DNA from: Pseudomonadales bacterium | Lineage (GTDB): Bacteria > Patescibacteriota > Microgenomatia > UBA1400 > PJMF01 | DNA length: 64,000 nucleotides | Direction: 5' to 3' | Assembly (NCBI GenBank): GCA_020632235.1 | Contig: JACKFY010000002.1 | Location: 11,550 to 75,549 of the forward strand | Shown here: positions 1-64,000 of the stretch, in pieces | Position numbering within the stretch: position 1 is the stretch's first letter | Layout: every line of letters begins with the position of its first letter | Notes under the pieces: model-generated | Seen by the model: only the letters and a program-made list of their open reading frames with translations | The model's database searches: none | What the model was told of the DNA's origin: nothing | Program-made: the position numbers and the translations under genes

Positions 1-1515
1 TCTTTAAAGGGTGGCTGCGTCTAAGCCTACCTCCTAGGTGTCTTTGGATACGAACTTCCTTTACCACTAAATGTACACTTTGAGACCTTATCTGTAGGTC
101 TGGTTTGTTTTCCTTTTGCTCCTGGAACTTAGCTCCCAGGTGCTGAGTGCCGTGAAACAACAAAAAGTATTCGGAGTTTGACTAGATGCTCGAGATTGCT
201 CCCGAGACACCCGATCAGTGCTCTACCCCTTCTTGTCTTAACACGACCCTATACCTAAATATATTTCAGGGAGAACCAGCTATCTCCGGGTTCGATTGGC
301 ATATTACCCCTTACCACAACTCATCCGAGCCCCTTGCAGCGGACACCGGTGCGGACCTCCCTCTGACTTTCGTCAGAGCTCATCCTGGTCATGGTAAGCT
401 CACCCGGTTTCGGGTCATTCAATAACTACTCTCTCACCACAAGTGGTGAGAGACGCCCTATTCAGGCTCGCTTTCACTACGGCTTCCCCGCGAAACGGGT
501 TAACCTAAAGCAGTTATCAAATACTCGCAGGCTCATTCTTCAATAGGCACGAGATTACCCCTCACCTTGTTTTCTGGTTTATCCAGACGACAAGGTGAGG
601 GGCTCTCTCTGATTGTTAGCAGATAATTTCAGATTCTATTTCACGGGGTCTTCCACCCTTCTTTTCACCTTTCCCTCACGGTACTCGTTCACTATCGGTC
701 TTGTTTGGTATTTAGCCTTGGAGTGTGGTCACCCCAGCTTCGGAAGGGAGTTTGCCGTCTCCCAACTTACTCAGGAACACTGTATGGCATGTCTTATTTT
801 CGTATACACGACTGTCACGTTCTTTGGTTGCGTATTCCACCGCATTCTACTAAGAAGACATATCCACTATTCAGGTCCTACAACACCCCTCACTCTTTCC
901 TTCCAATTCTTTTCAAGAGTTCTGTCCATCCTTTTGCTCGTTTTTTCAACGCTTTTTCTCTGCGTTGAGCATATTTTCGTGCCTCGTATGCTTCATAGTA
1001 CACCAGGCACCAGTCATTCGTTCGACTGGTCCATTTACTACATCCAGAGTTGTGTTCTGTGTAGCGTCGTCGTAAGTCTGAGGTTTGTCCCACATAATAA
1101 CGATCAATGGCTGGGCTGTACAACACATACATATAAAACATAAAAACAATATTAAAACAAAAAGATGTCAAAAACCTTACATTGAAAAGAAAAAGTGAGG
1201 GGTTTGGGCTTTTCCCTGTTCGCTCGTCGCTTACTAAGGGAATCTCTTACGATTTCTATTCCTCTGGGTACTTAGATATTTCAGTTCCCCAGGTTACCTT
1301 CCCTCACCTCTTAGCCTCGAATTTCTTCAAGAACAAAAGGTGAGGGATCCCTTGCATCTCTACAAGGGGGGTTACCCCATTCGGACACCGCCGGATCAAA
1401 GCTTGATGACAGCTCCCCGACGACTTTCGCGGTCAATTTGCGTCCTTCTTCGGCCAAACAAGCCAAGGCATCCATTATCTGCGTTACTTCACATAAATAT
1501 TGCGAAATTGAGCTT
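1..1515 (-). rRNA. rrl: 23S ribosomal RNA, 5' ~1.06-kb portion; the gene continues past the window start. Interrupted by a ~290-nt insertion.
   Basis: Reverse complement matches conserved 23S blocks in order. The 5' end GGATGCCTTGGC..GAAGGACG lies near 1500. GGGGAACTGAAATATCTAAGTACCC is at ~1210-1290. GACCGATAGTGAACGAGTACCGTGAGGGAAAGGTGAAAAGAA is at ~630-700. GGAGATAGCTGGTTCTCC and GCAGCCACCCTTTAAAGA are at 1-20. Spacing between the ~250 and ~390 equivalents is ~290 nt longer than in E. coli. Confidence 0.9.
890..1171 (-). CDS. GIY-YIG nuclease superfamily protein (UPF0213/YhbQ-like), encoded inside the 23S rRNA insertion
   Basis: 93-aa ORF with YYVGQTSDLRRRYTEHNSG...KWTS...WCLVYYE...KRAKGW, the GIY-YIG core pattern. 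Same strand as the 23S gene. Occupies almost the whole inserted segment. Confidence 0.65.
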   Translation of the reverse strand: MTSFCFNIVFMFYMYVLYSPAIDRYYVGQTSDLRRRYTEHNSGCSKWTSRTNDWCLVYYEAYEARKYAQRREKALKKRAKGWTELLKRIGRKE

Positions 1516-1695
1516 TTCGATGCTTATTCAAGTATGACTCCCGATACAAGATCGGAAATCACCTTGGCCTTATATTGACATCAATATTAAAAAAACTTAT
1601 GTTTCTTCACTTTTTAAAGAACAAACCTAGCCAATATTAGTGACTAGTGTGTAACAACTGTGTGCCAATTATTACAAACTATGTACCAATCTGTG

Positions 1696-1790
1696 GACCC
1701 TAAGGCCTGCCCGCGCCTATCTGTGCAGATAGATGGGCGGGGGAGTCGAACCCCCTGGTCTTTCACTTCTTTTACATCTAATCTGTTCGT
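1696..1790 (-). other. tRNA 3'-half-like fragment (T-arm GGGGGTTCGACTCCCCC plus a copy of the tRNA-Ala 3' acceptor CCTTAGGGTCCA), with an interposed hairpin
   Basis: T-arm-like element and a duplicate of the last ~14 nt of tRNA-Ala. No matching 5' acceptor, D-arm or anticodon arm. A hairpin GCCC-ATCTATCTG-CA-CAGATAG-GCGCGGGC sits between them. Confidence 0.4.
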
Positions 1791-1807
1791 CATTGCATGC
1801 ACAATTG

Positions 1808-1881
1808 TGGACCCTAAGGGAGTCGAACCCTTGGCCTCCTGATTGCAAAACAGGCGCTCTAGCCACCTGAGCTAAGGGCCC
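1808..1881 (-). tRNA. tRNA-Ala (anticodon UGC)
   Basis: Reverse complement folds as a cloverleaf: GGGCCCT acceptor with a G3:U70 pair, D-arm GCTC/GAGC, anticodon loop TTTGCAA, T-arm AAGGG-TTCGACT-CCCTT, discriminator A. Lies upstream of and on the same strand as the 23S gene. Confidence 0.85.
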
Positions 1882-2128
1882 ACGAGCCTGTTCATCTCTG
1901 CTCCGATATACATCAGAGCGGGGCATGTTGTTTGAGGGATTCCATGCATAGTGCCTGGAATGTCGAAGTGTTTGAAATCTGTCCCGAACAGAACAGCTAT
2001 TATAACGAGTAGAATCAAGATTGCAAGAGTAAAAAAGCTAAAACTCTTTCACTCGCTGCGAAAAGTCAAGACCCAGGCATGGCACACTGAATGATCATAA
2101 TGCAAAAGCTGGTCTTATACGATATGTT

Positions 2129-2467
2129 TTGATTAAAAATAACCAACCAGTTGCATTGGTTTCATTATGGAGGGACGATGGTTTTTGGGGTAACACACAT
2201 CTTAATGATTATGGATTTGGATACTTTCTCGATCCAAAAGAACGGGGTAATGGTTTAATCACCCAATCTGTGCAGCGCCTGATCCAGATTGTAAGCAGTA
2301 ACCTACGTGTCCGCCAGTTTATTGCCTTTTGCGAAGATGACAACTATAAAAGCGCTGCTGTGCTTGCCAGACTTAGTTTTCAGCCTACTGATGAAGTATT
2401 AAGTGCGCCAGATACCGATTGGCAAGAAAGAAAGTATATTCTGCCAGTGAGTAATCTCAAAAAATAG
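2129..2467 (+). CDS. GNAT-family N-acetyltransferase, N-terminally truncated relative to the family (probable gene remnant); TTG start
   Basis: Contains GNAT motif A (YFLDPKERGNGLITQ) and the C-terminal beta5/alpha4 region (FIAFCEDDNYKSAAVLARLSF). No upstream in-frame coding for the first ~60 residues of the fold; stops are present in every frame upstream. Confidence 0.5.
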   Translation: MIKNNQPVALVSLWRDDGFWGNTHLNDYGFGYFLDPKERGNGLITQSVQRLIQIVSSNLRVRQFIAFCEDDNYKSAAVLARLSFQPTDEVLSAPDTDWQERKYILPVSNLKK

Positions 2468-2499
2468 ATCAACAGAAATATAGTACACTAATCCCAACC

Positions 2500-2961
2500 A
2501 TGCTCATTGCCGACCTCTACAACCCCATTGTTTTTACCGTAGAAGACAACGCTACGGTCAAAGAAACTCTCGATACATTCCTCAAGAAACATGTCAATGG
2601 ACTGGTGGTGGTGAGTCATAAAAACCCTAAAAAAGTAGTGGGTGTGGTCAGTTTACAAGACATGGCAGCAGCAGTCCTTCCCCAGCAGTTTCAAGACAAT
2701 AACCGCATAGCAATGGCCATGTATAAAAAGGGGTTTTTCACCAATCAGTGTCAAGAGCTAAAGAGTAAAAAAGTATCGTCCATCATGCGGAAAGACTTTA
2801 CTGATGTGAATCTCAAAGATAACATCATGGCGGTCATGGCAGACTTTCTGGAAAATGATCTCTACATTGTGCCTGTGATCGAAAAAAATAAGCTGATTGG
2901 TATTATTAACCGCGGACAGATCCGTGATGCGCTGGAGTATGGCATGAGAGAGCTGAAGTAA
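2500..2961 (+). CDS. CBS-domain pair protein
   Basis: 153 aa; two CBS-like segments (VVGVVSLQDMAAAV; LIGIINRGQIRDAL). Immediately upstream of the permease gene. Confidence 0.7.
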   Translation: MLIADLYNPIVFTVEDNATVKETLDTFLKKHVNGLVVVSHKNPKKVVGVVSLQDMAAAVLPQQFQDNNRIAMAMYKKGFFTNQCQELKSKKVSSIMRKDFTDVNLKDNIMAVMADFLENDLYIVPVIEKNKLIGIINRGQIRDALEYGMRELK

Positions 2962-2969
2962 CACACTAT

Positions 2970-4298
2970 ATGATTGCCAGCCTGTCCATCCCCGGTATTA
3001 TCGCTATTTTTGTGCTCTTGGTGGTCTACACATTCTTGATCACCGAGAAACTACCCAAAGTGCTGGTCTCCATTCTTGGCGCGGCAACACTCATCGTACT
3101 GCAGGTATTTAACACCCATGACGCCACACCGCAGGAAAATGCCTTTCAATTTGTTGCCCACAATCTCGATATTTTGGGGTTTGTTATCGGCATGATGGTA
3201 CTGGTGGGCATCGTGCGCGAGTCTGGCTTTTTTGAGTCAGCAGCTATTTACTTGGTCAAACTAGTCAAAGGCCGTCCTGTAGCGCTCCTTATTGCTATTG
3301 GCTACTTGACGCTCGTTATGACAACATTTTTATCAAACATCCCGACCGTGCTGATCTTAACGCCGGTGGTGCTGGTCTTGGTCAAGCAGCTGAAACTTCC
3401 TGTCCTCCCCTACCTCTTTACGCTGGTGGTGATGGCCAATATTGGTGGTGCTATGACGCCTATTTCTGATCCTACTACCTACTACCAGGCAAAAACGGTT
3501 GGTCTTTCTTTTATGGAAGTGATGAGCAATTCTGGCTTGATCGTGCTTATTCTCTCGGTAGTCTCAATCGCCTACATCCTGCTTGTCTTTCGAAAACAGC
3601 TGGCCCAGGCCGCCAAGCAAGACACCGATGTCAGCACCTTTGACCCTAAATCGGCACTAGAAGATCACTACATTCTCAAAGTGGGCATTCCTATTATTAT
3701 CTTGAGTGTGCTCTTGATGGTGCTCAAAGATGCTATTGCCAGCACCTTTGGCATACAGTTGGATAACGCCACTATTACCGTTACATCTGCATTTTTATGC
3801 ATTCTTATCTTTCACAAAGACCCTCGGTCGGTGCTGAGAAATCTGATTGACTGGGAAATTATTTTCTTTTTTATTGGATTATTTATTGTTGTAGGCGCGC
3901 TCGAGTTCACGCATGTCATTGAGATGCTTGCAGATAGCCTGGTGAGTATTACAGGAGGCAATCTCACTCAGCTGGCGCTGTTACTTTCTGTTGGCTCTGG
4001 ATTACTCTCAACATTTATTGACAACGTCCCCTACAACATCACCATGGTCAGCGCCATTCAGGCCATGGAGGCATCAAGCATCTGGGTGTATCCTCTCTGG
4101 TGGGCGCTTAATTTGGGCACCTCAATTGGTGGCTTTGGCTCGCCCATTGCGGCTGCGTGTAACGTGATTATCTTTGGCCAGGCAGAAGAAGAAAAAATCC
4201 ATGTGCTATTTGCCAAGTACTTGGCGCTTGCCCTTCCGCTCGTCATCATTCACAGCTTGATTAGCTTTATGGTGATTTGGGCGCGGTACTTGCAGTAG
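2970..4298 (+). CDS. ArsB/NhaD-superfamily permease (anion/Na+-H+ antiporter-like transporter)
   Basis: 442 aa, ~11 TM segments, with duplicated motifs (FLSNIPTVLILTPVV...GGAMTPISDPTT and STFIDNVPYNITMV...GTSIGGFGSPIAAACNVI) typical of this superfamily. Confidence 0.7.
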   Translation: MIASLSIPGIIAIFVLLVVYTFLITEKLPKVLVSILGAATLIVLQVFNTHDATPQENAFQFVAHNLDILGFVIGMMVLVGIVRESGFFESAAIYLVKLVKGRPVALLIAIGYLTLVMTTFLSNIPTVLILTPVVLVLVKQLKLPVLPYLFTLVVMANIGGAMTPISDPTTYYQAKTVGLSFMEVMSNSGLIVLILSVVSIAYILLVFRKQLAQAAKQDTDVSTFDPKSALEDHYILKVGIPIIILSVLLMVLKDAIASTFGIQLDNATITVTSAFLCILIFHKDPRSVLRNLIDWEIIFFFIGLFIVVGALEFTHVIEMLADSLVSITGGNLTQLALLLSVGSGLLSTFIDNVPYNITMVSAIQAMEASSIWVYPLWWALNLGTSIGGFGSPIAAACNVIIFGQAEEEKIHVLFAKYLALALPLVIIHSLISFMVIWARYLQ

Positions 4299-4307
4299 GT
4301 GTCTCTA

Positions 4308-5417
4308 CTACTTATCTAGCTCAAGATCATACTCTTCACCTTTTGCCAAACTAACTATCTTCACCTCAGCTCCTTGATAAGCTGCAAGCATAGTTTGTTT
4401 AAATTCATCTGACGACAACGCGTTTTTAACCATTTCTACTTCTTCATCACCATCGCACACAAATAGAAGCTTGCTTAGGTTAGCAAAATTCTGTCCATGT
4501 GGGTGAATGTGATTGTTCATTGCGTACCATACTTCTCCCAGTGCTCCCATCAAGCCACCAATAGTGAGAGCGCACGCAGAAAAGTCATTATCAATCGCAC
4601 CAACACCAACCTTGATTGGGTCTATATATCCATCGTGCAACACAATCGCTCTCTTTCCCACAGAAATAACTGCACATGCAGGATCTTGGTAATCCATATT
4701 TTCTGAATGATCACTTTGCAAAGTCTGATTATGCAATACTGTTTCTACATTTTCAGCATGATATATGGCGCCATCTGTGTGATCAAAATAGCCAGTGTGT
4801 ATTGCTATTCCTTCATCAAAAGTCCATGTTTGTGCAACTGTATGCACGTGTTGCAGGTTTTTTCTCCAATTACCAGAAAAATTACGCATCGCTGCAACAT
4901 ACACTAATGCTGGTGGTATGCCGATGCTATTGGCGATAGTGGCAACTTCCTCTTTCAGTTGAAAATTAGTCATTAAGTCATAAGTAATGCTGTTTTGATC
5001 ACGCAGCTTTTGTCCTAAGTCAAGCAGCGCTTGTGAGTGCTGTTTAAATACACCCCGCAGGCCACAGGTTGCTGCATCAGTGTGGTCCAAACGCTCTGCG
5101 CTATTGCCGTGTTGTGTCAAGAGAATTTCGAGTGTGGCTCTGGTGTTCAGGATTCTAATCTGCCTCATGATAGCTTGCATTGTCTGCTCTGTTGGGGCAC
5201 CACCACCTATTTGTGGCACGTACAGTAATAGTTTTCCATCTTTCTCTAGTTTTCCAGAAACACCTACTCTGCCATCATCACACCCCACCACGATCACAAT
5301 GCGTGTAGCTCTGGCAACTATCTTATCTTCATAAAATTTCACTCGATCTCTCAAAGATACATTTTCTAGCTCGGTTGAGTTCTGTTCTTCTTTATTGTTC
5401 TTTGCAGACATGCGCAC
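4308..5417 (-). CDS. hypothetical protein (369 aa)
   Basis: Long ORF with balanced composition and no family motif I can name. Confidence 0.55.
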   Translation of the reverse strand: MRMSAKNNKEEQNSTELENVSLRDRVKFYEDKIVARATRIVIVVGCDDGRVGVSGKLEKDGKLLLYVPQIGGGAPTEQTMQAIMRQIRILNTRATLEILLTQHGNSAERLDHTDAATCGLRGVFKQHSQALLDLGQKLRDQNSITYDLMTNFQLKEEVATIANSIGIPPALVYVAAMRNFSGNWRKNLQHVHTVAQTWTFDEGIAIHTGYFDHTDGAIYHAENVETVLHNQTLQSDHSENMDYQDPACAVISVGKRAIVLHDGYIDPIKVGVGAIDNDFSACALTIGGLMGALGEVWYAMNNHIHPHGQNFANLSKLLFVCDGDEEVEMVKNALSSDEFKQTMLAAYQGAEVKIVSLAKGEEYDLELDK

Positions 5418-5504
5418 ATCTTTCTTTTGTTATTTGAAAACATCGTTTTATACACCCAACACTCTGCATCCGCAATAATTATTTTCTATACTTGACTTTC
5501 CCGT

Positions 5505-6625
5505 CTTCAGAAACGAAACGCACCACTTTGGTAAAATCAGCAGATGAAAAGTGGACATAAAAAAGGAACACACTTGTCTCTAGAGGAGCGGGTGGAAATA
5601 TACAAATTAAAGGAACAAGGCTTCTCAATTCGTAGGATTGGAAGAAAAATAGGTCGCAACCATAGTGTGGTCAGTCGAGAACTGTCTCGAAACTCCAAGC
5701 CATTCAGCAATGAGGGATACAAACCAGTTAAAGCACACACACTATCCAAACAGAGGACAAAGATGCAGCGCCAACAGGCGCCACTCAAAAATCCAGCAGT
5801 ATTTTTGTATGTAAGAGAGAAACTAAGGATAAAGTGGACGCCAGAACAAATAGCGGGAAGATTACCCATTGATCATCCAGGTGAAAGTATCAGCTATGAA
5901 ACCATCTACCAATACATCTATGGTTTGGGAAGAAGAGATACGCTGTGGCACTACTTGGTTCGAGGTCACAAGAAACGAAAACCAAAGAAAACAGGTGCTG
6001 AGACTAAAAAAGCATCTAAAATAAAAGGAGTGGAGTCAATAGAACATCGCCCCACAAAGGCAAACAACCGCAAGCAAGCCGGGCACCGGGAAACAGATCT
6101 GATGGAATCTCCAAGAGGCATAGGTGCGAGCGTTTCAGCTCATATCGAGAGAAAAACAAGATTTATCAAACTTGAAAAGCTTGAGAATAAGAAAGCTGCA
6201 ACCAAGCAAAAAAGTATGCAAAAAACATTAAAAAAGATACAATCTGTGAGTAAGTCAAGAGATCCCATAATTAAGTCAATGACCTATGATAATGGCTCTG
6301 AGAATACGCAGCATCAAGAACTAGCTAAAAACATGCACAAAGGGTTATGTGTGTTATCCCTACCATTCTTGGGAAAAAAGGATCTGTTGAAAACATGATT
6401 GGAAGAGTGAGGAGATTTATTCCTAAAGGGACAGACCTCACCACCGTTAGTGAAGTGTATCTCCAGCAAGTTGAGAATTGGATTAACAACGCTCCGCTTA
6501 AATGTCTGAACCATCTAACACCAAATGAGGCAATGGCGAGAGAAGTTAACAAGTACAAGTTTAATCACTACAGAAAGGTCTTAGACCAAAGTGGTGCATT
6601 TCCAAATTGAATTCGGGTTTCAGAG
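5505..6625 (+). mobile_element. IS30-family insertion sequence (~1.1 kb) with imperfect terminal inverted repeats
   Basis: Left end CTTCAGAAACGAAACGCACCACTTTGG (5505-5531). Right end CCAAAGTGGTGCATTTCC...GGGTTTCAGAG (6586-6625). The reverse complement shares the 12-nt GCACCACTTTGG core and a CTYCWGAAAC outer segment. Encloses the IS30 transposase reading frames. Confidence 0.65.
5544..6610 (+). pseudogene. IS30-family transposase, frameshifted (ORFs 5544-6398 and 6347-6610)
   Basis: N-terminal HTH (LSLEERVEIYKLKEQGFSIRRIGRKIGRNHSVVSRELSRN). DDE region: GHRETDLM, TYDNGSEN, NMIGRVRRFIPKGTDL. The PY.SW-like segment (YVCYPYHSWEK) reads in a third frame around 6340-6380 next to an A6 run. At least one frameshift, probably two. 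Confidence 0.75.
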
Positions 6626-6677
6626 AAAGAAAGGAGAAAATATCCTGTAGTTATTAGCTACAAACGGATGTTTTTAT

Positions 6678-6884
6678 ATGCAAAGAACAAAACATGATAG
6701 AGAGCAGGCATTCCGAGAAGCAGTAGATCGTTTGAATGAAGGAGAGCTCGTGCTTCCAGCTAATCTTGTCTGGTATCTGATGGAAAATGACCTGAGTGAA
6801 GAAAGAAGGCAAGAACTGCGAGAACGTTTTGGCCACACCCACGACGCATCTGAAGCAGAGGAAGAGAAAAAAGTAAAGATTTAA
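6678..6884 (+). CDS. hypothetical small protein (68 aa)
   Basis: ORF only; charged composition. Confidence 0.3.
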   Translation: MQRTKHDREQAFREAVDRLNEGELVLPANLVWYLMENDLSEERRQELRERFGHTHDASEAEEEKKVKI

Positions 6885-6919
6885 GCGAATTTTTACAAAT
6901 TGAAAAAGCAATTTAAACA

Positions 6920-7162
6920 TTGAGAGAACGTACTTCGTACAGTATTCATCGATCTGCATATGGGGGTAATTACATAATAGTAAATAGATCATTTACTATT
7001 AGAGCTGAGTATGAAAGATTGTTTGTACAACATTCGTACTCTAATTATTTTGAAAAAGCAGATGTAATTAATGAGAAACTTAGAGAAATATTTGGGGATA
7101 TTAATTTTTCCTTTGTCCCCTATGAGCCTGGTTCGATTGCTCTTGGAGAAGAGCTAAGTTGA
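6920..7162 (+). CDS. hypothetical small protein (80 aa)
   Basis: ORF only. Confidence 0.3.
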   Translation: MRERTSYSIHRSAYGGNYIIVNRSFTIRAEYERLFVQHSYSNYFEKADVINEKLREIFGDINFSFVPYEPGSIALGEELS

Positions 7163-7278
7163 GAACAAGTATTAGCACGCACTTAATGACGAAACCCTTT
7201 TGCCCCGCCCTACTGGGTGTTCCCGCCTGAAACAGCTATGCTGAAAGTATTGCGGGTATTGTAGAGCGACAAAGAAGC

Positions 7279-7884
7279 CTAGCCAACAAACCCCGCCTTT
7301 TTCAAAACAACCTTGTTTTTCTTTTTTACCTCATCTGGTAGTTTGCCCTCTTCCTCAATGGTAATATCGAGTGTTTTTTTGCCCACCAGCGAGGCGTAAA
7401 ATGCTATTTGTGTGCCTACAAAATCTTTCACAAACGCCGGTTTTTCCAGGTGTGCCCACTCGCAACTGATTACGAAGCGCCCCAGGTGAAAAGTCTGCTC
7501 ACCACCACCCAGCGTGAGAGAGACGCCGTTACCAATATGCACCCCTTTGGGTCGCACCATGTGGCCTTTGATGTTATGTTTTAACTTTCGCGGATCATTA
7601 AACCCCAAAAACCCGGCATACGGCACTTCTGTTTTGTCTGAAAGCGCCTCAAGTTGCTGTTGAAATGTGGCGTCTACTTGATCCCATTCGTCAAGCTTAA
7701 ACGCTTTTTTTATCCAGTCATCCTGGCCACTACTCGCCAGTGAGATATCATCTCCATATAAAGACTTAAGGTGCTTCAAAACTACCTCGCCCCCCTCCAG
7801 CTCTACACCAGCGCCCAGCACGCCAAATCGGGTGCCTTCGTTAATCTGTACTCCTTCGTCGCCGCATGTAATCACAAATGACAT
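7279..7884 (-). CDS. hypothetical protein (201 aa)
   Basis: ORF with an N-terminal MSFVITCGDEG segment that could be an Ntn-type nucleophile, but no confident family assignment. Confidence 0.5.
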   Translation of the reverse strand: MSFVITCGDEGVQINEGTRFGVLGAGVELEGGEVVLKHLKSLYGDDISLASSGQDDWIKKAFKLDEWDQVDATFQQQLEALSDKTEVPYAGFLGFNDPRKLKHNIKGHMVRPKGVHIGNGVSLTLGGGEQTFHLGRFVISCEWAHLEKPAFVKDFVGTQIAFYASLVGKKTLDITIEEEGKLPDEVKKKNKVVLKKAGFVG

Positions 7885-7955
7885 AGTCTCCGTTTCGCCT
7901 AATTCAATAGTTATAAGTGCTTGCAGTATAGCACAAAAAAGAGCTTTCTGTAAGG

Positions 7956-8159
7956 CTAATCGTCGCCCTCACCCTCTTCATCATACTCATCGCCATCGGT
8001 CATCGACTGGATTGTCTGAAGATACTCTTGCATATCTGCCTCGACAGCTTCCCAGTCACCATCCGAGGCACGAATAGCATTAAACAATAGGTCCATATCT
8101 ATTAAAAGCTGGTCATCGGTCACAATCATTCTTTGTTTTGCCATACGTCTCCTTTTCAC
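7956..8159 (-). CDS. small acidic hypothetical protein (67 aa)
   Basis: ORF with a D/E-rich C-terminus, upstream of rpsA on the same strand. Confidence 0.35.
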   Translation of the reverse strand: MKRRRMAKQRMIVTDDQLLIDMDLLFNAIRASDGDWEAVEADMQEYLQTIQSMTDGDEYDEEGEGDD

Positions 8160-8205
8160 TAGCTCCTACTGTCTATCGTTACTCTTTATTCTAGACTCTC
8201 ATTTT

Positions 8206-9492
8206 TTATCTATACTCTATCGATGACAGCTGGGCACCAACAGGACTCAAGCTCATTCGGCGCTGGTTGGCATCAACATTCTCTACATGAACAGTGATCT
8301 CCTCACCGCGCTCGAATGTCTGAGTTGGGTCTATCTTGCTGGAGTGAATCAAGCCATCTACGCCTGGCTCAACGTTCACAAACACACCAAAATTCTCTAC
8401 CCGAGACACCGTACCAGTGAGTGTAGTGCCCGACTGATACCGCTCATCAATAGAAACCCAGGGGTCATCGCTCAGCTGTTTGATCGAGAGATTCAGTTTG
8501 CCTGTTTTCTCATCAACACCCAGCACACGCACTTCTATCTTGTCGCCTACGCTGTGGTATTCTTTGGGGTGCAGCACTTTTTCCCAAGAAATTTCAGAAA
8601 TATGGACTAACCCCTCCACGTGACCAACCGTATCGCTGCCTTCCACAGGTACCTCTACCGTCACAAACAGCCCAAAATGCATCACTCCAGAAACGACTCC
8701 AGGGTAAATCTTGTTTTCTTCAACTGCTTCAAGCGCCTCTTCTTTCTGTGCGATTTCTTCAGCCTCAGACACATGGCGTTCAGAAAAAATAAGGCGGTTT
8801 TTCTCTCTATCAACCTCGATAGCGCGCACCTTGACCGTCTGTCCTACCAACGTACTGTACGAGCCAACCAGTTCTTTGCCAAATTGGCTAGAAGGCACAA
8901 AGCCTCGCGCGCCGTTAATAACTACGATCAAACCACCTTTGTTGGTATCGATTGCCTCGGCATCCAAAATTGTCTCTTCTTCTAAAGCCTGGGTAAAGTA
9001 TCCCCACTTAGCATCAAGCGCCGCTTTTTTAAGTGAAAGCAGTACCCGCCCCTGGCTAATCTCGTCAGAGAGAACGGTAGCGTCAATCGTTTGGCCTACT
9101 TCTAGCTGGCTCACGTACTCTTGCGCCAACTCAAACTCTTTATCTGCCACCACACCTTCTGTTTTTGCCCCAATATCCAGCACGAGCGAGCGCTTGTTGA
9201 TCTGGGCAATAACGCCCTTTACAACGTCGCCCTGCTTGGGGATAACCAGACTGTCTTCATGCTTGGCAAACAGCTCATCCATGGTAGTGATACCACTTGT
9301 TTTTTTTGCTGGTTTTTCTGTATTTTTAGAAGTAGATGCAGACGAATCACTCTTTGAGGATTTTGAAGTCTCTTTCTTTGCTGCAGTTTTTTTAGTTGGT
9401 TTTTCTTTAGCTGACGCTTCTTTAGCGGGAGTCTTCGGTTTTACCGCCTCCTTTTTTTCAGCTGTTTTTTCTGATACCTTTTTGGTTGCCAT
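8206..9492 (-). CDS. rpsA: 30S ribosomal protein S1 with a Lys-rich N-terminal extension
   Basis: 428 aa. Four S1-type OB-fold repeats (GDVVKGVI..., G..VKV..IEVD..K.R...S, GVVSGVMHFGLFV, GTVSRVENFGVFV). N-terminal ~70 aa Lys/Ala/Thr-rich tail. Confidence 0.85.
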   Translation of the reverse strand: MATKKVSEKTAEKKEAVKPKTPAKEASAKEKPTKKTAAKKETSKSSKSDSSASTSKNTEKPAKKTSGITTMDELFAKHEDSLVIPKQGDVVKGVIAQINKRSLVLDIGAKTEGVVADKEFELAQEYVSQLEVGQTIDATVLSDEISQGRVLLSLKKAALDAKWGYFTQALEEETILDAEAIDTNKGGLIVVINGARGFVPSSQFGKELVGSYSTLVGQTVKVRAIEVDREKNRLIFSERHVSEAEEIAQKEEALEAVEENKIYPGVVSGVMHFGLFVTVEVPVEGSDTVGHVEGLVHISEISWEKVLHPKEYHSVGDKIEVRVLGVDEKTGKLNLSIKQLSDDPWVSIDERYQSGTTLTGTVSRVENFGVFVNVEPGVDGLIHSSKIDPTQTFERGEEITVHVENVDANQRRMSLSPVGAQLSSIEYR

Positions 9493-9557
9493 ACACTAGA
9501 TGCTCCTTTCTTTTCGATACTGGCAAGTATACCATAGAGTTGTGTCTTGGAAAGACC

Positions 9558-9562
9558 AGGAG
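9558..9562 (+). promoter_or_regulatory. ribosome-binding site (AGGAG) for pgk
   Basis: AGGAG ends 11 nt upstream of ATG 9574. Confidence 0.5.
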
Positions 9563-9573
9563 AAAACATACCT

Positions 9574-10881
9574 ATGCGCTACCTTGATCAGCAAACCAAA
9601 CAAGCGTTGAAAGGAAAGCGCGTGCTTGTTCGGGTAGACTATAACGTGCCAGTAGATGCTGCTGATACCCCCCGACCCTCCCTCCCCGCCCCCAAACGTG
9701 TCGAAAACTCGCTTGAAACCATTCATTTTTTGCTCAAAAATGACGCGACTCCCATCTTGTGTTCGCACCGCGGTCGTCCCAAAGGGAAAGAGGAGCGCTA
9801 TTCGCTCAAGCCGTTAGCCACTATTTTGAGTGATCAGTACAACATACCTTGTTCGTTTTCTCCTGATTGTATTGGTGATATAGCATATAATATAATACAA
9901 AATACGCCACTAAACAGCATGGTGCTACTCGAAAACCTTCGTTTTTATGACGGGGAAAAAACAAATGATGCCACGTTTGCCAAGCAGCTGGCAGAGTTAG
10001 CCGATCTCTATGTCAACGACGCATTCTCGACTGCGCACAGAAACCACGCTTCAGTTGTGGGCGTGCCTCTCTACCTACCTTCCTATGCTGGCATGAGCTT
10101 TGCCCGCGAGGTGACAACGCTGACTACGCTTCTGGAAAAACCCGAGCGTCCATTCATTGTTGTTCTGGGTGGAGCAAAAATTTCAGACAAAGTTTCAGCT
10201 GTTAAAAATTTAAGCAACCAGGCAGACATGGTACTCATAGGTGGCGCGGTAGCCAATAATTTTTTGAAGGCAGAAGGCTTGGAAATTTACCGCTCATTCA
10301 TAGAAGAACAGCAAGCGGTGGATAGTAGTAAAACGACTGATTTCGTCGCGTTTGCAGGGCAGGTGCTGGCAGATCACGCCCACGAGAAGGTGCTGAAAGA
10401 CGACTATATACCTATCCCCAAGTTACTCGCGCCCATAGACGTGATAGCTGCACCAAGTGCCGTACTACACAAAGACGAGCAAGACCGAGCAGCACCCCAA
10501 CACGAAGTAGTAGAGCTAACACACGACATGCTTGATAAAGATGAAAGTGAAGATAAAATCTATGTTGATATCGGCCCCAAGACACAACAGCTGTACCAAA
10601 GTCTCCTGGCAAGCGCTAAAACCATTTTTTGGAACGGCCCGATGGGCGTTTGGGAACAACCAGAGTTTTCAGACGGCACAAAAACAATTGCAGAGAGTGT
10701 AGCTGGCTCAAACGGCTACACCGTCATCGGCGGAGGTGACACCATCGCTGCGGTTGACCACTTTGGACTAGAAAACAAGTTTTCCTATATATCTGCAGCA
10801 GGCGGCAGCGCACTGGCATTCTTGGGTGGTGAAGTACTGCCTGGCATTGCTGCACTAGAAGAAAATACTCAAGGCGCTTGA
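9574..10881 (+). CDS. pgk: phosphoglycerate kinase
   Basis: N-terminus GKRVLVRVDYNVP. Motifs CSHRGRPKGK, LLENLRFY, and C-terminal GGGDT.AA. An ATG with an RBS is preferred over the upstream TTG of the ORF track. Confidence 0.9.
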   Translation: MRYLDQQTKQALKGKRVLVRVDYNVPVDAADTPRPSLPAPKRVENSLETIHFLLKNDATPILCSHRGRPKGKEERYSLKPLATILSDQYNIPCSFSPDCIGDIAYNIIQNTPLNSMVLLENLRFYDGEKTNDATFAKQLAELADLYVNDAFSTAHRNHASVVGVPLYLPSYAGMSFAREVTTLTTLLEKPERPFIVVLGGAKISDKVSAVKNLSNQADMVLIGGAVANNFLKAEGLEIYRSFIEEQQAVDSSKTTDFVAFAGQVLADHAHEKVLKDDYIPIPKLLAPIDVIAAPSAVLHKDEQDRAAPQHEVVELTHDMLDKDESEDKIYVDIGPKTQQLYQSLLASAKTIFWNGPMGVWEQPEFSDGTKTIAESVAGSNGYTVIGGGDTIAAVDHFGLENKFSYISAAGGSALAFLGGEVLPGIAALEENTQGA

Positions 10882-10940
10882 CAACAACCACTCGCACCAC
10901 GTACGCTGTTTTATGTACGTATGTTTTGTAGAAAAAACAC

Positions 10941-12866
10941 ATGGTAAACGCCGTTGGTGGCACACCGCCCACCACCCCACCACCCACCCCGCCCTCGTCA
11001 AGTACTGGCGAAGATGTGGCGACCAACAATCAGCCATCGACGGACATCTCCAGCTCCGACACATCGAAGAGCGATGCGACAACAAGCAACATGCCTCAAC
11101 CGCAGGCTACTCCTCCTCTAGCGGAAACACCCACCCAACAACCAGTTCCTTCCCCCATACCCACAGTGGCAGCCCCTCTTCCCGCTATGCCACCACAACC
11201 TGGTAGTCAGCTGCCAATAAAAACCCTTCCCGCCGTACCACAAGCTACCGTTAGCCAACAACTAGGAACTAAAAAATCTCAGCCACAAGCTAACCCAACT
11301 CTGGCGAAAGCAACTGCTCCTCCTCCCAAAGAAAAAAAGAGTAAAAAATGGATACTTGCAGGTGCGTTTGCTGCTCTCATTCTCTTGATTGGCGGGATTG
11401 GTGGGTTTTTCCTGATGCAACAAAACCAGGACTTGAGAAACCAGGCAGAGACTATTCCTACTCCAACTCCAAAAATAGCAGTTGTGGGCAGCTCATGTAC
11501 AAAACGAGCATACAAAAGCACTGGTCCTGACAGCAACACTCCCACAAGCACCTCTGTCACCCAGTTTGAACAAGATGAAGCCATTATTTTTGAAATTGAT
11601 GTCACCCAGACACAAGGGCCTGTTCCCCTGATTATTGAAGACGACTACTCTCAATTTTTGGGTGCAGGATGGGATATTGACTCAGTTATGGTCAATGGCT
11701 CTGACACCTGCCAGCCTGACGCGCAGTTTAATGCTAGTAACCCTGGAAAGTACCGCTGTACCTGGCTCATGGCTTCTCCAGGAGCAACACTACCGCTTGT
11801 TATGAGGCTAGAGCCAACGGGTAATCAACTCCAGTCTCTTTCTACTGGCTCAGCACAAAAGCTGACCAACACCGTCAGGCTCATTCCGTGTGAATCATGT
11901 GGTACTGGTGGTATGGAACAGACGGGAGTAGGTGAGCAACCTACTCAAAGTGAAGGGGTGTGTTCAGCACAGATTGAGATAACTACCCCAACAGAGCCAA
12001 CACTCAGCTGTAACAGCGCCTGTACTCCAGGAGCGGTCACTGGCTCTCGCACCGATATGTGCGCCCAGCAACTTGGCGGAGGGTACTCTTGCGTGCAAGT
12101 ACTTGATAAACCAGAAGATCCTAACGAACCAACTCATCGTTGCCGACTCACCAACAACCCAACTGATGAGCAGTGCAAAGAGATAATCGTCATTAATCCA
12201 CCATCACCCAAACCAGCACCGCCCGCATGTAACAGCCTCTGTACTCCTAGTGAAGATCCAGAAAAAGACGAGTGCACGCTTAATCTTGGCTCACAGTATT
12301 TGTGTCTTGATGCTACAGGAAGCTCGACTAGTGAAATACTCAGTGAATATCGCTGTCGACTCAAAGCAAACCCCACAAATGAACAATGTGTTGACCCAAA
12401 TAGAAAAATGACCTGTAACAGCACCTGCACGCTCTCTCTTACCAATGATGAAGTAGATGAGTGCGAACAAGATTTGGGCAGTGAGTATGTCTGTGCAAAT
12501 GTTTCAAGCTCGACTGAAAAAATACTAACCCGTTGCCGACTCAAAGCAAACACGGGTGATGTTTCTTGCAAACAACAAACGGGGCCAACTGCGACTCCTT
12601 CCAGCGCGCCTTCTGCCAACCCCTCGGCAACTCCACAGACAAGCCCAGCTGTGAGTAGTACGCCGTCAGCTTCTCCAGATACCTCATCAAGCCAGAGCCC
12701 GAGTCCAACCACCGGTATTACCGGTACACAGCCATCACCTACTCCGTCAACACAACCCGTGTTACCGCAAGAGTTGCCACAGACAGGTGCATTTGACTCA
12801 TCAGTACTCCTTAAAGTAGGAATGGTGATAGTCACGCTAGGAGCAGCAATTTTGCTACTACTATAA
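10941..12866 (+). CDS. cell-surface protein: Pro/Thr-rich N-terminus, signal-anchor TM, four Cys-rich repeat modules, C-terminal LPQTG sortase sorting signal
   Basis: C-terminus LPQELPQTGAFDSSVLLKVGMVIVTLGAAILLLL (LPxTG motif, hydrophobic segment, end). Internal repeats of the form CNSxCTP...C...Y.C...YRCRLKANPT.EQC. The start may be an internal Met. Confidence 0.75.
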   Translation: MVNAVGGTPPTTPPPTPPSSSTGEDVATNNQPSTDISSSDTSKSDATTSNMPQPQATPPLAETPTQQPVPSPIPTVAAPLPAMPPQPGSQLPIKTLPAVPQATVSQQLGTKKSQPQANPTLAKATAPPPKEKKSKKWILAGAFAALILLIGGIGGFFLMQQNQDLRNQAETIPTPTPKIAVVGSSCTKRAYKSTGPDSNTPTSTSVTQFEQDEAIIFEIDVTQTQGPVPLIIEDDYSQFLGAGWDIDSVMVNGSDTCQPDAQFNASNPGKYRCTWLMASPGATLPLVMRLEPTGNQLQSLSTGSAQKLTNTVRLIPCESCGTGGMEQTGVGEQPTQSEGVCSAQIEITTPTEPTLSCNSACTPGAVTGSRTDMCAQQLGGGYSCVQVLDKPEDPNEPTHRCRLTNNPTDEQCKEIIVINPPSPKPAPPACNSLCTPSEDPEKDECTLNLGSQYLCLDATGSSTSEILSEYRCRLKANPTNEQCVDPNRKMTCNSTCTLSLTNDEVDECEQDLGSEYVCANVSSSTEKILTRCRLKANTGDVSCKQQTGPTATPSSAPSANPSATPQTSPAVSSTPSASPDTSSSQSPSPTTGITGTQPSPTPSTQPVLPQELPQTGAFDSSVLLKVGMVIVTLGAAILLLL

Positions 12867-12931
12867 ACAAAAAATACAACGTAGTATGAAACGAAAATAA
12901 GTACTAAATTGAAGTAAACGTCACATTTTTT

Positions 12932-14608
12932 ATGAACGTACAACAAACAAATACTAGTAAACCTCAACCTCCTTTGTACGGAGACGCAAGTGGTCCTACT
13001 GTCCAAACAGAAAAAGTGGTCAAAAACAGCAAAAAACCTCCTTCAAAGAAAAAAGTACTACAGCTTATTGTTGGATTTGTGTTCTTTATGCTCCTAGTAG
13101 GTGGCTCTTCAGTGGGGCTCTACTTGGCACAACAACAACAGGATGTCAGAAACCAAGCTGCAGCAGATTTGTGTGCCAATATCACCAATAATGTCATTGG
13201 CACTATCAGCAAACCAATCATAGAAAATACAGGCAGAGCTCTGGCAACTGTTCAAAACACCTCTACAGATTGTACCCACGAACTGTCTTTGATGGCCTTT
13301 GAAGTATATGATGACATGCAAGACCCCAACTGGCTCAACACTCAAGTTCTATTTGATAGTAGTACTGCAACTATTGCTCCAGGGGAAACGCTTATTTTAG
13401 ATGTTCGGCTTCCCTCTTGTAACTATCAGATTGACCTAGCAGAAGGAAAGCCGCTCGTACCACCCGATTACAGATCTTCATCCCTGCACTTGTTTGACTT
13501 TGCATTTGGCGGAGGTGCACTATGTGGCGCCCCATCTACTCCTACTCCATCGCCCCAAGTATCGTCTGCACCACTCACTTGTAACAGTGTGTGTCAGCAG
13601 GCAGACAAAGACCAATGTACAGCAAGCATGGGGCCAGAATACTCATGTGTCATGACTGACGGCTCTCGCACAGGACGATGCAGAAGAACCAGCAATCCAA
13701 GTAGTGAAAAATGTGAAGCGCCTACTATTGTCAGTCCCTCTCCCTCTTCTACCACCCCACAATGTAACTCCACCTGTACTCCAGAAAGTGCTAATGTTAA
13801 AGATACATGCGTGCTCAGTATGGGCTCAGCATATGAGTGTACTGTTATCACTAACGCAAATCTTGAAATAAAAGATGAGTATAGATGTAGATTGAAGACA
13901 AACCCAACTAGCACTACGTGTCAAGCTCCTGCCTCGAATGAACCGATTGTCTGCAACAGTGTGTGTGATCCTCTAGCAGATAAATGTGGCGAGGCTGTAG
14001 GAGAAGGACATGCGTGCATCAACACCGCTACCGGCACTAATCGTGCTCAGTATCGCTGTCGAAGAGAAACCAACCCAACCAGCAGCACTTGTTCTCTACC
14101 TACTAGTGTCTCTCCGAGTCCAAGCGTAAGCCCTTCGGTGAGTCCAAGTATCTCTCCTTCTCCTAGCCCTACACCTACCTATACCTGCAACAGTACCTGT
14201 ACGGGTGACAGTCAGTGTCACAGCGCTAATGCAAGCTACGTCTGCTACAAAGAAGGTAGCAACACTACGGGAGTCTGTAGAATGGGTAACAACCCAAGTA
14301 ACACAAGTTGTCAGGCAGCCCAAGGTACCTATGCGTGTAACTCTACTTGCTCTGCAGATGCACAGTGTCAAACAATAGGTAGTGGCTACATCTGTCATGA
14401 GGGTGCATGTAGGATGAGTGCCTATCCAACCCAAACCAATTGTCAGGCACCGGTCGTAGCCCAGCAGCCTGTCTATCAGACACCGACTCCTGCCCAACCA
14501 GTCCTTCCTGAAGAACTACCCCAGACTGGCGCCTTTGACTTCTCACTGGTAGCAAAGATTGGTGTGGCTACCCTTGCACTGGGTGCTGCGCTACTACTTC
14601 TACTGTAA
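12932..14608 (+). CDS. paralogous cell-surface protein with ~6 Cys-rich repeat modules and a C-terminal LPQTG sorting signal
   Basis: N-terminus KKKVLQLIVGFVFFMLLVGG...QDVRNQA mirrors the upstream gene. C-terminus LPEELPQTGAFDFSLVAKIGVATLALGAALLLLL. Confidence 0.75.
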   Translation: MNVQQTNTSKPQPPLYGDASGPTVQTEKVVKNSKKPPSKKKVLQLIVGFVFFMLLVGGSSVGLYLAQQQQDVRNQAAADLCANITNNVIGTISKPIIENTGRALATVQNTSTDCTHELSLMAFEVYDDMQDPNWLNTQVLFDSSTATIAPGETLILDVRLPSCNYQIDLAEGKPLVPPDYRSSSLHLFDFAFGGGALCGAPSTPTPSPQVSSAPLTCNSVCQQADKDQCTASMGPEYSCVMTDGSRTGRCRRTSNPSSEKCEAPTIVSPSPSSTTPQCNSTCTPESANVKDTCVLSMGSAYECTVITNANLEIKDEYRCRLKTNPTSTTCQAPASNEPIVCNSVCDPLADKCGEAVGEGHACINTATGTNRAQYRCRRETNPTSSTCSLPTSVSPSPSVSPSVSPSISPSPSPTPTYTCNSTCTGDSQCHSANASYVCYKEGSNTTGVCRMGNNPSNTSCQAAQGTYACNSTCSADAQCQTIGSGYICHEGACRMSAYPTQTNCQAPVVAQQPVYQTPTPAQPVLPEELPQTGAFDFSLVAKIGVATLALGAALLLLL

Positions 14609-14611
14609 AGA

Positions 14612-14770
14612 CTATCCCCTCCTTCACCATAGAATGGTGAAGGAGGGGTGTTTTAGCACTTCCTTTGTAAGGGAAGACATCCCGACTTTAGTCGCGATAG
14701 AAGGGTTTACCTCTGTTATTTCGATCCGCCGGCTGGCGGATACAAATCTGCATGGAACAGAGATCTCTCC
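14612..14770. repeat. composite hairpin-repeat element (family member)
   Basis: Modules shared with other copies: CACCATAGAATGGTG + GGGGTGTTTT; CCTTTGTAAGGG; GAAGGGTTTACC; reverse-complemented CCGCCAGCCGGCGGATCGAAA motif. Confidence 0.5.
14613..14650 (+). terminator. intrinsic terminator-like hairpin (CCCCTCCTTCACC-ATAGAA-TGGTGAAGGAGGGG, then TGTTTT); also the first module of a composite repeat element
   Basis: 13-bp GC-rich stem, followed by a U-rich tract, 5 nt after the stop of the preceding gene. Confidence 0.55.
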
Positions 14771-14824
14771 TGTCCACGTTATTCCAGTTGAAATGGCAAG
14801 AAAAAAGGACGGCAAAAGCACTAT

Positions 14825-14950
14825 GCGTCTACTAGGACTTACCGATGCTGCGATCGGCACAGGCTTCTCGCCCTACTAGCCGCGTGTGCGTCTACTAGGA
14901 CTTACCGATGCTGCGATCGGCACAGGCTTCTCGCCCTACTAGCCGCGTGT
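14825..14950. repeat. two tandem 63-bp direct repeats, each beginning with the last 15 nt of the adjacent tRNA (GCGTCTACTAGGACT) and containing the palindrome CCGATGCTGCGATCGG
   Basis: Exact duplication at 14825-14887 and 14888-14950. A third copy of the 15-nt start is the 3' end of tRNA-Ile itself (14951 onward). Confidence 0.85.
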
Positions 14951-15023
14951 GCGTCTACTAGGACTCGAACCTAGAACCCCCAAGGTATAAGCTTGGTGCT
15001 CTCACCAATTGAGCTATAGACGC
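14950..15023 (-). tRNA. tRNA-Ile, anticodon UAU (reads AUA)
   Basis: Reverse complement: GCGTCTA-TA-GCTC-AATTGGTGA-GAGC-A-CCAAG-CTTATAC-CTTGG-GGGTT-CTAGG-TTCGAGT-CCTAG-TAGACGC-A. Canonical cloverleaf with anticodon loop C-U-UAU-A-C. Confidence 0.75.
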
Positions 15024-15119
15024 ACGGACAAAAGCATTATACCCCACCACCCACCCCCACCAAAGCAGTGAGTTAGTCTGGTAAAACCAAGCAGCTCGCG
15101 GTACAATACCGCTCGCGGT

Positions 15120-16145
15120 ATGAAAAAAACTCAAACATTTCTAAACAAACACTGGAAAAAACTACTGTTATTCCTTATTTTGTTTGCAGGAGTAGGCGCT
15201 CTTGTGTATGCCCAAGCAAAACCAGAGGTAGAAGAAGTTGTTACTGCTCATCCAGAGATAAAAACCATCACCCAAACACTCGACGTAAGCGGTATTGTCG
15301 ATGCAAAAACAAAAGCAGCGCTCAGTTTTGCCGGCGGGGGCAAGCTTGTCTCACTCAATGTCAAAGAGGGTGAGTACGTGGGCAAAGGCGCACTTATCGC
15401 ATCGCTTGACCAAGCACTTTTGAATAAACAACTGTGGTATGAGCTCAACACCTTTAAAAAAGAGCGTATCGACTGGGACCAAACGCTTGATGACTTTGAG
15501 GAAACCAACCAAACTATTGAAGACAACAGAGCAAAAGAAAAAGACCAACTTGATCTTGATAACAGCGTGCTTAAAGTAGAGATGCAGTCTCTTGCCTTTC
15601 GTGATGCGCGACTAACGGCACCTTTTGCAGGAGTAATCACTGCCCTACCAGTGCCAACAGCGGGTATTGTGATTGGCCCCCAAGACGTGTTCGAACTAGT
15701 TGACCCCACCACCCTTGTGATGCGTGCTGCGGTAGACGAAACAGACATCGCGAAAGTAACCCAGGGGCTCTCGGCTCGTGTGACACTTGATGCTCACCCT
15801 GATGATGAAGTGCGCACGCAGGTGTCCTACATCTCACCTACTAGCCAACAGTCGAGCACGGGCACAGTCTTTGTGGTAGAGCTACCACTCGATACTGTTG
15901 CAGGACTCAACTACTATCGCCTAGGAATGAACGGCGATGTCACCATCATTATTCAAGAAAAAACAGGTGTGTTGAGCGTACCTATTGATGCAACTATCGT
16001 GCGAGACGAAAAAACGTATGTTGAGGTACAACATGCTGATGGCAGTCTGGAAGAAAAAGAAATAGAGGTGGGGATTGAAACTGAAAACGAAGTAGAAGTA
16101 GTGCAAGGGCTCTCGACACAAGATAGTATCGTCATCCCTAGTTAG
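15120..16145 (+). CDS. efflux periplasmic adaptor subunit (HlyD/MacA-like)
   Basis: N-terminal signal-anchor, coiled-coil centre, beta-barrel C-terminus (RLTAPFAGVITAL, GMNGDVTI). First gene of an adaptor-ATPase-permease triad. Confidence 0.7.
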   Translation: MKKTQTFLNKHWKKLLLFLILFAGVGALVYAQAKPEVEEVVTAHPEIKTITQTLDVSGIVDAKTKAALSFAGGGKLVSLNVKEGEYVGKGALIASLDQALLNKQLWYELNTFKKERIDWDQTLDDFEETNQTIEDNRAKEKDQLDLDNSVLKVEMQSLAFRDARLTAPFAGVITALPVPTAGIVIGPQDVFELVDPTTLVMRAAVDETDIAKVTQGLSARVTLDAHPDDEVRTQVSYISPTSQQSSTGTVFVVELPLDTVAGLNYYRLGMNGDVTIIIQEKTGVLSVPIDATIVRDEKTYVEVQHADGSLEEKEIEVGIETENEVEVVQGLSTQDSIVIPS

Positions 16146-16149
16146 TACT

Positions 16150-16926
16150 ATGTTACTCTCTCTGCAAAACGTTCAAAAAATATACACACTTGGCGGGGTT
16201 ACCATCAACGCGCTGGATAACGTTTCACTCTCAATAGACGAAGGAGAGTTTGTGAGCATCATGGGTCCCTCTGGCTCTGGCAAGTCTACGTTTCTGCAAA
16301 TTGCCAGCATGTTAGCCGAGCCAACATCAGGCATCATCTTGCTAAAAGATCATGAAGTATCCACACTCAAAGAGACAGAGCGCGCCAGGCTGCGCAACAA
16401 AGAAATTGGCTTTGTCTTCCAACAGTTTAACTTGCTGGCGCGCACCTCAGCGCTCGATAACGTCGCCCTTCCCCTCATGTACGCGGGGGTGAGTAGTAAT
16501 GAGCGCACACAACGAGCCAAAGAAATGCTTGACCAAGTCGGCCTCTCGGACAGAATGGGTAACGCGCCCGCCCAGCTTTCTGGTGGCCAACAGCAACGCG
16601 TGGCTATTGCCCGCGCGCTTGTTAATAATCCTAGTATTATCTTTGCGGATGAGCCAACAGGCAATCTTGACTCAAAAAGTGGCGAAGACATCAAAAACAT
16701 CCTACTTGATCTTCACCAAGAAGGAAAAACGATCATTATGGTTACACACGAAGAAGATGTGGCAGAAATTTCAAAGAGAAAAATTATCTTCAAAGACGGA
16801 AAAGTTATCTCTGACTCCAAATTTGACACAAGTCACGAGCAAACTGCCTACGGCAAGCGCAAAGTAAAAAAGGCACGAAGCGCGAGTAAAACAAAGCGAA
16901 CATCGCGAAAGAAAGCAAAAAAGTAG
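16150..16926 (+). CDS. ABC transporter ATP-binding protein (MacB/LolD/FtsE-type)
   Basis: Walker [11 protein letters not shown]-loop, signature [15 protein letters not shown], Walker [14 protein letters not shown]-loop VTHEE. Confidence 0.9.
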
Positions 16927-16929
16927 TCT

Positions 16930-18135
16930 ATGTTTTGGCAAATATTTTTGATTGCTGTCAAGGCAATCCTCACCAACAAAACGCGCTCATTCCTGACGAT
17001 GCTGGGAGTGATTATCGGTGTGGGCTCGGTAGTGCTTTTGACCAGCATCGGCACAGGGTTGCAGTCGTATGTATCCGATCAATTTAGCACACTCGGGGGA
17101 ACAGTGATCTTTGTCAGCCCTGGTGATCCATTTGGCGAGGGCGGATTTGGAGAAAGCAGCTTTATTGAGAGCACCAAGCCAGTGCTCAAGCGCTCGTACT
17201 TTGACGAAGTGCTGCGTACACACCGAGATAGCATTAGTGAAGGGGTGGTGAGTGGACTAGCATCAGGACAAGCCAAGTACCGAGAGACTACAAAAAAGGT
17301 GATTTTGTATGGGGTAACCCCTAGCTTTGAGAGTGTTAATAAAGCAACCCCAGCAAAAGGCACCTGGTTTACCGATCTTGACGAGCAAAAAGGTGCGCGG
17401 GTTGCAGTGCTTGGCAGTGGTATTGCCACCGAGCTCTTTGGCGATGTTGACCCTGTGGGCAAACGTGTTCGAATTGCGAGCAGAACGTACTTGATAGACG
17501 CCGTGCTGGAAGAACAAGGTGGCGGGTTTGGTGGGCCTAGCTTTGATAACTATGTCTACATCCCATTTACAACCCTGCAAGATGACTTTGACGTAGAGCT
17601 CATAGACTCCTACTCCTTTGCCGCCAAAGATACCGAGTCTGTCGAGCAAGCCAAAAAAGACATTGAAGAGACTCTTTCAAAGTACCTAGAAGAAGATGAG
17701 TTTACCGTCTATGACCAGGCACAACTTTTGGAAACCATCAATAATATATTGGGGGTTATCACGGTAGCGCTGGGTGGCATCTCTGCTATCTCGCTGGTTG
17801 TGGGGGGGATCGGGATTATGAATATCATGCTCGTCAGTGTCACCGAGCGCACCCGAGAAATTGGTCTGCGCAAAGCCATTGGTGCGACGCCCAACGTGAT
17901 CTTACTGCAATTTTTGATTGAGTCTGCTCTGCTCTCGGTCATCGGTGGTTGTATGGGGCTACTGATTGCCTACCTGGGCTCTCTGGCTATCCAGCCGTTT
18001 TTCCCCGCCAAGGTGACTGTAGAGGCAGTCATACTTGCCTTTGGTGTCTCGACACTGGTCGGTCTGGTGTTTGGCGCTGCTCCCGCCAGACGGGCAGCGC
18101 AGCTCTCGCCCATCGAGGCGTTGAGGTATGAGTAG
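16930..18135 (+). CDS. ABC transporter permease, FtsX/MacB-type
   Basis: N-terminal TM, large extracytoplasmic domain, C-terminal FtsX-like four-TM bundle (IGIMNIMLVSVTERTREIGLRKAIGA). Confidence 0.85.
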   Translation: MFWQIFLIAVKAILTNKTRSFLTMLGVIIGVGSVVLLTSIGTGLQSYVSDQFSTLGGTVIFVSPGDPFGEGGFGESSFIESTKPVLKRSYFDEVLRTHRDSISEGVVSGLASGQAKYRETTKKVILYGVTPSFESVNKATPAKGTWFTDLDEQKGARVAVLGSGIATELFGDVDPVGKRVRIASRTYLIDAVLEEQGGGFGGPSFDNYVYIPFTTLQDDFDVELIDSYSFAAKDTESVEQAKKDIEETLSKYLEEDEFTVYDQAQLLETINNILGVITVALGGISAISLVVGGIGIMNIMLVSVTERTREIGLRKAIGATPNVILLQFLIESALLSVIGGCMGLLIAYLGSLAIQPFFPAKVTVEAVILAFGVSTLVGLVFGAAPARRAAQLSPIEALRYE

Positions 18136-18150
18136 TGCTATACTGACTGT

Positions 18151-18486
18151 GTGAAAAAAATTATCGTTTTACTGCTCCTTATTGCTGGAATAGGTTTTCT
18201 TGCATTTTCAGCAACGCGCGAAACTGCTTTTTCTTTCACTCTGCCTCAAACCGAGAAGATAATCACCATCCAACCCATCAAAATTACCGAGATCTCAGAG
18301 AGTGCGCCAGAACAGCTGTCCCAGCTAGGCAGCAGAGCCCAAACCATCGGTGACACCACTGGACAGGTTTTAGGAGAAGCCATACAGGCAGATACCCAGA
18401 GTGGTGAAAGCATGGCCAACACCGCTGTTGCGTACGGCAAGTATCTCTACTGCAAGCAGGTGGTGGAGGGGTGGGAGGCTAAATAA
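18151..18486 (+). CDS. small secreted hypothetical protein (111 aa; GTG start)
   Basis: N-terminal signal peptide-like KKIIVLLLLIAGIGFLAFSA. Confidence 0.4.
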   Translation: MKKIIVLLLLIAGIGFLAFSATRETAFSFTLPQTEKIITIQPIKITEISESAPEQLSQLGSRAQTIGDTTGQVLGEAIQADTQSGESMANTAVAYGKYLYCKQVVEGWEAK

Positions 18487-20817
18487 CTACAAATTACTCC
18501 TGCTTTGTATCTCTGCCTCCACCATCTCTTTATCTTTACCATACTTCAGGCGCGAGAGCTGCTTTATCATCTCGGCTAGCTTGGGGTTCATCTTGGCTTT
18601 AATTGCATCCATGTCTTTCATCAAACTCATGCTAAAGGGTGGCACTGGCTCGTTCTTCACAATGGTACGAATGTAAACGTGGTACTTCTCAATGTTGGTC
18701 AGGTCGCCCTCATTAAAGGTGGGTGCAAACTCGTGTTGCAAAAAGTTAGCATCAGGCACACCCACACGAAATGACACAATCGTACCCACGTTGCCAAACA
18801 CAGCGTTTTTCACATCTTCGTCAATCTGGCTCACAAACTGGTTGGCCACAATCAGATTGAGGCGATACTTCCTAGCCTCCGAGAGAATAACCGCAAAATC
18901 TTCGGTGGCGTAGTTTTGAAACTCATCCACATATAAAAAGAAGTCTTCGCGCTGATCCATCGGCACATCTTGCCTACTCATAGCAGCTGTCAGTACCTTT
19001 GGTACTAAGATTAAACCTAAAAACTTAGCGTCTTCTTCTCCCAGAATTCCTTTTGAAAGGTTGCATAAAATAATCTTTTTCTCATCCATGGCCTTTCTAA
19101 AGTTAAAAGCACTATGAGGCTGGCCAATAATGTTACGCATAGTTTTGTTGGTTACAAATCTGCCAAACTTCGAGACGATGTAGTCCAATACCTCAGACTT
19201 ATGAAAATCACTGGTTTGGGCAATTTGGTCTGTCCAGTAGCGCTTCACCACCGGGTCTTTGACGTACGGCAGTAGCTCGTTAACATACTTGCTATCGGTG
19301 AGCACGCGCACTAGCTCTATAAACGTACTCCCCTTTTTGTACATGATAGTGAGCATGGCATTGCGAATAGCGTGCTCAAACCGCGGTCCAATGATACCCG
19401 TGCGATGTGGATCATACAGCTTGTACATCAAACCAATGATGGAACTCACCACAAAGTGACGCTGCTCCTCAGTGTCTGCCTCCATCATGTTCATTCCCAT
19501 TGGTCGGGTCAAATCTGAGGGGTTAAAGTAAATAACATCTTCAGCACGCTCTGGCGGCATCAGCTGCAGAATGTCTTCGACAAACTCACCGTGGGGGTCA
19601 ACCGCGCACACACCGTATCCAGATTCAATATCCTGCATAATCATTTCTTTTAAAAACTCTGACTTGCCCGTACCAGTTTTCCCAATGATGTACATATGCC
19701 GCCTTCTGTCATCCAGCGACATATGCACCTCGCGCTCTTGGCCACGATAGAGTGATTTACCCAAAAATAACCCTTTGGTAGGGATCATGCTTGGTGCCGG
19801 AGCATTTTTAGCATTCAGCCACTTAATATGATGTGTTTCTACTGTTTTATTCGGAAAGTGAAAGATGGTAGCTAGCTCTTCTGTATTTAAAATAGCAGTG
19901 TTTCGATTAAAAAACGGCATGTAGCGATACAAAAAATCAATCATAAAAATGTGTTTTAAAAACACCCTACCCTTGTCAAACCCGTTGTAGGCAGATGAAA
20001 ACTGGGCAAAAGCGCCCGTGATGTTGTTGAGGTGCGACTCAGCAGAGTACTCATTGGTGGACGACACCACCACGCGTATAGCCACCCGAAATCCAGGTTT
20101 TTCTGTCTTGGTGGCGATCGCCTCCATCTCTTTTGGATCGTGTCCATAGGTCGCTTTTTCCGGATCAGCCTCTTTTTTCTTTTCGTTTTGAATGTGTGAT
20201 CTACCCTGGTCTCGCCACTTTTTGCCCTCGGGGCGAAGTAAAATCTGGACAATTGCGCCCTCACCGTCATCAAGTTTGGAAAGGGCCGAGGTAATGAGTG
20301 ACAGCCCGTCGGTGGGCAAGTCTTTGTAGGTCTTGATGGGGTAGTAATTGGCTTTTTCTAGCTTGAGTGCGGCAAAGTCAACCCGCCCCTTTTCACTAAA
20401 AATATTCACTTCGTCGCGCTCCGAGATATCAGCGTTGGGGTACGCCCCGTGAATCTGCTTTTCTACCAGGTCGCGGATTTTTTTGGGACAGCTGATGTAA
20501 AAACTAATCTCTTCTTTCAGTGCCACTACCTCAAACGAAAAGACATCTTCTGGTTTTAAAAATGAAAAAACACCACTGTGTTTGATGGAGTACAGCCCAG
20601 CAAACATCTGTTCGGCAGCGTCGATCTTGATTTCGTTGTCTTTGGGCAGGCGCACCAGCAGTGAAACAAAATCAAGCGCATACTCTTCGCGGTTTCTGTG
20701 TTTATACCACTGCAGCAACATGTAGAAAAACACCGCGATGATGGCAGCAAAAATAAGAAGGAAAAACACCAGACTGGCTATTTCTAAAATCTGGGATGCT
20801 ATATTTTGTGTATCCAT
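18487..20817 (-). CDS. membrane-anchored P-loop ATPase of the FtsK/HerA (AAA_10 / T4SS coupling-protein-like) type
   Basis: 776 aa. One N-terminal TM. Walker A MYIIGKTGTGKSEF, then CAVDPHGEF, then Walker B FFLYVDEFQNY, then RKYRLNLIVANQ. No VirB4-type CagE N-terminal domain. Confidence 0.6.
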   Translation of the reverse strand: MDTQNIASQILEIASLVFFLLIFAAIIAVFFYMLLQWYKHRNREEYALDFVSLLVRLPKDNEIKIDAAEQMFAGLYSIKHSGVFSFLKPEDVFSFEVVALKEEISFYISCPKKIRDLVEKQIHGAYPNADISERDEVNIFSEKGRVDFAALKLEKANYYPIKTYKDLPTDGLSLITSALSKLDDGEGAIVQILLRPEGKKWRDQGRSHIQNEKKKEADPEKATYGHDPKEMEAIATKTEKPGFRVAIRVVVSSTNEYSAESHLNNITGAFAQFSSAYNGFDKGRVFLKHIFMIDFLYRYMPFFNRNTAILNTEELATIFHFPNKTVETHHIKWLNAKNAPAPSMIPTKGLFLGKSLYRGQEREVHMSLDDRRRHMYIIGKTGTGKSEFLKEMIMQDIESGYGVCAVDPHGEFVEDILQLMPPERAEDVIYFNPSDLTRPMGMNMMEADTEEQRHFVVSSIIGLMYKLYDPHRTGIIGPRFEHAIRNAMLTIMYKKGSTFIELVRVLTDSKYVNELLPYVKDPVVKRYWTDQIAQTSDFHKSEVLDYIVSKFGRFVTNKTMRNIIGQPHSAFNFRKAMDEKKIILCNLSKGILGEEDAKFLGLILVPKVLTAAMSRQDVPMDQREDFFLYVDEFQNYATEDFAVILSEARKYRLNLIVANQFVSQIDEDVKNAVFGNVGTIVSFRVGVPDANFLQHEFAPTFNEGDLTNIEKYHVYIRTIVKNEPVPPFSMSLMKDMDAIKAKMNPKLAEMIKQLSRLKYGKDKEMVEAEIQSRSNL

Positions 20818-20845
20818 ATCTCTATTCTAACAAGTGTGGCAAGTA

Positions 20846-21547
20846 TTACTCTGGGCGGTAGACTACCTTTCCTGCAAACAGTTTGATCATTTTCTGGCTC
20901 CACTCCACCAACCAACGCACACTAAAAGTGGTGTTTTTTTTGCGCCCCACCTCTTCGACCATTTGAGTAACTGGGAGAACCACCACGGGCTGAGCAGCAT
21001 AGGTAGGCTGGGTCAGGTGCACAGCGTCACCGGCTATGACTACTTCTTGGGGTAGTTGCTCGGTGTGATCGGTCACCTTGGTAATATAGCTTTCTACTTC
21101 TGGGGGGAGCTCGCTGCTCGGTTCATACTCTACCGCGCCACCAGTAGCGCCTGTCTCCATACTTGACTGCGTCATTCTCTCTTTTATCCCTGCAGTGGCG
21201 GTTTGCTGGGGTGTTTGTTGACTGACTAACTCATCAACTGCCTGAGGCAAACTGGCTGCCACTTGACCAAGATCACTCGTATCTAGGCCAGCTGTAGGCC
21301 GATTTTCAGGTGCGACTTCTGGAGTAAGCTCCAGTTGCTCTGCCACAGCAATAGTGTCTTCAAACAAGGCTCGTTTAGCTTGGTCAGAGATGCCAGCCTC
21401 TGGTACTGTGTCGGGTGGTAAAGATGGAGAGGTTGGCGGGGTTTTTGACATGGCCGCTGTTGACACAGGCGCTGGCGAAGTTGCAGTCCCAGAGGAAGTA
21501 AACGCAGAGCGCATTGACTGAAGAGGAGAAGGAGTGGCAGCAGACAT
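20846..21547 (-). CDS. hypothetical Pro/Thr/Ala-rich protein (233 aa), immediately upstream of the ATPase
   Basis: ORF with a low-complexity N-terminal half, 28 nt upstream of the ATPase start on the same strand. Confidence 0.4.
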   Translation of the reverse strand: MSAATPSPLQSMRSAFTSSGTATSPAPVSTAAMSKTPPTSPSLPPDTVPEAGISDQAKRALFEDTIAVAEQLELTPEVAPENRPTAGLDTSDLGQVAASLPQAVDELVSQQTPQQTATAGIKERMTQSSMETGATGGAVEYEPSSELPPEVESYITKVTDHTEQLPQEVVIAGDAVHLTQPTYAAQPVVVLPVTQMVEEVGRKKNTTFSVRWLVEWSQKMIKLFAGKVVYRPE

Positions 21548-21602
21548 ACTGCCACTAGCATAGCACTTTTTTAGCCAGGGAAGAAGGAGTGCACTGAGTT
21601 AG

Positions 21603-22814
21603 TTACTCTTGCAACTCTTGGCTTGCATACTTGATCGAAGTAAGTAGCCAAACTTGGAACATAGTTGCCAACACCACTAGACCAGATAGGCAGTATAAAG
21701 AACTGGCATCAACACCTGCAAAAAGGAACAACACGACAAAACTACCAACCATGCCAATCCCAATGTTGAATACCTCCCTTATCACAAGGTACACCACTTT
21801 ATACTCTTCATAGTTTGGTATTGTATGTAAAAGATTTTCGCTATATACCCGTCTTGGCACCTCCATCATGCTAGCTGCCATTTGTTGCACAACGCCAAAC
21901 ACAACAACCGACCAAAATGAAGGAAAAACGAGAAGCAGCACAAATGATCCTATTAAAACAGTACGCCCAAGCAATAACACGACATCATACTTTGTATAGT
22001 TGACTACCTTTCCCACCACTAGTGAAGTGATGATGGATGCAAGCGCAAATGCACTTAACCAACCTCCCAAACTAAGCTCATTTCCTGTCTTTTCAAAGAT
22101 AAGAAGGGGAATCAACGCCGAGGACAACGCTCCATTTCCCAATGCAAATCCAGACATCGTACCAGACAAAAAAACTCTCATTACTTTTGGTGTTTTTGCA
22201 ATATCTTTCAATATATCCACTCCAAGAAGTGGTTTTTTCTCTGACTCTTGCCCACCAGTACTAAACAAAATTGAGAGAACAAACAACATTGCTGCAGAAC
22301 CAAACAGCCACTTATATCCACTTTCGCCTCCTCCAAGAGTTATTAAAAGCCCTCCAATAATGGGCGCCACCAGACCGACAAAAATCTTGGTAGCAGACTC
22401 TATTCCAGTGTAATTTCCCCTGTTTTTTATGTGCGTTACATCAAAGCGTTGAATCTGGTACGAAAACCAGTACGAGCCATTCACTATCCCTATCAAAAAA
22501 GCTAAGAAAAAAACATGATTGCTCATACTCTCTCCTAGAGGAGCTAGTGCAACATAGATGCAACAAAATCCCACCAGACCAATTTTTTTTATAGTATTGA
22601 GCCAGCCCCTACCAACAAAAGGAGACCACACAACAAACATAGCGGTGTGCGTCAGCGCATAGATGATATTGAAAATAGCAACCGTCTGTATGTCTCCTGT
22701 GATCTTCCATATGAAGACGCTTAAAAAAATGTCAAACGCAGCCCGACCAAAACGAAAAAATCCATGCGACAACAATAGCGTATAAACCGTAGTATTGAGC
22801 CAATTGGCTGACAT
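21603..22814 (-). CDS. MFS-type transporter (12 TM)
   Basis: 403 aa, ~12 hydrophobic helices in a 6+6 arrangement with a central loop. Confidence 0.65.
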   Translation of the reverse strand: MSANWLNTTVYTLLLSHGFFRFGRAAFDIFLSVFIWKITGDIQTVAIFNIIYALTHTAMFVVWSPFVGRGWLNTIKKIGLVGFCCIYVALAPLGESMSNHVFFLAFLIGIVNGSYWFSYQIQRFDVTHIKNRGNYTGIESATKIFVGLVAPIIGGLLITLGGGESGYKWLFGSAAMLFVLSILFSTGGQESEKKPLLGVDILKDIAKTPKVMRVFLSGTMSGFALGNGALSSALIPLLIFEKTGNELSLGGWLSAFALASIITSLVVGKVVNYTKYDVVLLLGRTVLIGSFVLLLVFPSFWSVVVFGVVQQMAASMMEVPRRVYSENLLHTIPNYEEYKVVYLVIREVFNIGIGMVGSFVVLFLFAGVDASSLYCLSGLVVLATMFQVWLLTSIKYASQELQE

Positions 22815-22835
22815 TTCAAAGAGTGTACCACTCTA

Positions 22836-23336
22836 CTACTGAGTGAGAACGACCACACTCCCCACCTCCACCCCATACTCCTCTGCCATGCCAGCGGGTA
22901 GTTCTAACACCATATCGGCCAACCCGGGAGACGAGTAGGTAGGTAGTTGGTCAAGTGGCGTTTCTGGCAGTGGATAGGGCACATCTTCAGTCACACCCGT
23001 CACCCGCCCCTTATGAATCCAGATCATGTCTAGGGGGAACTGCATCTCTTTCATCCAAAACGTGGCGTGCTTTGGCTGGGGAAAAATAAAGAGCATGCCA
23101 TCAGCCCCTATCTGGCTACGCCCACTCAAACCCTGGGTCATGCTCTCTGGTGTATTGACTACTTCTACGGTGAGACGAGCGGTACCGATAGTAATAGTTT
23201 GGTGTGAGCGATCGGCAAATTTGACAGATAAAGAAGAACTTGGCGAAGTATGAAAGCGCTGATAAAGAGCGAGTGCCACCAAAACCACAACACACATGCC
23301 TATCAAGAAAAAAACAAGTGTGGTCGCGCGTGGCAT
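22836..23336 (-). CDS. DUF192 (COG1430) domain protein
   Basis: N-terminal TM, then GMLFIFPQP...FWMKEMQFPLDMIWI...G, matching the DUF192 pattern. Confidence 0.65.
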   Translation of the reverse strand: MPRATTLVFFLIGMCVVVLVALALYQRFHTSPSSSLSVKFADRSHQTITIGTARLTVEVVNTPESMTQGLSGRSQIGADGMLFIFPQPKHATFWMKEMQFPLDMIWIHKGRVTGVTEDVPYPLPETPLDQLPTYSSPGLADMVLELPAGMAEEYGVEVGSVVVLTQ

Positions 23337-23349
23337 ACACGTAGTCTAC

Positions 23350-23630
23350 CATCCCTCACCATAAAGTGATGGGCGAAGGGGTGTTTTCATCCCCTCTTTT
23401 CAAGAGGGGCAGGCTGAAAGCATGGGGTGTTTTAGCCCTCCCTTTCATAAGGGGAGACACATGGCGAAGCCAGGTAGAGGGGTTTTCCCTCGTCATTTCG
23501 ACTGGAACAAAGTGGAGTGGAGAAATCCCCAATGCAGACTTCTCGGATATGCTCGAAGTGACAGACTGAGTTGTGGCCGAAATGACAGATTGGCATGGAG
23601 ATCAAATGGTGAGGAGGGGTATTTTGTTTT
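23350..23630. repeat. composite hairpin-repeat element (family member)
   Basis: Modules: CACCATAAAGTGATGG + GGGGTGTTTT; CCCCTCTTTTCAAGAGGGGC + AGGCTGAAAGCATGGGGTGTTTT; CCTTTCATAAGGGG; CGTCATTTCGACTGG...GGAGAAATCCCC. Confidence 0.6.
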
Positions 23631-23680
23631 ATTCTTTTTAGCTACAATGTCGCATAAAAAATAAAAACCAGATTCAATAA

Positions 23681-23708
23681 GAAAAAAATAGATGCGACTA
23701 TGTCGCAT
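23681..23708 (-). terminator. intrinsic terminator-like hairpin downstream of the glycosyltransferase gene
   Basis: On the minus strand: ATGCGAC-ATA-GTCGCAT followed by CTATTTTTTTC. Confidence 0.45.
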
Positions 23709-23711
23709 TTA

Positions 23712-24815
23712 TCAGCCCAGTAATCTCGTGACAATACTGCGTAGTTTTTCACCAGAACGCGCATTGTACTGCGCCATCTTTGTTATATTAGGCTCGAGCG
23801 AAGTATGCAGTTGGGGGTTTTCAAGCAACTGCTGGAGTAATTTTCTTGCTTTAAGTGGGTTTTCTTCCACAAAACCCAAGTTATACTCACGAATGATATC
23901 AAGATTGCCATCCTCCTGACCGGCAAGATGCGTGATGGCAAAAAATGGCGTTTTCGTAGCCACTGCCTCAAATAGAGTGTTCGGCCCTGCCTTGCCGATG
24001 ATGAGGTCTGCAGCCTGCATGTAGCGATGTAGCTGGGTGGTAAACGAGAGCGGGAGGAGTGTTTTTTGCGAAAACTGATCAGTTATTTTTTGCAGTGCGG
24101 TGAGTGATTTATACAGCACAGTGTTGTTGCCACAGGCCACTACTATCTGCAGTGGAGACGAAGACTCTAGCAAAGCAGGTAAGACCTTCATGATAGCCGT
24201 TGTGCCTTCAGAGCCAGATACTATAAGAAACACAGGGATGTCGGGGCGAAGGCCGAGCTCATTCTGCACTGCTGTTTTGTCGTAAGGCTGTTCAAAGTCG
24301 TTTCGCACAAACCAACCCACCTCTCGCACTTTTACTCCTGGAGCAAGCTGACGAACATACTCGCTGGCGGCGGCGTCAAACGATACGTTGAGATCGGCAT
24401 GTTTGCTAATAATCACACTGTACATCGTCCGGGGGTCAGCAAGAATGTTGAGAAGTGGAACATTGTGCTGCTCTGCATACGGCTCAAGAATAGAGCCAAA
24501 TAATGCATACGTACTAATAATAATATCTGGTTTATGTTGGTTTAAAAATGCAGTAATGCTTGAATGATAGTTTTGCTGAAAGTACTTAAGAACTCCATCA
24601 GAGAATGTTTGACTATGCATCACCGGCCCAAGCACTTTTGGACCACTCGGCATATACTGATACAGCAATGTATAGATGTTTGCTACTTGGGGAGCATCGT
24701 TAAATACCACAATCTTTGCGCTACCTTGCAAGTCCTCTGCTACAGCCTGCGCAATACTCTCATGACCCCACTTGGTAGTAAAAATAGCAATAGTTGGTTT
24801 CTTTTTAAGACTCAC
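23712..24815 (-). CDS. glycosyltransferase family 28 (MurG/UgtP/MGDG-synthase-like)
   Basis: 367 aa with a two-Rossmann-domain GT-B layout; the C-terminal half carries a GT28-type motif. Confidence 0.6.
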   Translation of the reverse strand: MSLKKKPTIAIFTTKWGHESIAQAVAEDLQGSAKIVVFNDAPQVANIYTLLYQYMPSGPKVLGPVMHSQTFSDGVLKYFQQNYHSSITAFLNQHKPDIIISTYALFGSILEPYAEQHNVPLLNILADPRTMYSVIISKHADLNVSFDAAASEYVRQLAPGVKVREVGWFVRNDFEQPYDKTAVQNELGLRPDIPVFLIVSGSEGTTAIMKVLPALLESSSPLQIVVACGNNTVLYKSLTALQKITDQFSQKTLLPLSFTTQLHRYMQAADLIIGKAGPNTLFEAVATKTPFFAITHLAGQEDGNLDIIREYNLGFVEENPLKARKLLQQLLENPQLHTSLEPNITKMAQYNARSGEKLRSIVTRLLG

Positions 24816-24852
24816 AGAAGATAGTATACAAAAAACTTGTTACAATGGGGCT

Positions 24853-25377
24853 ATGAAGTATGCCATTGGCCTGGGAAACCCCGGAAAGCAGTACGAAAAT
24901 ACCAGACACAACGTGGGGTTTATGGCTGTTGAGTACATCCAGAAACAGCTAGACCTTCCTCAGTTTAAAACAGATGTAAAACGAAACATGGCAGTTACTT
25001 CAAACAACGAGCTAACACTACTCAAACCCCAAAGCTACATGAACAACTCTGGAGAGGCAGTGCAAAATTACCTTTCCTACTACAACAAAGAATGGCACAG
25101 TGAGCTAGAACACTTTTTTGTCATACATGATGATCTTGATATTCCCGTGGGAAGCTACAAAGTGCAGCAGGGCACTGGCCCAAAAGTGCATAATGGCTTG
25201 CTGTCGCTCTATCAGCACCTGGGTACAAAGGACTTTTGGCACATTCGTGTTGGTGTGGATGGTAGAAATGGACAACGCGGTGTTTCTGGCAACCAGTACG
25301 TGCTTTCTCCTTTTTTAGAGCAAGAGCGATTGCTACTCCTCCCAGTCTTCCAAGAAATTTTGGAACAACTACACTAG
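24853..25377 (+). CDS. pth: peptidyl-tRNA hydrolase
   Basis: MKYAIGLGNPGKQYENTRHNVGF, MNNSGEAV, HDDLD, GGHNGL-type motifs. Start taken at the conserved N-terminus, not the upstream in-frame extension. Confidence 0.9.
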   Translation: MKYAIGLGNPGKQYENTRHNVGFMAVEYIQKQLDLPQFKTDVKRNMAVTSNNELTLLKPQSYMNNSGEAVQNYLSYYNKEWHSELEHFFVIHDDLDIPVGSYKVQQGTGPKVHNGLLSLYQHLGTKDFWHIRVGVDGRNGQRGVSGNQYVLSPFLEQERLLLLPVFQEILEQLH

Positions 25378-25455
25378 AAAAACAAAGCATCTATGCACAA
25401 AGTCCACAGTTACCACCTTCACCTACCCCTGCCTCATGTTGATGCAAATAAAACT

Positions 25456-26637
25456 ATGCGCCTACTGTACCTCAACCGAGTTATGCGAGATATCGTTAAC
25501 ACACTTGTGATGTTTTTTTTACCACTGTATTTATACAGTCTAGGCGAGACCTTTCCACTGTTTGCCTCACTGCCACTTTCTGGATTTCAAAAAGGTATGC
25601 TGCTAATCGGTGTGTGGGGAGTGCTCTCAAAGGTAGTGTCTCTAATCAGCGTACTACCTATTAGCACAAAAGTAGTACAAATTGGGCACAAAAAAGCCCT
25701 GACCTACTCATATCTTTTACGTGTGATAGCCTTTGCTTGTCTTTTTTTAGCAAACACGCATCCTCTGTTTCTCATTGTTGGGCTGGTGCTAGAAGCTATA
25801 CAGACTAGTCTCTTTTGGAACAGCTACCTGACTATTTTAAGCAACCATGCCTTGCAAAAAAACATGGGTAAAGACTTGGGACTGCAGCAGTTCTTCACGC
25901 AATTAGTCACCGCCGTTGCCCCAGCAGTAAGTGGTCTTATTGCTGCAGTGTTTGGACTAGAGTTTGTGTATATCGTGGGCATTGCGTTCACGCTCATAGA
26001 ACTGAGTGTGAGCCTGCAGATGGAACTATCCATTCGCTCAAAATCCCCCAGCTGGAAAGAATTTAAACAATGGTGGAAAGAGGCAGCCTTTCGCGCCTTT
26101 GCCCTCACTCATGCCTCACGCACACTGCATGATAGCGTGCTCTACATCTGGCCACTCTACGTCTTCTTTATCTTGGGTAGTGTCGAAAAAGTAGGGTTGC
26201 TCTACACCACTACGCTCTTTTTAGTGCTTTTTGCCAGCGCATTTTTGGGCACAGTTGTTAGCAAATCAAGCAGTAAGAAACCCTACTACGTGAGTGGTAG
26301 TATTCTCTCGCTACTCTGGTTACTTCGTATACAAGTTTTGGGTCCTATCTCAATTGCGGTAGTTGACGCCATCGGGAGGCTGACGGGCAACTTCCACTGG
26401 CTGTTTTACGATATGACCTATCTCAAGCGAGCCTCGGGCAAACGAGCGTATAGTTTCTTTGTCTACGCTGACATAATAAGCATAGCTACCTCACTTTCTT
26501 TCTGGAGTATCTTTAGCATCTACTTTCTTCTTTTTGACTCGTGGACAGCGTTGTTTCTGTTTGGGGCGCTGAGCGTGTTTGGCACCTTTAAAATTGAAGA
26601 ACATGGCGCTCCCAGCTGGATAAAACGTTATGAGTAA
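25456..26637 (+). CDS. polytopic membrane protein, probable MFS-type transporter (the start may be 25393)
   Basis: ~10-12 hydrophobic helices; no specific family motif. Confidence 0.5.
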   Translation: MRLLYLNRVMRDIVNTLVMFFLPLYLYSLGETFPLFASLPLSGFQKGMLLIGVWGVLSKVVSLISVLPISTKVVQIGHKKALTYSYLLRVIAFACLFLANTHPLFLIVGLVLEAIQTSLFWNSYLTILSNHALQKNMGKDLGLQQFFTQLVTAVAPAVSGLIAAVFGLEFVYIVGIAFTLIELSVSLQMELSIRSKSPSWKEFKQWWKEAAFRAFALTHASRTLHDSVLYIWPLYVFFILGSVEKVGLLYTTTLFLVLFASAFLGTVVSKSSSKKPYYVSGSILSLLWLLRIQVLGPISIAVVDAIGRLTGNFHWLFYDMTYLKRASGKRAYSFFVYADIISIATSLSFWSIFSIYFLLFDSWTALFLFGALSVFGTFKIEEHGAPSWIKRYE

Positions 26638-26947
26638 CACACAGAAGTCTGGACAAAACACTGCTGGCAACTTTACGCAACTGGGCAGCTTGTTTGAAGA
26701 GTACACGCTGGTAGATAAAGGTGGCTACATTACACAAGAATTTCAAGATTATGGCTACCGACTAGCGATTGATTTGGGTGATATGAAACACAAGGCGCTC
26801 TACATCAAGATGGCAAAAGAGGTGGATAGAACAATTTTGGACGCAGCACTGCGCTTTGTAAGTGATGCTACCCACGCGAAAAGTAAGGCAAAACTGTTTA
26901 TGTGGAAAGTCAAGCAGCTTAAAAACGAAAAAAAAGATGCGAAATAA
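26630..26947 (+). CDS. hypothetical protein (105 aa)
   Basis: ORF that bridges two better-supported genes with short overlaps. Confidence 0.35.
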   Translation: MSNTQKSGQNTAGNFTQLGSLFEEYTLVDKGGYITQEFQDYGYRLAIDLGDMKHKALYIKMAKEVDRTILDAALRFVSDATHAKSKAKLFMWKVKQLKNEKKDAK

Positions 26948-28133
26948 CATAAAACTAGGTGTTTTTATACTTTTGCTGAGTATCGTGGTCGGTTTAGTGG
27001 GCTACAACTACTTTTACACACCATTTGCCCAGTTGCCGCAGGAAGACTCTGCATCAGACTCAAGTCAACTCACCACTAGTTATCCGTTGGTGAACGAGAT
27101 GGCGCCTAGCACTCCAGAAACTGCCACTGCTGAAGAGAGAGCTCTGCAGAACATGTCGCAAAGAGAGAAAGTGTTACTGCTCATCGCCACACCGCTCTCG
27201 GTAGGAGAACCGCTGCAGATTGAAGATGTGCTTGCGTGGCTGGAAACAAATCCCACCGGCATGGTTACGCTGTTTGGCAGTGATGTCTCGGTGGACGAAG
27301 CAGGGGAGGTGGTGTCCCAGGTACAAACTACTTACACAACTGCTGTGTTCTCACCCATCATCGCCGTTGATCATGAGGGCGGGTCGGTGCAGCGACTGAG
27401 TGGAAAAGGTTTTACTACTCTTCCCAGCTGGTTTGCCGTGTGTGAAATAGAAAACCCACAAGAAAGACAAGAGTTGCTAGCCTCTTCGGCAGCAGAACTG
27501 CGAGAAGTGGGGGTCTCGATGGTGTTTGCGCCCGTGGTAGACACACGAGTCAACGGGTCACCACTTGGCAACAGAGCATGTTCGGCTGACCAAGCTATTA
27601 TCACCAGGCGGGCTCAAGAATTTATCACTGCATTTGAAAATAAGGGCGTTGTCTCGGTGATTAAGCACTTTCCCAATATTGGGAAAGTGAACCAGGATTT
27701 GCATGTCTCCTACGGCTCAACAGACGTTTCGCCAGACGAGATGATCGCGTTTGAAAACTTGACAAAGCAAAACGACATGCTGGGCATCATGGTATCACAT
27801 GCAGGGTTAGAATCGATAGACAGCACGCTGCCCTGCGCACAAAACATCGAGTGCGTGGCGCTTGCTCGCAGCAATAAAGATAATCTGATCGTGAGTGACG
27901 CGCTAGAAATGGCAGCTGCTCTTGGAGCGGGTGATCAGACTACAACCCAAGCTGCTATCGATACGCTCAAAGCAGGAGTAGACGTGATCGTACTTGAGAA
28001 AGGCGCCTCATCAGAAAGCCTGGAAGAGCTCGTGGTCAGTATCACGGCAGCAGTAGAGCAAGACAGTGTGCTGCAAAGCAACATTGATGCCGCAGCCCTT
28101 CGTGTACTACACTACAGCACATTTGCTCAATAA
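26937..28133 (+). CDS. glycoside hydrolase family 3 N-terminal domain protein (NagZ-like beta-N-acetylhexosaminidase), membrane-anchored
   Basis: N-terminal TM. Motifs AVDHEGGSVQRL, KHFPNIGKVNQDLHVSYG, and MVSHAG..S.D in GH3 order. Confidence 0.75.
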   Translation: MRNNIKLGVFILLLSIVVGLVGYNYFYTPFAQLPQEDSASDSSQLTTSYPLVNEMAPSTPETATAEERALQNMSQREKVLLLIATPLSVGEPLQIEDVLAWLETNPTGMVTLFGSDVSVDEAGEVVSQVQTTYTTAVFSPIIAVDHEGGSVQRLSGKGFTTLPSWFAVCEIENPQERQELLASSAAELREVGVSMVFAPVVDTRVNGSPLGNRACSADQAIITRRAQEFITAFENKGVVSVIKHFPNIGKVNQDLHVSYGSTDVSPDEMIAFENLTKQNDMLGIMVSHAGLESIDSTLPCAQNIECVALARSNKDNLIVSDALEMAAALGAGDQTTTQAAIDTLKAGVDVIVLEKGASSESLEELVVSITAAVEQDSVLQSNIDAAALRVLHYSTFAQ

Positions 28134-28140
28134 AGAGAGT

Positions 28141-28638
28141 ATGAAGAAGAAGTCAAACGCCACCATCTCAAACAAACACACACTGTTCTCTTTTTGCTTG
28201 ATAGTTCTCGTCTATAGTAGTCTGGGTGGTATTGCGTTGCTCACCGACAACGCCTCGCTTGCAACACTCGCACCACTTAGTATCGGTATTGCACTAGGAC
28301 TCGGCATCCTGATAGTCGACCAATTGTTTCTGAGCCAATACTATCTTGAGTCAGGAGAAACCCAGCTCATCACTCGAAGTGTGATATTTTTACTCATACT
28401 CATTCCACTGAGTATTTTTGTACTCACTTCATCTGGGAGCCTGGTGGGTATGGGTATGATGATAGGGTTGCAAGTAGGGCTCACGGCAGAAATGCTGCAA
28501 CTGCGAAAACAACCAGATGCGTTTGCGCGTCGATTTCTACAGCACGTACATCACCAGTACTCCAATCAAGAGATTAAACTGATCATCTTTGCTGCCGTGG
28601 TGGTTGTCATACTTACTCACCTCTTTGTATTCCTCTAA
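28141..28638 (+). CDS. hypothetical membrane protein (4-5 TM)
   Basis: Hydrophobic ORF. Confidence 0.45.
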   Translation: MKKKSNATISNKHTLFSFCLIVLVYSSLGGIALLTDNASLATLAPLSIGIALGLGILIVDQLFLSQYYLESGETQLITRSVIFLLILIPLSIFVLTSSGSLVGMGMMIGLQVGLTAEMLQLRKQPDAFARRFLQHVHHQYSNQEIKLIIFAAVVVVILTHLFVFL

Positions 28639-28646
28639 ACCCTTCC

Positions 28647-30458
28647 CTACCCCACCCTAATCCCACCAAGCTCCACAAGCGTTGTCACGTCGCCCAACGC
28701 CTTGTCTTCACGGATACCCACCAACCGAGGAAACCTAAGCGCCACACCTGCGGTGTGGCTTGGCGAAGTAGTAATTTCATCGGCGGCAAGTTCTACCACC
28801 AGTTCTGGCTCCACCCAGATATCAGGAGTGTGTTGCTTATCTACCTGGTAGTTTTTTGGTTGCTGAGAAACTTCAAGGTTTGCCAAACGGGCTTTAAGCT
28901 CGGCTAACTGCGCCTCTGTCATACCCGTTCCTACTTTGGTAAGTGTTACTACCTGCAAATCGTTGGTTGAAGTATCAATGACACCTGCTAAAAATGCTCC
29001 TATGCCAAACTGAGCTCTGCTGCCCTTACCCAAGTAGTATCCCATTATCACTGCGTCAACAGTGTCAGAAAGTTTGCCACTACTTCCCTCTGACTCCTTT
29101 ATCTTGACCCAAGACCAACCCTTTCGACCACTTTGGTACACCGAATCAAATTGCTTTACCACTGCCCCCTCCAAACCTTTTTCTAGTTCTGCTTCATGAA
29201 ATGAGTGCAGCTGAGTTGCGTCTGTCGTAACAATAAACGGAGTAAGCTCAAGCGATGGACCCGAGGTAACAATTTTTTTAAGTAACTGTTTTCTTTCACT
29301 CAAAGGTATATCAAGTTGGCCCTCTTCCTCGAAGAGTAATACATCGTAAATATAAAAACGAATCGGCACCTCGCTTGATTGCTCTGCAACACCATGTTTT
29401 CTCTTTCTTGTGATTGTTTTTTGAAACGGCAGAAGCTGATCATTGACTGGGTCATACCCAATTGCCTCTCCGTCAAGAATACATGATTCACACTCAAGGA
29501 GTTGAGGGAGCGTATCTATCTCTGGGAACATATACGTCACATCTTCCAAACTTCTAGTAAACACTTGAGTACTTGGTTTTCCTTGGCTGGATTTCTGAAT
29601 ATGAATCTGCACACGCAGACCATCATACTTTGGCTCGGCAATTACCTTACCCATTTTTTCAATAATTTCTGCAGAGGTATTCAACCGCTGGCACAGCGCT
29701 GGCACGACCGGGATACCCACCACTACTTTGTATTGATTTTTCAATGTGCGCTCTACATCGTCAAGAGTATCTTTGTTGGTGACGTTCGAGAGGTAAAACA
29801 ACGCCAAGTTGCCTATGTCTGCCTGCTTTTGGTAGGCGTCCTCTAGCAGACCTCGGTGTGACTTATCACCTACAATAGACCAAGAAAGCGCATCGATCAT
29901 GGTCATCACCGAAAACCCCAGGCGCATCTTGCCCATGACAATTCTGGTCACGTACTTGGCAGAAAGCGCGTCGAGTCGCCCGAGAAGTGATGAGAGTGCC
30001 GCTACCTTTCTCTCCTGCGAGCCCTGGCCACTGTCTTGGGCAATACGTAGTAAATCTTCAAATACTTCCTGAAGGGACATGCTAGAAGGCCGCGCGCTAG
30101 TCAAGCTAGCTGAGGCTTCTCGCACTGCTAGTGCTGTCTGGCCTATATCACCTATCTGTTTGTACAAACGCTCAACTTCTTGAATCTTGTTTTCAGAAGA
30201 AGACTCACCAAACAGATCAACTGCTACATCAGCTTGAGGCATTAGCTGAGCAAGTGAGCGAATCAGCATCTTGGCAGATAACTGAAACTCTAGAGACTGA
30301 TACGCGGGCACCAAACCTCCCTGCAGTAAGTAGCTGGCAGGAATAATCTCTGCTTCATCCAGTTTTTTAAACAAATCAGCTAAAATCCCTGTCATTTCTA
30401 ACCGAGAGGAATGCTGTTCTAGCTGTAATAAAGTTTTGGAAAATGTTGCAAAAAGCAT
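28647..30458 (-). CDS. ATP-dependent DNA ligase
   Basis: Motif I AEPKYDGLRVQIH (active-site Lys), downstream nucleotidyltransferase and OB-domain motifs. Start set at MLFATFSK; an upstream in-frame Met is possible. Confidence 0.85.
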   Translation of the reverse strand: MLFATFSKTLLQLEQHSSRLEMTGILADLFKKLDEAEIIPASYLLQGGLVPAYQSLEFQLSAKMLIRSLAQLMPQADVAVDLFGESSSENKIQEVERLYKQIGDIGQTALAVREASASLTSARPSSMSLQEVFEDLLRIAQDSGQGSQERKVAALSSLLGRLDALSAKYVTRIVMGKMRLGFSVMTMIDALSWSIVGDKSHRGLLEDAYQKQADIGNLALFYLSNVTNKDTLDDVERTLKNQYKVVVGIPVVPALCQRLNTSAEIIEKMGKVIAEPKYDGLRVQIHIQKSSQGKPSTQVFTRSLEDVTYMFPEIDTLPQLLECESCILDGEAIGYDPVNDQLLPFQKTITRKRKHGVAEQSSEVPIRFYIYDVLLFEEEGQLDIPLSERKQLLKKIVTSGPSLELTPFIVTTDATQLHSFHEAELEKGLEGAVVKQFDSVYQSGRKGWSWVKIKESEGSSGKLSDTVDAVIMGYYLGKGSRAQFGIGAFLAGVIDTSTNDLQVVTLTKVGTGMTEAQLAELKARLANLEVSQQPKNYQVDKQHTPDIWVEPELVVELAADEITTSPSHTAGVALRFPRLVGIREDKALGDVTTLVELGGIRVG

Positions 30459-30502
30459 GCAACTATTATAGCTAACAAAGACTAACAAAATAGCGTGAAA
30501 TC

Positions 30503-31066
30503 ATGACTGCTATAATGTACTTTATGCTAGAACCGACCGAATATACTTTTAATCTTTTGCACATACTGTTTGGATCATATCCCCCAGAGATATTTTTAGA
30601 AATTATTCTTCGTGTAACTATTATTCTTATGTATACCTACATAGCATTCAAGGTACTCGGAAAACGAGCAGCAGGTGAAATGAGGAATGCTGATGCAATA
30701 CTAGTGATTGCGCTTGGTTCTGCAGTTGGTGACGCCCTGTTTTATCCTTCAATTCCACTAATAGTATCTCTCACTGTTGTAACCGCAGTAATAGTGATAG
30801 ATGTTTGTTACAACTATCTAACAAAATACAATAGGTTTTTTAAATATAATCTCTCTGAGAGTCCTACACTAATAGTTAAAAATGGAGAGATGATGAAAGA
30901 AAATATCAGAAAGGTAAAATTAAACCATAATGATGTTAGAATGCTGTTGCGCCTTGAGGGTATTGAGTATTTAGAAGAAGTGAATAAAGCATACTTAGAG
31001 CCTTCTGGAAAAATAAGTGTTTTTAAAAATGCAACATTTGACAAAACTACAAGTATTCTTCCTTAA
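30503..31066 (+). CDS. DUF421 (YetF/YdfS-like) membrane protein
   Basis: Two to three N-terminal TM helices plus the C-terminal LVIALGSAVGDALFYPSIP...LRLEGIEYLEEV...LEPSGKISV pattern. Confidence 0.6.
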   Translation: MTAIMYFMLEPTEYTFNLLHILFGSYPPEIFLEIILRVTIILMYTYIAFKVLGKRAAGEMRNADAILVIALGSAVGDALFYPSIPLIVSLTVVTAVIVIDVCYNYLTKYNRFFKYNLSESPTLIVKNGEMMKENIRKVKLNHNDVRMLLRLEGIEYLEEVNKAYLEPSGKISVFKNATFDKTTSILP

Positions 31067-31102
31067 TGGGCTGGCAAAATATAACATAGTTATGCATTGT
31101 AT

Positions 31103-32194
31103 TTACTCCACCAGCCGATACGTCACGCCCTTGGTCACACCTTGTTTTTCTAACACTCCCTTTTCTATCAGGTCTTTAATATCGCGCAAGATAGTATCGA
31201 TAGAAACATTGGGCAACACATGCAGTGCGTCATCAGAGGTAATCTCTTCTTGGTTTTGGAAAAGTTCGAGCAAAATAATCTGCCGCTCGGAAAGCGCCAC
31301 CTGCTTGCCCAGCTGGCGCTTCAGCTTTAGGTCTTTGGAAAGCTTGGTCACCTGACGTTGTACTTTATCAAGCTCGATAGCCAAGCCGTAACAAAAATAC
31401 TCCAGCCAGTAGGTAAGGTCTGCCTCGCTGCTGTGTTGTACTGAGAGTAACGCCCGGTAGTACGCCTCGACATCGCTATCAAAGTACTGCTCGAGCGAGA
31501 AAAACTTTTTAAAGTCATACCCTAGGGTGTAGAGCACGAGCGACGCTACTGCTCGCGCCGTTCGCCCATTTCCCTCAATAAACGGATGAATATACACCAG
31601 TTGATAATGTGTGATAGCTGCCCGAAAGATAGCGTGCACACTTTCAGCACTAGAAGAAAGCGCCCACTCAAAAAAATCATCAATCAAGTAGGGGATCTCG
31701 ACAGAGACAGGTGGGCGAAACACCACCTGGCCACTGGTCGCACTTTTGACAATCACCTGTTTGTCACGAAACTGACCTACATACTCATCTGGCACTAGGT
31801 GCGTCACCGTAATCTCGTGAATATCTTTGAGCATCTTTTCGGTAAATACATCACTATACTTCAGGCTTGTTTGGTCACTCATCCATGACAGCACGTTACG
31901 ATAGTTGATGACTTCTTGAATATCACGCTGGCGCGCTACAATCCCCGTTTTTTTAGCCAGCTCACCACTATCGTTTTCTTCCCTCAGGCGAACTACTTGC
32001 TCTGCCTGCTCTTCTGTCAGATCATTACCCTCTATTTTAGTGCCAAAATGAACTGTTCTAGTCAGCGCCTCATTTCGAAACTTTGCCTCCCAGGCAGGAA
32101 CAAGCGGCGCGTTATCAATCAGTGTCTTTGCTGCCTCTATTTTACTGATGTAGGTAAGGAGGTTGTTTGTTATAGTGAAATGGGGTTGGTACAT
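31103..32194 (-). CDS. Fic/DOC family protein
   Basis: Fic motif HPFIEGNGRTARA. Start placed at MYQPHF to remove the divergent overlap; the ORF is open to 32386. Confidence 0.85.
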   Translation of the reverse strand: MYQPHFTITNNLLTYISKIEAAKTLIDNAPLVPAWEAKFRNEALTRTVHFGTKIEGNDLTEEQAEQVVRLREENDSGELAKKTGIVARQRDIQEVINYRNVLSWMSDQTSLKYSDVFTEKMLKDIHEITVTHLVPDEYVGQFRDKQVIVKSATSGQVVFRPPVSVEIPYLIDDFFEWALSSSAESVHAIFRAAITHYQLVYIHPFIEGNGRTARAVASLVLYTLGYDFKKFFSLEQYFDSDVEAYYRALLSVQHSSEADLTYWLEYFCYGLAIELDKVQRQVTKLSKDLKLKRQLGKQVALSERQIILLELFQNQEEITSDDALHVLPNVSIDTILRDIKDLIEKGVLEKQGVTKGVTYRLVE

Positions 32195-32237
32195 ACTCCC
32201 ACAGTACAGTATTTTCGCAAAAACTGCAAAAGTAACT

Positions 32238-32774
32238 ATGCCAGACATCAAAACGCCCGATACTCTCAGGGATTTACCCTCTGCTATCATTGAAAACATC
32301 ACCACGCTCGCCACTAATGGCTTTGCTTTGGTAGTTGCCCTGGCCTGGAATGAGACGGTCAAGCTCTTTGTCACCCAGTTTATCAACCCCCATCTTGGTC
32401 AAACAGGTGAGTTGATCTCACTCACCCTCTACTCTATTGTCATCACTCTGTTTGCTGTGTTTATCACCATGCAGCTCTCGGCATTTCAAAAAAAGGTAGA
32501 AGAAATTGAAGACAAAATCCTGCCGCACGACATAGAAGACGACGAGCTAGCCGAGGCTGCTAGCCTGGCAATAGGCAGCACCTACAAACACTTCAAAGGT
32601 GCCACCGTCAAGATCTTGGATGTTGCCAGGCACTCAGAAACCAAAGAAGCTATGGTGGCCTACACCCACCTGGATACTGGCGAAACGTGGGTCCGCCCCT
32701 TGACTATGTTTATGGAAAAAGTGGAGGTCAAGGGCAAATGGGTGCCTCGATTTAAAAAGATCACTACAAAATAA
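32238..32774 (+). CDS. DUF1653-domain protein with an N-terminal membrane-associated segment
   Basis: C-terminal YKHFKGATVKILDVARHSETKEAMVAYTHLDTGETWVRPLTMFMEKVEVKGKWVPRF matches the DUF1653 pattern. Confidence 0.55.
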   Translation: MPDIKTPDTLRDLPSAIIENITTLATNGFALVVALAWNETVKLFVTQFINPHLGQTGELISLTLYSIVITLFAVFITMQLSAFQKKVEEIEDKILPHDIEDDELAEAASLAIGSTYKHFKGATVKILDVARHSETKEAMVAYTHLDTGETWVRPLTMFMEKVEVKGKWVPRFKKITTK

Positions 32775-32835
32775 CTATTTTAGCTAAAATAGGTAAATTG
32801 ACAAAATAGATAAAATAGCTATAATAACTAGTGTT

Positions 32836-33084
32836 ATGCATACTATTTCTGCTACACAACTCAAAAATAATACCGCCGACATCCTCAATCGGGTTGCCTA
32901 CGAGCAGGTCGAAATCTTGATAAAGCGCCACGGGAAGACTGTGGCTAAAATTACTCCTACCGAAACAAAAAATTATCAAGAAGTAGTTGATGCAACATAC
33001 GGCATGCTTCCTGACTTCCCAACTGCCGAAGAAATTAGAGCAATGCGTGTCAATAAAGACTGGTCAGATATACAAACTTGGTAA
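32836..33084 (+). CDS. type II antitoxin, Phd/YefM family
   Basis: 82 aa; N-terminus ISATQLKNNTADILNRVAYEQVEILIKRHGKTVAKI. Confidence 0.75.
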   Translation: MHTISATQLKNNTADILNRVAYEQVEILIKRHGKTVAKITPTETKNYQEVVDATYGMLPDFPTAEEIRAMRVNKDWSDIQTW

Positions 33085-33509
33085 TGCAGTACTTACTCGA
33101 TACCAATATCATTATCAAACACTTACGCCGACAGCAAAAGGTTGATCCAAGATGGTTAGAAAAAGAATGCGGTGTATCATTATTTACTTATGCTGAACTA
33201 CTATATGGCTGTTATAGATCCGCTAACCCTCTCCATGAACAAAGAATCCTTGATGAAACTCTCGAGTTGCTCGATATTTCTGTTGTCGATATAGGGCTTA
33301 AAGAAATTGAGTTGTACATACAAATCAAAGTTAATTTAGAAAAAAAAGGTCAAAAACCAGAAGACTTTGATCTCCTCATTGCTGCAACTGCGCTGGGTCA
33401 AGACCTCACGCTCATCACCAACAACGCCAAGCATTTCAAGAGGATTTCAGGCTTGAGAGTGCTTGCCACAGAGCCCGAGGCACTTCCTCTACCAGATCAC
33501 TCGCATTAA
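33078..33509 (+). CDS. vapC: PIN-domain toxin (VapC-like)
   Basis: Starts MVMQYLLDTNIII, has acidic residues at PIN positions, and overlaps the antitoxin stop by 7 nt. Confidence 0.75.
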   Translation: MVMQYLLDTNIIIKHLRRQQKVDPRWLEKECGVSLFTYAELLYGCYRSANPLHEQRILDETLELLDISVVDIGLKEIELYIQIKVNLEKKGQKPEDFDLLIAATALGQDLTLITNNAKHFKRISGLRVLATEPEALPLPDHSH

Positions 33510-34416
33510 AGTACGGGCCCTTCTGGGCGTACAAATTGTCCCCTGCTTTTTTATTGATGTATGAGCCTACCACCGCTGCCGTCTTGGGATGATGCTTGCA
33601 GTACAAGGCTGCGATCAGCCCAGCCAAAACATCACCTGTGCCACCTTTGGTCATGCCAGAGTTGCCACCAGTTATATAGACTGACCCGTCCATTTGAGCG
33701 ACATAGTCGATGACGCCCTTTATCACTACCGTAGCTCCCTGCAGGTCACCCGACATTCCTGTCGCAGCGCTCAAGTTTACAGGAAAAAATGTGTCAGAGG
33801 TCGAAGTAATATCATGACCAAAATCTTTCCACTCCCACGTTTCAGGAAGTTTGGTAAAAAGAGTACGCACCTCCCCCTCATGCGGTGTCACAATGCAGTT
33901 TTTATGTAGTAGCTCTGGGTTCACCATCTGAAGCGCCCCAGCATCAACCACCCACTTTTTGTCTGGGTACTTTTCAAGAAGGTAGTTGACGACAAACTCG
34001 GTGTCTTCATTCCACTTTTCTGTAGTTTTACTCCCTTTCGTAAGGGGATCCCCCGATGTTTCATCGGGGGAGGAATGTTTTGGGGGGTTTCTGGTCATCC
34101 CCGGCCCAATCAAGACGCAATCTGCCTCGTCAATATAGCTCTCGATGTCTTGTCTGGGCACCACAATACCGTTCCAAAATGCACCTTTTGCCTCTTCAAC
34201 CAGTCTATTATTGCTGGGCACTGATGCATAAAACACCATATCGACAAACTTGCTGGCAACATCAAGACTCCACTTGCTGGCCGCATGAAACAGCTCTGAC
34301 CCCCCAATGATCATCAGTTTGCCGTTTTGGCCTTTGTGTGAGTCTGGCCTAGGCAGTTTTATTCTCTTTAAGTAGCTCTGTATCTGTTTGTCCATAGTGT
34401 CCTTGTGGTTTAACAT
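33436..34416 (-). CDS. ADP-dependent NAD(P)H-hydrate dehydratase (YjeF C-terminal / Nnr-like carbohydrate-kinase fold)
   Basis: GKLMIIGGS, DCVLIGPGMTR, VVDAGAL, TPHEGE, GGNSGMTKGGTGDVLAGLIAAL. Confidence 0.75.
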   Translation of the reverse strand: MLNHKDTMDKQIQSYLKRIKLPRPDSHKGQNGKLMIIGGSELFHAASKWSLDVASKFVDMVFYASVPSNNRLVEEAKGAFWNGIVVPRQDIESYIDEADCVLIGPGMTRNPPKHSSPDETSGDPLTKGSKTTEKWNEDTEFVVNYLLEKYPDKKWVVDAGALQMVNPELLHKNCIVTPHEGEVRTLFTKLPETWEWKDFGHDITSTSDTFFPVNLSAATGMSGDLQGATVVIKGVIDYVAQMDGSVYITGGNSGMTKGGTGDVLAGLIAALYCKHHPKTAAVVGSYINKKAGDNLYAQKGPYFNASDLVEEVPRALWQALSSLKSS

Positions 34417-34424
34417 CCTTTCCC

Positions 34425-34515
34425 TTGTAAGGGAAAAACTCTGGCGGAGCCAGAGAAAAGGGTTTTCCCTCTGTCACTCTGCCGTGCCACGGTAGAGTCT
34501 TCTCACTCCCTGAAA
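34425..34515. repeat. composite hairpin-repeat element (family member)
   Basis: CCCTTGTAAGGG + AAAAACT-CTGGCGGAGCCAGAG-AAAAGGGTTTTCCCT + CTGTCACTCTGCCGTGCCACGG; parallels 45.7 kb and 51.5 kb copies. Confidence 0.55.
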
Positions 34516-34528
34516 AACTATATCAAGC

Positions 34529-34807
34529 TTGACAAAGAAGAAGAAGAAGATAATCGACTTTATTATAAGACAACAAAGAAAGATGTGTATGCCGAATGAA
34601 AAAGGTTACTTTACAGAAGAAGACTTTGAAAAAACCAAATTAGACATGCTTGATGCCGGGCAAAACCCATATCCAAACTTAACACTTCAAGAAGCGCGAG
34701 AACTAGTCAAGCTCCTCAGTCTACAAAAAACAATTTTGCTTTCAACTGAACAACAAGAAAGGAGCGCTTTTCTTCAACAAAAAGCTGTCGGCGCGGGGGG
34801 GGGATGA
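34529..34807 (+). CDS. hypothetical protein (92 aa)
   Basis: ORF only. Confidence 0.3.
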   Translation: MTKKKKKIIDFIIRQQRKMCMPNEKGYFTEEDFEKTKLDMLDAGQNPYPNLTLQEARELVKLLSLQKTILLSTEQQERSAFLQQKAVGAGGG

Positions 34808-34911
34808 AGAATACATAGAACACCAACCAGTTGACCCCTCCCAAAATGTAACTGGCGTACGACTGGTAACAAAGAGAAGGTAAATACTAGACCTTAGTCG
34901 CCCTTTTGTAT

Positions 34912-35332
34912 CTAGTCAAAAATAGCAAACCGCTGGACCCCAAGAGCATCATAGCCTCGATTAAAACTAAAGATAAAAGGAATACCCAGCGCGCGCATCA
35001 CCGCTGCGTTTGAGCAGTCAACAAAGCTGGTCCCCCGCTTTTTTAGTGATGAAAAAAGCTCTAGAGACGCTTGAAACAAATTTCTGTCAACAAAAACACT
35101 TTGATACTGCTGGGCTTTTTCTAAAAAATAAACAGGCAGGCTGCTGGCCGCACTTGTGACTGAGCACCGTTGCTGTCTCGGCAATAACTTGGTTTGAGGT
35201 AACAATGGAGATGCGCTCACTCACAATATGGGCAAACATATGGGCAACACGGCTGTGATGTGCATCGTCTTGAAGAAAAAGAGCTACAAAGGCATCGGAG
35301 TCCAAAAAAACATCAAAGTTATGTGTCTGCAT
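34912..35332 (-). pseudogene. PIN-domain toxin (VapC-like) disrupted by a frameshift (ORFs 35087-35332 and 34912-35220)
   Basis: N-terminal half FLDSDAFVAL...TSNQVIAETATVLS and C-terminal half SFVDCSNAAVMRALGIPFIFSFNRGYDAL lie in different frames. Confidence 0.65.
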
Positions 35333-35642
35333 CGGCTAGATCCCCTCTCCATGCACCGTCGTCACCATAGAGCGCTTCATCTATCTCACTTGAGATATCT
35401 TCTAGTCGAGTGTATTGAAATGATGTATCAGATTTGCTCATGGCGCCTATCATACTTTGAACGGCCCCGTAACCTACTGCTTGCTGTTCTTGAAACTTTC
35501 GTCGTGCTTCTTTCTCTGCAACACTCGTCATAAACTCAGAAAAACTTTGGCCAAGCGCTGCTGCCTCACGCTTTAGGTATTGGTGCAAATTAGTGGGCAT
35601 AGTGATGGTAGCTCTGGTAGTCATACCACCTATTATATGCAC
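35319..35642 (-). CDS. ribbon-helix-helix (CopG/RelB-like) antitoxin
   Basis: ITMPTNLHQYLKREAAALGQSFSEFMTSV, a typical RHH N-terminus. Directly upstream of the disrupted PIN gene. Confidence 0.6.
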   Translation of the reverse strand: MHIIGGMTTRATITMPTNLHQYLKREAAALGQSFSEFMTSVAEKEARRKFQEQQAVGYGAVQSMIGAMSKSDTSFQYTRLEDISSEIDEALYGDDGAWRGDLADADT

Positions 35643-35652
35643 GCATACTGCA

Positions 35653-36723
35653 TCACAACCTCACTACATTACTGTTCGGTAGATCAATCTCTAGCTCTCT
35701 CACCGTTGTAATAACAGACTGATAGCTGGGTAAGAGATCAGAAATGATTACCCTACTCTCATCATCAAGCTCTGAAAAAATGTCATCGAGCATCAAGAGT
35801 GGCGTGTAGCCAAGAGTGCTCTCAAGATACTGCAGCTCACACAGTTTGAGCCAGAGCACTCCCAAGCGTTGCTGGCCACGAGAGCCAAAGCGAGCAATGT
35901 CAAACTCTTCCCCCTCAAGCACCTGCAGCTGCTCGCCTCGCCAAGACTGCAGCGTGACCATGAAGTCATCTTTGTGGGGGCCCACCAGTGTTCTACCAGC
36001 AGCAATTTCTTTTGAGCGGTATGCTTCTTGACGCTCTGGCGAGATCACACTCGGCAAATACTGGACGCGAAACTGCACGGGAAACTCTAGCACAATAAAG
36101 GTGGAGAGTAGTTTCCTTCGCTCCTCTTGAAGTAGTACACCGTGCTTGAGGATGCTCATATCCCAATACTGCAGACTGCTAGCCGACTGCTCGCCCTCAC
36201 GCACTGCCAACAAAACTTTATTCCTCCTGGTGAGTGCCTTTTCGTACTGACCGAGGGAACGAGCATACTCGGGGCTCGTCACCGAGAGAATGGCGTCAAG
36301 TAAGCCCCGCCTGCGAGACTTTGAGCCTTCAATCAGTCTCATATCTTCTGGCCTGAAAACAACACTGGCAAACTGGCCCACAAAGTCTTTTTTGCGCCGT
36401 CGCACGCCATTTACCGAGTAGAGGCGCTTGGCTACTCGCTTTCCCTGCACCAGGCCTTTGGTCAGGAGGAGCTCGAGTTCTTTTTGCTCGTCATCATGCT
36501 CTACTACCGCGATAATTCTGCCAAACTCGCTCTCAAACTCTATTACGTCATCTATCACACTGGCGCGGAAACTCTCTCCTGTAGTCAAAAAGTAGAGTGC
36601 CTCCGCAATAGTTGTTTTGCCACTACCATTTTCGCCCACAATCACGGTTGTTTGTTGTGAAAAATCAAGAGACAAAAATGTGTGTTTGCGAATGTTGGTG
36701 AGCGAGATGGTTTTGAGTTGCAT
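35653..36723 (-). CDS. recF: DNA replication and repair protein RecF
   Basis: N-terminus MQLKTISLTNIRKHTFLSLDF...VIVGENGSGKTTIAEALYFL. C-terminal signature and D-loop region. 356 aa. Confidence 0.85.
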   Translation of the reverse strand: MQLKTISLTNIRKHTFLSLDFSQQTTVIVGENGSGKTTIAEALYFLTTGESFRASVIDDVIEFESEFGRIIAVVEHDDEQKELELLLTKGLVQGKRVAKRLYSVNGVRRRKKDFVGQFASVVFRPEDMRLIEGSKSRRRGLLDAILSVTSPEYARSLGQYEKALTRRNKVLLAVREGEQSASSLQYWDMSILKHGVLLQEERRKLLSTFIVLEFPVQFRVQYLPSVISPERQEAYRSKEIAAGRTLVGPHKDDFMVTLQSWRGEQLQVLEGEEFDIARFGSRGQQRLGVLWLKLCELQYLESTLGYTPLLMLDDIFSELDDESRVIISDLLPSYQSVITTVRELEIDLPNSNVVRL

Positions 36724-36728
36724 AGACT

Positions 36729-36998
36729 CTAATATTTATCATGAGTAATAAGATCAAAAAAAATATAGGTGTTGCCATCAACCACACATAGCGCTCGCAG
36801 ATCTCCTGTTATCCTTACTGAAAACTGATTGCTTCTTTTTCCCACCAGCTTATGGGTTTTTAGTGATGGATGGTACGGGTTTTTTGAGAAATACTGCAGT
36901 TGTTTTTCTATAACTTGGCGTAAGGCAGGGTTTTTTTGGCAACGTTTCTTGACTATTTTTTGGAATGAAGTAGTGAGTACCAACTTCATACTAATCAA
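36729..36998 (-). CDS. RelE/ParE-superfamily toxin
   Basis: 89 aa; C-terminus RITGDLRALCVVDGNTYIFFDLITHDKY. Confidence 0.6.
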   Translation of the reverse strand: MISMKLVLTTSFQKIVKKRCQKNPALRQVIEKQLQYFSKNPYHPSLKTHKLVGKRSNQFSVRITGDLRALCVVDGNTYIFFDLITHDKY

Positions 36999-37248
36999 GA
37001 AAGTCTAATGACCCTGAAAAGGGGATTGTGTTACCATTTCTATGTTCTTGTATGGCTGTGATCCCCTGGCCTTCTTGTTTTTTGGAAAGCATAAATGTAG
37101 GCATGCTTTGGTGAAAAATCTGCTCAGTAGCTTTTTGCACAATAAACTTGGCTGTTTTTGCCGTATTATAGCCAAATTGCTCACCATACATGGTGAGGAG
37201 CTGGGCCTCTTTATCGGTCAATGTGAGTTGTATTTTTGTCATACCCAC
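36991..37248 (-). CDS. putative cognate antitoxin (85 aa)
   Basis: Small ORF overlapping the toxin start by 8 nt. Confidence 0.45.
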   Translation of the reverse strand: MGMTKIQLTLTDKEAQLLTMYGEQFGYNTAKTAKFIVQKATEQIFHQSMPTFMLSKKQEGQGITAIQEHRNGNTIPFSGSLDFLD

Positions 37249-37301
37249 GTCAGTATAGCAGATAAGTAGGCTTTTTACAATACTTTTTTGCTACTTTTTG
37301 C

Positions 37302-39038
37302 CTACTTTCTCTCAACATTAAAAAATGCCCCACCGCACGGGCTGCCAGACCACTGTGGAATACGCAAGTTACCAGGGGCGCGCACATTAAACGCCTTGCA
37401 AAAATCACTCCCACTCATGCTAACGCCAGAAATAGTCACGTTGTTGGTCGCCCCCTCTCCCTGCGAGACAGAAACGCTCCCTGCACTCGCAATACCACCA
37501 TACTTGCTGGCCACATCGCGCAGCTCACTCATCGAGTACGGGTTGCCCCCCCAACAACTAGTGGTGACCGGTGTCACACGCTCCAGCTCTTCACCCGTAC
37601 CATTTTTCATTACTACATACGCATTGACAATATCAGCCATCTCTTCAGGGCTCAACCACGGGCTAGAGCGCCCGCAGGTCGCCCCAGAGCTGCTGTACCC
37701 CTGCCTCCACCAGGCTTTGTACAGCCATGGCGAGCCACCAATGCGCTCGTATGCTTTGGTGAGCAGGTCAGAACCACCACCTCCATCGGTCGTGTCCCAG
37801 CCAGCAGTACGAGTAAACCCACCGTGCGTTGAGGCAAACTGCGTTAGCACTGGCGAGCCACCATTGGTCAGCACCATTCCTCTGGTTTCTGCTACTGCTT
37901 CGGCCCAGGCTCCGCCCTTTGGCTCATTCTTGAATACCTGGCATGCCTCGGTAGTACAGATAGAGCTTTGGCCGTTATTGGTGTGGCGAATGGCATAGGT
38001 GCGCGCAGCAATAGCCTGCACTTTTAAGACTTCTTTTGGCCAACTGGCTGGCACTTCATAAATCCGTAACAAATACCAATCTTCAAACGAGCCAGAGCCC
38101 ACACCACTCACCGTAATTTGATCCATCGCAGGGTAATCTGTCTGAATAGTTGAACCTGGATAGTAGGCCGAGAGGATCTGCTGATAGCTCTGCCCACTTT
38201 TTGCCCGCCCCAGTGCTCCATACTGGCTCATGCCATTGCGGTGCGAGTACGCCCCAAATGAAAACACACCAAAGTATCCTGCTGGCGCTGTTGCGTTAAA
38301 GTTGTTGATAGAGCCCATTGAGTCGTCAGATAACTCGCCATCACCACTCACCGTAAACCCACCACTTCTGGCAGCAATGATCTCTTGCTGCCTAGCAGAG
38401 AGCGCAGCGATCTGGCCAGCCAGGTCGTTTTGATACACCTTTGCTTTTAAGACTTCTTCTTCAAAAAATGCCTGCTGGCTATCAAGTTGTTTTTGTAAAT
38501 TGGCTAACAGTACTTGGTTTTGTTCCAAGGTTTGCTTGTCTTTTTCCAGCTGGACGATGTCGCCAGAAATAGACTGGATCAACTTGTTGTCTTGGGCCTT
38601 GACCGAGTTTCGATAGGCTAAATCTTTGGTGATGTTGGCCGCATCTTGCGAGGCGATCACCAGCATGAGGGGTGAAAACGTGCGCGCTTTTTTGTATTGG
38701 TCGGCGATACGCAGAGTGAGCATCTCGTACTGTACGGCCAGGTCGAGCTCACGATCATCAATACTCTCGGCGAGCTCTACTGCCTCTTTTTTAGCACTTT
38801 CTACCCCCGCGCGTGCTGAGCGAATCTTTTTTTCCAGAGATGCAATTTCAGATTCAAGTGGCTTGGTCGCACTCTCCGACTGTTGTTTGAGGTTTTCCAG
38901 CTCATCAATTTGCCGTTGCAGCTCTTCTACCTCGTCAGCCTGTATCAAGATGGGAGTGGGCAGATGCCACACTAGCCCAACTAACACTAAAACGCCAAGA
39001 AGTAACACCAGCAGCCGAGCAGCTTTCATAGATATCAT
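37302..39038 (-). CDS. SpoIID/LytB-domain protein with an N-terminal signal-anchor and coiled coil (peptidoglycan lytic transglycosylase family)
   Basis: C-terminal region WYLLRIYEVPASWPKEVLKVQAIAARTYAI...QVF...AVAETRGMVLT...FASTHGGFT, matching SpoIID/LytB conserved blocks. Confidence 0.7.
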   Translation of the reverse strand: MISMKAARLLVLLLGVLVLVGLVWHLPTPILIQADEVEELQRQIDELENLKQQSESATKPLESEIASLEKKIRSARAGVESAKKEAVELAESIDDRELDLAVQYEMLTLRIADQYKKARTFSPLMLVIASQDAANITKDLAYRNSVKAQDNKLIQSISGDIVQLEKDKQTLEQNQVLLANLQKQLDSQQAFFEEEVLKAKVYQNDLAGQIAALSARQQEIIAARSGGFTVSGDGELSDDSMGSINNFNATAPAGYFGVFSFGAYSHRNGMSQYGALGRAKSGQSYQQILSAYYPGSTIQTDYPAMDQITVSGVGSGSFEDWYLLRIYEVPASWPKEVLKVQAIAARTYAIRHTNNGQSSICTTEACQVFKNEPKGGAWAEAVAETRGMVLTNGGSPVLTQFASTHGGFTRTAGWDTTDGGGGSDLLTKAYERIGGSPWLYKAWWRQGYSSSGATCGRSSPWLSPEEMADIVNAYVVMKNGTGEELERVTPVTTSCWGGNPYSMSELRDVASKYGGIASAGSVSVSQGEGATNNVTISGVSMSGSDFCKAFNVRAPGNLRIPQWSGSPCGGAFFNVERK

Positions 39039-39074
39039 TCACTATAGCAGGTGCGGTGTGCACTTGAGAAGAAG

Positions 39075-39400
39075 TGAACCCCTTGCCTGCAGTTGTCACT
39101 CTGCCTTGCCCGAAATGCTATGCACAGTCGTTGCAGGCGGGGAGCGAAGCATGGCGCATGGACTCACTCCCTTTCATAAGGGGAGACATCAAGCGACAGC
39201 ATGATAGAAGGGTTTTTCTTTGTCATTTCGACTCCCGACACGTCGGGACTGGAGAAATCCCCAACACAGACTTCTCTCCGTCAGCTGGCGGATCAAAGTA
39301 GTAGATGGGTTTAGCTCTCCCCTTGCAAGAGACTTCATCAAGACTTGTAAACGCGGATACCTCCATTCCAGTCGGCATGACAAGTCTTGCTTCGTCACTC
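39075..39400. repeat. composite hairpin-repeat element (family member) in the divergent promoter region between the SpoIID-like gene and the pilin array
   Basis: GTCACTCTGCC; CCCTTTCATAAGGGGAG; GTCATTTCGACTCCCGACACGTCGGGACTGGAGAAATCCCC; CTTCTCTCCGTCAGCTGGCGGATCAAAG; AACGCGGATACC...GGCATGACAAG. Confidence 0.6.
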
Positions 39401-39458
39401 TCAACTAAAACAAACGAAGGGGTTTGCTCAATAGCTCCATCTGGAGTAAAATAACAGG

Positions 39459-40610
39459 GTGAAGAAAATACTACTACTGTGCTTTGCTGTATTGCAGATA
39501 GGCTCGTTTGTGATGCCGAGTCAAACCAAGGCGCAAGACATGTGTGGCGGCATTAGTGTTGAACCACCAATAGCATCACCACACCTAGATGGAGAGGTAC
39601 TCATCGTTAAAATAGCTGGATTTACAAATGGAGCATACAGAGAGTTTGCTATTACGGAAGACAGATTTGCCGCAATCACTCTTGAATCAGCAAGCGGAAC
39701 TGCTGTTGATGGTAAAATCACGCTGCAGTTTTCAGGCAACGGAGTAAAAAAACTTCTTTGGGCAGCGGATAGTAGAAAAATTTCTATGAACGGAGAAGGC
39801 TCTAATGACTGTGTTGTTCCAAATAGTTATTTCGAAATAGGTGAAAGTAGCACTAGTGGAAATCATTCTTGCGACCTCAACATTACCTATACAAACGATG
39901 AAAACGACACGTTCGGAAAATGGGGGTGCATAGACACCACAAGCGATTTTAGCATTAACGCTACTAACATTACAGACCCCCTGGGTGTGTTTTCGGGAAA
40001 TGAGGCAACATTACACTATGACAGTAACGCAGCTACCCTTGTTGATCTTGATGGTAACGGCAATTTTTTAAATCCTAAAATACTTCAATCAAATGAAACT
40101 AATTATGGCAATAACCATAGCGTGAGATTTGCTGTTGCAATAAGTGATTTAATTATTTACCACACGGCATGCGAAGAAACAGTCGGCACAATTGTCGAAT
40201 CATGCGCCAATGCCGTCACCCCCACCTCCACCACTCCCTTCCAACTTTGCTCCCAAATCCCCAATCCTGTCCAAAGGGCTGAATGCGAAACATGCGCTAC
40301 TACAGGAGGAGGTGACCCAGAAAACCCCGGTGGCGTCTGGACAGCAGTTGGCTGCATCAGCAAAGACCCTGCCTCTATCATCCAGTCACTCATCAAGGTA
40401 GGCCTGGGCATGTCTGGCGGCGTGGTGCTACTCACTTTCCTAGCTGGCGGCTTTATGCTCACTACTTCCCAGGGTAACCCTGAGGGCGTCAACAAGGCCA
40501 AAGAAATGATGACCGCCAGCGTGGTGGGCCTGGTATTCATGCTACTATCAATTAGTATCTTACAATTTATTGGCGTAACCGTACTACGAATACCAGGGTT
40601 TGGTACATGA
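39459..40610 (+). CDS. T4SS pilin-like protein (VirB2/TrbC-type C-terminal domain) with a ~280-aa N-terminal extracellular domain
   Basis: Signal peptide. C-terminus VGLGMSGGVVLLTFLAGGFMLTTSQGNPEGVNKAKEMMTASVVGLVFMLLSISILQFI: two hydrophobic helices flanking a GxxG/K-rich loop. Confidence 0.55.
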   Translation: MKKILLLCFAVLQIGSFVMPSQTKAQDMCGGISVEPPIASPHLDGEVLIVKIAGFTNGAYREFAITEDRFAAITLESASGTAVDGKITLQFSGNGVKKLLWAADSRKISMNGEGSNDCVVPNSYFEIGESSTSGNHSCDLNITYTNDENDTFGKWGCIDTTSDFSINATNITDPLGVFSGNEATLHYDSNAATLVDLDGNGNFLNPKILQSNETNYGNNHSVRFAVAISDLIIYHTACEETVGTIVESCANAVTPTSTTPFQLCSQIPNPVQRAECETCATTGGGDPENPGGVWTAVGCISKDPASIIQSLIKVGLGMSGGVVLLTFLAGGFMLTTSQGNPEGVNKAKEMMTASVVGLVFMLLSISILQFIGVTVLRIPGFGT

Positions 40611-41035
40611 GACAACTTACAATCACCCTTATTGGTACATGTTTGATACTATTTTGTACCCTCTTTGTGCCAAACATCACCCAGGCGCAAGGGGCTCTAC
40701 CTGATGGTTGGGTAGATGATGGTATTCCCCAAGAGGCATTTGACGCGGTCAACCCACTCGTGATTGAGCAAAGTAGTCAAGCACACCAACTCTCAACACC
40801 TGGTGGGATCGTCTCTCGCGCACTGGACTTCGCTTTTCCCATTGCTGGCATGGTACTGTTTGTGATGCTGGTTTGGGGTGGGTTTGAGATGTTGGCAGGC
40901 TCATTTGGTGGCGAGCAGTCACTGAATGCTGGAAAAAGCCGCGCCACCGCTGCTCTGGTAGGTTTCTTACTGCTGTTTTGCAGTTATTGGCTGATGCAAA
41001 TTATTCAATATGTATTTGGTATAGTTATTTTGTAG
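40607..41035 (+). CDS. T4SS pilin-like protein (VirB2/TrbC family)
   Basis: Signal peptide ending AQG. IAGMVLFVMLVWGGFEMLAGSFGGEQSLNAGKSRATAALVGFLLLFCSYWLMQII. Confidence 0.6.
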   Translation: MRQLTITLIGTCLILFCTLFVPNITQAQGALPDGWVDDGIPQEAFDAVNPLVIEQSSQAHQLSTPGGIVSRALDFAFPIAGMVLFVMLVWGGFEMLAGSFGGEQSLNAGKSRATAALVGFLLLFCSYWLMQIIQYVFGIVIL

Positions 41036-41523
41036 TGATAAAACGTATTTGCATCTTACTAGCTGCACTTCTTCTTTTAGGTGGCTTGTATGTTTTTTCC
41101 CATCACCCTGTGCAGGCACAAAGCTTTACCTGTTTTGAGCAGTGCGCGGCATTTTTTGGAGATGATACGCGATGTATAGGATTAGGGCTTCCTGCCTGCC
41201 CCCCCTGTACACCAGGAATAAGCGCGGGCACTGATCTTGGCGCCTGCCTCAAGCTTTCCAACGACACGCCCGTACGAGACGTCTACTCTAGCCCCTCAGT
41301 CCTGATCAACCTGGTGGTGCGCAATGTCTTTGTGCTAGCAGGCGTACTACTATTTGCTCTGGTGTTTTACGTGGGGTTCAAGATGCTCACGGGCGGTAAA
41401 AAAGGCTTTGAAGATTCGCGCAAAGCTCTCACTGCTGCCGTTGCGGGGTTTATTCTCATGTTTTCTGCCTACTGGATCATCCAGATTATCAAGTACCTAA
41501 CGGGCGCTGACATACCTATTTAA
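41035..41523 (+). CDS. T4SS pilin-like protein (VirB2/TrbC family), Cys-containing N-terminal region; GTG start proposed, ORF open from 40978
   Basis: LAGVLLFALVFYVGFKMLTGGKKGFEDSRKALTAAVAGFILMFSAYWIIQII. Confidence 0.5.
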   Translation: MIKRICILLAALLLLGGLYVFSHHPVQAQSFTCFEQCAAFFGDDTRCIGLGLPACPPCTPGISAGTDLGACLKLSNDTPVRDVYSSPSVLINLVVRNVFVLAGVLLFALVFYVGFKMLTGGKKGFEDSRKALTAAVAGFILMFSAYWIIQIIKYLTGADIPI

Positions 41524-41527
41524 TAGT

Positions 41528-41974
41528 ATGAAAAAATTACCACTCAGTTTTTCCAAAGCAATACTACTCTGTTTTATATTTCTGACAGCTTTACTAGCCC
41601 TCCCCCTCACCTCGCAGGTGAGGGGCCAAAGCTCTCTGGGCACCATCGATGTCCCTCCTGGCGTTGATGTCTACATCGCGCAATCTGGACTCTCGGATGA
41701 CGAGATCGCCATCATCTTTTTTATCAATCGTGGCATCTTGCTCATCACCGTTATCAGCGCCCTCTGGGCATCGCTGATGATCATCCTCGCCAGCTACACA
41801 CTACTCACCTCTCAGGGTGATACGGGCGCCTACACCAAAGTCAAGCAGTTATTTATCAACGCCGTCATTGGCCTACTACTCATACTGCTCACCTACACTA
41901 TTGCTGGCATCATCGGTCTACTTGTTTTTGGCGACCCAGGGTATATTTTAAATCCAGAATTGCCGCAGCCATGA
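41528..41974 (+). CDS. T4SS pilin-like protein (VirB2/TrbC family)
   Basis: Signal peptide. ITVISALWASLMIILASYTLLTSQGDTGAYTKVKQLFINAVIGLLLILLTYTIAGII. Confidence 0.55.
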   Translation: MKKLPLSFSKAILLCFIFLTALLALPLTSQVRGQSSLGTIDVPPGVDVYIAQSGLSDDEIAIIFFINRGILLITVISALWASLMIILASYTLLTSQGDTGAYTKVKQLFINAVIGLLLILLTYTIAGIIGLLVFGDPGYILNPELPQP

Positions 41975-42525
41975 GAAAACTTGTCCTTATTTTCATCCTG
42001 ATGTGCGTCACTATTATACCTAAAGCGGAGGTGTACGCTCAAAGCTCGGGCTGCAATTATGTCGGGCAATGTGTGGGAGGCAGAAGGTGCGAATGCGAGC
42101 TTGTCAACCCTACTACCGGCAACTGCACGTTGCTCAACCCTAGTGGGTCACTATGCGATACCTCAATTACTGGTGGAGTTGAGCCCCCTCAGGGAATAAC
42201 TGACTTTCAAGACAATAATGGCAATATTGTTGACATTGGCATCATCAACTTTGCCTCTCTTGCTATTCGAGCGCTCACCATAGTCTCTGGCATCTTCATT
42301 ATGTTTAACATCATTCGCGCTGGCTGGTACTACCTGATGGCCTGGGACAACACCGAGGCCACTGGCAAAGTAAAAGAGCTGCTCACCTACTCGGTCATTG
42401 GCTTGGGTGTGATTGCTACTGCCTACACTATCGCTGCGCTCATCGGCCTCATCATGTTTGGCGACCCCACGTTTATCCTCAACCCACAGCTATCTAGCGC
42501 TCTTTCAACTACCACTACCCCATAG
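41971..42525 (+). CDS. T4SS pilin-like protein with a Cys-rich N-terminal module
   Basis: Signal peptide; six Cys in the first 60 mature residues. ALTIVSGIFIMFNIIRAGWYYLMAWDNTEATGKVKELLTYSVIGLGVIATAYTIAALI. Confidence 0.55.
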   Translation: MRKLVLIFILMCVTIIPKAEVYAQSSGCNYVGQCVGGRRCECELVNPTTGNCTLLNPSGSLCDTSITGGVEPPQGITDFQDNNGNIVDIGIINFASLAIRALTIVSGIFIMFNIIRAGWYYLMAWDNTEATGKVKELLTYSVIGLGVIATAYTIAALIGLIMFGDPTFILNPQLSSALSTTTTP

Positions 42526-42552
42526 TCTGCTCTTTGCTATAATAGCCCCACC

Positions 42553-42933
42553 ATGCTACTACCCACCCTTATTGCCCAGTTTGGAGACGGCTTTCAGCCG
42601 GCGGTGGACAACAGCTACACCCAAAACGCCGACACTATCGAGGGTGCTACCAACAACACCGCTCTTGTTCTCTCCAACATCATCGGCATTCTCACCATCC
42701 TTGGCGGGCTGTTTTTTGTGGTCTATTTTATTATCGGCGCACTCAACTGGACACTGGCAGGCAATGACTCTGGCAAAGTAGGAAAAGCCATAGACCAAAT
42801 GCGCAACGCTACTATTGGTTTAGCACTCTTGGTGGCCTCATACGCTATTATCGGTGTTATTGGTAGCATTCTTGGGTTTAATATCTTTAATATTGCAGAT
42901 CTAATAAAAGGAGTTGCACCTGTAACAAACTAA
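42553..42933 (+). CDS. T4SS pilin-like protein (no obvious signal peptide)
   Basis: IIGILTILGGLFFVVYFIIGALNWTLAGNDSGKVGKAIDQMRNATIGLALLVASYAIIGVI. Confidence 0.5.
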   Translation: MLLPTLIAQFGDGFQPAVDNSYTQNADTIEGATNNTALVLSNIIGILTILGGLFFVVYFIIGALNWTLAGNDSGKVGKAIDQMRNATIGLALLVASYAIIGVIGSILGFNIFNIADLIKGVAPVTN

Positions 42934-42941
42934 AACCAAAC

Positions 42942-43451
42942 ATGAAAAAATTCTTTCAAACTTTCTCCGTTACGTTTTTATCACTCCTCATCTCTGTTCA
43001 GACAACCTTGGCTCAAGGAGCTGGAGGCGGTGGCGGAGGTACGGGCGGAGGAAGTGGTGGTTCTGGGGGTGGAGGCAATACTGGCGGTGGAGTAGGTGGT
43101 AGCGACCCTGTGTACGAGAACGGTATTATCACCAACCCCGTAATCGGCGACCTTGGCGCCTCTGGCGATGCAGCCTCTGGCAGCACGTTTCAAACATTAT
43201 TTGTACACTTTTGGCAGGTGATTATAATTATTGGTGCCGTAACTGTCCTCCTGATGTTCCTTTGGGGTGCTATTGAGTGGATTGCAGCCGGTGGTGACTC
43301 GGGTAAGATTGAGAAAGGGAGAAACCGCATCATCAATAGTATAATTGGACTCTTCTTACTTGTGTTTTCATTCATTATTATCAACTTTATTGGCTGGCTG
43401 CTCTTCCGGGGCTCATTCCAGATTCTTATATTTAATGTACCAACACCATAG
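42942..43451 (+). CDS. T4SS pilin-like protein with a Gly-rich N-terminal tract
   Basis: Signal peptide, a (G)n/GGS/GGT stretch, then IIIGAVTVLLMFLWGAIEWIAAGGDSGKIEKGRNRIINSIIGLFLLVFSFIIINFI. Confidence 0.55.
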   Translation: MKKFFQTFSVTFLSLLISVQTTLAQGAGGGGGGTGGGSGGSGGGGNTGGGVGGSDPVYENGIITNPVIGDLGASGDAASGSTFQTLFVHFWQVIIIIGAVTVLLMFLWGAIEWIAAGGDSGKIEKGRNRIINSIIGLFLLVFSFIIINFIGWLLFRGSFQILIFNVPTP

Positions 43452-43454
43452 CTT

Positions 43455-43931
43455 ATGATCTTTCAAACAACCATAAATCTTTCTCAAGAGGCTGCTGCAC
43501 AAAACCTCACTGGATATGACGCAGACCCCAGCGGCGGTATGGCCTTCCTCATCGGCCGTATTCTCTCTATTGCCATTGTTGTGGGTGCCGTTCTCCTATT
43601 GTTGTATCTTGTTTGGGGTGGCATTGAGTGGATCGCATCTGGCGGTGATAAGGGCAAGCTAGAGTCTGCCCGCAGCAAGATCACCCAGTCAATTATTGGC
43701 ATGATCGTCTTAGCTGGCTCCGTTGCTCTTTTCATGCTGGTGCAAGCGTTTCTTGGTTTTCAAGTCTTGCAATTTAATTTTGTAGGAGGGAGCAGGAATC
43801 CTGGAGGAAATACACCAAATTGTAATTATCAGACACAAACAACATGTAATGCTGCCCCTGGCTGTACCTGGATAATTGATAATAATTTTACACCACCAAA
43901 TGAGTTTTGTATGCCGGATGGAAATGGTTGA
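43455..43931 (+). CDS. T4SS pilin-like protein with a Cys-containing C-terminal tail
   Basis: LSIAIVVGAVLLLLYLVWGGIEWIASGGDKGKLESARSKITQSIIGMIVLAGSVALFMLV, then a tail with five Cys. Confidence 0.5.
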   Translation: MIFQTTINLSQEAAAQNLTGYDADPSGGMAFLIGRILSIAIVVGAVLLLLYLVWGGIEWIASGGDKGKLESARSKITQSIIGMIVLAGSVALFMLVQAFLGFQVLQFNFVGGSRNPGGNTPNCNYQTQTTCNAAPGCTWIIDNNFTPPNEFCMPDGNG

Positions 43932-44062
43932 CAATAACTAAACTATAGGATACAATAAAACCAGTAAAAAGTATTACTTGACTATACCTTGGCTACATGC
44001 CTATAATGTCTTGCCAAGGAGGCAGTACGTAAAAATAGTAGTACACAAATAAAAAGGAAATA

Positions 44063-44479
44063 ATGCTACAAAAAGCACGAAAATCTCTCAACACAGCACT
44101 GGTAACTGCTGGTGCACTCTTGGCAACAAGTATGCCAGCACTTGCACAAGATCCACAAGATCCTATTGGCACTGTTACAGTTCAGAGTACTGATGGTTAT
44201 TTTTCAAATTTTGGCGACCTCATAAGCGATCTTGTAGTTATTGCAATGGCAATTGCTGCATTATTAGTATTTGTTTATCTAATCTGGGGTGGCATTGAAT
44301 GGATCACTTCCGGTGGTGATAAAGGTAAAACTGAGTCTGCTCGCAACAAAATCACTGCAGCAATTATCGGTCTTATCATTCTTGCAGCTTCATATGCCTT
44401 GCTTAGAATTGCTTTAGAGTTTATTGGCGTAGATGGTGGCCTCCAGGGCATACTCAATAGAGCTGGTGGAAACAAATAA
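44063..44479 (+). CDS. T4SS pilin-like protein; candidate major pilin
   Basis: Signal peptide. VIAMAIAALLVFVYLIWGGIEWITSGGDKGKTESARNKITAAIIGLIILAASYALL. Followed by the strongest intrinsic terminator in the array. Confidence 0.6.
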   Translation: MLQKARKSLNTALVTAGALLATSMPALAQDPQDPIGTVTVQSTDGYFSNFGDLISDLVVIAMAIAALLVFVYLIWGGIEWITSGGDKGKTESARNKITAAIIGLIILAASYALLRIALEFIGVDGGLQGILNRAGGNK

Positions 44480-44500
44480 CTTATTGTAGATATACAGGAA

Positions 44501-44540
44501 ACCCCTCACTTTAATTTTTTAACCAAGGTGAGGGGTTTTT
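44501..44540 (+). terminator. Rho-independent terminator (AAACCCCTCAC ... GTGAGGGGTTTTT)
   Basis: 8-11-bp GC-rich stem followed by T5, 22 nt after the stop of the 44063 gene. Confidence 0.7.
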
Positions 44541-44657
44541 CGTTCCAGTTATGCTAAAATATGTGTGGTGTTACAGTACAACTACTTCAATGTATCCTCT
44601 ATTGATTTTTATAGGATATTTTGATATAATAAATCCGTTTACACATAAAATACTCTT

Positions 44658-45224
44658 ATGAAGAAACTTTTTCTCTCTGCTCTACTTGGTTTTTGTCTGA
44701 TGCTTACGCCTAGCGTGTATGCCCAGGGCATGCTCAACACCCCTAGTGACCAAACAGGTGACGTGGTAGCACGCAAAGATGGTGACATACTGTACCTAAC
44801 CACCTCGGTTACTGACAATAGCGCAAGCGGTACTACCGAGCAAACAAGCCAGACAACCACTACTACCTCCAGCACCCAACAAGATGGCGATGTTGTACTG
44901 AATACCTACTTTGGCCAAATTGTGATACCACAAGGCTACTTTCATAACTTTGGAGAGCTTTTCACAAAGCTCCTCACTGCAGCCATGGCGGTGGCAGCTC
45001 TGCTCACGCTTGGGTTTCTCATCTGGGGCGCGTTTAAGTGGATCACCTCTGGCGGTGATAAAGGGAAAATTGACTCAGCTCGCTCGACCCTTATTGCCGC
45101 GGTGGTAGGGCTCATTATTGTCGCTGCCTCGTACGCTATTTTACTACTAACCCTCAACTTCCTCGGCATTGAAGGTGGCCTCAATGGCCTACTACAACGG
45201 GCTGGCTCTGCCATGAGCAACTAA
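44658..45224 (+). CDS. T4SS pilin-like protein, paralog of the 44063 gene with a longer Thr-rich N-terminal region
   Basis: AAMAVAALLTLGFLIWGAFKWITSGGDKGKIDSARSTLIAAVVGLIIVAASYAILLL...GIEGGLNGLLQRAGS; shares the GYFxNFGxL and C-terminal motifs with 44063. Confidence 0.6.
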   Translation: MKKLFLSALLGFCLMLTPSVYAQGMLNTPSDQTGDVVARKDGDILYLTTSVTDNSASGTTEQTSQTTTTTSSTQQDGDVVLNTYFGQIVIPQGYFHNFGELFTKLLTAAMAVAALLTLGFLIWGAFKWITSGGDKGKIDSARSTLIAAVVGLIIVAASYAILLLTLNFLGIEGGLNGLLQRAGSAMSN

Positions 45225-45266
45225 CCTTTTACCTTCCTCAGCTCAAAATCATGCTATACTCCTGGT

Positions 45267-45674
45267 ATGAAACAACATCTGTTTGCTAAAAATCTTTTCA
45301 TCACACTCACGCTTGTATTGTGGAGTGTTTTTTTGCCCGTCCAGGCACATGCCCAGACCAGCGCCTGGGGTGGCACTTGCGTGGGTGGGCCAGACCGTAA
45401 CGTAGCGACTATTCAGGGTCTGGAGTGCTTAGTAGCCAATGTGTTTGTGGTGATTATCACCCTTATCGGCCTGGCTGGGTTTGTGATGTTTATTATTGCC
45501 TCGTTTCGCTGGATGACGGCAGGCAGCAACACCGAAGGCATCAAAAAGGCGCGTGCCACCATGACCTACGCGGTGGTGGGCATTGTGGTCTCGCTTTCTG
45601 CCTTTATAGTGCTCAATGTCCTGGCAGACTTTACTGGAGTTGAAGCCATCAAGGTGTTCCGTATTCCCAGCTGA
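45267..45674 (+). CDS. T4SS pilin-like protein
   Basis: Signal peptide. VFVVIITLIGLAGFVMFIIASFRWMTAGSNTEGIKKARATMTYAVVGIVVSLSAFIVLNVL. Confidence 0.55.
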   Translation: MKQHLFAKNLFITLTLVLWSVFLPVQAHAQTSAWGGTCVGGPDRNVATIQGLECLVANVFVVIITLIGLAGFVMFIIASFRWMTAGSNTEGIKKARATMTYAVVGIVVSLSAFIVLNVLADFTGVEAIKVFRIPS

Positions 45675-45679
45675 AGTTC

Positions 45680-46035
45680 TGGGTTTTAGCATTCCCCTCT
45701 TTTCAAGAGGGGCTAGCTGAAAGCCAGGGGTGTTTTAGTCCTTCCCCTTGTAAGGGGAAAACTCAAGTGATAACTTGAGAAAAGGGTTTAGCCCTCCGTT
45801 TCATAAGGGGACCCGCCTGCATCAGCTGTGCTGAAAGCACTGCGGGCAGGGACATCAAGCGAAGCGTGATAGAGGGGTTTAGCGCTTCTCCCGAACTGAG
45901 TCGGGACTTTGTCATTTCAACTCCCGACCTGTCGGGATTGGAGAAATCCCACCCAGATGTCCCTGCCCGCAATGTCTGCGACATAGTCGTAGCAGGCGGG
46001 TCTACTACGCTCGAAATGACATTCTAGCTTTCGGT
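45680..46035. repeat. composite hairpin-repeat element (largest family member), immediately 5' of the giant hydrolase gene
   Basis: CCCCTCTTTTCAAGAGGGGC + TAGCTGAAAGCCAGGGGTGTTTT; CCCCTTGTAAGGGG + AAAACT-CAAGTGATAACTTGAG-AAAAGGGTTTAGCCCT; CCGTTTCATAAGGGG; GTGCTGAAAGCAC; GTCATTTCAACTCCCGACCTGTCGGGATTGGAGAAATCCC. Confidence 0.6.
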
Positions 46036-46039
46036 CCAC

Positions 46040-49000
46040 ATGACAACCAAACCAGCACAACCCACTCAGGCTTCCAGAGCCAAAGCTGGTATAATCGAGG
46101 CCATGTTGGCCCTACGATCTCCCACTCGGTTTTTGTTGTCGTGCCTTTTGGCAAGCAGTCTCTTGCTGCTCTCGGTAAGTGGAGTTTTGGCAGGTAAAGC
46201 GGGCATTAACATTGGCGACCACTTTGGTGAAGTAGACCAAGCAGCACAAATCACCCGTGATGGTGGTTGGATAGTCGTCATGGCACAGCCGGGCGACTGC
46301 ATGGATCTCTCGCAAATGATGGCAGATCACCCCAACACCAACTTTGTTATCCGCGGACACCACCCTCACACCGACGTAATGTCTCCTGAACACGCAAAAG
46401 CATGGGCCTACACCCTAGCCAACATGAATACGGGCGGAAGAAAAGTATATTTTTACCCTGTGAACGAGCCATTTACCCGGGGGGCGCAGGAGGGGTTTTC
46501 CAACGACCCTGCCACCACCGCTCAGATGGTGAACGCGTATGTTGACACTCTTCTCTCTACTGCTCCGGGACTAGACCAAAAGGTGGTATTTCTCTCGCCC
46601 ATGATAAACAGAACACACCCAAACTATGAAAGCAATGTGGACTTGTTGGGCGGAGCAGGTTTTTACAATAAATTTTCTGGTATATCAATGAATTTATATG
46701 ATTTTCAAGGCTGCGGAGGGCCGTTTTGCCACCCCAACAAACATCTTAACTCAGGAAGATTTTTAGAAGACAAAGCGCTCGAAGGCATTGATGCTGGCAA
46801 GCAGGTCTACGCTGTCGAATCTGGCGTGGTAAATGGAAACGTCGTCTACATAGACACCCAACTGCGAACGTACTACGAGGCTGGTTATGGCAGCCCTGGG
46901 CCATTTCTTGACTCCAGGCTGGCAATGACCGCCACATTTTCCTACAACCCCCACGCCAGCGACTGGAGCATCTACGGTACACAGACCGCTAGTTTTTTTC
47001 AGGGGTTGGGTGGTGGAACTGCGCCAATTCCAGAAACCTTTGACGAGGAAGCGTGGTTTGCTGACAACAACATACAAGACAAAATTGACGCAGGCGAGAT
47101 CATCCAGTGTGACGAGTGCGGCTTGAGCCCTTCCACCCCCGACGGGGCTGGCTACTGTGCGGCTGTGGGCAACTATAGTACGACGATCTTCCCCGAGTAC
47201 GAATACGAAAACACCGAGTACTACATCCATCCTATTTGCGAAAATGAAGAGGTGTGCCGAAGTGGTAGTTATGAAGAGGCAACCGTGGAGTATAAAAACA
47301 GCCTCATAAACCAAGGGTATGAGGCCTACTGCGCCAACGAAGAAGTGCAAGTACTCGGCACTACGGGGCAAAACTGGGATCTCTACCTATCACTCATTGC
47401 CTCTGGACAACAACCCGGGAGTCAGCAAACAACACAAAGCGAGTACGTGCTTGACGCCACCAACATGAAGGTGCCGCTATTCAGAGATGTATCGGGTAAA
47501 CGCTGGCGCATGACATCGCTGGAAGAGTTTTTTGGATTTAGAGATATTTACACCAACAAAGACACTGAAAGCCTCATCAACAGCGCTATGATTGAAAAAC
47601 TAACTTCCCAAGAGCAGCGCTGTCAGCTGTCGGTGCAGATCTTGCGGGAGACCAAGCAATTTTGCCAGCGAGAAGAAAATGCAGATACAGCCTCGTGCTA
47701 TCTCAATACTCAGATACCAGACCCTGCCGGCTCGGTAATTGGCAACATGAAGAGACTCGACGCCCTCTCTCTTTTTGAAGGACAAGGCACAACATGCAGT
47801 GAGCTTGTCCAGCGTCAAGACACAGACCCGCTAAAAGCCGCCATTATGAATAATCCATTGTATCTTGAAAGGCTCTATAGACTGGGGTTCTTGGTAACCT
47901 CAGTACGGCAGGTTGCGCCAAATAGCTACACAGGCAATCCCGATACTTTTTTTAGTTTTTTTTCGAATAACTATAGTTCTGGGGTGGGGCTCGCCTACGC
48001 CTCTAGCATGAACGATGTTTCGATCACTGCATTTAAAATCCCTGATGTTGGGCTGGGTCATGACTACGAAAAACTCCAAAACGAAGATGGTTCTACAGCG
48101 GATTTGCAAGACACCAGCATATATACCGACCCATTGTACAACACCAAGCTATCGGTGCTCAGCACCAAGCAACAGCAGTACGCAGCCACCATGAGTGCAG
48201 AGTATAAAGATATACTCAGGCACAACTCATACACCGAGTACGAACGTCCAGATGGCTCTGTCGTTACTGGTCCTCGTCCGTTTGGCGGTAATGACCTCAT
48301 CAACTGCCCTTTCACTCCTGGCTGTGGCGTACCTCATTTTGACCCCAGCACGCCAGTTGACCCGCTTTTTCGTGCAATTATAGACTTGGTCAATACCAAC
48401 AAAGGCATTTACGGCACAGAAGACAAAGATGAAGACGGCAAGCCCGATGTTATTCCTGGCAGGACCTACACAGTAGAAGACATAGCTGATAGAGACAAAG
48501 GTTTGTATCTAAACTGTAAGCCAGAAATAGTCGAGATCACCCCCGAGGGTGTGACGCGCATTTCAGATCCATCGACCATTGATGAGTCTGACCCCTATAG
48601 AAACCTAGAAAATGACCTGGGCGAAACAAACGAACACATCGCGTTGTCTCTGGCAAACAGACTCAGAAACGGTGACACGAGCACTCCTATTTCGAGAACA
48701 AACTTTAGCCCATTTACTTCTATTATCAAATCAACTAATACAGAAAAAAATAGGTACGCTATGATCAACACCTATGTGGTGTATCCGGGAGAGTACGAGG
48801 CAAACGAGATTGCAAATGCTATTCGCAGCCCCTTTGTGCCCTTTGAAGACGCAGAAGAGATTGACATAAACAGACTCAAAGGTTGCGACCCCTACGAAAC
48901 AGACTGTCCGCCACTGCTACAACCAGACGGATCGGTCAAACCAAAAATCCAGAGAGGATTTGAGCTCATTGGAGGTATTTTTCAGTCAAGCTGGGGAAGT

Positions 49001-49750
49001 GTTGTCTTTCCATTCAGGGACGTCACTATCTCGTGCCCACCTGGCGAACCAGACTGCAACTACAAAGAGGCTGGTGCTGGAGTCATTGCGTCCAACCTTA
49101 CCAACACACTGATGATTCCTGGCGAAAAACTAGGTTTTTGGACCAGAGAGATCCAGAAATCACTCAATACCGCCGTCAGCACCCAACGCTCATACCTTGA
49201 CAGCTGTCAGACACTAGAGCAATTTTTACTGGGCACCTGCGGCGGGGCAACAAGTAGTGGTTCTACCACCACTCTAGCCAGTAGTGTTGTACCCACTCCA
49301 ACCATACTAGGAAACCACCAGTGCATACCTGTTCCAGAGGGAAACCCTTACTGCAGCATCTCTGCTATTCAAAGCTTTACGGGCTGGGATGAAGCTCGTG
49401 CCCGCACAGCGTCCATCATCTGTAATGTTGAAAGTGGGGGTAACCCAAATGTAGCAAACACCAGTTGTTTGGTAGGTGGTACTGTTGACTACAGCATCGG
49501 TCTGTTTCAGATCAACCTACTTGCTCACGGTACACCTGGCATTCTGTTTGATGCAAACGGGCGAACAAACGGTAGTCCTGGCTATGACCCAACAGCAGTC
49601 CCCTGCAGTGTTGCCAATGCAGCGCTCCTCGAGCAAAACGAAACGTACTACTTTATTCCTGATAATAACTTGAGAAAAATGGTGGAGTTGTCAAATGATG
49701 GGACCAACTGGCAGCCTTGGGCAGCTGCTAGCTACTGCGGGATCAACTAG
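46040..49750 (+). CDS. giant secreted protein (1236 aa) with a C-terminal Rpf/SLT-like lytic transglycosylase domain and an N-terminal glycoside-hydrolase-like (NEP motif) region; putative T4SS-associated cell-wall hydrolase
   Basis: Signal peptide ~residues 22-50. C-terminus IICNVESGGNPNVANTSCLVGGTVDYSIGLFQIN...W (ESGGN...GLFQI transglycosylase signature). N-terminal region FVIRGHHPH...VYFYPVNEP... Confidence 0.7.
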   Translation: MTTKPAQPTQASRAKAGIIEAMLALRSPTRFLLSCLLASSLLLLSVSGVLAGKAGINIGDHFGEVDQAAQITRDGGWIVVMAQPGDCMDLSQMMADHPNTNFVIRGHHPHTDVMSPEHAKAWAYTLANMNTGGRKVYFYPVNEPFTRGAQEGFSNDPATTAQMVNAYVDTLLSTAPGLDQKVVFLSPMINRTHPNYESNVDLLGGAGFYNKFSGISMNLYDFQGCGGPFCHPNKHLNSGRFLEDKALEGIDAGKQVYAVESGVVNGNVVYIDTQLRTYYEAGYGSPGPFLDSRLAMTATFSYNPHASDWSIYGTQTASFFQGLGGGTAPIPETFDEEAWFADNNIQDKIDAGEIIQCDECGLSPSTPDGAGYCAAVGNYSTTIFPEYEYENTEYYIHPICENEEVCRSGSYEEATVEYKNSLINQGYEAYCANEEVQVLGTTGQNWDLYLSLIASGQQPGSQQTTQSEYVLDATNMKVPLFRDVSGKRWRMTSLEEFFGFRDIYTNKDTESLINSAMIEKLTSQEQRCQLSVQILRETKQFCQREENADTASCYLNTQIPDPAGSVIGNMKRLDALSLFEGQGTTCSELVQRQDTDPLKAAIMNNPLYLERLYRLGFLVTSVRQVAPNSYTGNPDTFFSFFSNNYSSGVGLAYASSMNDVSITAFKIPDVGLGHDYEKLQNEDGSTADLQDTSIYTDPLYNTKLSVLSTKQQQYAATMSAEYKDILRHNSYTEYERPDGSVVTGPRPFGGNDLINCPFTPGCGVPHFDPSTPVDPLFRAIIDLVNTNKGIYGTEDKDEDGKPDVIPGRTYTVEDIADRDKGLYLNCKPEIVEITPEGVTRISDPSTIDESDPYRNLENDLGETNEHIALSLANRLRNGDTSTPISRTNFSPFTSIIKSTNTEKNRYAMINTYVVYPGEYEANEIANAIRSPFVPFEDAEEIDINRLKGCDPYETDCPPLLQPDGSVKPKIQRGFELIGGIFQSSWGSVVFPFRDVTISCPPGEPDCNYKEAGAGVIASNLTNTLMIPGEKLGFWTREIQKSLNTAVSTQRSYLDSCQTLEQFLLGTCGGATSSGSTTTLASSVVPTPTILGNHQCIPVPEGNPYCSISAIQSFTGWDEARARTASIICNVESGGNPNVANTSCLVGGTVDYSIGLFQINLLAHGTPGILFDANGRTNGSPGYDPTAVPCSVANAALLEQNETYYFIPDNNLRKMVELSNDGTNWQPWAAASYCGIN

Positions 49751-50634
49751 CTATCACTCCCCAACTTCTTCGCCTGCTTGACAGGCAGCTCTGCCCCAGA
49801 AGACACAATGGTGCGCTTTGGCTGCGGACTGCGTGAAACCACCTGTTCTTGCACGGATGTGCCAGAGTTGCTCTGGGCGGGCTTGCTGCGCCGCGCGCCA
49901 AGTCGCAGTAGCGACGCGACTGTCTCAAATGTCTGAGCTGTAGCACTCAAAGAGGTAAAGTACTGGGTTTGTGTCTCGATGCCGCGTAAAAACGCAGTTG
50001 CTGCTTCTTCTGGTATGGGTAGCTGGTTGTTTAGTAATGCAACTGCCGTTGTCTCACTCAGACTGGCAGCATTGTCGGGTTTAATAGTCAGTGCAGCAGT
50101 ATTGCTAGCAGTACTACCCACCTGGACAATGGTCGCCTTTTCGTAGGCATCCTCATATCCTTCATACACTGCACCCAAAGAAGAAAGTGAAGATACACCC
50201 ACCAAAAATATGGCATCTACCTCCAAACCCGCATAGTCATAACTTAGCTTTGAGGTATCGAGCGGCAGGGCGCCAGCCTGCGGCTTGATGGTGAGATAAA
50301 ACGTGCTGGAGTCATCACTGATGTGATAACTAACTTTATCCACCGCTTCTTCAGAGTAGGGGAACGATACGATCAGGCTTTGATTACCCACCTCTGTTTG
50401 GGTTTCAGAAAGCACTTCAAAACCTGCGGTTTCCACCCTTGGTTTTGCTGGACTAGCCAAGCTGACTGCTTTACCCGCTGCTTTCAGTGAAGTGTATACC
50501 CCAGCAGTAGCAGCCAAGACATCAGTGGTTGCATTGCCTGGATACACCACGAGAACAGAGCTAACTTCTTCGAGTAGTTCTGTGAGTTGGTTTTGGTCAG
50601 TATTCATGCCGTTAGTATAGCAAATAGATGGCAA
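49747..50634 (-). CDS. hypothetical protein, possibly a degenerate DHH/NrnA-like fold
   Basis: Pattern LVVYPGNATTDVLAATAGVYTSLKAAGKAV resembles the DHH N-terminal layout but lacks the catalytic Asp/His residues. Confidence 0.4.
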   Translation of the reverse strand: MPSICYTNGMNTDQNQLTELLEEVSSVLVVYPGNATTDVLAATAGVYTSLKAAGKAVSLASPAKPRVETAGFEVLSETQTEVGNQSLIVSFPYSEEAVDKVSYHISDDSSTFYLTIKPQAGALPLDTSKLSYDYAGLEVDAIFLVGVSSLSSLGAVYEGYEDAYEKATIVQVGSTASNTAALTIKPDNAASLSETTAVALLNNQLPIPEEAATAFLRGIETQTQYFTSLSATAQTFETVASLLRLGARRSKPAQSNSGTSVQEQVVSRSPQPKRTIVSSGAELPVKQAKKLGSDS

Positions 50635-50716
50635 AATAGCTAGTACTATATCAAAATAAAGTATGCTACACTATCTAGTGTACGTACATGACCAACGCGG
50701 TCAAGAAAGGAAATGT

Positions 50717-51157
50717 ATGAGCGACGACAAACGAGGACTCAACGCAGGCGGTATGCTTCTGGGCGCACTTGCTGGGGCAGTCGCTACATTTTTCCTCTCT
50801 CCCCAATCAGGTGAACAAAATAGAAAAACTGCCTCTACTGCACTAAAAAAGGCCCAACAAAACATGAGTGAGAGTGGTGCTGATATTCGCTCTTCTGTTG
50901 AGTCATTTGTTTCAGAACTACGAGGAAGTACTAGTGGTGCATTTGAAGATGCTGATGCATACTTTCAAGAATTACAAGAAAAAGCAGAACAAACACTTGC
51001 AGAAATGAACGAAGTAGATCTTGACTCACTCATCAAAAAAGTGGAAAAAGACATGAAAAAAGCAGGAAGAGAACTGCAGTTTACTGCCTGGAAATACAAG
51101 GTAAAAGCGCAGTGGTACCTGGCTAAAGCCAGACTTGAAAACAAGCTGCGTAACTAG
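50717..51157 (+). CDS. YtxH-like protein
   Basis: N-terminus GGMLLGALAGAVATFFLSPQSGEQNRK, then a helical charged region. Confidence 0.5.
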   Translation: MSDDKRGLNAGGMLLGALAGAVATFFLSPQSGEQNRKTASTALKKAQQNMSESGADIRSSVESFVSELRGSTSGAFEDADAYFQELQEKAEQTLAEMNEVDLDSLIKKVEKDMKKAGRELQFTAWKYKVKAQWYLAKARLENKLRN

Positions 51158-51199
51158 GTAGTGTACAACCCAAGCTAGGCACACGCCTAAACATACTAT

Positions 51200-51451
51200 A
51201 TGGATATACAAACACTTTTTTATGTAGTGGCCATCTCTTTCATGGTGCTGTTCATGATTGTGATGGGTGTTGTTGGTCTTCTCGCCTGGAGACTCAAGCA
51301 AGCACTAAGGAGCATACCTACCTTAAGCGGCGCAATAGCCACCGGCCTGGCAGCCGCCAAGAAAAAAGAGTTTTTAAGCACCGCTGGTTTTACCGCATTT
51401 ACTATTATTTTGGCAAAATTAAACGAGAAGTTTTCCAGCAAGAGGTCCTAA
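51200..51451 (+). CDS. small membrane protein (83 aa, 2 TM)
   Basis: ORF with two hydrophobic helices. Confidence 0.35.
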   Translation: MDIQTLFYVVAISFMVLFMIVMGVVGLLAWRLKQALRSIPTLSGAIATGLAAAKKKEFLSTAGFTAFTIILAKLNEKFSSKRS

Positions 51452-51602
51452 TCCCCTACCTTTGTCACTCTGCCGCGCCCACCTCCTTGTCTCTCTGAAC
51501 TTGTTTCAGAGACTACCCTCACGCCTGTCAACGCGGATGCTGAATCTCGTTCAGCATGACAGGCTAAAACGTGGAGAAGGGTTTACCCCTTCCCACTACC
51601 GT
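51452..51602. repeat. composite hairpin-repeat element (family member)
   Basis: TTGTCACTCTGCCGCGCCC; CTGTCAACGCGGATGCTGAATCTCGTTCAGCATGACAGG palindrome; GGGTTTACCCC. Confidence 0.5.
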
Positions 51603-51612
51603 ACTATCAGAT

Positions 51613-51867
51613 ATGAAAATGGTCACACTCAACACCAAAATTACCCCAAGTCAGCACCAGTGGCTGAAAGAGCAGGCGCAACAAAACAAGATGAGCCTTG
51701 CTGAAACACTCAGACAAATTGTAAAAAAAGCTCAAGAGGAACGAGCGGATGAGCTTATGCAACGAATACGAGACTGGCACGCCAACAACAATCTCACATT
51801 TGATGGTACCGAAGCAGTAGATATCATCCGCAAAGCAAGAGACACTCGTTATGGCCCTGATAGTTGA
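51613..51867 (+). CDS. ribbon-helix-helix antitoxin (CopG family)
   Basis: MKMVTLNTKITPSQHQWLKEQAQQNKMSLAETLRQIV. Confidence 0.6.
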   Translation: MKMVTLNTKITPSQHQWLKEQAQQNKMSLAETLRQIVKKAQEERADELMQRIRDWHANNNLTFDGTEAVDIIRKARDTRYGPDS

Positions 51868-52290
51868 TGCCTCCGTTGTATTGAAGTGGGTTCTCCCCGA
51901 ACCAGGAACAGAAAAAGCTATTACGCTTTTTGACCTTCACGCCAGTAAAAAAATCGAGCTATACGCACCAATCCTGCTATTATACGAGGTGACAAACACC
52001 ATCGCCCTAAAAAAAGACCTCAGCTCTAAGCAGGTAAAAGATGCGCTCGCCATAATATTAGATGAAAGAATTAACCTTGTGTCTATGGAGATATATATGC
52101 AAAAAATAGCCCAAGCTGTTCGCGGCTAGTCCATCTCTGCCTATGACGCCAGCTATGTGGTGCTGGCTCAGCAGTACGACTGTCCTCTCGTCACCGCCGA
52201 CACAAAGCTCATTTCGGCAGTGGGTAAACCCTTTGTCCAAACTCTTGAAGCGCTAGACATCCCCTCTTTTTCCCTCACCATAAAGTGGTG
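51851..52290 (+). pseudogene. PIN-domain toxin (VapC-like) interrupted by a frameshift/stop near 52125
   Basis: N-terminal frame MALIVDASVVLKW...LLLYEVTN ends at 52129. The C-terminal PIN segment SISAYDASYVVLAQQYDCPLVTADTKLIS continues in another frame. Confidence 0.65.
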
Positions 52291-52365
52291 AGGGGGGGGT
52301 TTCATATCCCCTCTTTCAAAGAGGGGCGGGCTAAAAGCCGGGGGTGTTTTTCCCCCCAGATACTA
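52270..52365. repeat. composite hairpin-repeat element (family member), immediately 5' of the VirB6-like gene
   Basis: CACCATAAAGTGGTGAGGGGGGGGTTTCAT + CCCCTCTTTCAAAGAGGGGC + GGGCTAAAAGCCGGGGGTGTTTT, near-identical to the 23.4-kb and 45.7-kb modules. Confidence 0.6.
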
Positions 52366-52380
52366 TATAATCGCCCCTGC

Positions 52381-54108
52381 ATGCGAAAGAAGCTACTTGC
52401 TCTACTAGCTTTTGTTGTGGTGGGTGTTATTTTTTCCCTCTCTCCTTCTGTAGCTGTAGCCCAAGATGATGCCGACAATAACTTTGGTTATGCTATTGCC
52501 CAAGAAGAAATCACTGCTTATCGCCAAGCTACTGAAAACTGCGATACTCCCTCTCTTGAGTGTCTGGTGCACAACACCACCCGCTTTACCGCAATAGAAA
52601 TCATCTACAATATTATAGGTAGAGAAGACTTTCTTGAAAATGACAGCATAGGATGCGACCCAGCAGACCCCGGGTGTCCCCCTCCTACATCACAAGCTCC
52701 CGCAGATGGCGGTTTTTTAGGTGATATTAACAGCTTTATTGGTAGTATGTACGCCAATCCAGCCGCAAATACCAGAACGTACGTCTCTGACGTGCTTGAC
52801 TCCGCCAACATCGCCCAGCCAGCCTACGCCCAAGGCATTGGCTTTGCATCACTTAACCCCATTCTTTCCATGTGGAAAAAGTTTCGAAACATTGCCTACC
52901 TTGCTTTTGTGGTGCTGTTCATCGTGATCGGCTTTATGATTATGTTTCGCACCAAAATCGGCGGGCAAAACGCGGTCACTACCCAGCAGGCTATTCCCAG
53001 CATTATTGTCAGTTTGCTCTTGGTCACGTTTTCATACGCCATTGCAGGCCTCCTCATAGACCTGATGTACCTATCTATGTTTATGATTGCCGGTATATTT
53101 AACGGCACTGGCTACAGGGGTGGCGACATCATCAGCTATGATATTTTCAACCTCGCAGGCGAAATGTTTAACGCTGGGAAGAACTCATTTGGTGTGGGGG
53201 GCAATATTGTAGAAACTGTGCTCACCGCTGCTAGCGGCAGTACTCTGCTTGGGACGATTGGCGGTATTTTTGGCGGCATAACCCTTGTGCTTGTGCTTGC
53301 CATAGCTATGCTCATCGCTACTTTTAAGCTATTTATAGAGCTACTCAAGTCATACGCTGCTATTGTGCTCAATGTAGTGGCGGCACCCATCATCCTAATG
53401 ACTGGCGCAATACCAGGCAAAAACCCCTTTATGGGGTGGTTTAAAGGCATGGTGGGCAACCTCGCTGCCTTTCCTACCGTCTTACTCATGCTGGTGATGT
53501 ACAAAGAGTTTGTAGAAAATGCGAGTGGGGCGGGAGGGTTTGTGCCACCGTTTACCCTGCAATCTGGCGCAAGCGGAGTAATAGGCTCTATCATGGGCTT
53601 GGCTATTATGCTGGCGTTGCCAGAGATTGTGAAAAAAGTGAAAGAAGTTCTGGGGGCAAAAGATGGATTTGGTGTTGATATTGCAAAAACTGCTGCAGGC
53701 AGAGCTGAAGACTACCTCCCAATGCCATTTATGGCTACTCGCGGTGTTGGTGGCAGTCTAAATGCCATGAGATTAGCTAGAAAAGACAACATGGGTCTAG
53801 CAGATACTTTGAGAGCTGGAAGAGATGGGTATACAAGAATTGATGGCGAAGGACAACTCATGGGTGGTTTACAAGGAAGTTCAAAAGGGTTGTTTGGAGG
53901 AGCAAAGGCTGGATATGACTTTGGCTATAATATAAGAAAAAATATTGACAGAGTAGCAGACGGAAGGCTTGTTGATGTCGAAAATCAAAACAACCTTTTG
54001 GCAAAAATTCAAGAACAAACTAAGCAAAAAGAGCCACCAAAAGGATTTGTTTCTGTTGGTGGAAAACTAAAAAGAGCATCGAGCTATAAACCACCAGAAT
54101 CGCATTAA
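52381..54108 (+). CDS. VirB6/TrbL-like polytopic membrane protein (T4SS channel component candidate)
   Basis: Signal peptide, ~170-aa extracytoplasmic region, six or more TM helices, hydrophilic C-terminal tail. The upstream ORF extension (from 52285) lies inside the repeat element. Confidence 0.5.
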   Translation: MRKKLLALLAFVVVGVIFSLSPSVAVAQDDADNNFGYAIAQEEITAYRQATENCDTPSLECLVHNTTRFTAIEIIYNIIGREDFLENDSIGCDPADPGCPPPTSQAPADGGFLGDINSFIGSMYANPAANTRTYVSDVLDSANIAQPAYAQGIGFASLNPILSMWKKFRNIAYLAFVVLFIVIGFMIMFRTKIGGQNAVTTQQAIPSIIVSLLLVTFSYAIAGLLIDLMYLSMFMIAGIFNGTGYRGGDIISYDIFNLAGEMFNAGKNSFGVGGNIVETVLTAASGSTLLGTIGGIFGGITLVLVLAIAMLIATFKLFIELLKSYAAIVLNVVAAPIILMTGAIPGKNPFMGWFKGMVGNLAAFPTVLLMLVMYKEFVENASGAGGFVPPFTLQSGASGVIGSIMGLAIMLALPEIVKKVKEVLGAKDGFGVDIAKTAAGRAEDYLPMPFMATRGVGGSLNAMRLARKDNMGLADTLRAGRDGYTRIDGEGQLMGGLQGSSKGLFGGAKAGYDFGYNIRKNIDRVADGRLVDVENQNNLLAKIQEQTKQKEPPKGFVSVGGKLKRASSYKPPESH

Positions 54109-54137
54109 AGATTCTTTCAAAGAATAGGTCAAATACA

Positions 54138-56351
54138 TTATTGTTTCTTATCTTCTTTTGGTGGGACAAGCTCTGTTAAGCGGGTGAGGGGGGGGTGATT
54201 ATTTTCTCCAGTATAAATATCAATAGCTTCTTTCTCCTCAGATCCTGGAGAAGAAAAAAACTCCTTAAAGAAACGAGTGCCAGCATATCTATCTCCAAGA
54301 GGAAGGTCTTTCTTTAGAAACATCTTGCTGTAAGCTGTAGCATACCTTTTTCTTTCTTTTTTCCTTCTTCCTGGGCCAATTCTACGAAGGTCTACTGCTT
54401 CTAAGTAGCGAATGGTTTTAGTGAGACTGTCTTTCAAAGGACCCGAGGTAAGACCTGCTGTATCTCTTGTTTGCTCAAGTTTCTCAATTACCTCTCTGTT
54501 GAGTTTTATAAGTTCCTCTGGATTTCCTACGAAGGAAACATACATTCTCATTATTCTGTCTGTGAGGTATGGATAAAGAATAGAGCCCAACCTTTCGGCA
54601 TAAAATACCTTCGTTTTTCCCAGCAGGCCCGTAATTTTTCCTATCTCACTTCCAGATTTATTTGATGAACCAAGAATGTCAGAAGCTTTTAAGTTCTGTG
54701 GAACTGACCCTATTATGAGCTGTAAAAACTCAGCAAAATTTGCCTCAGCGAGTTGGTACTCTCCAAATCCTTGCACATCAGACCTACTTATCTGCAGCGA
54801 AGTGCCATAGACAATCTGGCCATTTACACTTATTTTTTCTTCAGCGCTCAGAAAAAAAATATCTATTGGAGAAAGCAGCGATTTTCCAAGACCAAGCTCT
54901 GGAATTTGATCTATAAGCGGCCCAACATCGTACTGTGAATTTAAGTAAGTAATAACAAGCTCCTTCATTTTTTCTAAATCACCAAACTTTCCTGCTCTGG
55001 CACCTTGTCCACGGTAGCCCATTCTTTGCCCCGAAATCTGGTTAAAAGGAAGCAAATATTGTGATCCATTTCTCTCGTTTCCAGGATATCCATAGGAACT
55101 ATGAAACATATAGGCCATTGGATTCTGCACCGCAACTACTTCATAGCCTTTGCTAGAAGAGCTGTGTTTTGTGCCTCTCGATTTTCTTCTTAACTGTCCT
55201 TCCTGTAAAACAATTGAGGCAAAATCAAATGCAATGAAAGTATTCCAAATAATTGAAAGGAGGGCTTCGTGCAGTTGTTTTTCTATATTTTGGCCAAAAA
55301 AAGAGTCTGGGAAAAGCTGTCGCACAACCTCTCTAAGAAAGTCTTGTCCTGAGTCACTCACTAATTTTTCGTAAAAACCGCCCTCAGTAATAGAGTGGTC
55401 TATAAGAGTGTGTATAGCATCAGATATTTTATTCCCAAAAATAGGGTTGTATGTTGTAATTTGTAACAACTCCTCACGAGTAAGTAGAAATTCATTTACC
55501 CAAGAACTTTCGCCAGGACCATATACAGAAGTTCTGTTTTCAGCAGCCACCTTTCCCACAGATTTTTTTCCTACCATATTGCTGAGAATAAAGCTGTATA
55601 TCTCAGTTTGTTCTATCCAAAAATCGTCATCATGGTGCTTTTGTAGTTCTTTCCCTCCAGCCTTTCTACTCCAAAACTCAACGACATAACTACCAACTTC
55701 CGTTGGATTTTCTGCGCCATAGCCCTGTGCAGAGAGTCTAATCCCCTTTCTCTTCAAATATGCGATCAGATCTCTAGTTGCCATATCTCTTGGAGACTGC
55801 TCTTTCTTTGCTAAATCAAGCCGCTTCAACAAGCTACTAGCTGCATGAATTATCTTGCCTTGACTATAGCTCTTCGTAAAGCCATCCAACTGTTCCACCA
55901 GCTCTTGCAACTTATCAACATCACCATCCACTAAAGCCCCCGTTGCAAACTGACCTTCAATAAGAGCTGTGAGTTGTTGAACCCTACCTATGTCTTTCTT
56001 CACTTCCTCGCTCTCACCACTAGCATCAACAACGGGTGATTCTGTTACGATCGCTGTTTCAGATTCAGAAAGCTCTTTTATTCTGGCTTTTATCCTTTTT
56101 AGATTTTCTAAAATTTCACTTTTTTTAGAATCATCAATCTGAGTAGTTTTTGTCAAATTTTGGTATTGTGTAACAAACTCCCTTCTTTGTGATTTTAATG
56201 TATCTAGGTCATCTGCATCATAGAAATTCAAAGTATCCACCACTCCCTGCAATTCACGTTGAAAACCCTCTACGCCCATTCTTTCTTGAGATGACTTGTT
56301 CTCTTCAGACTGGTTATTCGGAGAATCGCCTTCTCGATTCGGTTCACTCAT
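54138..56351 (-). CDS. hypothetical cytoplasmic protein (737 aa) within the T4SS-like locus
   Basis: Long ORF with balanced composition, no TM segments, no P-loop. Confidence 0.55.
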   Translation of the reverse strand: MSEPNREGDSPNNQSEENKSSQERMGVEGFQRELQGVVDTLNFYDADDLDTLKSQRREFVTQYQNLTKTTQIDDSKKSEILENLKRIKARIKELSESETAIVTESPVVDASGESEEVKKDIGRVQQLTALIEGQFATGALVDGDVDKLQELVEQLDGFTKSYSQGKIIHAASSLLKRLDLAKKEQSPRDMATRDLIAYLKRKGIRLSAQGYGAENPTEVGSYVVEFWSRKAGGKELQKHHDDDFWIEQTEIYSFILSNMVGKKSVGKVAAENRTSVYGPGESSWVNEFLLTREELLQITTYNPIFGNKISDAIHTLIDHSITEGGFYEKLVSDSGQDFLREVVRQLFPDSFFGQNIEKQLHEALLSIIWNTFIAFDFASIVLQEGQLRRKSRGTKHSSSSKGYEVVAVQNPMAYMFHSSYGYPGNERNGSQYLLPFNQISGQRMGYRGQGARAGKFGDLEKMKELVITYLNSQYDVGPLIDQIPELGLGKSLLSPIDIFFLSAEEKISVNGQIVYGTSLQISRSDVQGFGEYQLAEANFAEFLQLIIGSVPQNLKASDILGSSNKSGSEIGKITGLLGKTKVFYAERLGSILYPYLTDRIMRMYVSFVGNPEELIKLNREVIEKLEQTRDTAGLTSGPLKDSLTKTIRYLEAVDLRRIGPGRRKKERKRYATAYSKMFLKKDLPLGDRYAGTRFFKEFFSSPGSEEKEAIDIYTGENNHPPLTRLTELVPPKEDKKQ

Positions 56352-56434
56352 ACCCTCAAATTATACCACTGTTACCCCTGCCAGACCATACTGCCCCCAC
56401 AAATCTGCGCTAGAGTTCGCTATAATCAAACAAA

Positions 56435-59400
56435 ATGTTTGACGCTCGTACTGACTCGCCAGAAACAACAGAGCAAACCGCTCAAGACAACCAGGGTGGG
56501 CAAAGCATACCCAGGGGGCACGTACTTGTCTCCGACCTCAAGCATCTCAAGACTGGCCTGGCAGGAAATGACTGGCAGCAGCTAGAGAAATTGCTCTTGT
56601 CTATCCTTGGCGCACTTGATGGTGAACACCACCTGCTGCATGACCAAAAAATAACCATTGCTCTTGAGGATGGAATGGGAGAACTGACCACAACCAACGA
56701 GCCGCACTCGGCTTTTGGGCGAGAAGAACAAAAAGTCTGGTTGTTTTTTACCGATGTTCTTAGTATTTCTCTTGACGCGCTCGAGCAGCTAGAGGTGCCT
56801 GGATACTCAGAGAGTGAGGTTGCAGCAAAGCTAAACAGCTTTTCAAACAAAACAGGGGCAGACTCTGGCGTTATAGATGAAGTAGAGCTGGTGGATAATC
56901 AAAACCTGCGCTTTGAGGTATTTGAGATTGTACAAGCTGCCTACGAGGCAGTTTTGGCCCATATCAATGCACAAACGAAACAAGAGCCGCCAGAAAAAGA
57001 AACAGATAAAAGCGAAACAACTTCTGATGATCCAGGGTTAAAAAAGCAACAAAGGGGTGATGCTGTAACTCTTTCTGGGGCAAAAGTACGAAGAAAAGAA
57101 ACAACGGAGGGAGGCGGTGAAACAGGCCAAACCCAACCAGCCCAGCAAACACTACAAGAAGAAAAGCTCTACGGCACGCGCACTGCTGCCCAGGCCTTCC
57201 AGTACCAAGCTGCCTGGCTGCAGGCTGCAGGCATGCATCAGATTGCTACCCAGCTAGGGATTGATATTGACAGCCTGGGGGCAGAACAACAAGCGCTACT
57301 GCGCACTGCGCTACAAAACGCCATAGGCCAGTATCTGAGCGATCCGCGCAACTTGCAAAACCTAAGCGACCTAAAAAATGCCGACATATACCGCCTAGAG
57401 GCATTACGAGAGATAACGAGACTGCTGAATGGACAAAAACTCCAGATTGTCTTGACTAGAGTAGATGAGCAAGGAGTAGAAGCACAAAGCGAGACAAGCG
57501 TTACCCTAGACCAACCCACCACCGTTGACGACACACAACTACTCTCCCAGGCAATACGCCAGCACTTCCCCAATGTAAGTAACCAACAAATTGTCACTAT
57601 TGAGCAAATGCTGCACACACTAGAGGTACTAAACGGCTCTAGCGTTACTATCACCCCCACTATTGTTATTGAGATCTTTGAACAAGCCACCGCCATTCGC
57701 CTCTCTCCAGACGACCCGCGCCTGCTCTCACTCGTTGCTTTTTTCAAGACCTTTGTGGTGATGCAGGTCAAGGAAGCTGCCCTGATCACAGAAAATAAAG
57801 ACACAGAAAGTGGTATTACTATTGCCGGTACTCCCAGAGAAAGCCTAGAGCAACACTACTCACCTCGCACTATCGTATTAGCAGAAACAAGCAAAGATGA
57901 GCCAGAAGTTCTCCCCGCAGAGCAAAGAGAAAATGTGGCTCGCCGGGCTGGCCGGCTGGGGGATCGCCAGTTTTTGAAAGTACAAAAAATGTATGGCCCC
58001 GTGTGGAACAGCTTTACTGCCGAGCAACAAGAAGCTATCGCCGCTTATATCCAAAGCAAAAACCCCCAGTTTACCCCCTACCGAGACCCCATCAGCAAAG
58101 AACTGCTCTTTCCCATCGAGTTTACCTGGCTCTCGGGCAGTGAGTTAAAGCGTGTTGTTGAGAAAAAAACGAGTGGTGGGGTTGTTATTGACTCGGCGCA
58201 GGCAAATAACTCTGTGGCAGAGTTTGAGCGACTGCGGATAGATCCGAAAATCCAAGAGCAACTTGAGGTAATCGAGCTAGAACAGCTCTACTCCCAGGCA
58301 TTGCTTGAACAACTCGATGAGCAGCAAAAGCAAATCTTATTAAACCAGCTGGTACAGGAACAGATCGCCAAGTACCAGGCTCAACTAGAGTACTTTGCGG
58401 CAGTAGAACAGTTGGAGCAGCAGATCTTCATTCAACAAAGACGTGCATATATAGAGCAACAACTAGCACTTCTAGAGGCTGGAGAAGCACAACTAGCAGA
58501 TTTTCAATATGCCCAGATGATGGGTGGGATTGTCTCCCAAGAACGACAACAAGCAGCTTGGGAAGCAGCAAAGGCGGGTGGTGAGCCTATTCCAGAAGGA
58601 ACTACTCCCAGTCGATTTTTCAAACGAGGGCAAACTGCTGGAAGTATAAGAAACACTACTGTCAATAAAGCAACAAAGCGCGCTCAAGATCTAAAAGAGT
58701 TAGCAAAGCTAGCTGCTGCTGCGGGCAGAGTAGCAAGTGGCGACATCAAGGCGCTTGTTGATGTTATTCGCAATAAGCAATTTAGAAAACTTGTGAAATA
58801 CCTCGGCTTAGGAGGCATCGCGGGAGGGGTTATTTCTTATATTCTGGGGGGACTAAAAGCGCTCGCAGGATTTGTGGGTGGTGGAGTTATTGGTGGTACT
58901 GTTGGTGGATTCATTGGCTTTTCAATTGGAGGTCCGCTTGGAATTATACCAGGCATTCTTGTCGGCTCAGCAATCGGAGGGACTATAGGCTCAGCAATTG
59001 GAGGAACTATGGGAGGGTGGCAGGGTGGGTTCACTTCCTCTATCGGCACCACAGAGGGTCTTTCAAATATCCAGGCTGCCACTGGCGGTGTCAGCAACAT
59101 CGTGACAGGAACAGGTGGACAAGCAGCTGGCGCAGGAGGATCTACTCTCACTACCTCAGGTGGAGGTGCGGGAGGATTTGGGACAGCTACAACTACCACA
59201 GCTGCCACTGGTGGTGGAGGCGTTATTGCAAGCGCAACGGGCGCGGCTGCAGCGGCCGCCAGTGCTCTGGGTATTGGCGTACTAGCCCCAGCCATGGGTA
59301 TTGCCATGATTGCTGGTATGTCGCTCTATAACCTTTGGATCATCCAACACTCATTTTTAGCACCCCTACCCCTGGGCACACCTCTCACCGCCCAGCCAAG

Positions 59401-60310
59401 CTACTCCCAGTACATCGAGGTAGAAAAATCGGTCACCCCCAGCGTGCTGGAAAACGGCAGTGCGCCGCCCACCCAGCTGACCTACACCATCACCATTCGC
59501 CCCAGGAGTCTGTACCAGGTAGAGATCATAAGCGCCACCGACACCTTTCAGTTTTTGGGCAAAGACGGGGAAAAAGTAGATCCCGTTATTACAGAGCTAG
59601 ACAGCAACAACCAACACCCAGTCGATTTACAGACGGATTTTGACATCACACCAGCCGAAAAGGTAACTACCACCAAGACAGGCACCTACACCTTTACCAT
59701 CACCAACTCCCCCACCGACGTCATGATCCAGAACACCTTTGAGGTAGACTTTATCGCGTACGACGGCACAGGCGCCCAGGTGGCAACAGACAGCATCACC
59801 GCCACTGCCCAGCTGCCGGTGGGAACGCCAGAGATATTTGGCTGTTGGCCCACGACGGGCTCTATCACCCAGCTACCATACAACCTACGGTCATGGAGTT
59901 CTACCTCCCAGTTCGCGGACGGCCACAGCAGGGTGGCAGAATACAACCACGACGCATTTGACATTGCTAATGGTGCTGGCACACCTATTTATGCGCCATT
60001 TTCAGGAACTGCCTTTACGGGCAATAGTTTTGCAGGGGGGATATGGGGATATGGATACTATGTAGTACTAAAAACCAACAGCAATCAAAGCCTTATGTTT
60101 GCCCACATGACACGACAAGCGTTTTCGGGCACAAAGAGTGTTACAGCAGGAGAAACCATAGGGTTTATGGGCAGTACTGGCAACAGCAGGGGAAGCCATC
60201 TTCACTACGGTATACTAGAGACGACCAGCACTCCTTTTGGGGTCCTTAGAACGCTTGTTCCTGATAGAAGCGCTCCACTTAATACATATGTAACAAGCTG
60301 CTATGACTAA
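56435..60310 (+). CDS. giant protein (1291 aa): coiled-coil N-terminal region, Gly-rich membrane segment, beta-rich region, C-terminal peptidase M23 (LytM) domain
   Basis: C-terminus HDAFDIANGAGTPIYAPFSGTAF...GYGYYVVLKTNSNQSLMFAHMT...GETIGFMGSTGNSRGSHLHYGI (HxxxD ... HxH M23 signature). Central GGIAGGVISYILGGLKALAGFVGGGVIGG... Confidence 0.75.
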   Translation: MFDARTDSPETTEQTAQDNQGGQSIPRGHVLVSDLKHLKTGLAGNDWQQLEKLLLSILGALDGEHHLLHDQKITIALEDGMGELTTTNEPHSAFGREEQKVWLFFTDVLSISLDALEQLEVPGYSESEVAAKLNSFSNKTGADSGVIDEVELVDNQNLRFEVFEIVQAAYEAVLAHINAQTKQEPPEKETDKSETTSDDPGLKKQQRGDAVTLSGAKVRRKETTEGGGETGQTQPAQQTLQEEKLYGTRTAAQAFQYQAAWLQAAGMHQIATQLGIDIDSLGAEQQALLRTALQNAIGQYLSDPRNLQNLSDLKNADIYRLEALREITRLLNGQKLQIVLTRVDEQGVEAQSETSVTLDQPTTVDDTQLLSQAIRQHFPNVSNQQIVTIEQMLHTLEVLNGSSVTITPTIVIEIFEQATAIRLSPDDPRLLSLVAFFKTFVVMQVKEAALITENKDTESGITIAGTPRESLEQHYSPRTIVLAETSKDEPEVLPAEQRENVARRAGRLGDRQFLKVQKMYGPVWNSFTAEQQEAIAAYIQSKNPQFTPYRDPISKELLFPIEFTWLSGSELKRVVEKKTSGGVVIDSAQANNSVAEFERLRIDPKIQEQLEVIELEQLYSQALLEQLDEQQKQILLNQLVQEQIAKYQAQLEYFAAVEQLEQQIFIQQRRAYIEQQLALLEAGEAQLADFQYAQMMGGIVSQERQQAAWEAAKAGGEPIPEGTTPSRFFKRGQTAGSIRNTTVNKATKRAQDLKELAKLAAAAGRVASGDIKALVDVIRNKQFRKLVKYLGLGGIAGGVISYILGGLKALAGFVGGGVIGGTVGGFIGFSIGGPLGIIPGILVGSAIGGTIGSAIGGTMGGWQGGFTSSIGTTEGLSNIQAATGGVSNIVTGTGGQAAGAGGSTLTTSGGGAGGFGTATTTTAATGGGGVIASATGAAAAAASALGIGVLAPAMGIAMIAGMSLYNLWIIQHSFLAPLPLGTPLTAQPSYSQYIEVEKSVTPSVLENGSAPPTQLTYTITIRPRSLYQVEIISATDTFQFLGKDGEKVDPVITELDSNNQHPVDLQTDFDITPAEKVTTTKTGTYTFTITNSPTDVMIQNTFEVDFIAYDGTGAQVATDSITATAQLPVGTPEIFGCWPTTGSITQLPYNLRSWSSTSQFADGHSRVAEYNHDAFDIANGAGTPIYAPFSGTAFTGNSFAGGIWGYGYYVVLKTNSNQSLMFAHMTRQAFSGTKSVTAGETIGFMGSTGNSRGSHLHYGILETTSTPFGVLRTLVPDRSAPLNTYVTSCYD

Positions 60311-61325
60311 TATTAAAAAAGCCACCTTCTCACAAAAAGTGCGCCACTTTATCCAAACGCTCCCTAATTGGCTTAAAGCAATAGTATTATTTGTTTTTTT
60401 TGCTCTTGTGGCATCGTCTATTTTTCAATCTCTTACAACTCAAAGACAATCGGTCGTGCGCGTCTCTGAAGGCCAAGTAAATTACTTGGGTGAAACAACT
60501 ACTTTTGAAGACATAGTATTTGTTGGTACTACTTCGAGCTTAGAAACAACAGGTAGTATCTACTCAACTTCTCTTACAAATCAGGGCGAGCAAATTGCAC
60601 AACGACTTATCGAGCGTTATGCACTACTTCCCTCTCCACACCTTGATGATCTGTGGGTAAATGGCGAAAGTTCACTTTCATACGATGCATTGAGCCAAGA
60701 ATTTCTCTTTATTCCTGGCTTAAGTACATCAGAAAACACCCAGGGCGTGTTTAATACCGCAGCTGCCATCCAGGAGGCACAGCAGTTCTTAACAAACGAT
60801 CTGCAGATACAAAACATAACCCCTCTACAAGAAGGTATTATATATTTTGATAGCGGTTATGAGTTTAACAAAACATCCGAGCTAAAAGCGACAATTGCAC
60901 AAATTCCTTTTGCCCAAACCACAGTAGAAAACAACCCCGTCTTTCAGAATACTGCATACACCCCTCCTTATATCGTGGTTATTGACAAGGACAACACTCT
61001 CTTAAAAGTTGTGTTTTCACCTTATATGTTTAGTGCTAGAGCTGAGCAAGAAGCGGATCTCATTTCTGTCAACACAGCTATAGAAAATATTAACAACAAT
61101 CAAGGGATTCTTATTCAAACAGAGCACAATCCCTTTGAGTACACACCCCTTGACTCCATTAATAGTGGGAGCTTGGATCAAGCGAGTGTTGAGTATAGAC
61201 TAGATACAGACCAATCGCTCATCTACCCCTTCTACCGTTTCACTGGCACGCTCACCAACAACCAAGGGCAGTCATTTGAGGGCACTATCATCACCCCAGC
61301 CGTCGAAACTACTCATCAGCCTTAA
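60303..61325 (+). CDS. membrane-anchored protein (340 aa), candidate VirB8/TcpC-like T4SS component
   Basis: Short cytoplasmic N-terminus, one TM (AIVLFVFFALVASSIF), ~300-aa extracytoplasmic region. Size and topology resemble Gram-positive VirB8 homologs; the assignment rests on synteny and topology only. Confidence 0.35.
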   Translation: MTNIKKATFSQKVRHFIQTLPNWLKAIVLFVFFALVASSIFQSLTTQRQSVVRVSEGQVNYLGETTTFEDIVFVGTTSSLETTGSIYSTSLTNQGEQIAQRLIERYALLPSPHLDDLWVNGESSLSYDALSQEFLFIPGLSTSENTQGVFNTAAAIQEAQQFLTNDLQIQNITPLQEGIIYFDSGYEFNKTSELKATIAQIPFAQTTVENNPVFQNTAYTPPYIVVIDKDNTLLKVVFSPYMFSARAEQEADLISVNTAIENINNNQGILIQTEHNPFEYTPLDSINSGSLDQASVEYRLDTDQSLIYPFYRFTGTLTNNQGQSFEGTIITPAVETTHQP

Positions 61326-61410
61326 ATGACCCTTTTTGGACTATTTTTGTCACCACTGTGTGCTATGGTCTAGTGCTCGCGCTCGTGGTGCGCTATACTT
61401 GCCAGAGAGT

Positions 61411-62613
61411 ATGCGCGAACATCCTATTCCCCAAGACATCACTGGTTATCGCTTTCACATCATCGGCAACATGACGCTCAAGCAGTTTGGCGAGTTGGCA
61501 CTTGGTGTTATTGTGGCTGTTATTGTGTATGCCACCAACTTGCCCATTATTTTAAAGTGGCCACTCATTGCTCTATTTGGCTTGATGGGTGTAGTTGCTG
61601 CATTTGTCCCCATTGCCGAAAGACCTCTCGACCACTGGCTGCTTGCGTTTTTTCGAGCACTCTACAAACCAACCCTCTTTTTTTGGAAAAAATCTCCCAA
61701 CATCCCGCCCTCACTCATCCATAACGCGTCAAAAGAACAAGTGGTAGTAGAGCAAGAACTAGATCTTTCCCCCCACCGCAAACAGCGCATCCGCGAGTAC
61801 ATTCACTCTGTCTCGAGAACAAAAACTATTATTTCTCAAGAAGAAAAACAAGAAAAACAACGAGTTGCGCAGATACTAGAGCAGTTTGAAGTTGGAACTA
61901 CCACCCCGCCACAGGGCGCAGTTGCTACAAAACAAAAACCAACACTAGGAGTGCGCGTGCGCCAAGTGCAGTTTGAGGTAGAAAACCTCAACAACCTTCC
62001 TGTTACCAAACACACAAAACAGGAAAAGGTCGTGTTTGCTCCACCACCCTCTCGGCTCGCAGAAGTACAGCCCCAAAGCGCAGAACAAGAGTTGGCCAAT
62101 GCGGCAAAATCAAAACTTGCGGTTGATCAGGTAGCGCACAAAGTAGAAATTCCTGAAACAACCCTCATCGAGGTAGACAAGTTGCACAACATTGACGAGG
62201 TTGCCGCCCAAGACACCCAAGACAACGCAGCAGCCTACATTGCTACAACACACACACCACAGAATGAAGTGGTGGCGAGCAGCAGCGCCTCGTTTAACAC
62301 CAACCTTCCCTTCCCCACCCTCCCCTCCACCCCCAACACGCCAGTCGGCATGGTGCTTGACGGTCAAAATAACTTGCTCAGCGGCGTTATTGTTGAGATT
62401 CAAACAACAACAGGTGCAGTTGCACGAGCAGTAAAGACCAATAAACTCGGTCAATTTAGTGTTTCAACACCGCTCAAAGATGGTGAGTACGTGCTCTCGG
62501 CAGAAAAGCCAGGGTACGTATTTGCAAAACAATCACTTTCTACCCATAACCAACACCTCCCTCCTATCGAAATCCGCGGCTCTGTTGACCCAAGCCACTC
62601 ACAAACAGTATGA
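61411..62613 (+). CDS. VirB3/TcpE-like two-TM domain protein with a C-terminal carboxypeptidase-regulatory-like beta-sandwich domain
   Basis: N-terminus PIPQDITGYRFHIIGNMTLKQFGELALGVIVAVIVYA...LIALFGLMGVVAAFVPI (TcpE/PrgI-like). C-terminus GMVLDGQNNLLSGVIVEIQTTTGAVARAVKTNKLGQFSV...GEYVLSAEKPGYV. Confidence 0.5.
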   Translation: MREHPIPQDITGYRFHIIGNMTLKQFGELALGVIVAVIVYATNLPIILKWPLIALFGLMGVVAAFVPIAERPLDHWLLAFFRALYKPTLFFWKKSPNIPPSLIHNASKEQVVVEQELDLSPHRKQRIREYIHSVSRTKTIISQEEKQEKQRVAQILEQFEVGTTTPPQGAVATKQKPTLGVRVRQVQFEVENLNNLPVTKHTKQEKVVFAPPPSRLAEVQPQSAEQELANAAKSKLAVDQVAHKVEIPETTLIEVDKLHNIDEVAAQDTQDNAAAYIATTHTPQNEVVASSSASFNTNLPFPTLPSTPNTPVGMVLDGQNNLLSGVIVEIQTTTGAVARAVKTNKLGQFSVSTPLKDGEYVLSAEKPGYVFAKQSLSTHNQHLPPIEIRGSVDPSHSQTV

Positions 62614-62624
62614 TGAAGTAACGC

Positions 62625-64000
62625 CATGCCCACCAACTACACCCAGTCAACCACCCAAGAGTATCTTGATATTTATGACATCACCAACAACCTCGTGGTG
62701 ATGAAAGATGGCTCTACTAGCATGATCTTGACGGTAGATGCCATGAACTTTGGCCTCTTGGCAGAAGAGGAGCAAGACGCAGTGATGTATGCCTACGCAG
62801 GGCTCCTTAACTCACTCAATTACCCTATTCAAGTCATTGTAAAGTCACAGACAAAAGACGTAACCTCATACCTTCAACGTCTCAAAGAACAAGAAATAAA
62901 AGCGAGCTCTCGACTAAACCAAGAGAGAATTGGGCGATACCGAGAGTTTGTGAGCAACCTTATTCGCGAGCGAAATGTGCTTGATAAAAAATTCTATGTT
63001 GTTATTCCTGCCACCGCCATTGAGTTGGGTATTGTGCCCGCAAGCAGTGTGCTGCCTGGCAAACAATCATTTAACGCCGAGAGTGTAGACAAGCCTGTTC
63101 TACTTGAAAAAGCCCAAACAGTACTTGAACCAAAACGAGATCACATTGTTTCTCAGTTTGCCCGGATTGGACTCTACTCTCGGCAGTTAGAAACACAAGA
63201 GATTATCCAGTTGTTTTATGTCAGCTACAACCCAGAAGCGGCAGAAGGTCAACAACTAGGCGAAACACAAAGCTATGCCTCACCACTAGTGAGCACCTTT
63301 TCAGAAGAGGTGGCTGTGCCAGAAGTAGTCCCAGTGTCTGAAGAACCTGTTGGTGAGGTGCCTATAAGTCAGTCTCAGCCAGAGGCTGATCCTGCTTTGG
63401 CGCAAGTGAGTGGTGCGACAGTAAACCCAGATTCTCTCCGTCAGCTGACGGATCGACATGACGAAGCGGAGATCGACATGACAAGTAACAATCAACCCCA
63501 GCCAGAGGCTAATCCGCCTTTGGCGGAAATAACCACTTTAGTAGACAAAAGTACTAATACTCAACCAGAGGTGATGGGTGAAATGAGTACTTCACCACAG
63601 CAAAGTGACGAAAAAATCCCCCCACCCACCATCCCTAAAGCCATTTTCTCTGGTCCTACGTCAGCTCCATCAACTGATGAAGTTCAAACACAGATTTATT
63701 CAGATCTGGCACAAACGAATAACATAATAGTAAACCCAGATTCTCTCCCTCAGCCGATGGATCGAAATGACAAAGTGGAGATCGACACGACAGATGACAA
63801 CCAGACAATAGCCAACAAACATCAGTCGGAGGAGGAGGCCCTAGAAGCCACAAATCAGCCGGAACAAAGCCCTCAGAACGCCCAGGAGGCCCTAAATTCT
63901 CTCGCGGGACAAGTTGTTTCAGCTCCTCCTCAACCACAAATTAATCCTGCTTTAGTGCAAGCACCCAACTCCCAAACGCTCTCTCGTACCTCAGCTGTCT
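62625..64000 (+). CDS. VirB4-like T4SS ATPase N-terminal region (CagE/TrbE/VirB4-type domain) with a repeat-containing low-complexity insertion; ORF runs off the window
   Basis: YDITNNLVVMKDGSTSMILTVDAMNFGLLAEEEQDAVMYAYAGLLNSLNYPIQVIVKSQ matches the VirB4 N-terminal pattern (compare A. tumefaciens VirB4 HIVLLEDGSIMSIARIDGVAFELEE...). The frame stays open for 1376 nt to the window end. Not in the ORF table because it has no stop. Confidence 0.6.

Follow-up and report, generated by a model that had tools for sequence, protein, structure and literature searches.

The segment at positions 886-1202 of the window, as we call the whole 64,000-nucleotide stretch of DNA analysed here, is best read as a single copy of a small (~0.3 kb) selfish mobile hairpin cassette that is widespread in the bacteria of the candidate phyla radiation (CPR/Patescibacteria) and is tolerated as an intervening sequence (IVS). 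We give this reading a probability of roughly 0.6. The cassette is composed of two near-perfect inverted arms and, between them, a gene whose 83-aa product is a GIY-YIG nuclease domain on its own, similar to UPF0213/YhbQ and Slx1. GIY-YIG ORFs in non-intron insertions of CPR rRNA genes have already been published (PMC11270868). In an incomplete search of the literature, neither the cassette nor its ends turned up, nor did any ORF in RNase P RNA, and an earlier description may exist.

A 298-nucleotide insert in a 23S rRNA hairpin

The host gene and the parts of the cassette, all on the minus strand, are:

1-1498, minus strand: 5' part of a 23S rRNA gene (RF02541 model positions 1-1129; 827.7 bits, E = 1.6e-269), truncated by the start of the window
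893-1190, minus strand: insert of 298 nt without counterpart in the bacterial 23S model (Rfam LSU_rRNA_bacteria alignment)
886-1202, minus strand: whole cassette, 317 bp, bounded by the terminal inverted repeat CCCCTCAC...GTGAGGGG
1181-1202, minus strand: 5' arm (sense), CCCCTCACTTTTTCTTTTCAAT
886-907, minus strand: 3' arm (sense), ATTGGAAGGAAAGAGTGAGGGG, which codes for the last residues (..IGRKE) and includes the TGA stop codon
890-1141, minus strand: GIY-YIG nuclease gene, 83 aa plus stop, with ATG at 1141 (Pfam, profile search and AlphaFold model)
1149-1154, minus strand: -10-like hexamer TAATAT, 7 nt 5' of the ATG, read from the sequence

The initial annotation had noted an extra segment of ~290 nt at 880-1210 on the rRNA strand. 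Such a segment is real and far beyond chance: alignment to the 23S covariance model leaves a true unaligned insert with boundaries at 893 and 1190, lying in a hairpin loop, and the 23S flanks on either side align to the Rfam model without a break. The insert forms the loop of a domain I hairpin (model positions ~274-295), presumably helix 15 in the usual numbering, and its junctions in the sense RNA read CAAAC-CCCUCAC..[298]..GUGAGGG-GUGUUG. Relative to E. coli rrlB, in which the hairpin is absent at this position, it falls between a block matching nt ~266-273 and nt ~274. This site (~E. coli nt 273) is not known to be among those used by classical IVSs.

The whole insert folds into a single long stem in which the leader of the ORF pairs with its 3' end (dG -112.7 kcal/mol, z = -7.0, a value equalled by 0 of 100 shuffles). 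The inverted repeat matches at 22 of 27 positions, the outer 5 of the 27 being host sequence, and of the five mismatches the three that are transitions can all form U-G pairs once the sense strand is transcribed; the predicted stem extends inward past the repeat. As in an IVS, the tip of a peripheral helix is replaced by a stem-loop made from the insert's own ends, and this anatomy, a hairpin loop of a variable helix with pairing ends, is that of a bacterial IVS or expansion hairpin.

The same segment had been labelled a putative intron, and that label is not supported. A self-splicing group I or group II intron with a homing endonuclease would excise itself from the RNA, the 23S rRNA would be re-ligated, and the nuclease would cut intron-less alleles. 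ORF-bearing introns are indeed frequent in CPR rRNA genes (PMC11270868), and homing endonucleases encoded by introns are found in the superfamily of the ORF product, among them I-TevI, a weak match. However, a search of positions 800-1300 against Rfam with permissive filters returned no group I intron, group II intron or other credible RNA family, even at E <= 10. Only 49 of the 298 nt lie outside the ORF, which leaves no room for a ribozyme core: the insert contains neither the P3-P9 catalytic core with a G-binding site in P7 of group I nor the six-domain RNA with domain V of group II, which takes several hundred nt in itself whereas the insert is mostly ORF. It also sits in a variable hairpin loop instead of conserved core sequence, its ends make a plain long stem, its 83-aa single-domain protein is without DNA-binding domains of the I-TevI/Seg type, and related cassettes occur outside genes as well, flanked by direct repeats. 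An intron is accordingly very improbable and close to refuted.

The published survey points the same way. Among the ORFs in CPR rRNA insertions, Tsurumaki et al. 2024 counted 30 GIY-YIG, 248 LAGLIDADG_1 and 116 LAGLIDADG_2 (PMC11270868), which bears out the earlier remark that GIY-YIG is the rarer kind, and every GIY-YIG ORF resided in an insertion unlike either intron class, a further point against an intron here. These ORFs are in 16S or 23S insertions at several scattered sites, and the authors regard them as thinly spread, as likely recent acquisitions and as lying 'outside the context of homing' (PMC11270868). CPR rRNA insertions in general are reported there, with reference to Brown et al. 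2015, to be removed from transcripts, and IVSs of the RNase III type are suspected in CPR (PMC11270868).

The GIY-YIG gene and its product

A 93-aa YhbQ-like GIY-YIG ORF on the rRNA strand had been described as filling the insert, and it proved genuine, with a likely product of 83 aa. Pfam GIY-YIG (PF01541) matches at E = 1.2e-14 with 54.8 bits against a cut-off of 22.6. The longer version (890-1171, 93 aa) begins with TTG at 1171; homologues without exception start with MFYVY or MYYVY, and the ATG at 1141 is therefore the likely start. The product carries the family-invariant residues Y5, Y16, G18, R26, H30 and E62, and the GIY and YIG strands, the conserved Arg, the His/Tyr, the catalytic Glu and the beta-beta-alpha-beta-alpha fold of the GIY-YIG superfamily are all present in the sequence and the AlphaFold model.

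The best sequence and fold matches are UPF0213/YhbQ proteins (COG2827) and the Slx1 domain, which likewise consist of a single catalytic domain of ~80-100 aa. A profile search of the PDB placed the UPF0213 proteins 1zg2 (E = 2e-11; profile positions 2-71) and 1ywl (E = 1e-8; positions 2-73) first, followed by SLX1, and the product can be aligned over its full length with BH0048/EF2693, as expected of a stand-alone UPF0213/YhbQ protein of ~80-110 aa. The AlphaFold model (pLDDT 88, E-E-H-E-H-H topology) matches UPF0213 (1zg2) and the Slx1 nuclease domain (TM 0.64-0.68), and the I-TevI catalytic domain more weakly. The endonuclease Slx1 recognises DNA by its structure and cuts branched and hairpin forms. 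To our knowledge, neither a function nor mobility has been assigned to bacterial UPF0213 proteins. What sets the cassette subfamily apart from them is an invariant signature of its own, LVYYEAY, and its physical linkage to hairpin arms.

GIY-YIG homing endonucleases such as I-TevI and T4 Seg share with the cassette the catalytic superfamily and, on the favoured reading, a selfish spread by DNA breaks and repair, but these proteins have at least 200 aa and separate DNA-binding modules, and they reside in group I introns or between phage genes without hairpin arms. The 83-aa product is a single domain with no DNA-binding extension. NCBIfam yielded no significant family for it (TIGR01453, the group I intron endonuclease, reached E = 0.076 and 13 bits against a cut-off of 56), PHROG gave no match, and a search of 2.9 million viral contigs recovered only 7 relatives, all weak, which lends little support to phages as the vector. 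Neither the 93-aa nor the 83-aa sequence has an exact database record. No second copy of the ORF was found in the window by tblastn, and ORF-bearing copies occur once per sampled region.

The hexamer TAATAT might be an internal promoter of a leaderless mRNA, and TGnTAyAAT is present 7-10 nt 5' of the ATG in three other 23S-lodged lineages. A promoter and terminator scan of positions 1-2200 made no call in the cassette leader, the TAATAT site included; its sole promoter-like call inside the cassette is within the ORF. The extended -10 in some copies, together with the orientation of cassettes along their host RNA genes, suggests co-transcription and/or an own short-leader transcript.

The protein is under purifying selection. 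In 28 Saccharibacteria genomes, 21 distinct nucleotide sequences encode 8 proteins, with a median dN/dS of 0.07. Such strong selection on a vertically inherited copy is equally expected of a host-beneficial gene.

Ends, host sites and signs of mobility

Inverted arms of 12-30 bp with a common end motif, 5' CCC(C)-N1-2-CAC(C)... / ...(G)GTG-N1-2-(G)GGG 3', were found at 41 of the 57 homologous loci analysed, and the unit length is 283-322 bp, so that conserved terminal inverted repeats and a constant unit size, as in a transposon or MITE, are both present. Across 40 distinct loci, 753 of 797 arm positions are Watson-Crick paired, while the inner arm sequences differ among loci. Mismatches in the sense strand include 13 G-U and 9 A-C, an excess that is not significant (p = 0.52), and selection for arm pairing could therefore act on the DNA, on the RNA or on the two together. 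Variants of the arm ends track the protein clade, neither the host taxon nor the host site. The window copy in helix 15 groups with L001, which is in helix 25, and with L008, and its clade as a whole occupies helix 15, helix 25 and another site. Together with the ORF-less hairpins listed below, these sites give the several copies, non-autonomous derivatives and different locations expected of a transposon or MITE.

Dozens of assemblies, made independently in different projects, show this architecture, and three other helix tips or hairpin loops in 23S rRNA are occupied besides that of the window. Cassettes reside in helix 25 (L001-L005, 28 Saccharibacteria species genomes and L081), in the hairpin at model ~226-233 (L071), in the 16S h44 loop (L060 by alignment, L047 by blastn only) and in the P12 loop of RNase P RNA (L065). 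The P3 tip of RNase P RNA is probably a host as well in L011, L016, L017, L035 and L077, judging from a 3' arm that abuts GAGGAAAGUCC. Other copies are found at tRNA 5' ends (L051, L064, L069, L084), at tRNA 3' ends (L054, L057) and in intergenic DNA, there with flanking direct repeats of 3-8 bp. The cassette is oriented like its host RNA gene in 18 of 18 combinations of lineage and site. Our incomplete literature search brought up no earlier case of a bacterial RNase P RNA gene that harbours a protein gene. Several covariance-model matches to RNase P RNA and 16S rRNA are cut short or mis-ended by cassettes.

Direct repeats flank the cassette at 11 of the 26 loci away from rRNA and RNase P helix tips, against a mean of 1.07 and a maximum of 6 in 5000 permutations. 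In intergenic copies the C-run of the cassette falls within these repeats. Their length varies between 3 and 8 bp and none occur where a cassette sits on an rRNA or RNase P helix, whose tip it replaces, a pattern that does not fit a classical fixed-stagger transposase.

At helix 25 the cassette stands in place of a 9-nt tip, and one candidate empty site is available. Over the 601 nt 5' of helix 25, L200 and L020 share 99.3% identity, and L200 carries the 9-nt tip GGCTTGTCC at the position of the L020 cassette, the empty tip with its flanks reading GGAGCC-GGCTTGTCC-GGTGACGG. Identity drops abruptly to only 87% 3' of the site, and L200 may therefore be an assembly chimera. For the window itself, a metagenome scan with its own 23S flanks gave 0 matches to an empty helix-15 site, and none of the other copies found lies at exactly this position. 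The 23S rRNA of the window is only ~70-76% identical to that of the Saccharibacteria loci; its gene content is CPR-like and, with the relatives of the cassette, makes a CPR origin plausible.

Five ORF-less mini-hairpins with genome-specific arms are present in the window:

558-602, minus strand: ORF-less mini-hairpin with ends CCCCTCACCTTG...CAAGGTGAGGGG as in the cassette, lengthening the tip of 23S helix 25
1301-1346, minus strand: ORF-less mini-hairpin with ends CCCTCACC...GGTGAGGG as in the cassette, lengthening the 23S hairpin at model ~151-178
41603-41625, no strand assigned: short hairpin CCCCTCACC-loop-GGTGAGGGG within the listed ORF 41528-41974
44502-44535, no strand assigned: intergenic hairpin with the same stem and a T run after it, terminator-like
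52272-52294, no strand assigned: intergenic hairpin CCCTCACCAC-loop-GTGGTGAGGG, in which both arm ends meet nearly directly

In total we count 17 such elements in 620 kb and 0 in a shuffled control. Their arm variant is that of the local ORF-bearing copy in L011, L035, L071, L073, L078, L085 and the window.

Competing explanations, proposed mechanism and known systems

Three further explanations have to be weighed against a selfish mobile cassette. It is unlikely, though the least far-fetched of them, that the cassette serves in RNA processing, as a module that is either domesticated or addictive. The substrate of the GIY-YIG protein would then be the RNA hairpin or a host stable RNA, cut for example at the conserved base of the stem so that the insert is released; the host would be obliged to retain the gene, and the arms would serve as signals for processing, not as transposon ends. 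The strict co-orientation with host RNA genes, the dN/dS of 0.07 in a vertically inherited copy and an end motif that follows the protein clade all agree with this idea, as do the three transition mismatches of the window stem, each a G-U in sense RNA, and the ORF-less hairpins in the same RNAs, which would require a trans-acting factor. Against it, the characterised GIY-YIG enzymes are, as far as we know, all DNases, and the asymmetry between G-U and A-C across loci is not significant. Even such a module would need mobility at the DNA level, because intergenic copies have direct repeats and one lineage is found at different sites.

We consider it improbable that the insert is a passive, vertically inherited 23S expansion hairpin that holds a free-standing GIY-YIG gene by chance, similar stems elsewhere reflecting a preference of these genomes for C-rich/G-rich hairpins, as in terminators and helix tips. 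In the consensus, the native tips of helix 25 and of P3 and P12 in RNase P RNA are stems of a C-run with a G-run, some empty helix-25 tips read CCCAGC-TTG-GCTGGG, and three hairpins of the window are short and resemble terminators. A host origin of the C-run/G-run ends was considered in view of the native and empty tips, and we rejected it as a general explanation: the CAC/GTG core and its variable nucleotides follow the protein clade across phyla and host sites, and the C-run of intergenic copies lies within the flanking direct repeats. The constant unit length, the 17 mini-hairpins as opposed to 0 in the control, and the existence of a near-identical 23S rRNA with an unrelated short tip (L200 versus L020) likewise speak against a passive hairpin. 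An artefact, whether from chimeric assembly of the contig or from an ORF arising by chance in expanded rRNA, is barely credible. The sequence is probably metagenomic and L200 loses identity abruptly at the insertion site, but independent assemblies from different projects repeat the architecture by the dozen, Pfam recognises the ORF at an E-value of 1e-14 and its fold is modelled with confidence, and the rRNA aligns continuously to the model on both flanks.

Under the favoured reading of a selfish mobile cassette, the arms would pair in the precursor rRNA and merely lengthen a peripheral 23S hairpin, an anatomy that the alignment and the predicted fold show and from which the fate of the RNA can be predicted. 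Because the arms pair and extend the host hairpin, the cassette should behave as an IVS, not as an intron. Either a double-strand-specific RNase of the RNase III type would cut the insert out within the stem and leave a fragmented 23S rRNA with no re-ligation, or the insert would be kept and tolerated as an expansion hairpin. Since the insert is a hairpin of the IVS type, we predict 23S rRNA that is fragmented or expanded, not spliced. At the DNA level, protein and arms are the unit that is inherited and moved, and the comparison among loci shows this mobility. Its landing sites are the tips of hairpins in stable-RNA genes, the ends of tRNA genes and stretches between genes, and it leaves behind ORF-less mini-hairpins, which could be acted on in trans because they share the genome-specific arm sequence. 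Most likely the nuclease would recognise or cut hairpin- or cruciform-forming DNA carrying the cassette ends, and break repair would then copy the cassette into a new site.

A more ambitious version, which we advance tentatively and at somewhat less than even odds, is that these cassettes represent an unrecognised class of minimal autonomous mobile element, in which a stand-alone UPF0213/Slx1-like GIY-YIG protein of 80-89 aa would recognise its own conserved hairpin ends and spread them with ORF-less REP/MITE-like satellites. Its targets would be hairpin tips in the most highly transcribed genes for stable RNAs (23S, 16S, RNase P RNA, tRNA), and insertion there would be made harmless by the folding and processing of the RNA. 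We know of no GIY-YIG enzyme that acts as a transposase. If this version is true, few known mobile elements that are self-contained would be as small as this one, at ~300 bp, and the enigmatic UPF0213/YhbQ family would gain a function. Should the nuclease act on its own hairpin ends, it would provide a new enzymatic route to DNA mobility, and a compact 83-aa structure- or sequence-specific nuclease of possible practical use.

Several known systems resemble the cassette in part. Classical 23S IVSs occur in Salmonella, Leptospira, Coxiella and Campylobacter; some have a 23S_rRNA_IVP/S23p ORF (PF05635), and those of Leptospira and Coxiella contain an ORF. Like the cassette, they substitute an extended stem-loop with inverted-repeat ends for the tip of a peripheral helix. 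Helix 25, a classical IVS site, is common to these IVSs, to cassettes (L001 and Saccharibacteria) and to the window mini-hairpin at 558-602. The classical elements encode a four-helix IVP protein, whereas the cassette encodes a GIY-YIG nuclease and, unlike them, is also found in RNase P RNA, in tRNA flanks and in intergenic DNA. REP/RAYT and MITE/IS systems similarly have a nuclease gene between inverted short palindromic repeats and many ORF-less repeat copies in the genome, often at terminator-like positions, with variants that co-vary with the protein; RAYTs, however, are HUH/Y1 transposases related to IS200/IS605, whereas the cassette has a GIY-YIG enzyme, measures ~300 bp and prefers the helix tips of stable RNAs.

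Brown et al. in 2015 reportedly described GIY-YIG-encoding non-intron insertions in CPR rRNA, as cited by Tsurumaki et al. 2024. Classical IVSs are removed by RNase III without re-ligation, as the survey also states (PMC11270868). The non-intron CPR rRNA insertions with GIY-YIG ORFs of Tsurumaki et al. 2024 are the same kind of object as the window cassette (PMC11270868). With the cassette, these 'sparse, unexplained' insertions become a coherent and testable element with defined ends, a defined size, relatives and ORF-less satellites, and a tempting mis-annotation is corrected, in that an rRNA insertion with an ORF need not be an intron in a CPR-like genome. Annotation of CPR rRNA and ncRNA, and 16S/23S phylogenetics, should benefit from knowing the cassettes, because they interrupt covariance-model matches. 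The survey is without the conserved hairpin ends, fixed unit size, direct repeats, ORF-less derivatives and RNase P RNA, tRNA or intergenic hosts seen here (PMC11270868), and the host range of the element now includes RNase P RNA and tRNA genes. It also reports Saccharibacteria to be essentially without ORF-bearing insertions (PMC11270868), whereas we find the helix-25 cassette in 28 Saccharibacteria species genomes.

An ORF-bearing hairpin insertion within the 23S rRNA gene

The window begins inside a 23S rRNA gene that carries a protein-coding insertion on the rRNA strand.

Features of the 23S region
1807-1881, tRNA-Ala(UGC) gene, directly upstream of the 23S gene
1498..1 (-), 23S rRNA gene, 5' part (Rfam bacterial LSU model positions 1-1129, 827.7 bits)
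1171 (TTG) or, likelier, 1141 (ATG) to a TGA stop at 890-892 (-, rRNA strand), GIY-YIG ORF

The initial annotation had described a 23S insertion of about 290 nt containing a GIY-YIG ORF on the rRNA strand, and it was right in every particular: the Rfam covariance alignment, which is otherwise continuous, has a single large gap of 298 nt (893-1190), and the ORF product matches the Pfam GIY-YIG profile with E=1.2e-14. The insertion occupies the loop of a hairpin at model positions ~274-295 (CAAAC-CCCUCAC...[298]...GUGAGGG-GUGUUG), which we take to be helix 15. It lies directly after a block matching nucleotides ~266-273 of E. coli rrlB, a gene that lacks a hairpin at this site. No 16S gene is present anywhere in the 64-kb window, and only the tRNA-Ala gene lies upstream of the 23S gene. 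As a result, the rRNA genes are unlinked, an arrangement reported to be common in candidate-phyla-radiation (CPR) genomes (PMC8172020), and the gene content of the window is CPR-like.

The further suggestion that the insertion is an intron is not supported. A permissive Rfam scan of 800-1300 yielded nothing credible beside 23S, either intron or other RNA family, all but 49 nt of the insert is coding, and its ends form one stem that simply extends the hairpin, and we therefore rejected a self-splicing intron. The sense RNA of 870-1215 is predicted to fold into one long stem, wherein the leader (CCCCUCACUUUUUCUUUUCAAUGUAAGG...) pairs with the ORF's final ~60 nt, stop codon included (...CUUGAAAAGAAUUGGAAGGAAAGAGUGAGGGG), with an energy of -112.7 kcal/mol compared to -78.6 +/- 4.9 in shuffles (z=-7.0). 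This arrangement matches the anatomy of bacterial intervening sequences (IVSs), which are hairpin-loop insertions that lengthen the hairpin, but not ribozyme anatomy. In CPR rRNA insertions, Tsurumaki et al. (2024; PMC11270868) reported 30 GIY-YIG ORFs, all of them within insertions unlike either intron class, and proposed that RNase III-type IVSs exist in CPR bacteria; according to the account given there of Brown et al. (2015), CPR rRNA insertions are removed from transcripts. The window copy belongs to this published class of GIY-YIG ORFs in non-intron CPR rRNA insertions, and as such is one more member of a documented yet uncharacterised group. By analogy, it may work in the manner of classical ORF-bearing IVSs.

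We adopted the 83-aa form of the protein (ATG start) because every homologue begins with MFYVY or MYYVY. In a profile search of PDB sequences, the UPF0213 proteins BH0048 (2e-11) and EF2693 (1e-8) lead the matches, followed by SLX1 and then I-TevI. AlphaFold (pLDDT 88) predicts a bare domain of beta-beta-alpha-beta-alpha-alpha topology, which matches the folds of BH0048 and the Slx1 nuclease domain best (TM 0.64-0.68) and that of the I-TevI catalytic domain less well. The protein retains all of the family-invariant residues (Y5, Y16, G18, R26, H30 and E62) and the subfamily signature LVYYEAY, but it lacks the DNA-binding extension carried by homing endonucleases and falls far under the cut-off of the NCBIfam intron-endonuclease model. 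Its nearest relative in a collection of 5.8 billion proteins, P0001, is 57% identical and is likewise encoded within 23S genes, but at helix 25 (L001-L005), a classical IVS site.

A hairpin-ended cassette at many RNA gene sites

Scanning a single genome for each GTDB species, we found at least 512 relatives, and the best 80 of these are almost all from Patescibacteria/CPR. The ORF is enclosed by an inverted repeat of 12-30 bp in 41 of the 57 loci analysed, a fraction that is a biased estimate for the family because loci were chosen by protein similarity. The 5' arm lies upstream of the ATG, at a distance of 0-40 nt, and the 3' arm overlaps the stop codon or directly follows it. At their outer ends the arms are conserved (CCC(C)-N1-2-CAC(C)... 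and ...(G)GTG-N1-2-(G)GGG), whereas the inner arm sequences vary freely among loci while keeping complementarity, with Watson-Crick pairs at 753 of 797 positions in 40 distinct loci and mismatches that include 13 G-U and 9 A-C. Unit length is 283-322 bp throughout, and the window copy (886-1202) measures 317 bp. At L007 (~3960-4290), the 3'-arm-type sequence GTGTGGGGG lies on both sides of the ORF in direct rather than inverted orientation, which may reflect two cassettes in tandem or a rearrangement.

Host sites of the cassette, by comparison locus
23S helix 25: L001 type, 28 Saccharibacteria species genomes, L081
23S hairpin, model ~226-233: L071
23S helix 15: window copy
16S h44 terminal loop: L060; L047 by blastn
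RNase P RNA P12 loop: L065
RNase P RNA P3 (inferred), hairpin just before GAGGAAAGUCC: L011, L016, L017, L035, L077
tRNA 5' end, G-run of the 3' arm forming the first tRNA bases: L051, L064, L069, L084
tRNA 3' end, overlapped by the 5' arm: L054, L057
Intergenic DNA (apparently): further copies

The cassette is co-oriented with its host RNA in all 18 lineage/site combinations where a host RNA is identifiable (p~0.002 when only ten distinct sites are counted). Across the 28 Saccharibacteria genomes, 21 distinct nucleotide sequences encode only 8 proteins, with a median dN/dS of 0.07 and invariant arms; the protein is kept by purifying selection. A published survey saw Saccharibacteria as essentially devoid of ORF-bearing insertions (PMC11270868), in contrast to these 28 species genomes. 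A literature search of incomplete coverage found no description of conserved hairpin ends, a constant unit of ~0.3 kb, occupation of RNase P RNA or tRNA genes, direct repeats at the flanks, end variants that differ by clade, or ORF-less satellites.

The cassette interrupts RNase P RNA genes at L065 (3850-4490), L016, L017 and L035 (~3960-4700), L011 and L077, and several of these matches are truncated or mis-started by Rfam. In L035 and L011, an extra ORF-less mini-hairpin whose arms are identical lies deeper within the RNase P RNA call or shortly past it.

Evidence for mobility and ORF-less satellites

Several observations, the purifying selection among them, point to the protein together with its arms as the unit that moves. 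Among the 26 loci located away from helix tips of rRNA and RNase P RNA, 11 have direct repeats of 3-8 bp abutting the arms (CTTGA, TATGA, TTGA, TTTA, TTCA, CAAA, CCTA, CGGTTAG and GCCTATAG), compared to a permutation mean of 1.07 and maximum of 6. Where a copy sits at a tRNA 5' end, the repeat consists of the tRNA start, and the terminal GGG(G) of the cassette restores the acceptor 5' end.

A metagenome scan found short helix-25 tips in 120 Saccharibacteria-like 23S genes. One of these, L200, is 99.3% identical to the occupied locus L020 along 601 nt 5' of the site. Comparison of the empty junction (GGAGCC-GGCTTGTCC-GGTGACGG) with the occupied one (GGAGCC-CAGCACC...GGTGCTG-GGTGACGG) indicates that a 9-nt tip was replaced by the cassette. 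Identity directly 3' of the site is only 87%, and so L200 may be a metagenomic chimera, or flanking rRNA may have been co-converted along with the cassette. Another metagenome scan, with the 23S flanks of the window copy, gave no empty helix-15 site, and no second copy at helix 15 was found; the window 23S shares ~70-76% identity with the Saccharibacteria loci.

Furthermore, arm variants sort by protein clade rather than by host taxon or site, and therefore the C-run and variable nucleotides travel with the gene. Members of the CCCCCACACC clade come from Saccharibacteria, Woesebacteria, Giovannonibacteria, Paceibacteria and Sungbacteria, and the CCCCCCACCAC clade includes copies from RNase P RNA genes as well as intergenic ones. 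The window copy groups with L008 and with L001, which is at helix 25, and CCC(C)TCAC ends are common to the three; a single element lineage is thus present at different sites.

Mini-hairpins composed of the two arms only number 17 in 620 kb (loci plus window) versus 0 in a shuffled control, and each usually carries the genome-specific variant of the local ORF-bearing copy (L011, L035, L071 twice, L073, L078, L085). Five lie in the window.

Mini-hairpins in the window
558-602, extends 23S helix 25
1301-1346, extends 23S hairpin, model ~151-178
41603-41625, within a listed ORF
44502-44535, intergenic, terminator-like
52272-52294, intergenic, terminator-like

CCCTCAC/GTGAGGG pairs occur 6 times in the 64 kb versus ~0.2 expected by our estimate from base composition. 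The relationship of mini-hairpins to ORF-bearing cassettes resembles that of MITEs to IS elements and of REPs to RAYTs. Right after the hairpin at 52272-52294, the region 52300-52350 holds more C-run/G-run hairpins (CCCCTCTTTCAAAGAGGGG, then GGGGGTGTTTTTCCCCCC), making this intergenic region a cluster of G/C-clamped hairpins.

Possible mechanism and minor observations

In precursor rRNA, the arms would pair, and the insert would greatly lengthen a surface helix. A double-strand RNase could then clip it out to leave a fragmented 23S, as helix-25 clipping does in enterobacteria, or the extension might be tolerated. The gene could be expressed via transcription of the host RNA gene, from an internal promoter, or both. 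An extended -10 box (TGnTAyAAT) lies 7-10 nt before the ATG in three independent 23S-lodged lineages (L001, the L012/L020 group, and L071); the window has only TAATAT (1149-1154), 7 nt before the ATG. Judged from sequence, these boxes suggest a leaderless or short-leader transcript begun inside the rRNA gene, and such an mRNA would be unfolded because it would lack the 5' arm.

By modelled fold, the nearest characterised relative of the nuclease is the structure-specific Slx1, and the protein would most likely act on hairpin- or cruciform-forming DNA bearing cassette ends, after which repair would copy the cassette into a new site. This copying-in is the weakest step, because direct-repeat length varies, helix tips are replaced rather than simply inserted into, and we know of no GIY-YIG enzyme that acts as a transposase. 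In a serious alternative, the protein would act on the RNA hairpin and would persist since its host depends on it to process the interrupted RNAs; the co-orientation with host RNAs and the low dN/dS are consistent with this reading as well. The 13 G-U and 9 A-C arm mismatches differ too little (p=0.52) to tell selection on the RNA from selection on the DNA. We hold only tentatively, at a probability of roughly 40%, that the cassettes form a separate class of minimal mobile element with a UPF0213-type nuclease as its driver.

Between the tRNA-Ala and 23S genes, 1694-1760 (-) is a partial duplicate of the tRNA-Ala 3' half, with a T-arm-like GGGGGTTCGACTCCCCC and an identical acceptor end CCTTAGGGTCCA, split by a ~30-nt hairpin (GCCCATCTATCTG-CA-CAGATAGGCGCGGGC). 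It is called by neither ARAGORN nor Rfam and looks like a remnant of insertion or recombination at a tRNA 3' end. A tRNA-Ile gene at 14949-15023 (-) has the anticodon TAT (UAU), which to our knowledge is unusual in bacteria, where AUA is mostly read by a modified CAU anticodon. Finally, genes at 46040-49750, 56435-60310, 18487-20817 and 28647-30488 encode two very large proteins that end in SLT_3 (lysozyme-like) and M23 peptidase domains, together with a TrwB/HerA-like ATPase and a DNA ligase that is ATP-dependent, a set characteristic of CPR-type genomes that possess type IV secretion-like loci.

What the first reader, a model, noticed from the sequence alone, without database searches (positions are those of the whole stretch)
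10941..14608. Tandem paralogous sortase-substrate surface proteins built from a six-Cys ~45-aa repeat module
Two adjacent genes (641 and 558 aa) share one architecture: a short cytoplasmic N-terminus, a signal-anchor TM, 4-6 repeats of C-x3-C...C...(Y/F)xC...YRCR(L/R)KxNPTxxxC, a Pro/Ser/Thr-rich stalk, and LPQTG plus a hydrophobic tail. The repeat matches no domain I can name; it looks like a small disulfide-rich module. Presenting both an N-terminal membrane anchor and a C-terminal LPxTG signal is unusual. In an episymbiotic CPR organism such proteins are candidate host-attachment factors.
Basis: partly seen in the sequence, partly recalled or inferred. Interest (0 to 1): 0.6.

Follow-up and report, generated by a model that had tools for sequence, protein, structure and literature searches.

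The report
Cysteine-repeat surface proteins of a CPR bacterium
Two neighbouring genes of an uncultured Woesebacteria bacterium encode cell-surface proteins whose stalk is built from a small six-cysteine module absent from the domain libraries searched, and they end in a sortase-like LPQTG signal that lacks the usual basic tail, so they are plausible but unproven attachment proteins.

Summary
The two ORFs are real (A 10941-12866, 641 aa; B 12932-14608, 558 aa) and are old paralogs (29-31% identity). Each has a cytoplasmic N-terminus (136 aa in A, about 44 aa in B), one TM helix followed by a conserved QQxQDxRNQA motif, a unique head domain, six-Cys repeats (3 in A, 5 in B, not 4-6), Pro/Ser/Thr linkers and LPQTG plus 25 residues. 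The repeat matches nothing above threshold in Pfam, NCBIfam or PDB. It folds confidently (pLDDT 92.9), with only weak knottin-like hints. A profile finds 570 clusters among 1.84 billion proteins; every taxonomically informative label is Patescibacteria/Microgenomates. Family genes form variable arrays of 1-3 genes (1-10 repeats each) in a fixed slot between PGK and tRNA-Ile(UAU) in about 35 genomes. The C-terminal signal has invariant L, P and G, ends 25 residues after Gly in 93 of 115 proteins, and lacks a basic tail in 113 of 115. The clade has a sortase, co-resident with a family member in one 1.17 Mb genome. None was found in this window or shown for this MAG, and the sortase's own neighbours use a different, canonical signal. 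Most likely these are wall-anchored, adhesin-like proteins with a new disulfide-rich stalk module. Host attachment is inference only.

The parts
10941..12866 (+). Gene A, 641 aa: surface protein with 3 six-Cys repeats
   Evidence: ORF. Identical gene called on NCBI contig JAGQLT010000004.1. Paralog of B.
10941..11348 (+). A: cytoplasmic N-terminal region, aa 1-136, low complexity (P 22%, T 14%, S 11%), begins MVNAV and ends in a KKSKK cluster
   Evidence: The M[IVL]NA start is shared with at least 22 of the 170 family proteins, which supports this start codon.
11349..11447 (+). A: TM helix (aa 137-159) plus conserved post-TM motif QQNQDLRNQA (aa 160-169)
   Evidence: Hydropathy. Motif (D, R and A are fixed by the regex used to find the motif; beyond them Q at -6 is strongly conserved in the 73 leaders).
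11478..11990 (+). A: head domain (aa 180-350), Ig-like beta-sandwich, distant DUF11/CLIPPER-like (CnaA-like)
   Evidence: AF2 pLDDT 81, pTM 0.79. Foldseek PDB: 35 hits at E<=1e-3, including 9ifr CLIPPER (E=1.4e-4, TMt 0.68), BcpA pilin, integrin leg domains and cohesins. Profile hit to 9ifr at E=0.0043. No Pfam hit on A itself.
12009..12176 (+). A repeat 1 (aa 357-412, 56 aa, six Cys)
12228..12389 (+). A repeat 2 (aa 430-483, 54 aa)
12414..12569 (+). A repeat 3 (aa 492-543, 52 aa)
12570..12773 (+). A: Ser/Pro/Thr-rich stalk (aa 544-611; S 24%, P 22%, T 19%)
12774..12863 (+). A: C-terminal signal, LPQTG (aa 612-616) plus 25 residues (AFDSSVLLKVGMVIVTLGAAILLLL), no basic tail
12932..14608 (+). 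Gene B, 558 aa: surface protein with 5 six-Cys repeats; identical to NCBI 'hypothetical protein KC686_00400'
13064..13159 (+). B: TM helix (aa 45-66) plus post-TM motif QQQQDVRNQA (aa 67-76)
13160..13573 (+). B: head domain (aa 77-214), fold unknown, four Cys, no detectable relatives
   Evidence: No relatives among the 170 family proteins. No PDB sequence hit. No Pfam or NCBIfam hit.
13580..13714 (+). B repeat 1 (aa 217-261)
13763..13921 (+). B repeat 2 (aa 278-330)
13952..14092 (+). B repeat 3 (aa 341-387), followed by the SP-rich linker aa 388-418
14186..14311 (+). B repeat 4 (aa 419-460); this is the unit modelled by AF2
   Evidence: pLDDT 92.9; helix at model residues 11-15, hairpin at 21-24/32-36; model numbering starts at aa 416.
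14336..14443 (+). B repeat 5 (aa 469-504, shortest unit at 36 aa)
14516..14605 (+). B: C-terminal signal, LPQTG (aa 529-533) plus 25 residues, no basic tail
14616..14648 (.). Perfect 15-bp-stem hairpin (9 G-C pairs) directly after the gene B stop; likely terminator closing the A-B unit
14949..15023 (-). tRNA-Ile(UAU): conserved right-hand boundary of the variable surface-protein slot
   Evidence: Present between the array and the MFP gene in all 14 loci checked.

Best explanation
A and B are exported, modular cell-surface proteins of a Woesebacteria (CPR, Microgenomates) cell, built like Gram-positive fibrillar adhesins.

Proposed mechanism:
1. A lineage-typical N-terminal leader inserts the protein through the Sec pathway. 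The leader is a long cytoplasmic n-region, one TM helix and a QxQDxRxQA motif.
2. A variable head is carried at the N-terminal end, which becomes the distal end once the C-terminus is anchored. In A the head is a DUF11/CLIPPER-like Ig sandwich. In B the fold is unknown.
3. The head sits on a stalk of 3-5 copies of a compact 36-56-aa six-cysteine module, spaced by Pro/Ser/Thr linkers. The module is most likely stabilised by three disulfides, made by the DsbA/MdbA-like plus VKOR machinery reported to be common in CPR.
4. The C-terminal LPQTG + 25-residue hydrophobic segment is a sorting signal. A sortase-type transpeptidase cleaves it between T and G and links the protein to peptidoglycan.
5. 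The genes lie in a chromosomal slot (PGK ... tRNA-Ile) that is fixed across the clade but variable in gene number, repeat number and head type. That pattern is expected of diversifying surface-recognition proteins.

Shown here: architecture, paralogy, family-wide conservation of the module and of both terminal signals, the confident fold, the clade restriction, the synteny, and the existence of a sortase in the clade.

Inferred: disulfide bonding and its connectivity, sortase cleavage and wall linkage, leader cleavage, and adhesive function.
For: - **Architecture and paralogy:**
- **Module:** six invariant Cys plus a near-invariant Arg in 104 units. AF2 gives pLDDT 92.9. 536 of 568 detected units keep all six Cys. 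The profile finds 570 clusters at E<=1e-3 in 1.84e9 representatives.
- **C-terminal signal:** LPx[TSA]G plus a hydrophobic end in 115 of 170 family proteins. L, P and G are invariant, and the length after Gly is 25 in 93 of 115.
- **Sortase in the clade:** PF04203 at 70 bits (cutoff 26.6) in L025, about 1 kb from a family array. There are 134 homologs, some named sortase in Woesebacteria and Pacebacteria. One lies on the same 1.17 Mb contig as a family member.
- **Literature:** sortase is near-ubiquitous in Microgenomates, and DsbA/MdbA-like plus VKOR are common in CPR (PMC6744442).
- **Head of A:** adhesin or pilin-type Ig fold. CLIPPER/DUF11 is typical of fibrillar adhesin stalks (bioRxiv 10.1101/2025.04.25.650565).
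- **Variable arrays in a fixed slot:** about 35 loci.
Against: - No sortase in the 64 kb window, and none demonstrated for this MAG.
- The signal lacks the positively charged tail that defines classical cell-wall sorting signals (113 of 115).
- It does not hit the LPXTG-anchor HMMs in Pfam or NCBIfam.
- The clade sortase is not assignable to classes A-F. In three genomes it sits next to a substrate with a different, canonical signal, [YM]A[ED]TG + TM + KKK. It may not be the enzyme for LPx[TSA]G.
- A sortase lies near the array in only 1 of about 35 loci.
- Disulfide bonding is assumed.
- No known adhesive domain was detected, and the head of B is uncharacterised.
Confidence: 0.55

Rival explanations
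1. The proteins stay integral membrane proteins. The C-terminal 18-residue hydrophobic stretch is a permanent tail anchor. The conserved QPxLPxELPxTG stretch is a juxtamembrane structural or recognition element, or the target of a non-sortase processing enzyme. In that case the protein is held at one or both ends in the membrane and is never wall-linked.
For: - No basic tail in 113 of 115 proteins, and a fixed 25-residue end. This is unlike every tripartite sorting signal I know of, from my own knowledge (LPXTG, PEP-CTERM, PGF-CTERM, GlyGly-CTERM).
- No hit to the LPXTG-anchor models.
- The clade sortase's neighbours use a different motif with a basic tail.
- A sister architecture with the same module is an ordinary type-I membrane protein, with a TM and a cytoplasmic tail carrying SMxERxKxKGI (about 35 of 170). 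So membrane display of the module does occur.
Against: - Invariance of exactly L, P and G, with T/S/A at position 4, is the sortase recognition pattern and is hard to explain for a passive linker.
- Sortase is near-ubiquitous in the clade (PMC6744442).
Confidence: 0.25
2. The six-Cys units are functional modules and not a passive stalk. They could be knottin-type protease inhibitors (carboxypeptidase-inhibitor-like), or small ligand- or metal-binding units displayed in tandem on the cell surface.
For: - Weak but repeated resemblance to cystine-knot mini-proteins: Pfam CarbpepA_inh in 16 of 104 units (best E 0.042), potato carboxypeptidase inhibitor chains at E about 0.3 and designed cysteine-knot peptides, and Evasin-3 at TM 0.5, E=4.
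- The first three Cys spacings (x3, x5) equal those of the potato inhibitor (its spacing recalled from my own knowledge).
- The near-invariant Arg after Cys5 and the N-P motif could form a binding surface.
Against: - All similarities are below every significance threshold, and full-length A and B give no such hits.
- The variable loop between Cys4 and Cys5 (4-18 aa, and a ~230-aa domain insertion in some relatives) and the position between head and anchor fit a spacer or scaffold role.
- Connectivity could not be determined.
Confidence: 0.12
3. The genes are functionally coupled to the adjacent MFP-ABC-MacB/FtsX transporter, which would export, extract or release them.
For: The array lies immediately upstream of YknX-like MFP + ABC + MacB/FtsX in the window and in nearly every related locus, even where the upstream context differs (L004, L005).
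Against: - A strong hairpin follows gene B.
- A tRNA-Ile gene, in either orientation, separates the array from the transporter in all 14 loci checked.
- The whole block from S1/PGK to DUF192/LGT is syntenic, so the adjacency reflects general conservation of gene order.
- MacB-type pumps are not known to secrete 60-kDa proteins (own knowledge).
Confidence: 0.05

Closest known systems
LPXTG cell-wall-anchored surface proteins and fibrillar adhesins of Gram-positive bacteria (MSCRAMM-type; sortase A/E substrates)
   Same: N-terminal export signal, distal head domain, repeated stalk domains, Pro/Ser/Thr-rich wall-spanning region, LPxTG pentapeptide, then a hydrophobic segment at the extreme C-terminus. 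The head of A has the CnaA/DUF11-type Ig fold common in such proteins.
   Different: - No positively charged tail; the protein ends exactly 25 residues after Gly.
- Position 4 can be T, S or A, and there is an extended conserved QPxLPxE prefix.
- The leader has a 40-136-aa n-region and a conserved post-TM QxQDxRxQA motif.
- The stalk is a six-Cys mini-module of about 45 aa instead of Ig-like, Rib, G5 or SHIRT-type domains.
- The LPXTG-anchor HMMs do not match.
Knottin / inhibitor-cystine-knot mini-proteins (potato carboxypeptidase inhibitor PF02977; tick Evasin-3)
   Same: Size (about 36-45 aa core), six Cys, first spacings C-x3-C-x5-C (inhibitor spacing from my own knowledge), a small beta-hairpin core, and weak profile and fold similarity.
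   Different: All matches are sub-threshold (E 0.04-4). The module is bacterial, tandemly repeated and embedded in a large anchored protein. It has a long variable Cys4-Cys5 loop and a conserved C-R-L-x2-N-P motif. Knotted connectivity is not shown.
DUF11 / CLIPPER domain (PF01345; PDB 9ifr)
   Same: The head of A and the heads of several relatives share the beta-sandwich fold, the pattern K...D.LP...TNxV, and flanking Cys. One relative (P0022) carries a precomputed PF01345 hit.
   Different: A itself does not reach any Pfam score. Identity to aligned relatives is 12-26%. An isopeptide bond is not shown. The domain occurs once as a head, not as a tandem stalk.
Other C-terminal protein-sorting signals (PEP-CTERM/exosortase, PGF-CTERM/archaeosortase, GlyGly-CTERM/rhombosortase). 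Comparison from my own knowledge; not tested here
   Same: A short conserved motif followed by a single hydrophobic helix at the extreme C-terminus, on a lineage-restricted set of surface proteins.
   Different: Those signals end in a basic cluster and have different motifs. Here the motif is sortase-like and there is no basic cluster. No exosortase or rhombosortase gene was seen in the loci examined, but they were not searched for specifically.

Membership tests
Sortase-dependent cell-wall sorting signal (LPXTG anchor; Pfam PF00746 / NCBIfam TIGR01167) | LPXTG-type pentapeptide within about 35 residues of the C-terminus | tested here: met
   LPQTG at aa 612 of 641 (A) and aa 529 of 558 (B). 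LPx[TSA]G in 115 of 170 relatives, with L, P and G invariant.
Sortase-dependent cell-wall sorting signal (LPXTG anchor; Pfam PF00746 / NCBIfam TIGR01167) | Hydrophobic membrane-spanning segment after the motif | tested here: met
   Kyte-Doolittle mean above 2 over the last ~19 residues of both proteins.
Sortase-dependent cell-wall sorting signal (LPXTG anchor; Pfam PF00746 / NCBIfam TIGR01167) | Positively charged tail after the hydrophobic segment | tested here: not met
   Both proteins end ...LLLLL. 113 of 115 relatives have no K or R in the last 6 residues.
Sortase-dependent cell-wall sorting signal (LPXTG anchor; Pfam PF00746 / NCBIfam TIGR01167) | Match to the curated anchor HMMs | tested here: not met
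   No such hit at E<=1 in Pfam or NCBIfam for A or B.
Sortase-dependent cell-wall sorting signal (LPXTG anchor; Pfam PF00746 / NCBIfam TIGR01167) | A sortase encoded in the same genome | tested here: inconclusive
   None in the 64 kb window. No KC686-tagged hit among the listed 120 of 134 sortase homologs. At clade level: a sortase next to an array in L025, on the same contig as a family member in BroJett025, and near-ubiquitous in Microgenomates per PMC6744442. The whole MAG could not be fetched.
Sortase-dependent cell-wall sorting signal (LPXTG anchor; Pfam PF00746 / NCBIfam TIGR01167) | Cleavage between T and G and amide linkage to peptidoglycan | not testable with these tools
   Requires biochemistry or proteomics.
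Fibrillar adhesin-like proteins (as described in PMC8286594 and PMC9210967; abstracts only) | Tandem stalk domains | tested here: met
   3 and 5 tandem six-Cys modules with PST linkers. The stalk domain is not one of the catalogued ones.
Fibrillar adhesin-like proteins (as described in PMC8286594 and PMC9210967; abstracts only) | Recognisable adhesive domain | tested here: inconclusive
   No Pfam adhesive domain. The head of A has a generic Ig/CnaA-like fold. The head of B is unknown.
Knottin / carboxypeptidase A inhibitor family (PF02977) | Significant HMM or structure match | tested here: not met
   Best per-unit E 0.042, against a gathering threshold not reached by any unit. PDB profile E about 0.3. 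Foldseek E>=1.
Knottin / carboxypeptidase A inhibitor family (PF02977) | Cystine-knot connectivity I-IV, II-V, III-VI | not testable with these tools
   Model coordinates are not exposed. Co-loss analysis was uninformative because 536 of 568 units keep all six Cys.
DUF11 / CLIPPER (PF01345), head of protein A only | Pfam HMM match above the gathering score | tested here: not met
   No hit for A at E<=1. The related protein P0022 has PF01345.
DUF11 / CLIPPER (PF01345), head of protein A only | CnaA-like beta-sandwich fold | tested here: met
   AF2 pLDDT 81. 9ifr at E=1.4e-4, TMt 0.68. Profile E=0.0043.
DUF11 / CLIPPER (PF01345), head of protein A only | Lys-Asn isopeptide with catalytic Asp | tested here: inconclusive
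   The alignment keeps an invariant Asp (D55), an N-terminal Lys and a TNxV Asn in most rows. With 8 sequences at 12-26% identity the register is uncertain.

The most novel reading that the evidence does not exclude
The leader (long n-region + TM + QxQDxRxQA), the six-Cys module and the tail (QPxLPxELPx[TSA]G + exactly 25 residues, no charge) together mark a Microgenomates-specific surface-display pathway distinct from classical sortase anchoring. It would be served by a dedicated or unconventional transpeptidase that needs no charged retention signal. The PGK-tRNA-Ile slot would then be a diversifying host- or partner-recognition locus whose head domains determine what these ultra-small cells attach to.
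Probability: 0.15. Interest if true: 0.75.

Novelty: new variant of a known kind. Interest (0 to 1): 0.45.

Why it matters
CPR/Patescibacteria make up a large share of bacterial diversity, yet outside Saccharibacteria almost nothing is known about how they contact partners. This family offers several concrete handles:
- an undescribed, confidently folding domain family that could be added to Pfam or InterPro;
- a clade-wide sorting signal that departs from the textbook LPXTG rule requiring a basic tail, which is testable with one recombinant sortase and two peptides;
- a fixed genomic address (PGK ... tRNA-Ile(UAU)) where surface-protein diversity can be read directly from metagenomes.

If the heads mediate attachment, this locus would be a marker for host range in Microgenomates. 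If not, it is still a useful annotation for several hundred 'hypothetical proteins'.

Tried and rejected
- **Exact look-up by window coordinates:** looking up protein B by its window DNA reference (stop codon excluded) found nothing. The same protein looked up as P0001 worked.
- **C-terminal tail profile:** the first version was too short for the tool. The 46-aa version gave no significant hit among 5.8e9 proteins, because the profile is too short and too hydrophobic.
- **GTDB scan:** A tighter 8-sequence set worked, but its pattern (WLK[AT]GL..) finds only the canonical-tail subfamily. The 29 loci are therefore a lower bound, biased toward Pacebacteria-like genomes.
- **Disulfide connectivity:** coordinates are not exposed. 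Inference from co-loss of Cys failed because units are almost never degenerate.
- **Head domains:** no relatives of either head exist among the 170 family proteins by phmmer.
- **MacB-transporter coupling:** considered because of the striking synteny. Rejected on the terminator plus the intervening tRNA gene.
- **Recent tandem duplication or DNA-level repeat instability:** rejected. Only short codon-level matches at 65-86% identity link the units, and A and B are about 30% identical.
- **Sortase adjacent to the array as a rule:** rejected. It occurs in 1 of about 35 loci.
- **Literature:** searches for LPXTG + Microgenomates, and for cysteine-rich surface proteins in Patescibacteria, returned nothing relevant.

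Full report
**1. What is in the sequence**

ORF listing shows two adjacent plus-strand ORFs exactly as reported. A lies at 10941-12866 (641 aa) and B at 12932-14608 (558 aa), separated by 65 bp. The same two genes are called on NCBI contig JAGQLT010000004.1 of assembly GCA_020429115.1. B is recorded there as 'hypothetical protein KC686_00400 [Candidatus Woesebacteria bacterium]'. NCBI taxonomy places this in the Patescibacteria group, Microgenomates group.

The window is 99.8-99.98% identical to that 20 kb contig and extends beyond it on both sides.

A and B are paralogs but old ones. BLASTP gives E=1e-33 at 29-31% identity, collinear from the TM segment to the C-terminus. At the DNA level only short motif-coding stretches (TGT AAC AGC ...; CGN TGC CGA CTC ...) recur, at 65-86% identity. 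This is not a recent duplication or an unstable DNA repeat.

**2. Anatomy**

Protein A:
- aa 1-136: Pro/Thr/Ser-rich and presumably cytoplasmic. It begins MVNAV and ends in KEKKSKK.
- aa 137-159: the only internal hydrophobic helix.
- aa 160-169: QQNQDLRNQA.
- aa ~180-350: head domain.
- aa 357-412, 430-483, 492-543: three six-Cys units.
- aa 544-611: Ser/Pro/Thr stalk of 68 aa.
- aa 612-616: LPQTG, then 25 residues ending LLLL.

Protein B:
- aa 1-44: N-terminal region.
- aa 45-66: TM helix.
- aa 67-76: QQQQDVRNQA.
- aa 77-214: head domain.
- aa 217-261, 278-330, 341-387, 419-460, 469-504: five units, with an SP-rich linker between units 3 and 4.
- A short Q/P/T linker, LPQTG at aa 529, then 25 residues ending LLLLL.

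The long N-terminus of A is not a start-codon artefact. At least 22 of the 170 collected family proteins begin M[IVL]NA like A, and the median pre-TM length among the 73 leaders found is 41 aa, with a maximum of 168.

**3. The six-Cys module**

I extracted 105 units from A, B and 30 homologs and aligned 104 of them. The alignment has six invariant Cys and a near-invariant Arg after Cys5. The consensus is T-x2-C-N-S-x-C-x-T-N-x-Q-C-x3-N-x2-Y-x-C-x(4-18)-C-R-L-x2-N-P-x-S-x2-C. Spacings are 3 / 5-12 / 5-12 / 4-18 / 10.

*No library match.* Pfam and NCBIfam give no hit on the full proteins even at E<=1. Scanning each unit at E<=10 yields only sub-threshold, mutually inconsistent hits: CarbpepA_inh 16 of 104, DUF7107 15, Dumpy_DPY 12, WAP, EGF_3. 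A profile search of PDB sequences gives potato carboxypeptidase inhibitor at E about 0.3 and designed cysteine-knot peptides.

*Assessment.* The module is a real, compact, undescribed domain with only a hint of knottin-like character. Its disulfide connectivity could not be read because coordinates are not exposed. Evolutionary co-loss is uninformative because 536 of 568 detected units keep all six Cys.

*A tolerant loop.* In P0004, P0016, P0023 and P0026 a ~230-aa propeller-like domain is inserted between Cys4 and Cys5. The profile then detects the two halves separately. This shows that the hairpin loop is an exposed, tolerant site.

**4. Distribution and architectures**

The profile finds 570 representative clusters at E<=1e-3 (257 at E<=1e-10) among 1.84 billion 50%-identity representatives. 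This is a small, restricted family. All taxonomically informative source names and record titles are Woesebacteria, Pacebacteria/Paceibacterota, Microgenomates or 'Patescibacteria group'. Some GTDB titles say Pseudomonadales, Limisphaerales or Methylococcaceae. Two of the 'Pseudomonadales' records carry isolate names containing PATE, one of them on a ~1.1 Mb contig, and the contigs with enough flank share the same Patescibacteria-type synteny. These titles look like mislabels.

Among the 170 collected proteins there are three architectures:
- 115 have LPx[TSA]G plus a hydrophobic end.
- About 35 have three units followed by a TM helix and a cytoplasmic tail with a conserved SMxERxKxKGI motif.
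- About 10 end in a different Cys-containing domain (...AQCRxC...).

The module is therefore a mobile extracellular building block. Repeat number by regex ranges from 1 to 8 in this set, and up to 10 in the GTDB loci.

**5. Heads**

Neither head has a detectable relative among the 170 family members. These are the variable parts of the proteins.

By eye, and in a MAFFT alignment, the head of A shares the pattern of the DUF11-like heads of relatives: an N-terminal Cys and Lys, IVFxIxV, an invariant Asp, TNxV, and a C-terminal Cys. With that shallow alignment AF2 gives an all-beta sandwich (pLDDT 81, pTM 0.79).

Foldseek returns 35 PDB hits at E<=1e-3. They include integrin leg domains, the BcpA pilin, cohesins and the CLIPPER domain 9ifr (E=1.4e-4, TMt 0.68). 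The sequence profile also hits 9ifr, at E=0.0043. CLIPPER is the renamed DUF11, a CnaA-like domain typical of fibrillar-adhesin stalks and often cross-linked by an isopeptide bond (bioRxiv 10.1101/2025.04.25.650565).

The head of B remains unassigned.

**6. The terminal signals**

*C-terminus.* Across relatives the consensus is QPxLPxELPx[TSA]G - ~7 residues - W[LF]KAGLxxLGxGAxLLLLL. L, P and G are invariant. Position 3 is mostly Q or E, and position 4 is T, S or A. The protein ends 25 residues after Gly in 93 of 115 cases, with a range of 24-28. There is no Lys or Arg in the last six residues in 113 of 115. This is a sortase-type pentapeptide on a non-canonical tail.

*N-terminus.* I recovered 73 leaders using a regex that itself requires Q, D/E, R and A in the pattern Q-[DE]-x-R-x2-A directly after the TM helix. 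The fixity of R and A is therefore built into the search. Beyond that, Q at position -6 (61 of 73) and D over E (63 to 10) are strongly preferred.

All genes of the syntenic arrays carry this leader, including members without the module. So does an unrelated 957-aa SdrD_B/DUF1565 protein in L038. It is a lineage-wide export leader, not a second anchor peculiar to this family. Whether signal peptidase removes it cannot be decided here.

In the 64 kb window only A and B carry either signal.

**7. Sortase**

No sortase is encoded in the window. I checked by motif scans, Pfam scans of 30 further ORFs, and tblastn with 120 clade sortases.

Among 35 related loci, one (L025, HK-STAS-PATE-16) has a 198-aa ORF with TLYTC about 1 kb downstream of the array. 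It is a genuine sortase (PF04203, 70 bits against a cutoff of 26.6). It reaches none of NCBIfam's class A-F thresholds.

Its 134 homologs include 'sortase [Candidatus Woesebacteria bacterium]' (MBP7842385.1, accession) and a Pacebacteria sortase. One, BroJett025_03550, lies on the same 1.17 Mb contig (BOKR01000001.1) as an 8-repeat family member. This demonstrates co-occurrence in one genome. Méheust et al. 2019 report sortase as near-ubiquitous in Microgenomates, and DsbA/MdbA-like plus VKOR disulfide machinery as common in CPR (PMC6744442).

Two caveats apply:
- No KC686-tagged sortase appeared among the hits, so presence in this fragmentary MAG is unproven.
- In L025, L037 and L038 the sortase sits beside a conserved secreted protein ending [YM]A[ED]TG + TM + KKK(D/QEK). 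That is a canonical signal with a basic tail and Ala instead of Pro. The one sortase type identified may therefore serve that substrate and not LPx[TSA]G.

**8. Genomic context**

The array occupies a fixed slot: x201(-) S1(-) PGK(+) [1-3 family genes] tRNA-Ile(UAU) MFP ABC MacB/FtsX small-protein TrwB/DUF87(-) x233(-) DUF192(-). This order holds in the window and in almost all of the 34 related loci with enough flank.

Gene number, repeat number, head type and even a transposase insertion (L001) vary within the slot.

The adjacency to the MacB-type transporter (Pfam: HlyD_3, ABC_tran, MacB_PCD/FtsX) at first suggested coupling. However, a perfect 15-bp hairpin follows gene B, and a tRNA-Ile gene in either orientation intervenes in all 14 loci checked. 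I treat the adjacency as conserved gene order, not as an operon.

**9. Interpretation**

The best-supported reading (confidence about 0.55) is a pair of exported, C-terminally anchored, fibrillar-adhesin-like surface proteins. Their variable heads are held away from the cell by a stalk of a new disulfide-rich mini-domain plus PST linkers. They are anchored through a sortase-like but non-canonical signal.

The rivals, in order of weight:
- Permanent membrane anchoring without sortase processing (about 0.25).
- The module acting as a functional inhibitor or binding unit and not a spacer (about 0.12).
- Coupling to the MacB transporter (about 0.05).

Adhesion to a host cell is an inference from architecture and from the locus variability. 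Nothing here tests it, and no host is established for Woesebacteria in what I examined.

**10. Novelty and score**

The kind of system, LPxTG-type modular surface proteins, is well known. Four things are new relative to the libraries and literature searched (Pfam 2025, NCBIfam 2026, PDB 2026):
- the six-Cys module as a domain family;
- the tail-less, fixed-length sorting signal;
- the conserved post-TM leader motif;
- the fixed variable slot.

I rate this a new variant of a known kind, with interest 0.45. It is useful and testable, and moderately surprising to a specialist mainly because of the missing basic tail. No unexpected function or mechanism has been demonstrated.

Noticed in passing
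window 14824-14965 (and tRNA at 14949-15023, minus strand): A perfect 63-bp tandem repeat (2.3 copies) abuts and overlaps the end of the tRNA-Ile(UAU) gene. The otherwise near-identical NCBI contig is 63 bp shorter here, so copy number differs between assemblies. This could be an att-like duplication at a tRNA or simple slippage.
   Followed up: partly
window 14949-15023; L001, L004-L006, L011, L012, L014, L016, L017, L022, L029, L033, L034: A tRNA-Ile with anticodon UAU is conserved between the surface-protein array and the MFP/MacB operon in all 14 loci checked. Its orientation is inverted in three of them. From my own knowledge, tRNA-Ile(UAU) is an uncommon way for bacteria to read AUA.
   Followed up: partly
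P0030, P0031, P0098, P0108, P0113 and about 30 others (family proteins, not in the window): A second architecture of the same six-Cys module: three units, then a TM helix and a cytoplasmic tail with a conserved SMxERxKxKGI(x)PP motif near the C-terminus. The motif's function is unknown.
   Followed up: no
P0004, P0016, P0023, P0026 (relatives): A domain of about 230 aa with propeller-like internal repeats (GSGxITSFSAF...VRGGKxW) is inserted inside one module between Cys4 and Cys5, splitting the unit into CCCC and CC halves.
   Followed up: partly
L025 10656-11456; L037 4653-5936; L038 6668-7804: The clade's sortase gene is flanked by a conserved secreted protein with a classical signal peptide, an ICH motif near the N-terminus, and a C-terminal [YM]A[ED]TG + TM + KKK signal. 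This is probably the sortase's cognate substrate.
   Followed up: partly
L038 7947-10820: An unrelated 957-aa protein (SdrD_B, CarboxypepD_reg, DUF1565) starts with the same TM + QTQDVRSRA leader. This indicates a general, undescribed export-leader motif in these bacteria.
   Followed up: partly
window 39459-64000 and 18487-20817: A Gram-positive-type type IV secretion-like cluster: two T4SS_pilin-like small proteins among about ten small ORFs, most with signal-peptide-like hydrophobic N-termini, a 1236-aa Cys-rich protein with an SLT_3 lysozyme-like domain, PrgI, and a 1291-aa M23 peptidase protein. A separate TrwB/DUF87 coupling-type ATPase is part of the conserved synteny block.
   Followed up: no
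window 1-1498, 1808-1881, 5544-6398: The window starts inside a 23S rRNA gene (minus strand), followed by a tRNA. An IS30-like transposase ORF (my reading of its N-terminal sequence; not scanned against any library) ends just before position 6541, where the NCBI MAG contig begins. The insertion sequence probably broke that assembly.
   Followed up: no
L007, L009, L012, L013, L017, L018, L020, L022, L023, L025, L027, L029, L030, L032, L033: GTDB/INSDC record titles call these contigs 'Pseudomonadales', 'Limisphaerales' or 'Methylococcaceae'. They carry the same Patescibacteria-type synteny. Two of the 'Pseudomonadales' records have isolate names containing PATE, one on a ~1.1 Mb contig. These are likely taxonomic mislabels in the public records.
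   Followed up: no
window 10941-10955 and relatives' N-termini: The extreme N-terminus M-[IVL]-N-A is conserved in at least 22 of the 170 family proteins, including A (MVNAV), although the following 40-130 residues are low-complexity. It may be a cytoplasmic recognition or processing motif.
   Followed up: no

Follow-up and report, generated by a model that had tools for sequence, protein, structure and literature searches.

The window, a 64-kb stretch of DNA from a Patescibacteria (Microgenomates/'Woesebacteria') genome, contains two tRNA genes, for tRNA-Ile(UAU) and tRNA-Ala(UGC). The tRNA-Ile gene is 74 nt long and occupies positions 14950..15023 of the minus strand. It was called by ARAGORN (tRNA-Ile, anticodon TAT, 14949-15023, minus strand) and matched the Rfam tRNA family RF00005 with 73.6 bits over 14950-15023 (-). 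The cloverleaf is canonical, with A37 and a discriminator A73 (position 14950), and CCA is not encoded. The canonical fold and the UAU anticodon proposed in the initial annotation are thus confirmed. The strand required correction: the 3′ end sequence quoted there, GCGTCTACTAGGACT, is that of the plus strand, and the tRNA itself ends in its reverse complement, while the gene runs from 15023 to 14950. The repeats described below therefore lie immediately 3′ of the tRNA, as had been stated, in the tRNA's own (minus) orientation but not on the plus strand. Direct reading shows that a TATAAT hexamer, a possible −10 box, precedes the tRNA 5′ end by 13 nt (15036..15041, minus strand); it was not called by a consensus promoter scan.

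The tRNA-Ile(UAU) gene is kept at an HlyD-ABC-MacB operon locus in ~25 related Microgenomates genomes, and the orthologues carry compensatory changes in the stems. Judging from sequence, it is best explained as a genuine, functional and lineage-conserved decoder of AUA. In Mycoplasma mobile, Bifidobacterium and Neorickettsia, AUA is decoded by a genomic tRNAIle2(UAU); such organisms are defined by the absence of tilS together with an IleRS adapted to UAU, either through an Arg at the position of M. mobile residue 865 or by being of the eukaryote type (PMC3575796). A UAU gene alone is not proof of TilS independence, since tilS and a TAT tRNA gene coexist in some Firmicutes (PMC3575796). Neither tilS nor tRNA-Ile2(CAU) was found among the tRNA calls and Pfam-scanned ORFs of the 64-kb window, a result that is uninformative for the whole genome, and a literature search on lysidine or tilS in Patescibacteria returned nothing specific. 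Like the M. mobile tRNA, the window tRNA is bacterial, genome-encoded and carries UAU, A37 and A73, and AUA is well used in the window (21% of Ile codons, 13 per 1000). Unlike it, the window tRNA belongs to the Microgenomates, and the gene for IleRS, ileS, lies outside the 64 kb. The conserved UAU tRNA makes a large Microgenomates clade a candidate for lysidine-independent AUA decoding.

A 63-bp tandem array begins inside the tRNA gene

Tandem Repeats Finder identified an array at positions 14824-14965 with a period of 63, 2.3 copies and 100% matches, in agreement with the two exact 63-bp tandem repeats claimed initially. The array is 142 nt long (2.25 copies, units head-to-tail) and has a 16-47-16-47-16 layout downstream of tRNA-Ile(UAU). 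The repeated terminus is 16 rather than 15 nt long, and the filler between its copies is 47 rather than 48 nt. On the minus strand, the first core copy, AGTCCTAGTAGACGCA, lies within the tRNA and corresponds to its residues A58-A73 (14950..14965). It is followed by the 47-nt spacer CACGCGGCTAGTAGGGCGAGAAGCCTGTGCCGATCGCAGCATCGGTA (14903..14949), an exact 16-nt core copy (14887..14902), a second spacer identical to the first (14840..14886) and a further exact 16-nt copy, the last member of the array (14824..14839). With this layout, the tRNA tail appears a third time at the end of the array, before unique T-rich sequence. This trailer, TAGTGCTTTTGCCGTCCTTTTTTCTTGCC (14795..14823, minus strand), is read directly from the DNA, is the same in the near-identical assembly L001 (GCA_020429115.1), and is probably the original 3′ flank of the tRNA gene.

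The array is far from a chance arrangement. Allowing up to 3 mismatches, the 16-mer occurs three times against 0.4 expected, a number reached in 0 of 100 shuffles; for the 47-mer, two occurrences compare with an expectation of 0. The block of identity spans exactly A58, in the T-loop, to the discriminator A73; upstream of this block, resemblance to the tRNA stops abruptly. Within the spacer, a 5′ part, GCGGCTAGTAG, is similar to the 5′ end of the tRNA, GCGTCTATAG (p ~0.009, shuffles). Aligned globally, the filler and tRNA positions 1-58 showed no significant similarity (p ~0.1), and since only GCGGCTAGTAG stands out, the notion that the filler may be a whole pseudo-tRNA is a suggestion. The 63-nt unit contains an altered T-loop, GGTAAGTCC, and a hairpin, GCCGAT-CGCAGC-ATCGGT, with a 5-bp stem (7 bp with flanking U-A and G-U pairs) and a 6-nt loop. 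The unit had been described as possibly terminator-like. The palindrome lacks a U-run, however, and an intrinsic terminator scan found sites only at 14616-14648 and none within the units. A permissive Rfam scan of 14550-15130 matched the units to no tRNA-like or other RNA family, even at E <= 10; a Plastid-ycf2 match proved to be merely the antisense of tRNA-Ile. Searches with tblastn and hmmsearch --max found no GIY-YIG ORF or coding remnant in the units or their flank.

The array was compared with other assemblies of near-identical DNA. All of them have the 16-47-16 core, and L001 has this core as a single unit. Logan contigs L007 and L008, from other read sets and 99.86-99.88% identical to the window, both start exactly at window position 14936. 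The 30-mer at 14936 can be followed by c (the tRNA) or by t (the unit), an ambiguity that arises only with at least two tandem units, and we take the Logan assemblies to have been built with k = 31. The read sets behind L007 and L008 thus probably contain at least two units. The unit count is therefore 1 or at least 2 among strains at least 99.5% identical, where the single unit of L001 may reflect a true difference in copy number or a collapsed assembly. Outside the strain, the sequence was not recovered. The 47-nt filler and downstream flank, searched with blastn-short against 891 kb of fetched loci, matched the same strain only, and an exact 22-mer from the tRNA 3′ half had no match in 185,579 species genomes or JGI metagenomes, both of which lack the species.

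Small GIY-YIG genes are nested in partly duplicated tRNA genes

A comparative look at the locus revealed that downstream copies of the tRNA 3′ end recur in four further species (L016, L017, L025 and L029). In each, the copied sequence is that of the species' own tRNA-Ile(UAU) and starts at position 57-59. The spacers between tRNA and copy, 368 nt in L016, 101 nt (masked) in L017, 126 nt in L025 and 121 nt in L029, are unrelated in sequence between species. Tail copies were found at five of 11 loci where the 3′ side of the tRNA points away from the HlyD operon, versus none of 14 in the other orientation, and they are absent from most relatives, including L009, which has the closest tRNA. Site-specific inversion was considered as a cause of the tRNA orientation and rejected, as no inverted core copies flank the tRNA at any locus.

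The 368-nt spacer of L016 has as its sole content a GIY-YIG ORF (Pfam PF01541, E=8.4e-15) located between the tRNA and its copy. None of the other four tRNA-Ile(UAU) loci with a tail copy has such an ORF, and hmmsearch --max detected no remnant of GIY-YIG coding sequence in spacers that lack the ORF, among them those of the window, L025 and L029. ORFs of the L016 type were surveyed in 80 metagenomic loci: 53 of the 91 lie no more than 150 nt from a tRNA gene, and the neighbouring tRNA is on the strand of the ORF in 61 of 63 instances. In 29 of the 63 ORF-tRNA pairs the paired tRNA recurs beyond the ORF as a significant partial or pseudo copy, so that a GIY-YIG ORF, and no integrase, is found between tRNA and partial copy. 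The breakpoints of the partial copies in these metagenomic pairs fall in D-, anticodon- or T-loops. The homologues in L089, L090 and L178 are placed between a tRNA 5′ fragment with a GC hairpin and an intact tRNA, and in L093, L164 and L157 a tRNA part and the ORF form tandem arrays. GC-rich CCCGC...GCGGG hairpins adjoin the ORFs, within the pseudo-tRNA copies. A breakpoint in a loop, an intact tRNA and a partial copy occur together in the window (A58), L016, L017, L029, L121, L135 and L152. We conclude that in uncultured bacteria small GIY-YIG genes of the single-domain type are found systematically within partial duplications of tRNA genes. No description of this arrangement was found in the literature.

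The GIY-YIG ORFs of the relatives encode single-domain proteins of 65-85 aa in chromosomal contexts. The nearest solved structures are those of UPF0213 proteins (PDB 1zg2, 1ywl). Searches against PADLOC, PHROGs and NCBIfam yielded weak matches to the GIY-YIG motif and no defence system or named family. UPF0213-type GIY-YIG genes are widespread 'hypothetical' ORFs, the nearest characterised relatives of which are ssDNA or homing nucleases.

Two other sites in the window, both overlooked in the initial annotation, have related features. The tRNA-Ala(UGC) gene (1808..1881, minus strand; ARAGORN, Rfam) is trailed, 52 nt downstream, by a pseudo 3′ part of itself (1694..1755, minus strand). On the same strand this fragment comprises a T-arm-like segment, GGGGGTTCGACTCCCCC (1739-1755), a 30-nt hairpin insert (1709-1738) and 12 nt identical to the tRNA-Ala 3′ end, CCTTAGGGTCCA (1694-1705). 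The second site is in the 23S rRNA gene, where a hairpin loop is interrupted by a 298-nt insertion that contains an 83-aa single-domain GIY-YIG ORF (890..1141, minus strand; tblastn, Rfam alignment, Pfam PF01541, E=1.8e-14). An HMM built from 96 GIY-YIG ORFs of the fetched loci, slightly more than half of which are tRNA-adjacent, gave this ORF 73.6 bits, and the ORF belongs to the same family as the tRNA-linked ORFs of the relatives.

Proposed origin of the 63-bp units

We propose, with a probability of about 0.5, that the 63-bp units are the ORF-less relic of a tRNA-targeting GIY-YIG cassette that was later tandemly duplicated. A small selfish cassette would insert into a loop of tRNA genes, in this case the T-loop, leaving an intact tRNA beside a partial copy. 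The full cassette would encode a single-domain GIY-YIG nuclease of 65-85 aa transcribed on the strand of the tRNA, and the putative nuclease of this family may cleave tRNA genes. At the window site the nuclease ORF would have been lost, or the module may never have had one and may have relied on a nuclease encoded elsewhere, e.g., in the 23S insertion; the resulting state would be 16-47-16. Each unit would then comprise 47 nt of filler, which bears a hairpin and is vaguely reminiscent of a tRNA, and after it an exact duplicate of tRNA positions 58-73. Slippage or unequal recombination involving the 16-nt repeats, perhaps set off by a nuclease cut, could have produced the second unit, and the number of units would now vary between strains.

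The tie to the GIY-YIG cassettes is one of shared architecture and breakpoint, not of filler homology, because the filler has no homologue outside the strain. Likewise, the window array is a presumed relic or non-autonomous derivative rather than a member of the cassette family, because there is no ORF or coding remnant in its units. No pair of filled and empty alleles that shows insertion directly was found; for L016, L017, L025 and L029 no cluster representative was closer than 68%.

A more far-reaching version makes the units live non-autonomous mobile cassettes of an undescribed class. Such cassettes would target loops of structured-RNA genes (the D-, anticodon- and T-loops of tRNAs, hairpin loops of rRNAs) and would be moved, or tandemly amplified, by single-domain GIY-YIG nucleases acting in trans, e.g., the 23S-borne one. 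They would exploit the tRNA promoter and always leave one intact tRNA beside a hairpin-disrupted pseudo-copy, thereby preserving host viability. We regard this as unlikely.

Plain slippage or unequal crossing-over with no mobile element involved, the array being a minisatellite that overlaps the tRNA end by chance, is quite unlikely as a full account. Perfect head-to-tail copies whose number differs between near-identical strains are what it predicts, and it accounts for the second unit, but not for the first. An array of 2.25 copies needs a prior 16-nt direct repeat separated by 47 nt, the state seen in L001, which would itself be unexplained. Nor would chance overlap account for a T-loop-to-3′-end copy with unrelated spacers in four other species and, again, at the tRNA-Ala of the window.

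Integrase insertion into a tRNA gene classically leaves a direct repeat that is identical to the tRNA between the T-loop and the 3′ end. The array could accordingly be the scar of a tyrosine- or serine-integrase island that duplicated the tRNA 3′ end as attL/attR and was then almost completely deleted, leaving 47 nt, and the recurrence of the repeat in relatives fits this as well. We consider such a scar decidedly improbable. The ~43 ORFs of the 64-kb window include no integrase or recombinase domain, the spacers are 47-368 nt in five species and the sole gene ever found inside them is GIY-YIG. In the 29 metagenomic cases described above, too, the tRNA and its partial copy enclose a GIY-YIG ORF and no integrase. 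A search of 2.9 million viral contigs (IMG/VR) with the 16-mer yielded no attP-like sequence, only one chance match in a coding region. The initial 'att-like' label stands in so far as each repeat duplicates a tRNA 3′ end, as insertions of foreign DNA into tRNA genes do; it does not stand in the sense of a classical att site, with no integrase found and 47 nt between repeats.

A selected RNA element in the pre-tRNA 3′ trailer, acting as a processing, stability or termination signal or as a tRNA-like decoy, is a further candidate; selection would then keep the copy identical to the tRNA. The unit does fold stably (-25 kcal/mol, z = -2.3), its 16 nt are perfectly conserved while the remainder is unrelated to the tRNA, and a T-arm-like hairpin is retained in several distal copies (L029, L135 and the tRNA-Ala fragment of the window). 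This explanation is nevertheless very improbable, given a filler that is not conserved between species, a copy number that varies between strains, absence from most relatives, L009 with the closest tRNA among them, and units devoid of an intrinsic terminator or an Rfam match at E <= 10. Finally, mis-assembly of the second unit, for which the single unit of L001 could be cited, is hardly credible: units recur in near-identical assemblies, each with the 16-47-16 core, and the contigs of two independent read sets end at a node that branches only with at least two units.

Comparison with known systems

By itself, a tRNA-Ile(UAU) with a 63-bp duplication is of modest interest, and its value is as an entry point. 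If the nesting of small GIY-YIG genes in partial tRNA duplications holds up, enigmatic GIY-YIG proteins would gain a directly testable target, tRNA genes, and an explanation would be at hand for many of the partial or pseudo-tRNAs called in CPR assemblies and of the contig breaks beside tRNAs. The rRNA-insertion phenomenon of CPR bacteria would be widened to tRNA genes, and phage SegB-driven tRNA amplification would have a chromosomal counterpart.

The attL/attR duplications made by integrases resemble the window repeat, which also runs from the T-loop to the 3′ end of a tRNA, with the intact tRNA kept and the partial copy distal. The window differs from them in having no integrase, 47 nt between repeats and a tandem arrangement, and the cargo in its relatives is a GIY-YIG ORF only.

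SegB is a phage-encoded, multi-domain protein of ~220 aa in which a GIY-YIG domain is joined to a C-terminal DNA-binding region. It is a free-standing homing endonuclease located in tRNA gene clusters of phages T4 and T6, reported to cleave within tRNA-containing sequences and driving tandem segmental amplification of tRNA plus segB (PMC2330249, PMC13096335). The cassettes of the relatives are similar in that a GIY-YIG gene sits among tRNA genes and tRNA plus ORF units occur in tandem. Their ORFs, in contrast, encode single-domain proteins of 65-85 aa, are chromosomal and lie between a tRNA and its own partial copy, and the window units are devoid of any ORF.

GIY-YIG ORFs have been described in non-intron insertions of CPR rRNA genes, in a paper that covers rRNA genes only and in which the term 'tRNA' does not appear (PMC11270868). 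The 23S ORF of the window is exactly of this kind, placed in the hairpin loop of a structured-RNA gene and belonging to a tRNA-linked family. The difference is that insertion at a tRNA gene is accompanied by partial duplication of the gene, which preserves an intact tRNA. Single-domain GIY-YIG nucleases of the Ssn/UPF0213 type are flanked by hairpin repeats, the dispersed NTS/SRM (PMC11893778). The tRNA-linked ORFs share with them the single domain, a similar size and adjoining GC-rich hairpins, but the flanks of the Ssn genes are NTS/SRM repeats and not tRNA fragments, and that paper makes no mention of tRNA (PMC11893778).

The tRNA-Ile(UAU) gene and its repeated tail

ARAGORN locates two minus-strand tRNA genes in the window, tRNA-Ala(UGC) at 1807-1881 (also given as 1808-1881) and tRNA-Ile(UAU) at 14949-15023 (14950-15023 by Rfam). 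The UAU anticodon proposed in the initial annotation is upheld by the ARAGORN call; with the Rfam tRNA model the gene scores 73.6 bits. The minus-strand sequence, GCGTCTA-TA-GCTC...GAGC-A-CCAAG-CTTATAC-CTTGG-GGGTT-CTAGG-TTCGAGT-CCTAG-TAGACGC-A, has A37 and discriminator A73, and no CCA is encoded. Tandem Repeats Finder reports a repeat at 14824-14965 with a period of 63, 2.3 copies and 100% identity. Read in tRNA orientation, the array consists of a 16-mer, a 47-nt spacer, the 16-mer, an identical spacer, the 16-mer and a unique T-rich flank (TAGTGCTTTTGCCGTCCTTTTTT). The first 16-mer is the end of the tRNA itself, A58-A73 (AGTCCTAGTAGACGCA). Exact tandem units at the tRNA end had been described initially and are indeed present, with the strand to be corrected and the lengths of tail and spacer (given as 15 and 48 nt) each one base off. 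Neither the 16-mer nor the 47-mer occurs again in the window outside the array, and their observed counts were never matched in shuffles. The 5′ end of the spacer (GCGGCTAGTAG) resembles that of tRNA-Ile (GCGTCTATAG; p about 0.009), a suggestive likeness. The remainder of the spacer did not align to tRNA-Ile, and a search of 891 kb of fetched loci found no spacer homologue beyond the strain itself.

Genomic setting and tail copies in related species

The tRNA-Ile gene follows genes for ribosomal protein S1, phosphoglycerate kinase and two large proteins of 641 and 558 aa (10941-14608, plus strand) without Pfam or NCBIfam family; a 575-aa ORF takes the position of these two in L003, a related locus. 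Beyond the tRNA lie an HlyD / ABC ATPase / MacB-FtsX efflux operon and a VirD4/HerA-like ATPase. No integrase, recombinase or tilS-like domain was detected in the about 43 ORFs of the window. The only domains of a 284-aa ORF (5544-6398, plus strand) are HTH_38, HTH_32 and HTH_23, which resemble the N-terminus of IS30; a catalytic domain of a transposase was not detected. The window also carries a scattered type-IV-secretion-like set (18487-20817, 44658-45224, 46040-49750 and 56435-62613) comprising a VirD4/TrwB-like ATPase, a T4SS pilin, a PrgI-like protein and very large SLT- and M23-peptidase proteins, together with an ATP-dependent DNA ligase (28647-30488) and a Fic protein (31103-32386).

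Loci of relatives were fetched via the HlyD protein, whose relatives are Patescibacteria/Microgenomates, the nearest homologues being only about 49% identical. The identical HlyD protein carries two NCBI names, 'Pseudomonadales bacterium' and 'Candidatus Woesebacteria bacterium', and many TPA assemblies of evident Patescibacteria (among L009-L088) are titled 'uncultured Pseudomonadales/Gammaproteobacteria bacterium'; such labels are probably placeholders or wrong. Of the 35-40 closest relatives, about 25 have a tRNA-Ile(UAU) beside the HlyD operon, with compensatory differences in its acceptor, anticodon and T stems. The gene is a conserved feature of the lineage, uniformly encoded in a Microgenomates clade. 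In 27 window ORFs, 21% of the Ile codons are AUA (13.2 per 1000). Bacteria known to have a UAU tRNA include Mycoplasma mobile, Bifidobacterium and Neorickettsia, all without tilS, and some Firmicutes that retain tilS (PMC3575796). Two Logan contigs from another species, L004 and L005, both start 46 nt upstream of tRNA-Ile(UAU), a recurrent contig break.

Among the loci next to the HlyD operon (L003, L006, L009-L043), the orientation of the tRNA gene relative to the operon is '+' in 14 and '-' in 11, with both tRNA sequence types seen in both orientations; no inverted repeats able to explain the flipping were found in these loci. In the '-' orientation the 3′ side of the tRNA points to a convergent gene and not to the operon promoter. 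Four more species carry a downstream direct copy of the 3′ end of their own tRNA-Ile(UAU), starting in the T-loop at position 57-59 and ending at position 72-75. The spacers are 368 nt with one ORF inside (L016), 101 nt masked as N (L017), 126 nt, with two mismatches in the copy (L025), and 121 nt without ORF (L029). Including the window, tail copies occur in 5 of 11 '-' loci versus 0 of 14 '+' loci (hypergeometric probability about 0.009, calculated by hand). The L016 spacer contains a terminator-like hairpin, and its ORF has a GIY-YIG catalytic domain (PF01541, E=8.4e-15); the other spacers hold no ORF and no detectable ORF remnant. In L017 a 100-N run (3734-3833) extends from one base past the discriminator to the exact start of the tail copy; this scaffold gap or mask may conceal a cassette.

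GIY-YIG ORFs nested in tRNA and rRNA genes

Few homologues of the L016 ORF could be retrieved by indexed search; their loci were fetched. In L089, positions 1-24 of a tRNA-Leu are followed by a 26-nt GC hairpin, positions 25-42, the ORF and an intact tRNA-Leu(GAG). In L090, a pseudo-tRNA-Gln cut off in the T-loop precedes the ORF and an intact tRNA-Gln. Searching JGI metagenomes with an alignment of the family yielded 80 loci. In these, 53 of 91 ORFs lie at most 150 nt from a tRNA gene, across 16 isoacceptor families, and 61 of 63 neighbouring tRNAs are on the strand of the ORF. In 29 of the 63 ORF-tRNA pairs a partial or pseudo copy of the same tRNA, scoring above all 200 shuffles, is present beyond the ORF. 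For upstream tRNAs this far copy is a 3′ part that starts in the T-loop (L121, L135/L137, L152) or the anticodon loop (L093); for downstream tRNAs it is a 5′ part whose end falls in the D-loop (positions 19-24), in the anticodon loop (35-38) or immediately ahead of the T-loop (52). The far copies in L145, L157, L158 and L164 are full-length pseudo-tRNAs with arms replaced or interrupted by CCCGC...GCGGG-type GC hairpins. In L093 (1400-2400), L164 (540-1060) and L157 (1300-2000), pieces of tRNAs or pseudo-tRNAs and GIY-YIG ORFs take turns in tandem arrays. Three ORFs surround a single tRNA-Arg(CCT) in L093, the tRNA being split at position 37 on both sides, and pseudo-copies in these arrays carry palindromic anticodon-loop inserts such as CCTGCCTGCCGGCAGGCAGG. 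Among solved structures, the nearest are those of UPF0213 proteins (1zg2, E=2e-14) and SLX1. Such tRNA-nested single-domain cassettes in Patescibacteria and other uncultured bacteria are apparently undescribed.

A second small GIY-YIG ORF type (starting RQYWVYIL...) is flanked by repeats of type CTTCGACAAGCTCAGGRTGACA and their complement; these ORF or repeat sites are at L017 7400-7910, L018 5070-5600 and 1360-1420, L053 7290-7490 and L121 1640-1680. The motif directly follows tRNA-Ile(UAU) in L018 and tRNA-Ser in L121.

The genome under study shows the proposed process at two further sites. In the region 1694-1881 (minus strand), 52 nt past tRNA-Ala(UGC) and before the 23S rRNA gene, lies a pseudo 3′ part of tRNA-Ala: a T-arm-like hairpin, GGGGGTTCGACTCCCCC, whose stem differs from that of tRNA-Ala (1739-1755), then a 30-nt hairpin insert at 1709-1738 and, at 1694-1705, 12 nt that copy the acceptor 3′ end exactly, beyond which the bases also resemble the trailer of tRNA-Ala. 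The 23S rRNA gene (1-1498) contains a 298-nt insertion (region 890-1190, minus strand) in the loop of helix CCCCUCAC/GUGAGGGG, at model position about 285. It carries an intact 83-aa single-domain GIY-YIG ORF (890-1141, minus strand) whose stop codon falls in the 3′ strand of that helix. Elsewhere in the 23S 5′ domain there are shorter expansions, of 28 and about 31 nt. The 83-aa protein scores 73.6 bits against an HMM of 96 GIY-YIG ORFs from the fetched loci; slightly more than half of these ORFs adjoin a tRNA. Homologues of the protein are found in each of the two contexts: P0126 (57% identity) is inside another 23S gene, and P0135 (43%) lies between a tRNA-Trp 5′ fragment with a GC hairpin and an intact tRNA-Trp. 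GIY-YIG ORFs in non-intron rRNA insertions have been reported in CPR bacteria, in a paper that does not mention tRNA genes (PMC11270868).

Origin of the tail units

All observations are most simply accounted for if loops of structured-RNA genes are entered by small GIY-YIG cassettes. For a tRNA gene the outcome would be an intact gene beside a partial copy, and the co-oriented ORF could use the tRNA promoter, as the same-strand rule suggests. The window units contain no ORF; judging by shared breakpoint and architecture, recurrence at the same tRNA and the two further instances in the genome, they would belong with these cassettes. The 47-nt spacer with its 16-nt tail may represent either a relic lacking the ORF or a non-autonomous derivative; recombination of the 16-nt repeats out of register could have produced the second unit.

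An integrase scar at the tRNA 3′ end, akin to the att-like duplication initially proposed, would explain the repeat, but is at odds with the lack of any recombinase among the about 43 window ORFs, the tiny spacers and the GIY-YIG-only cargo in relatives.

Copy number differs between assemblies. In L001 (GCA_020429115.1), near-identical with 20 mismatches in 7 kb, the same flanks enclose just 16-47-16. L007 and L008, Logan contigs from other runs with 5 mismatches each, both begin at window position 14936; the base following their first 30 is c in the tRNA and t at the unit-unit junction. Logan assemblies presumably derive from a k=31 de Bruijn graph, which branches at 14936 only with at least two tandem units, so the two-unit state is present in independent data. 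The single unit of L001 represents a genuine allele or else an assembly collapse. Since an array of 2.25 periods is not derivable by simple duplication of unique sequence, it presupposes 16-47-16, and this state is what requires explanation. Slippage accounts for the second unit, but leaves the first unit and the recurrence unexplained.

A selected trailer RNA is conceivable but unlikely, as it is supported neither by conservation nor by terminator features; the 'terminator-like' reading of the duplication likewise finds no backing in terminator features. An assembly artefact is contradicted by the independent read sets L007 and L008, which imply at least two units.

The initial observation is confirmed and its interpretation supported in part. 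The tRNA gene with its tandem copies of the tail is presumably a relic, a variation on the well-known tRNA fragments that mobile DNA leaves behind. It points to things of real but moderate interest: the tRNA-nested single-domain GIY-YIG cassettes and the Microgenomates clade encoding tRNA-Ile(UAU).

For the proposed tRNA-linked cassettes a precedent is SegB, a phage GIY-YIG homing endonuclease located in tRNA clusters. SegB reportedly cleaves inside tRNA-containing sequences, and it causes a tRNA-plus-segB unit to be amplified in tandem in a recombination-dependent way (PMC2330249; PMC13096335). Ssn, a single-domain GIY-YIG nuclease, cuts single-stranded DNA beside hairpin repeats flanking its own genes (PMC11893778); the repeats around the second-type ORFs are reminiscent of them. 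By analogy with Ssn cutting next to hairpin repeats, tRNA-gene hairpins in single-stranded DNA might, speculatively, be the targets here.
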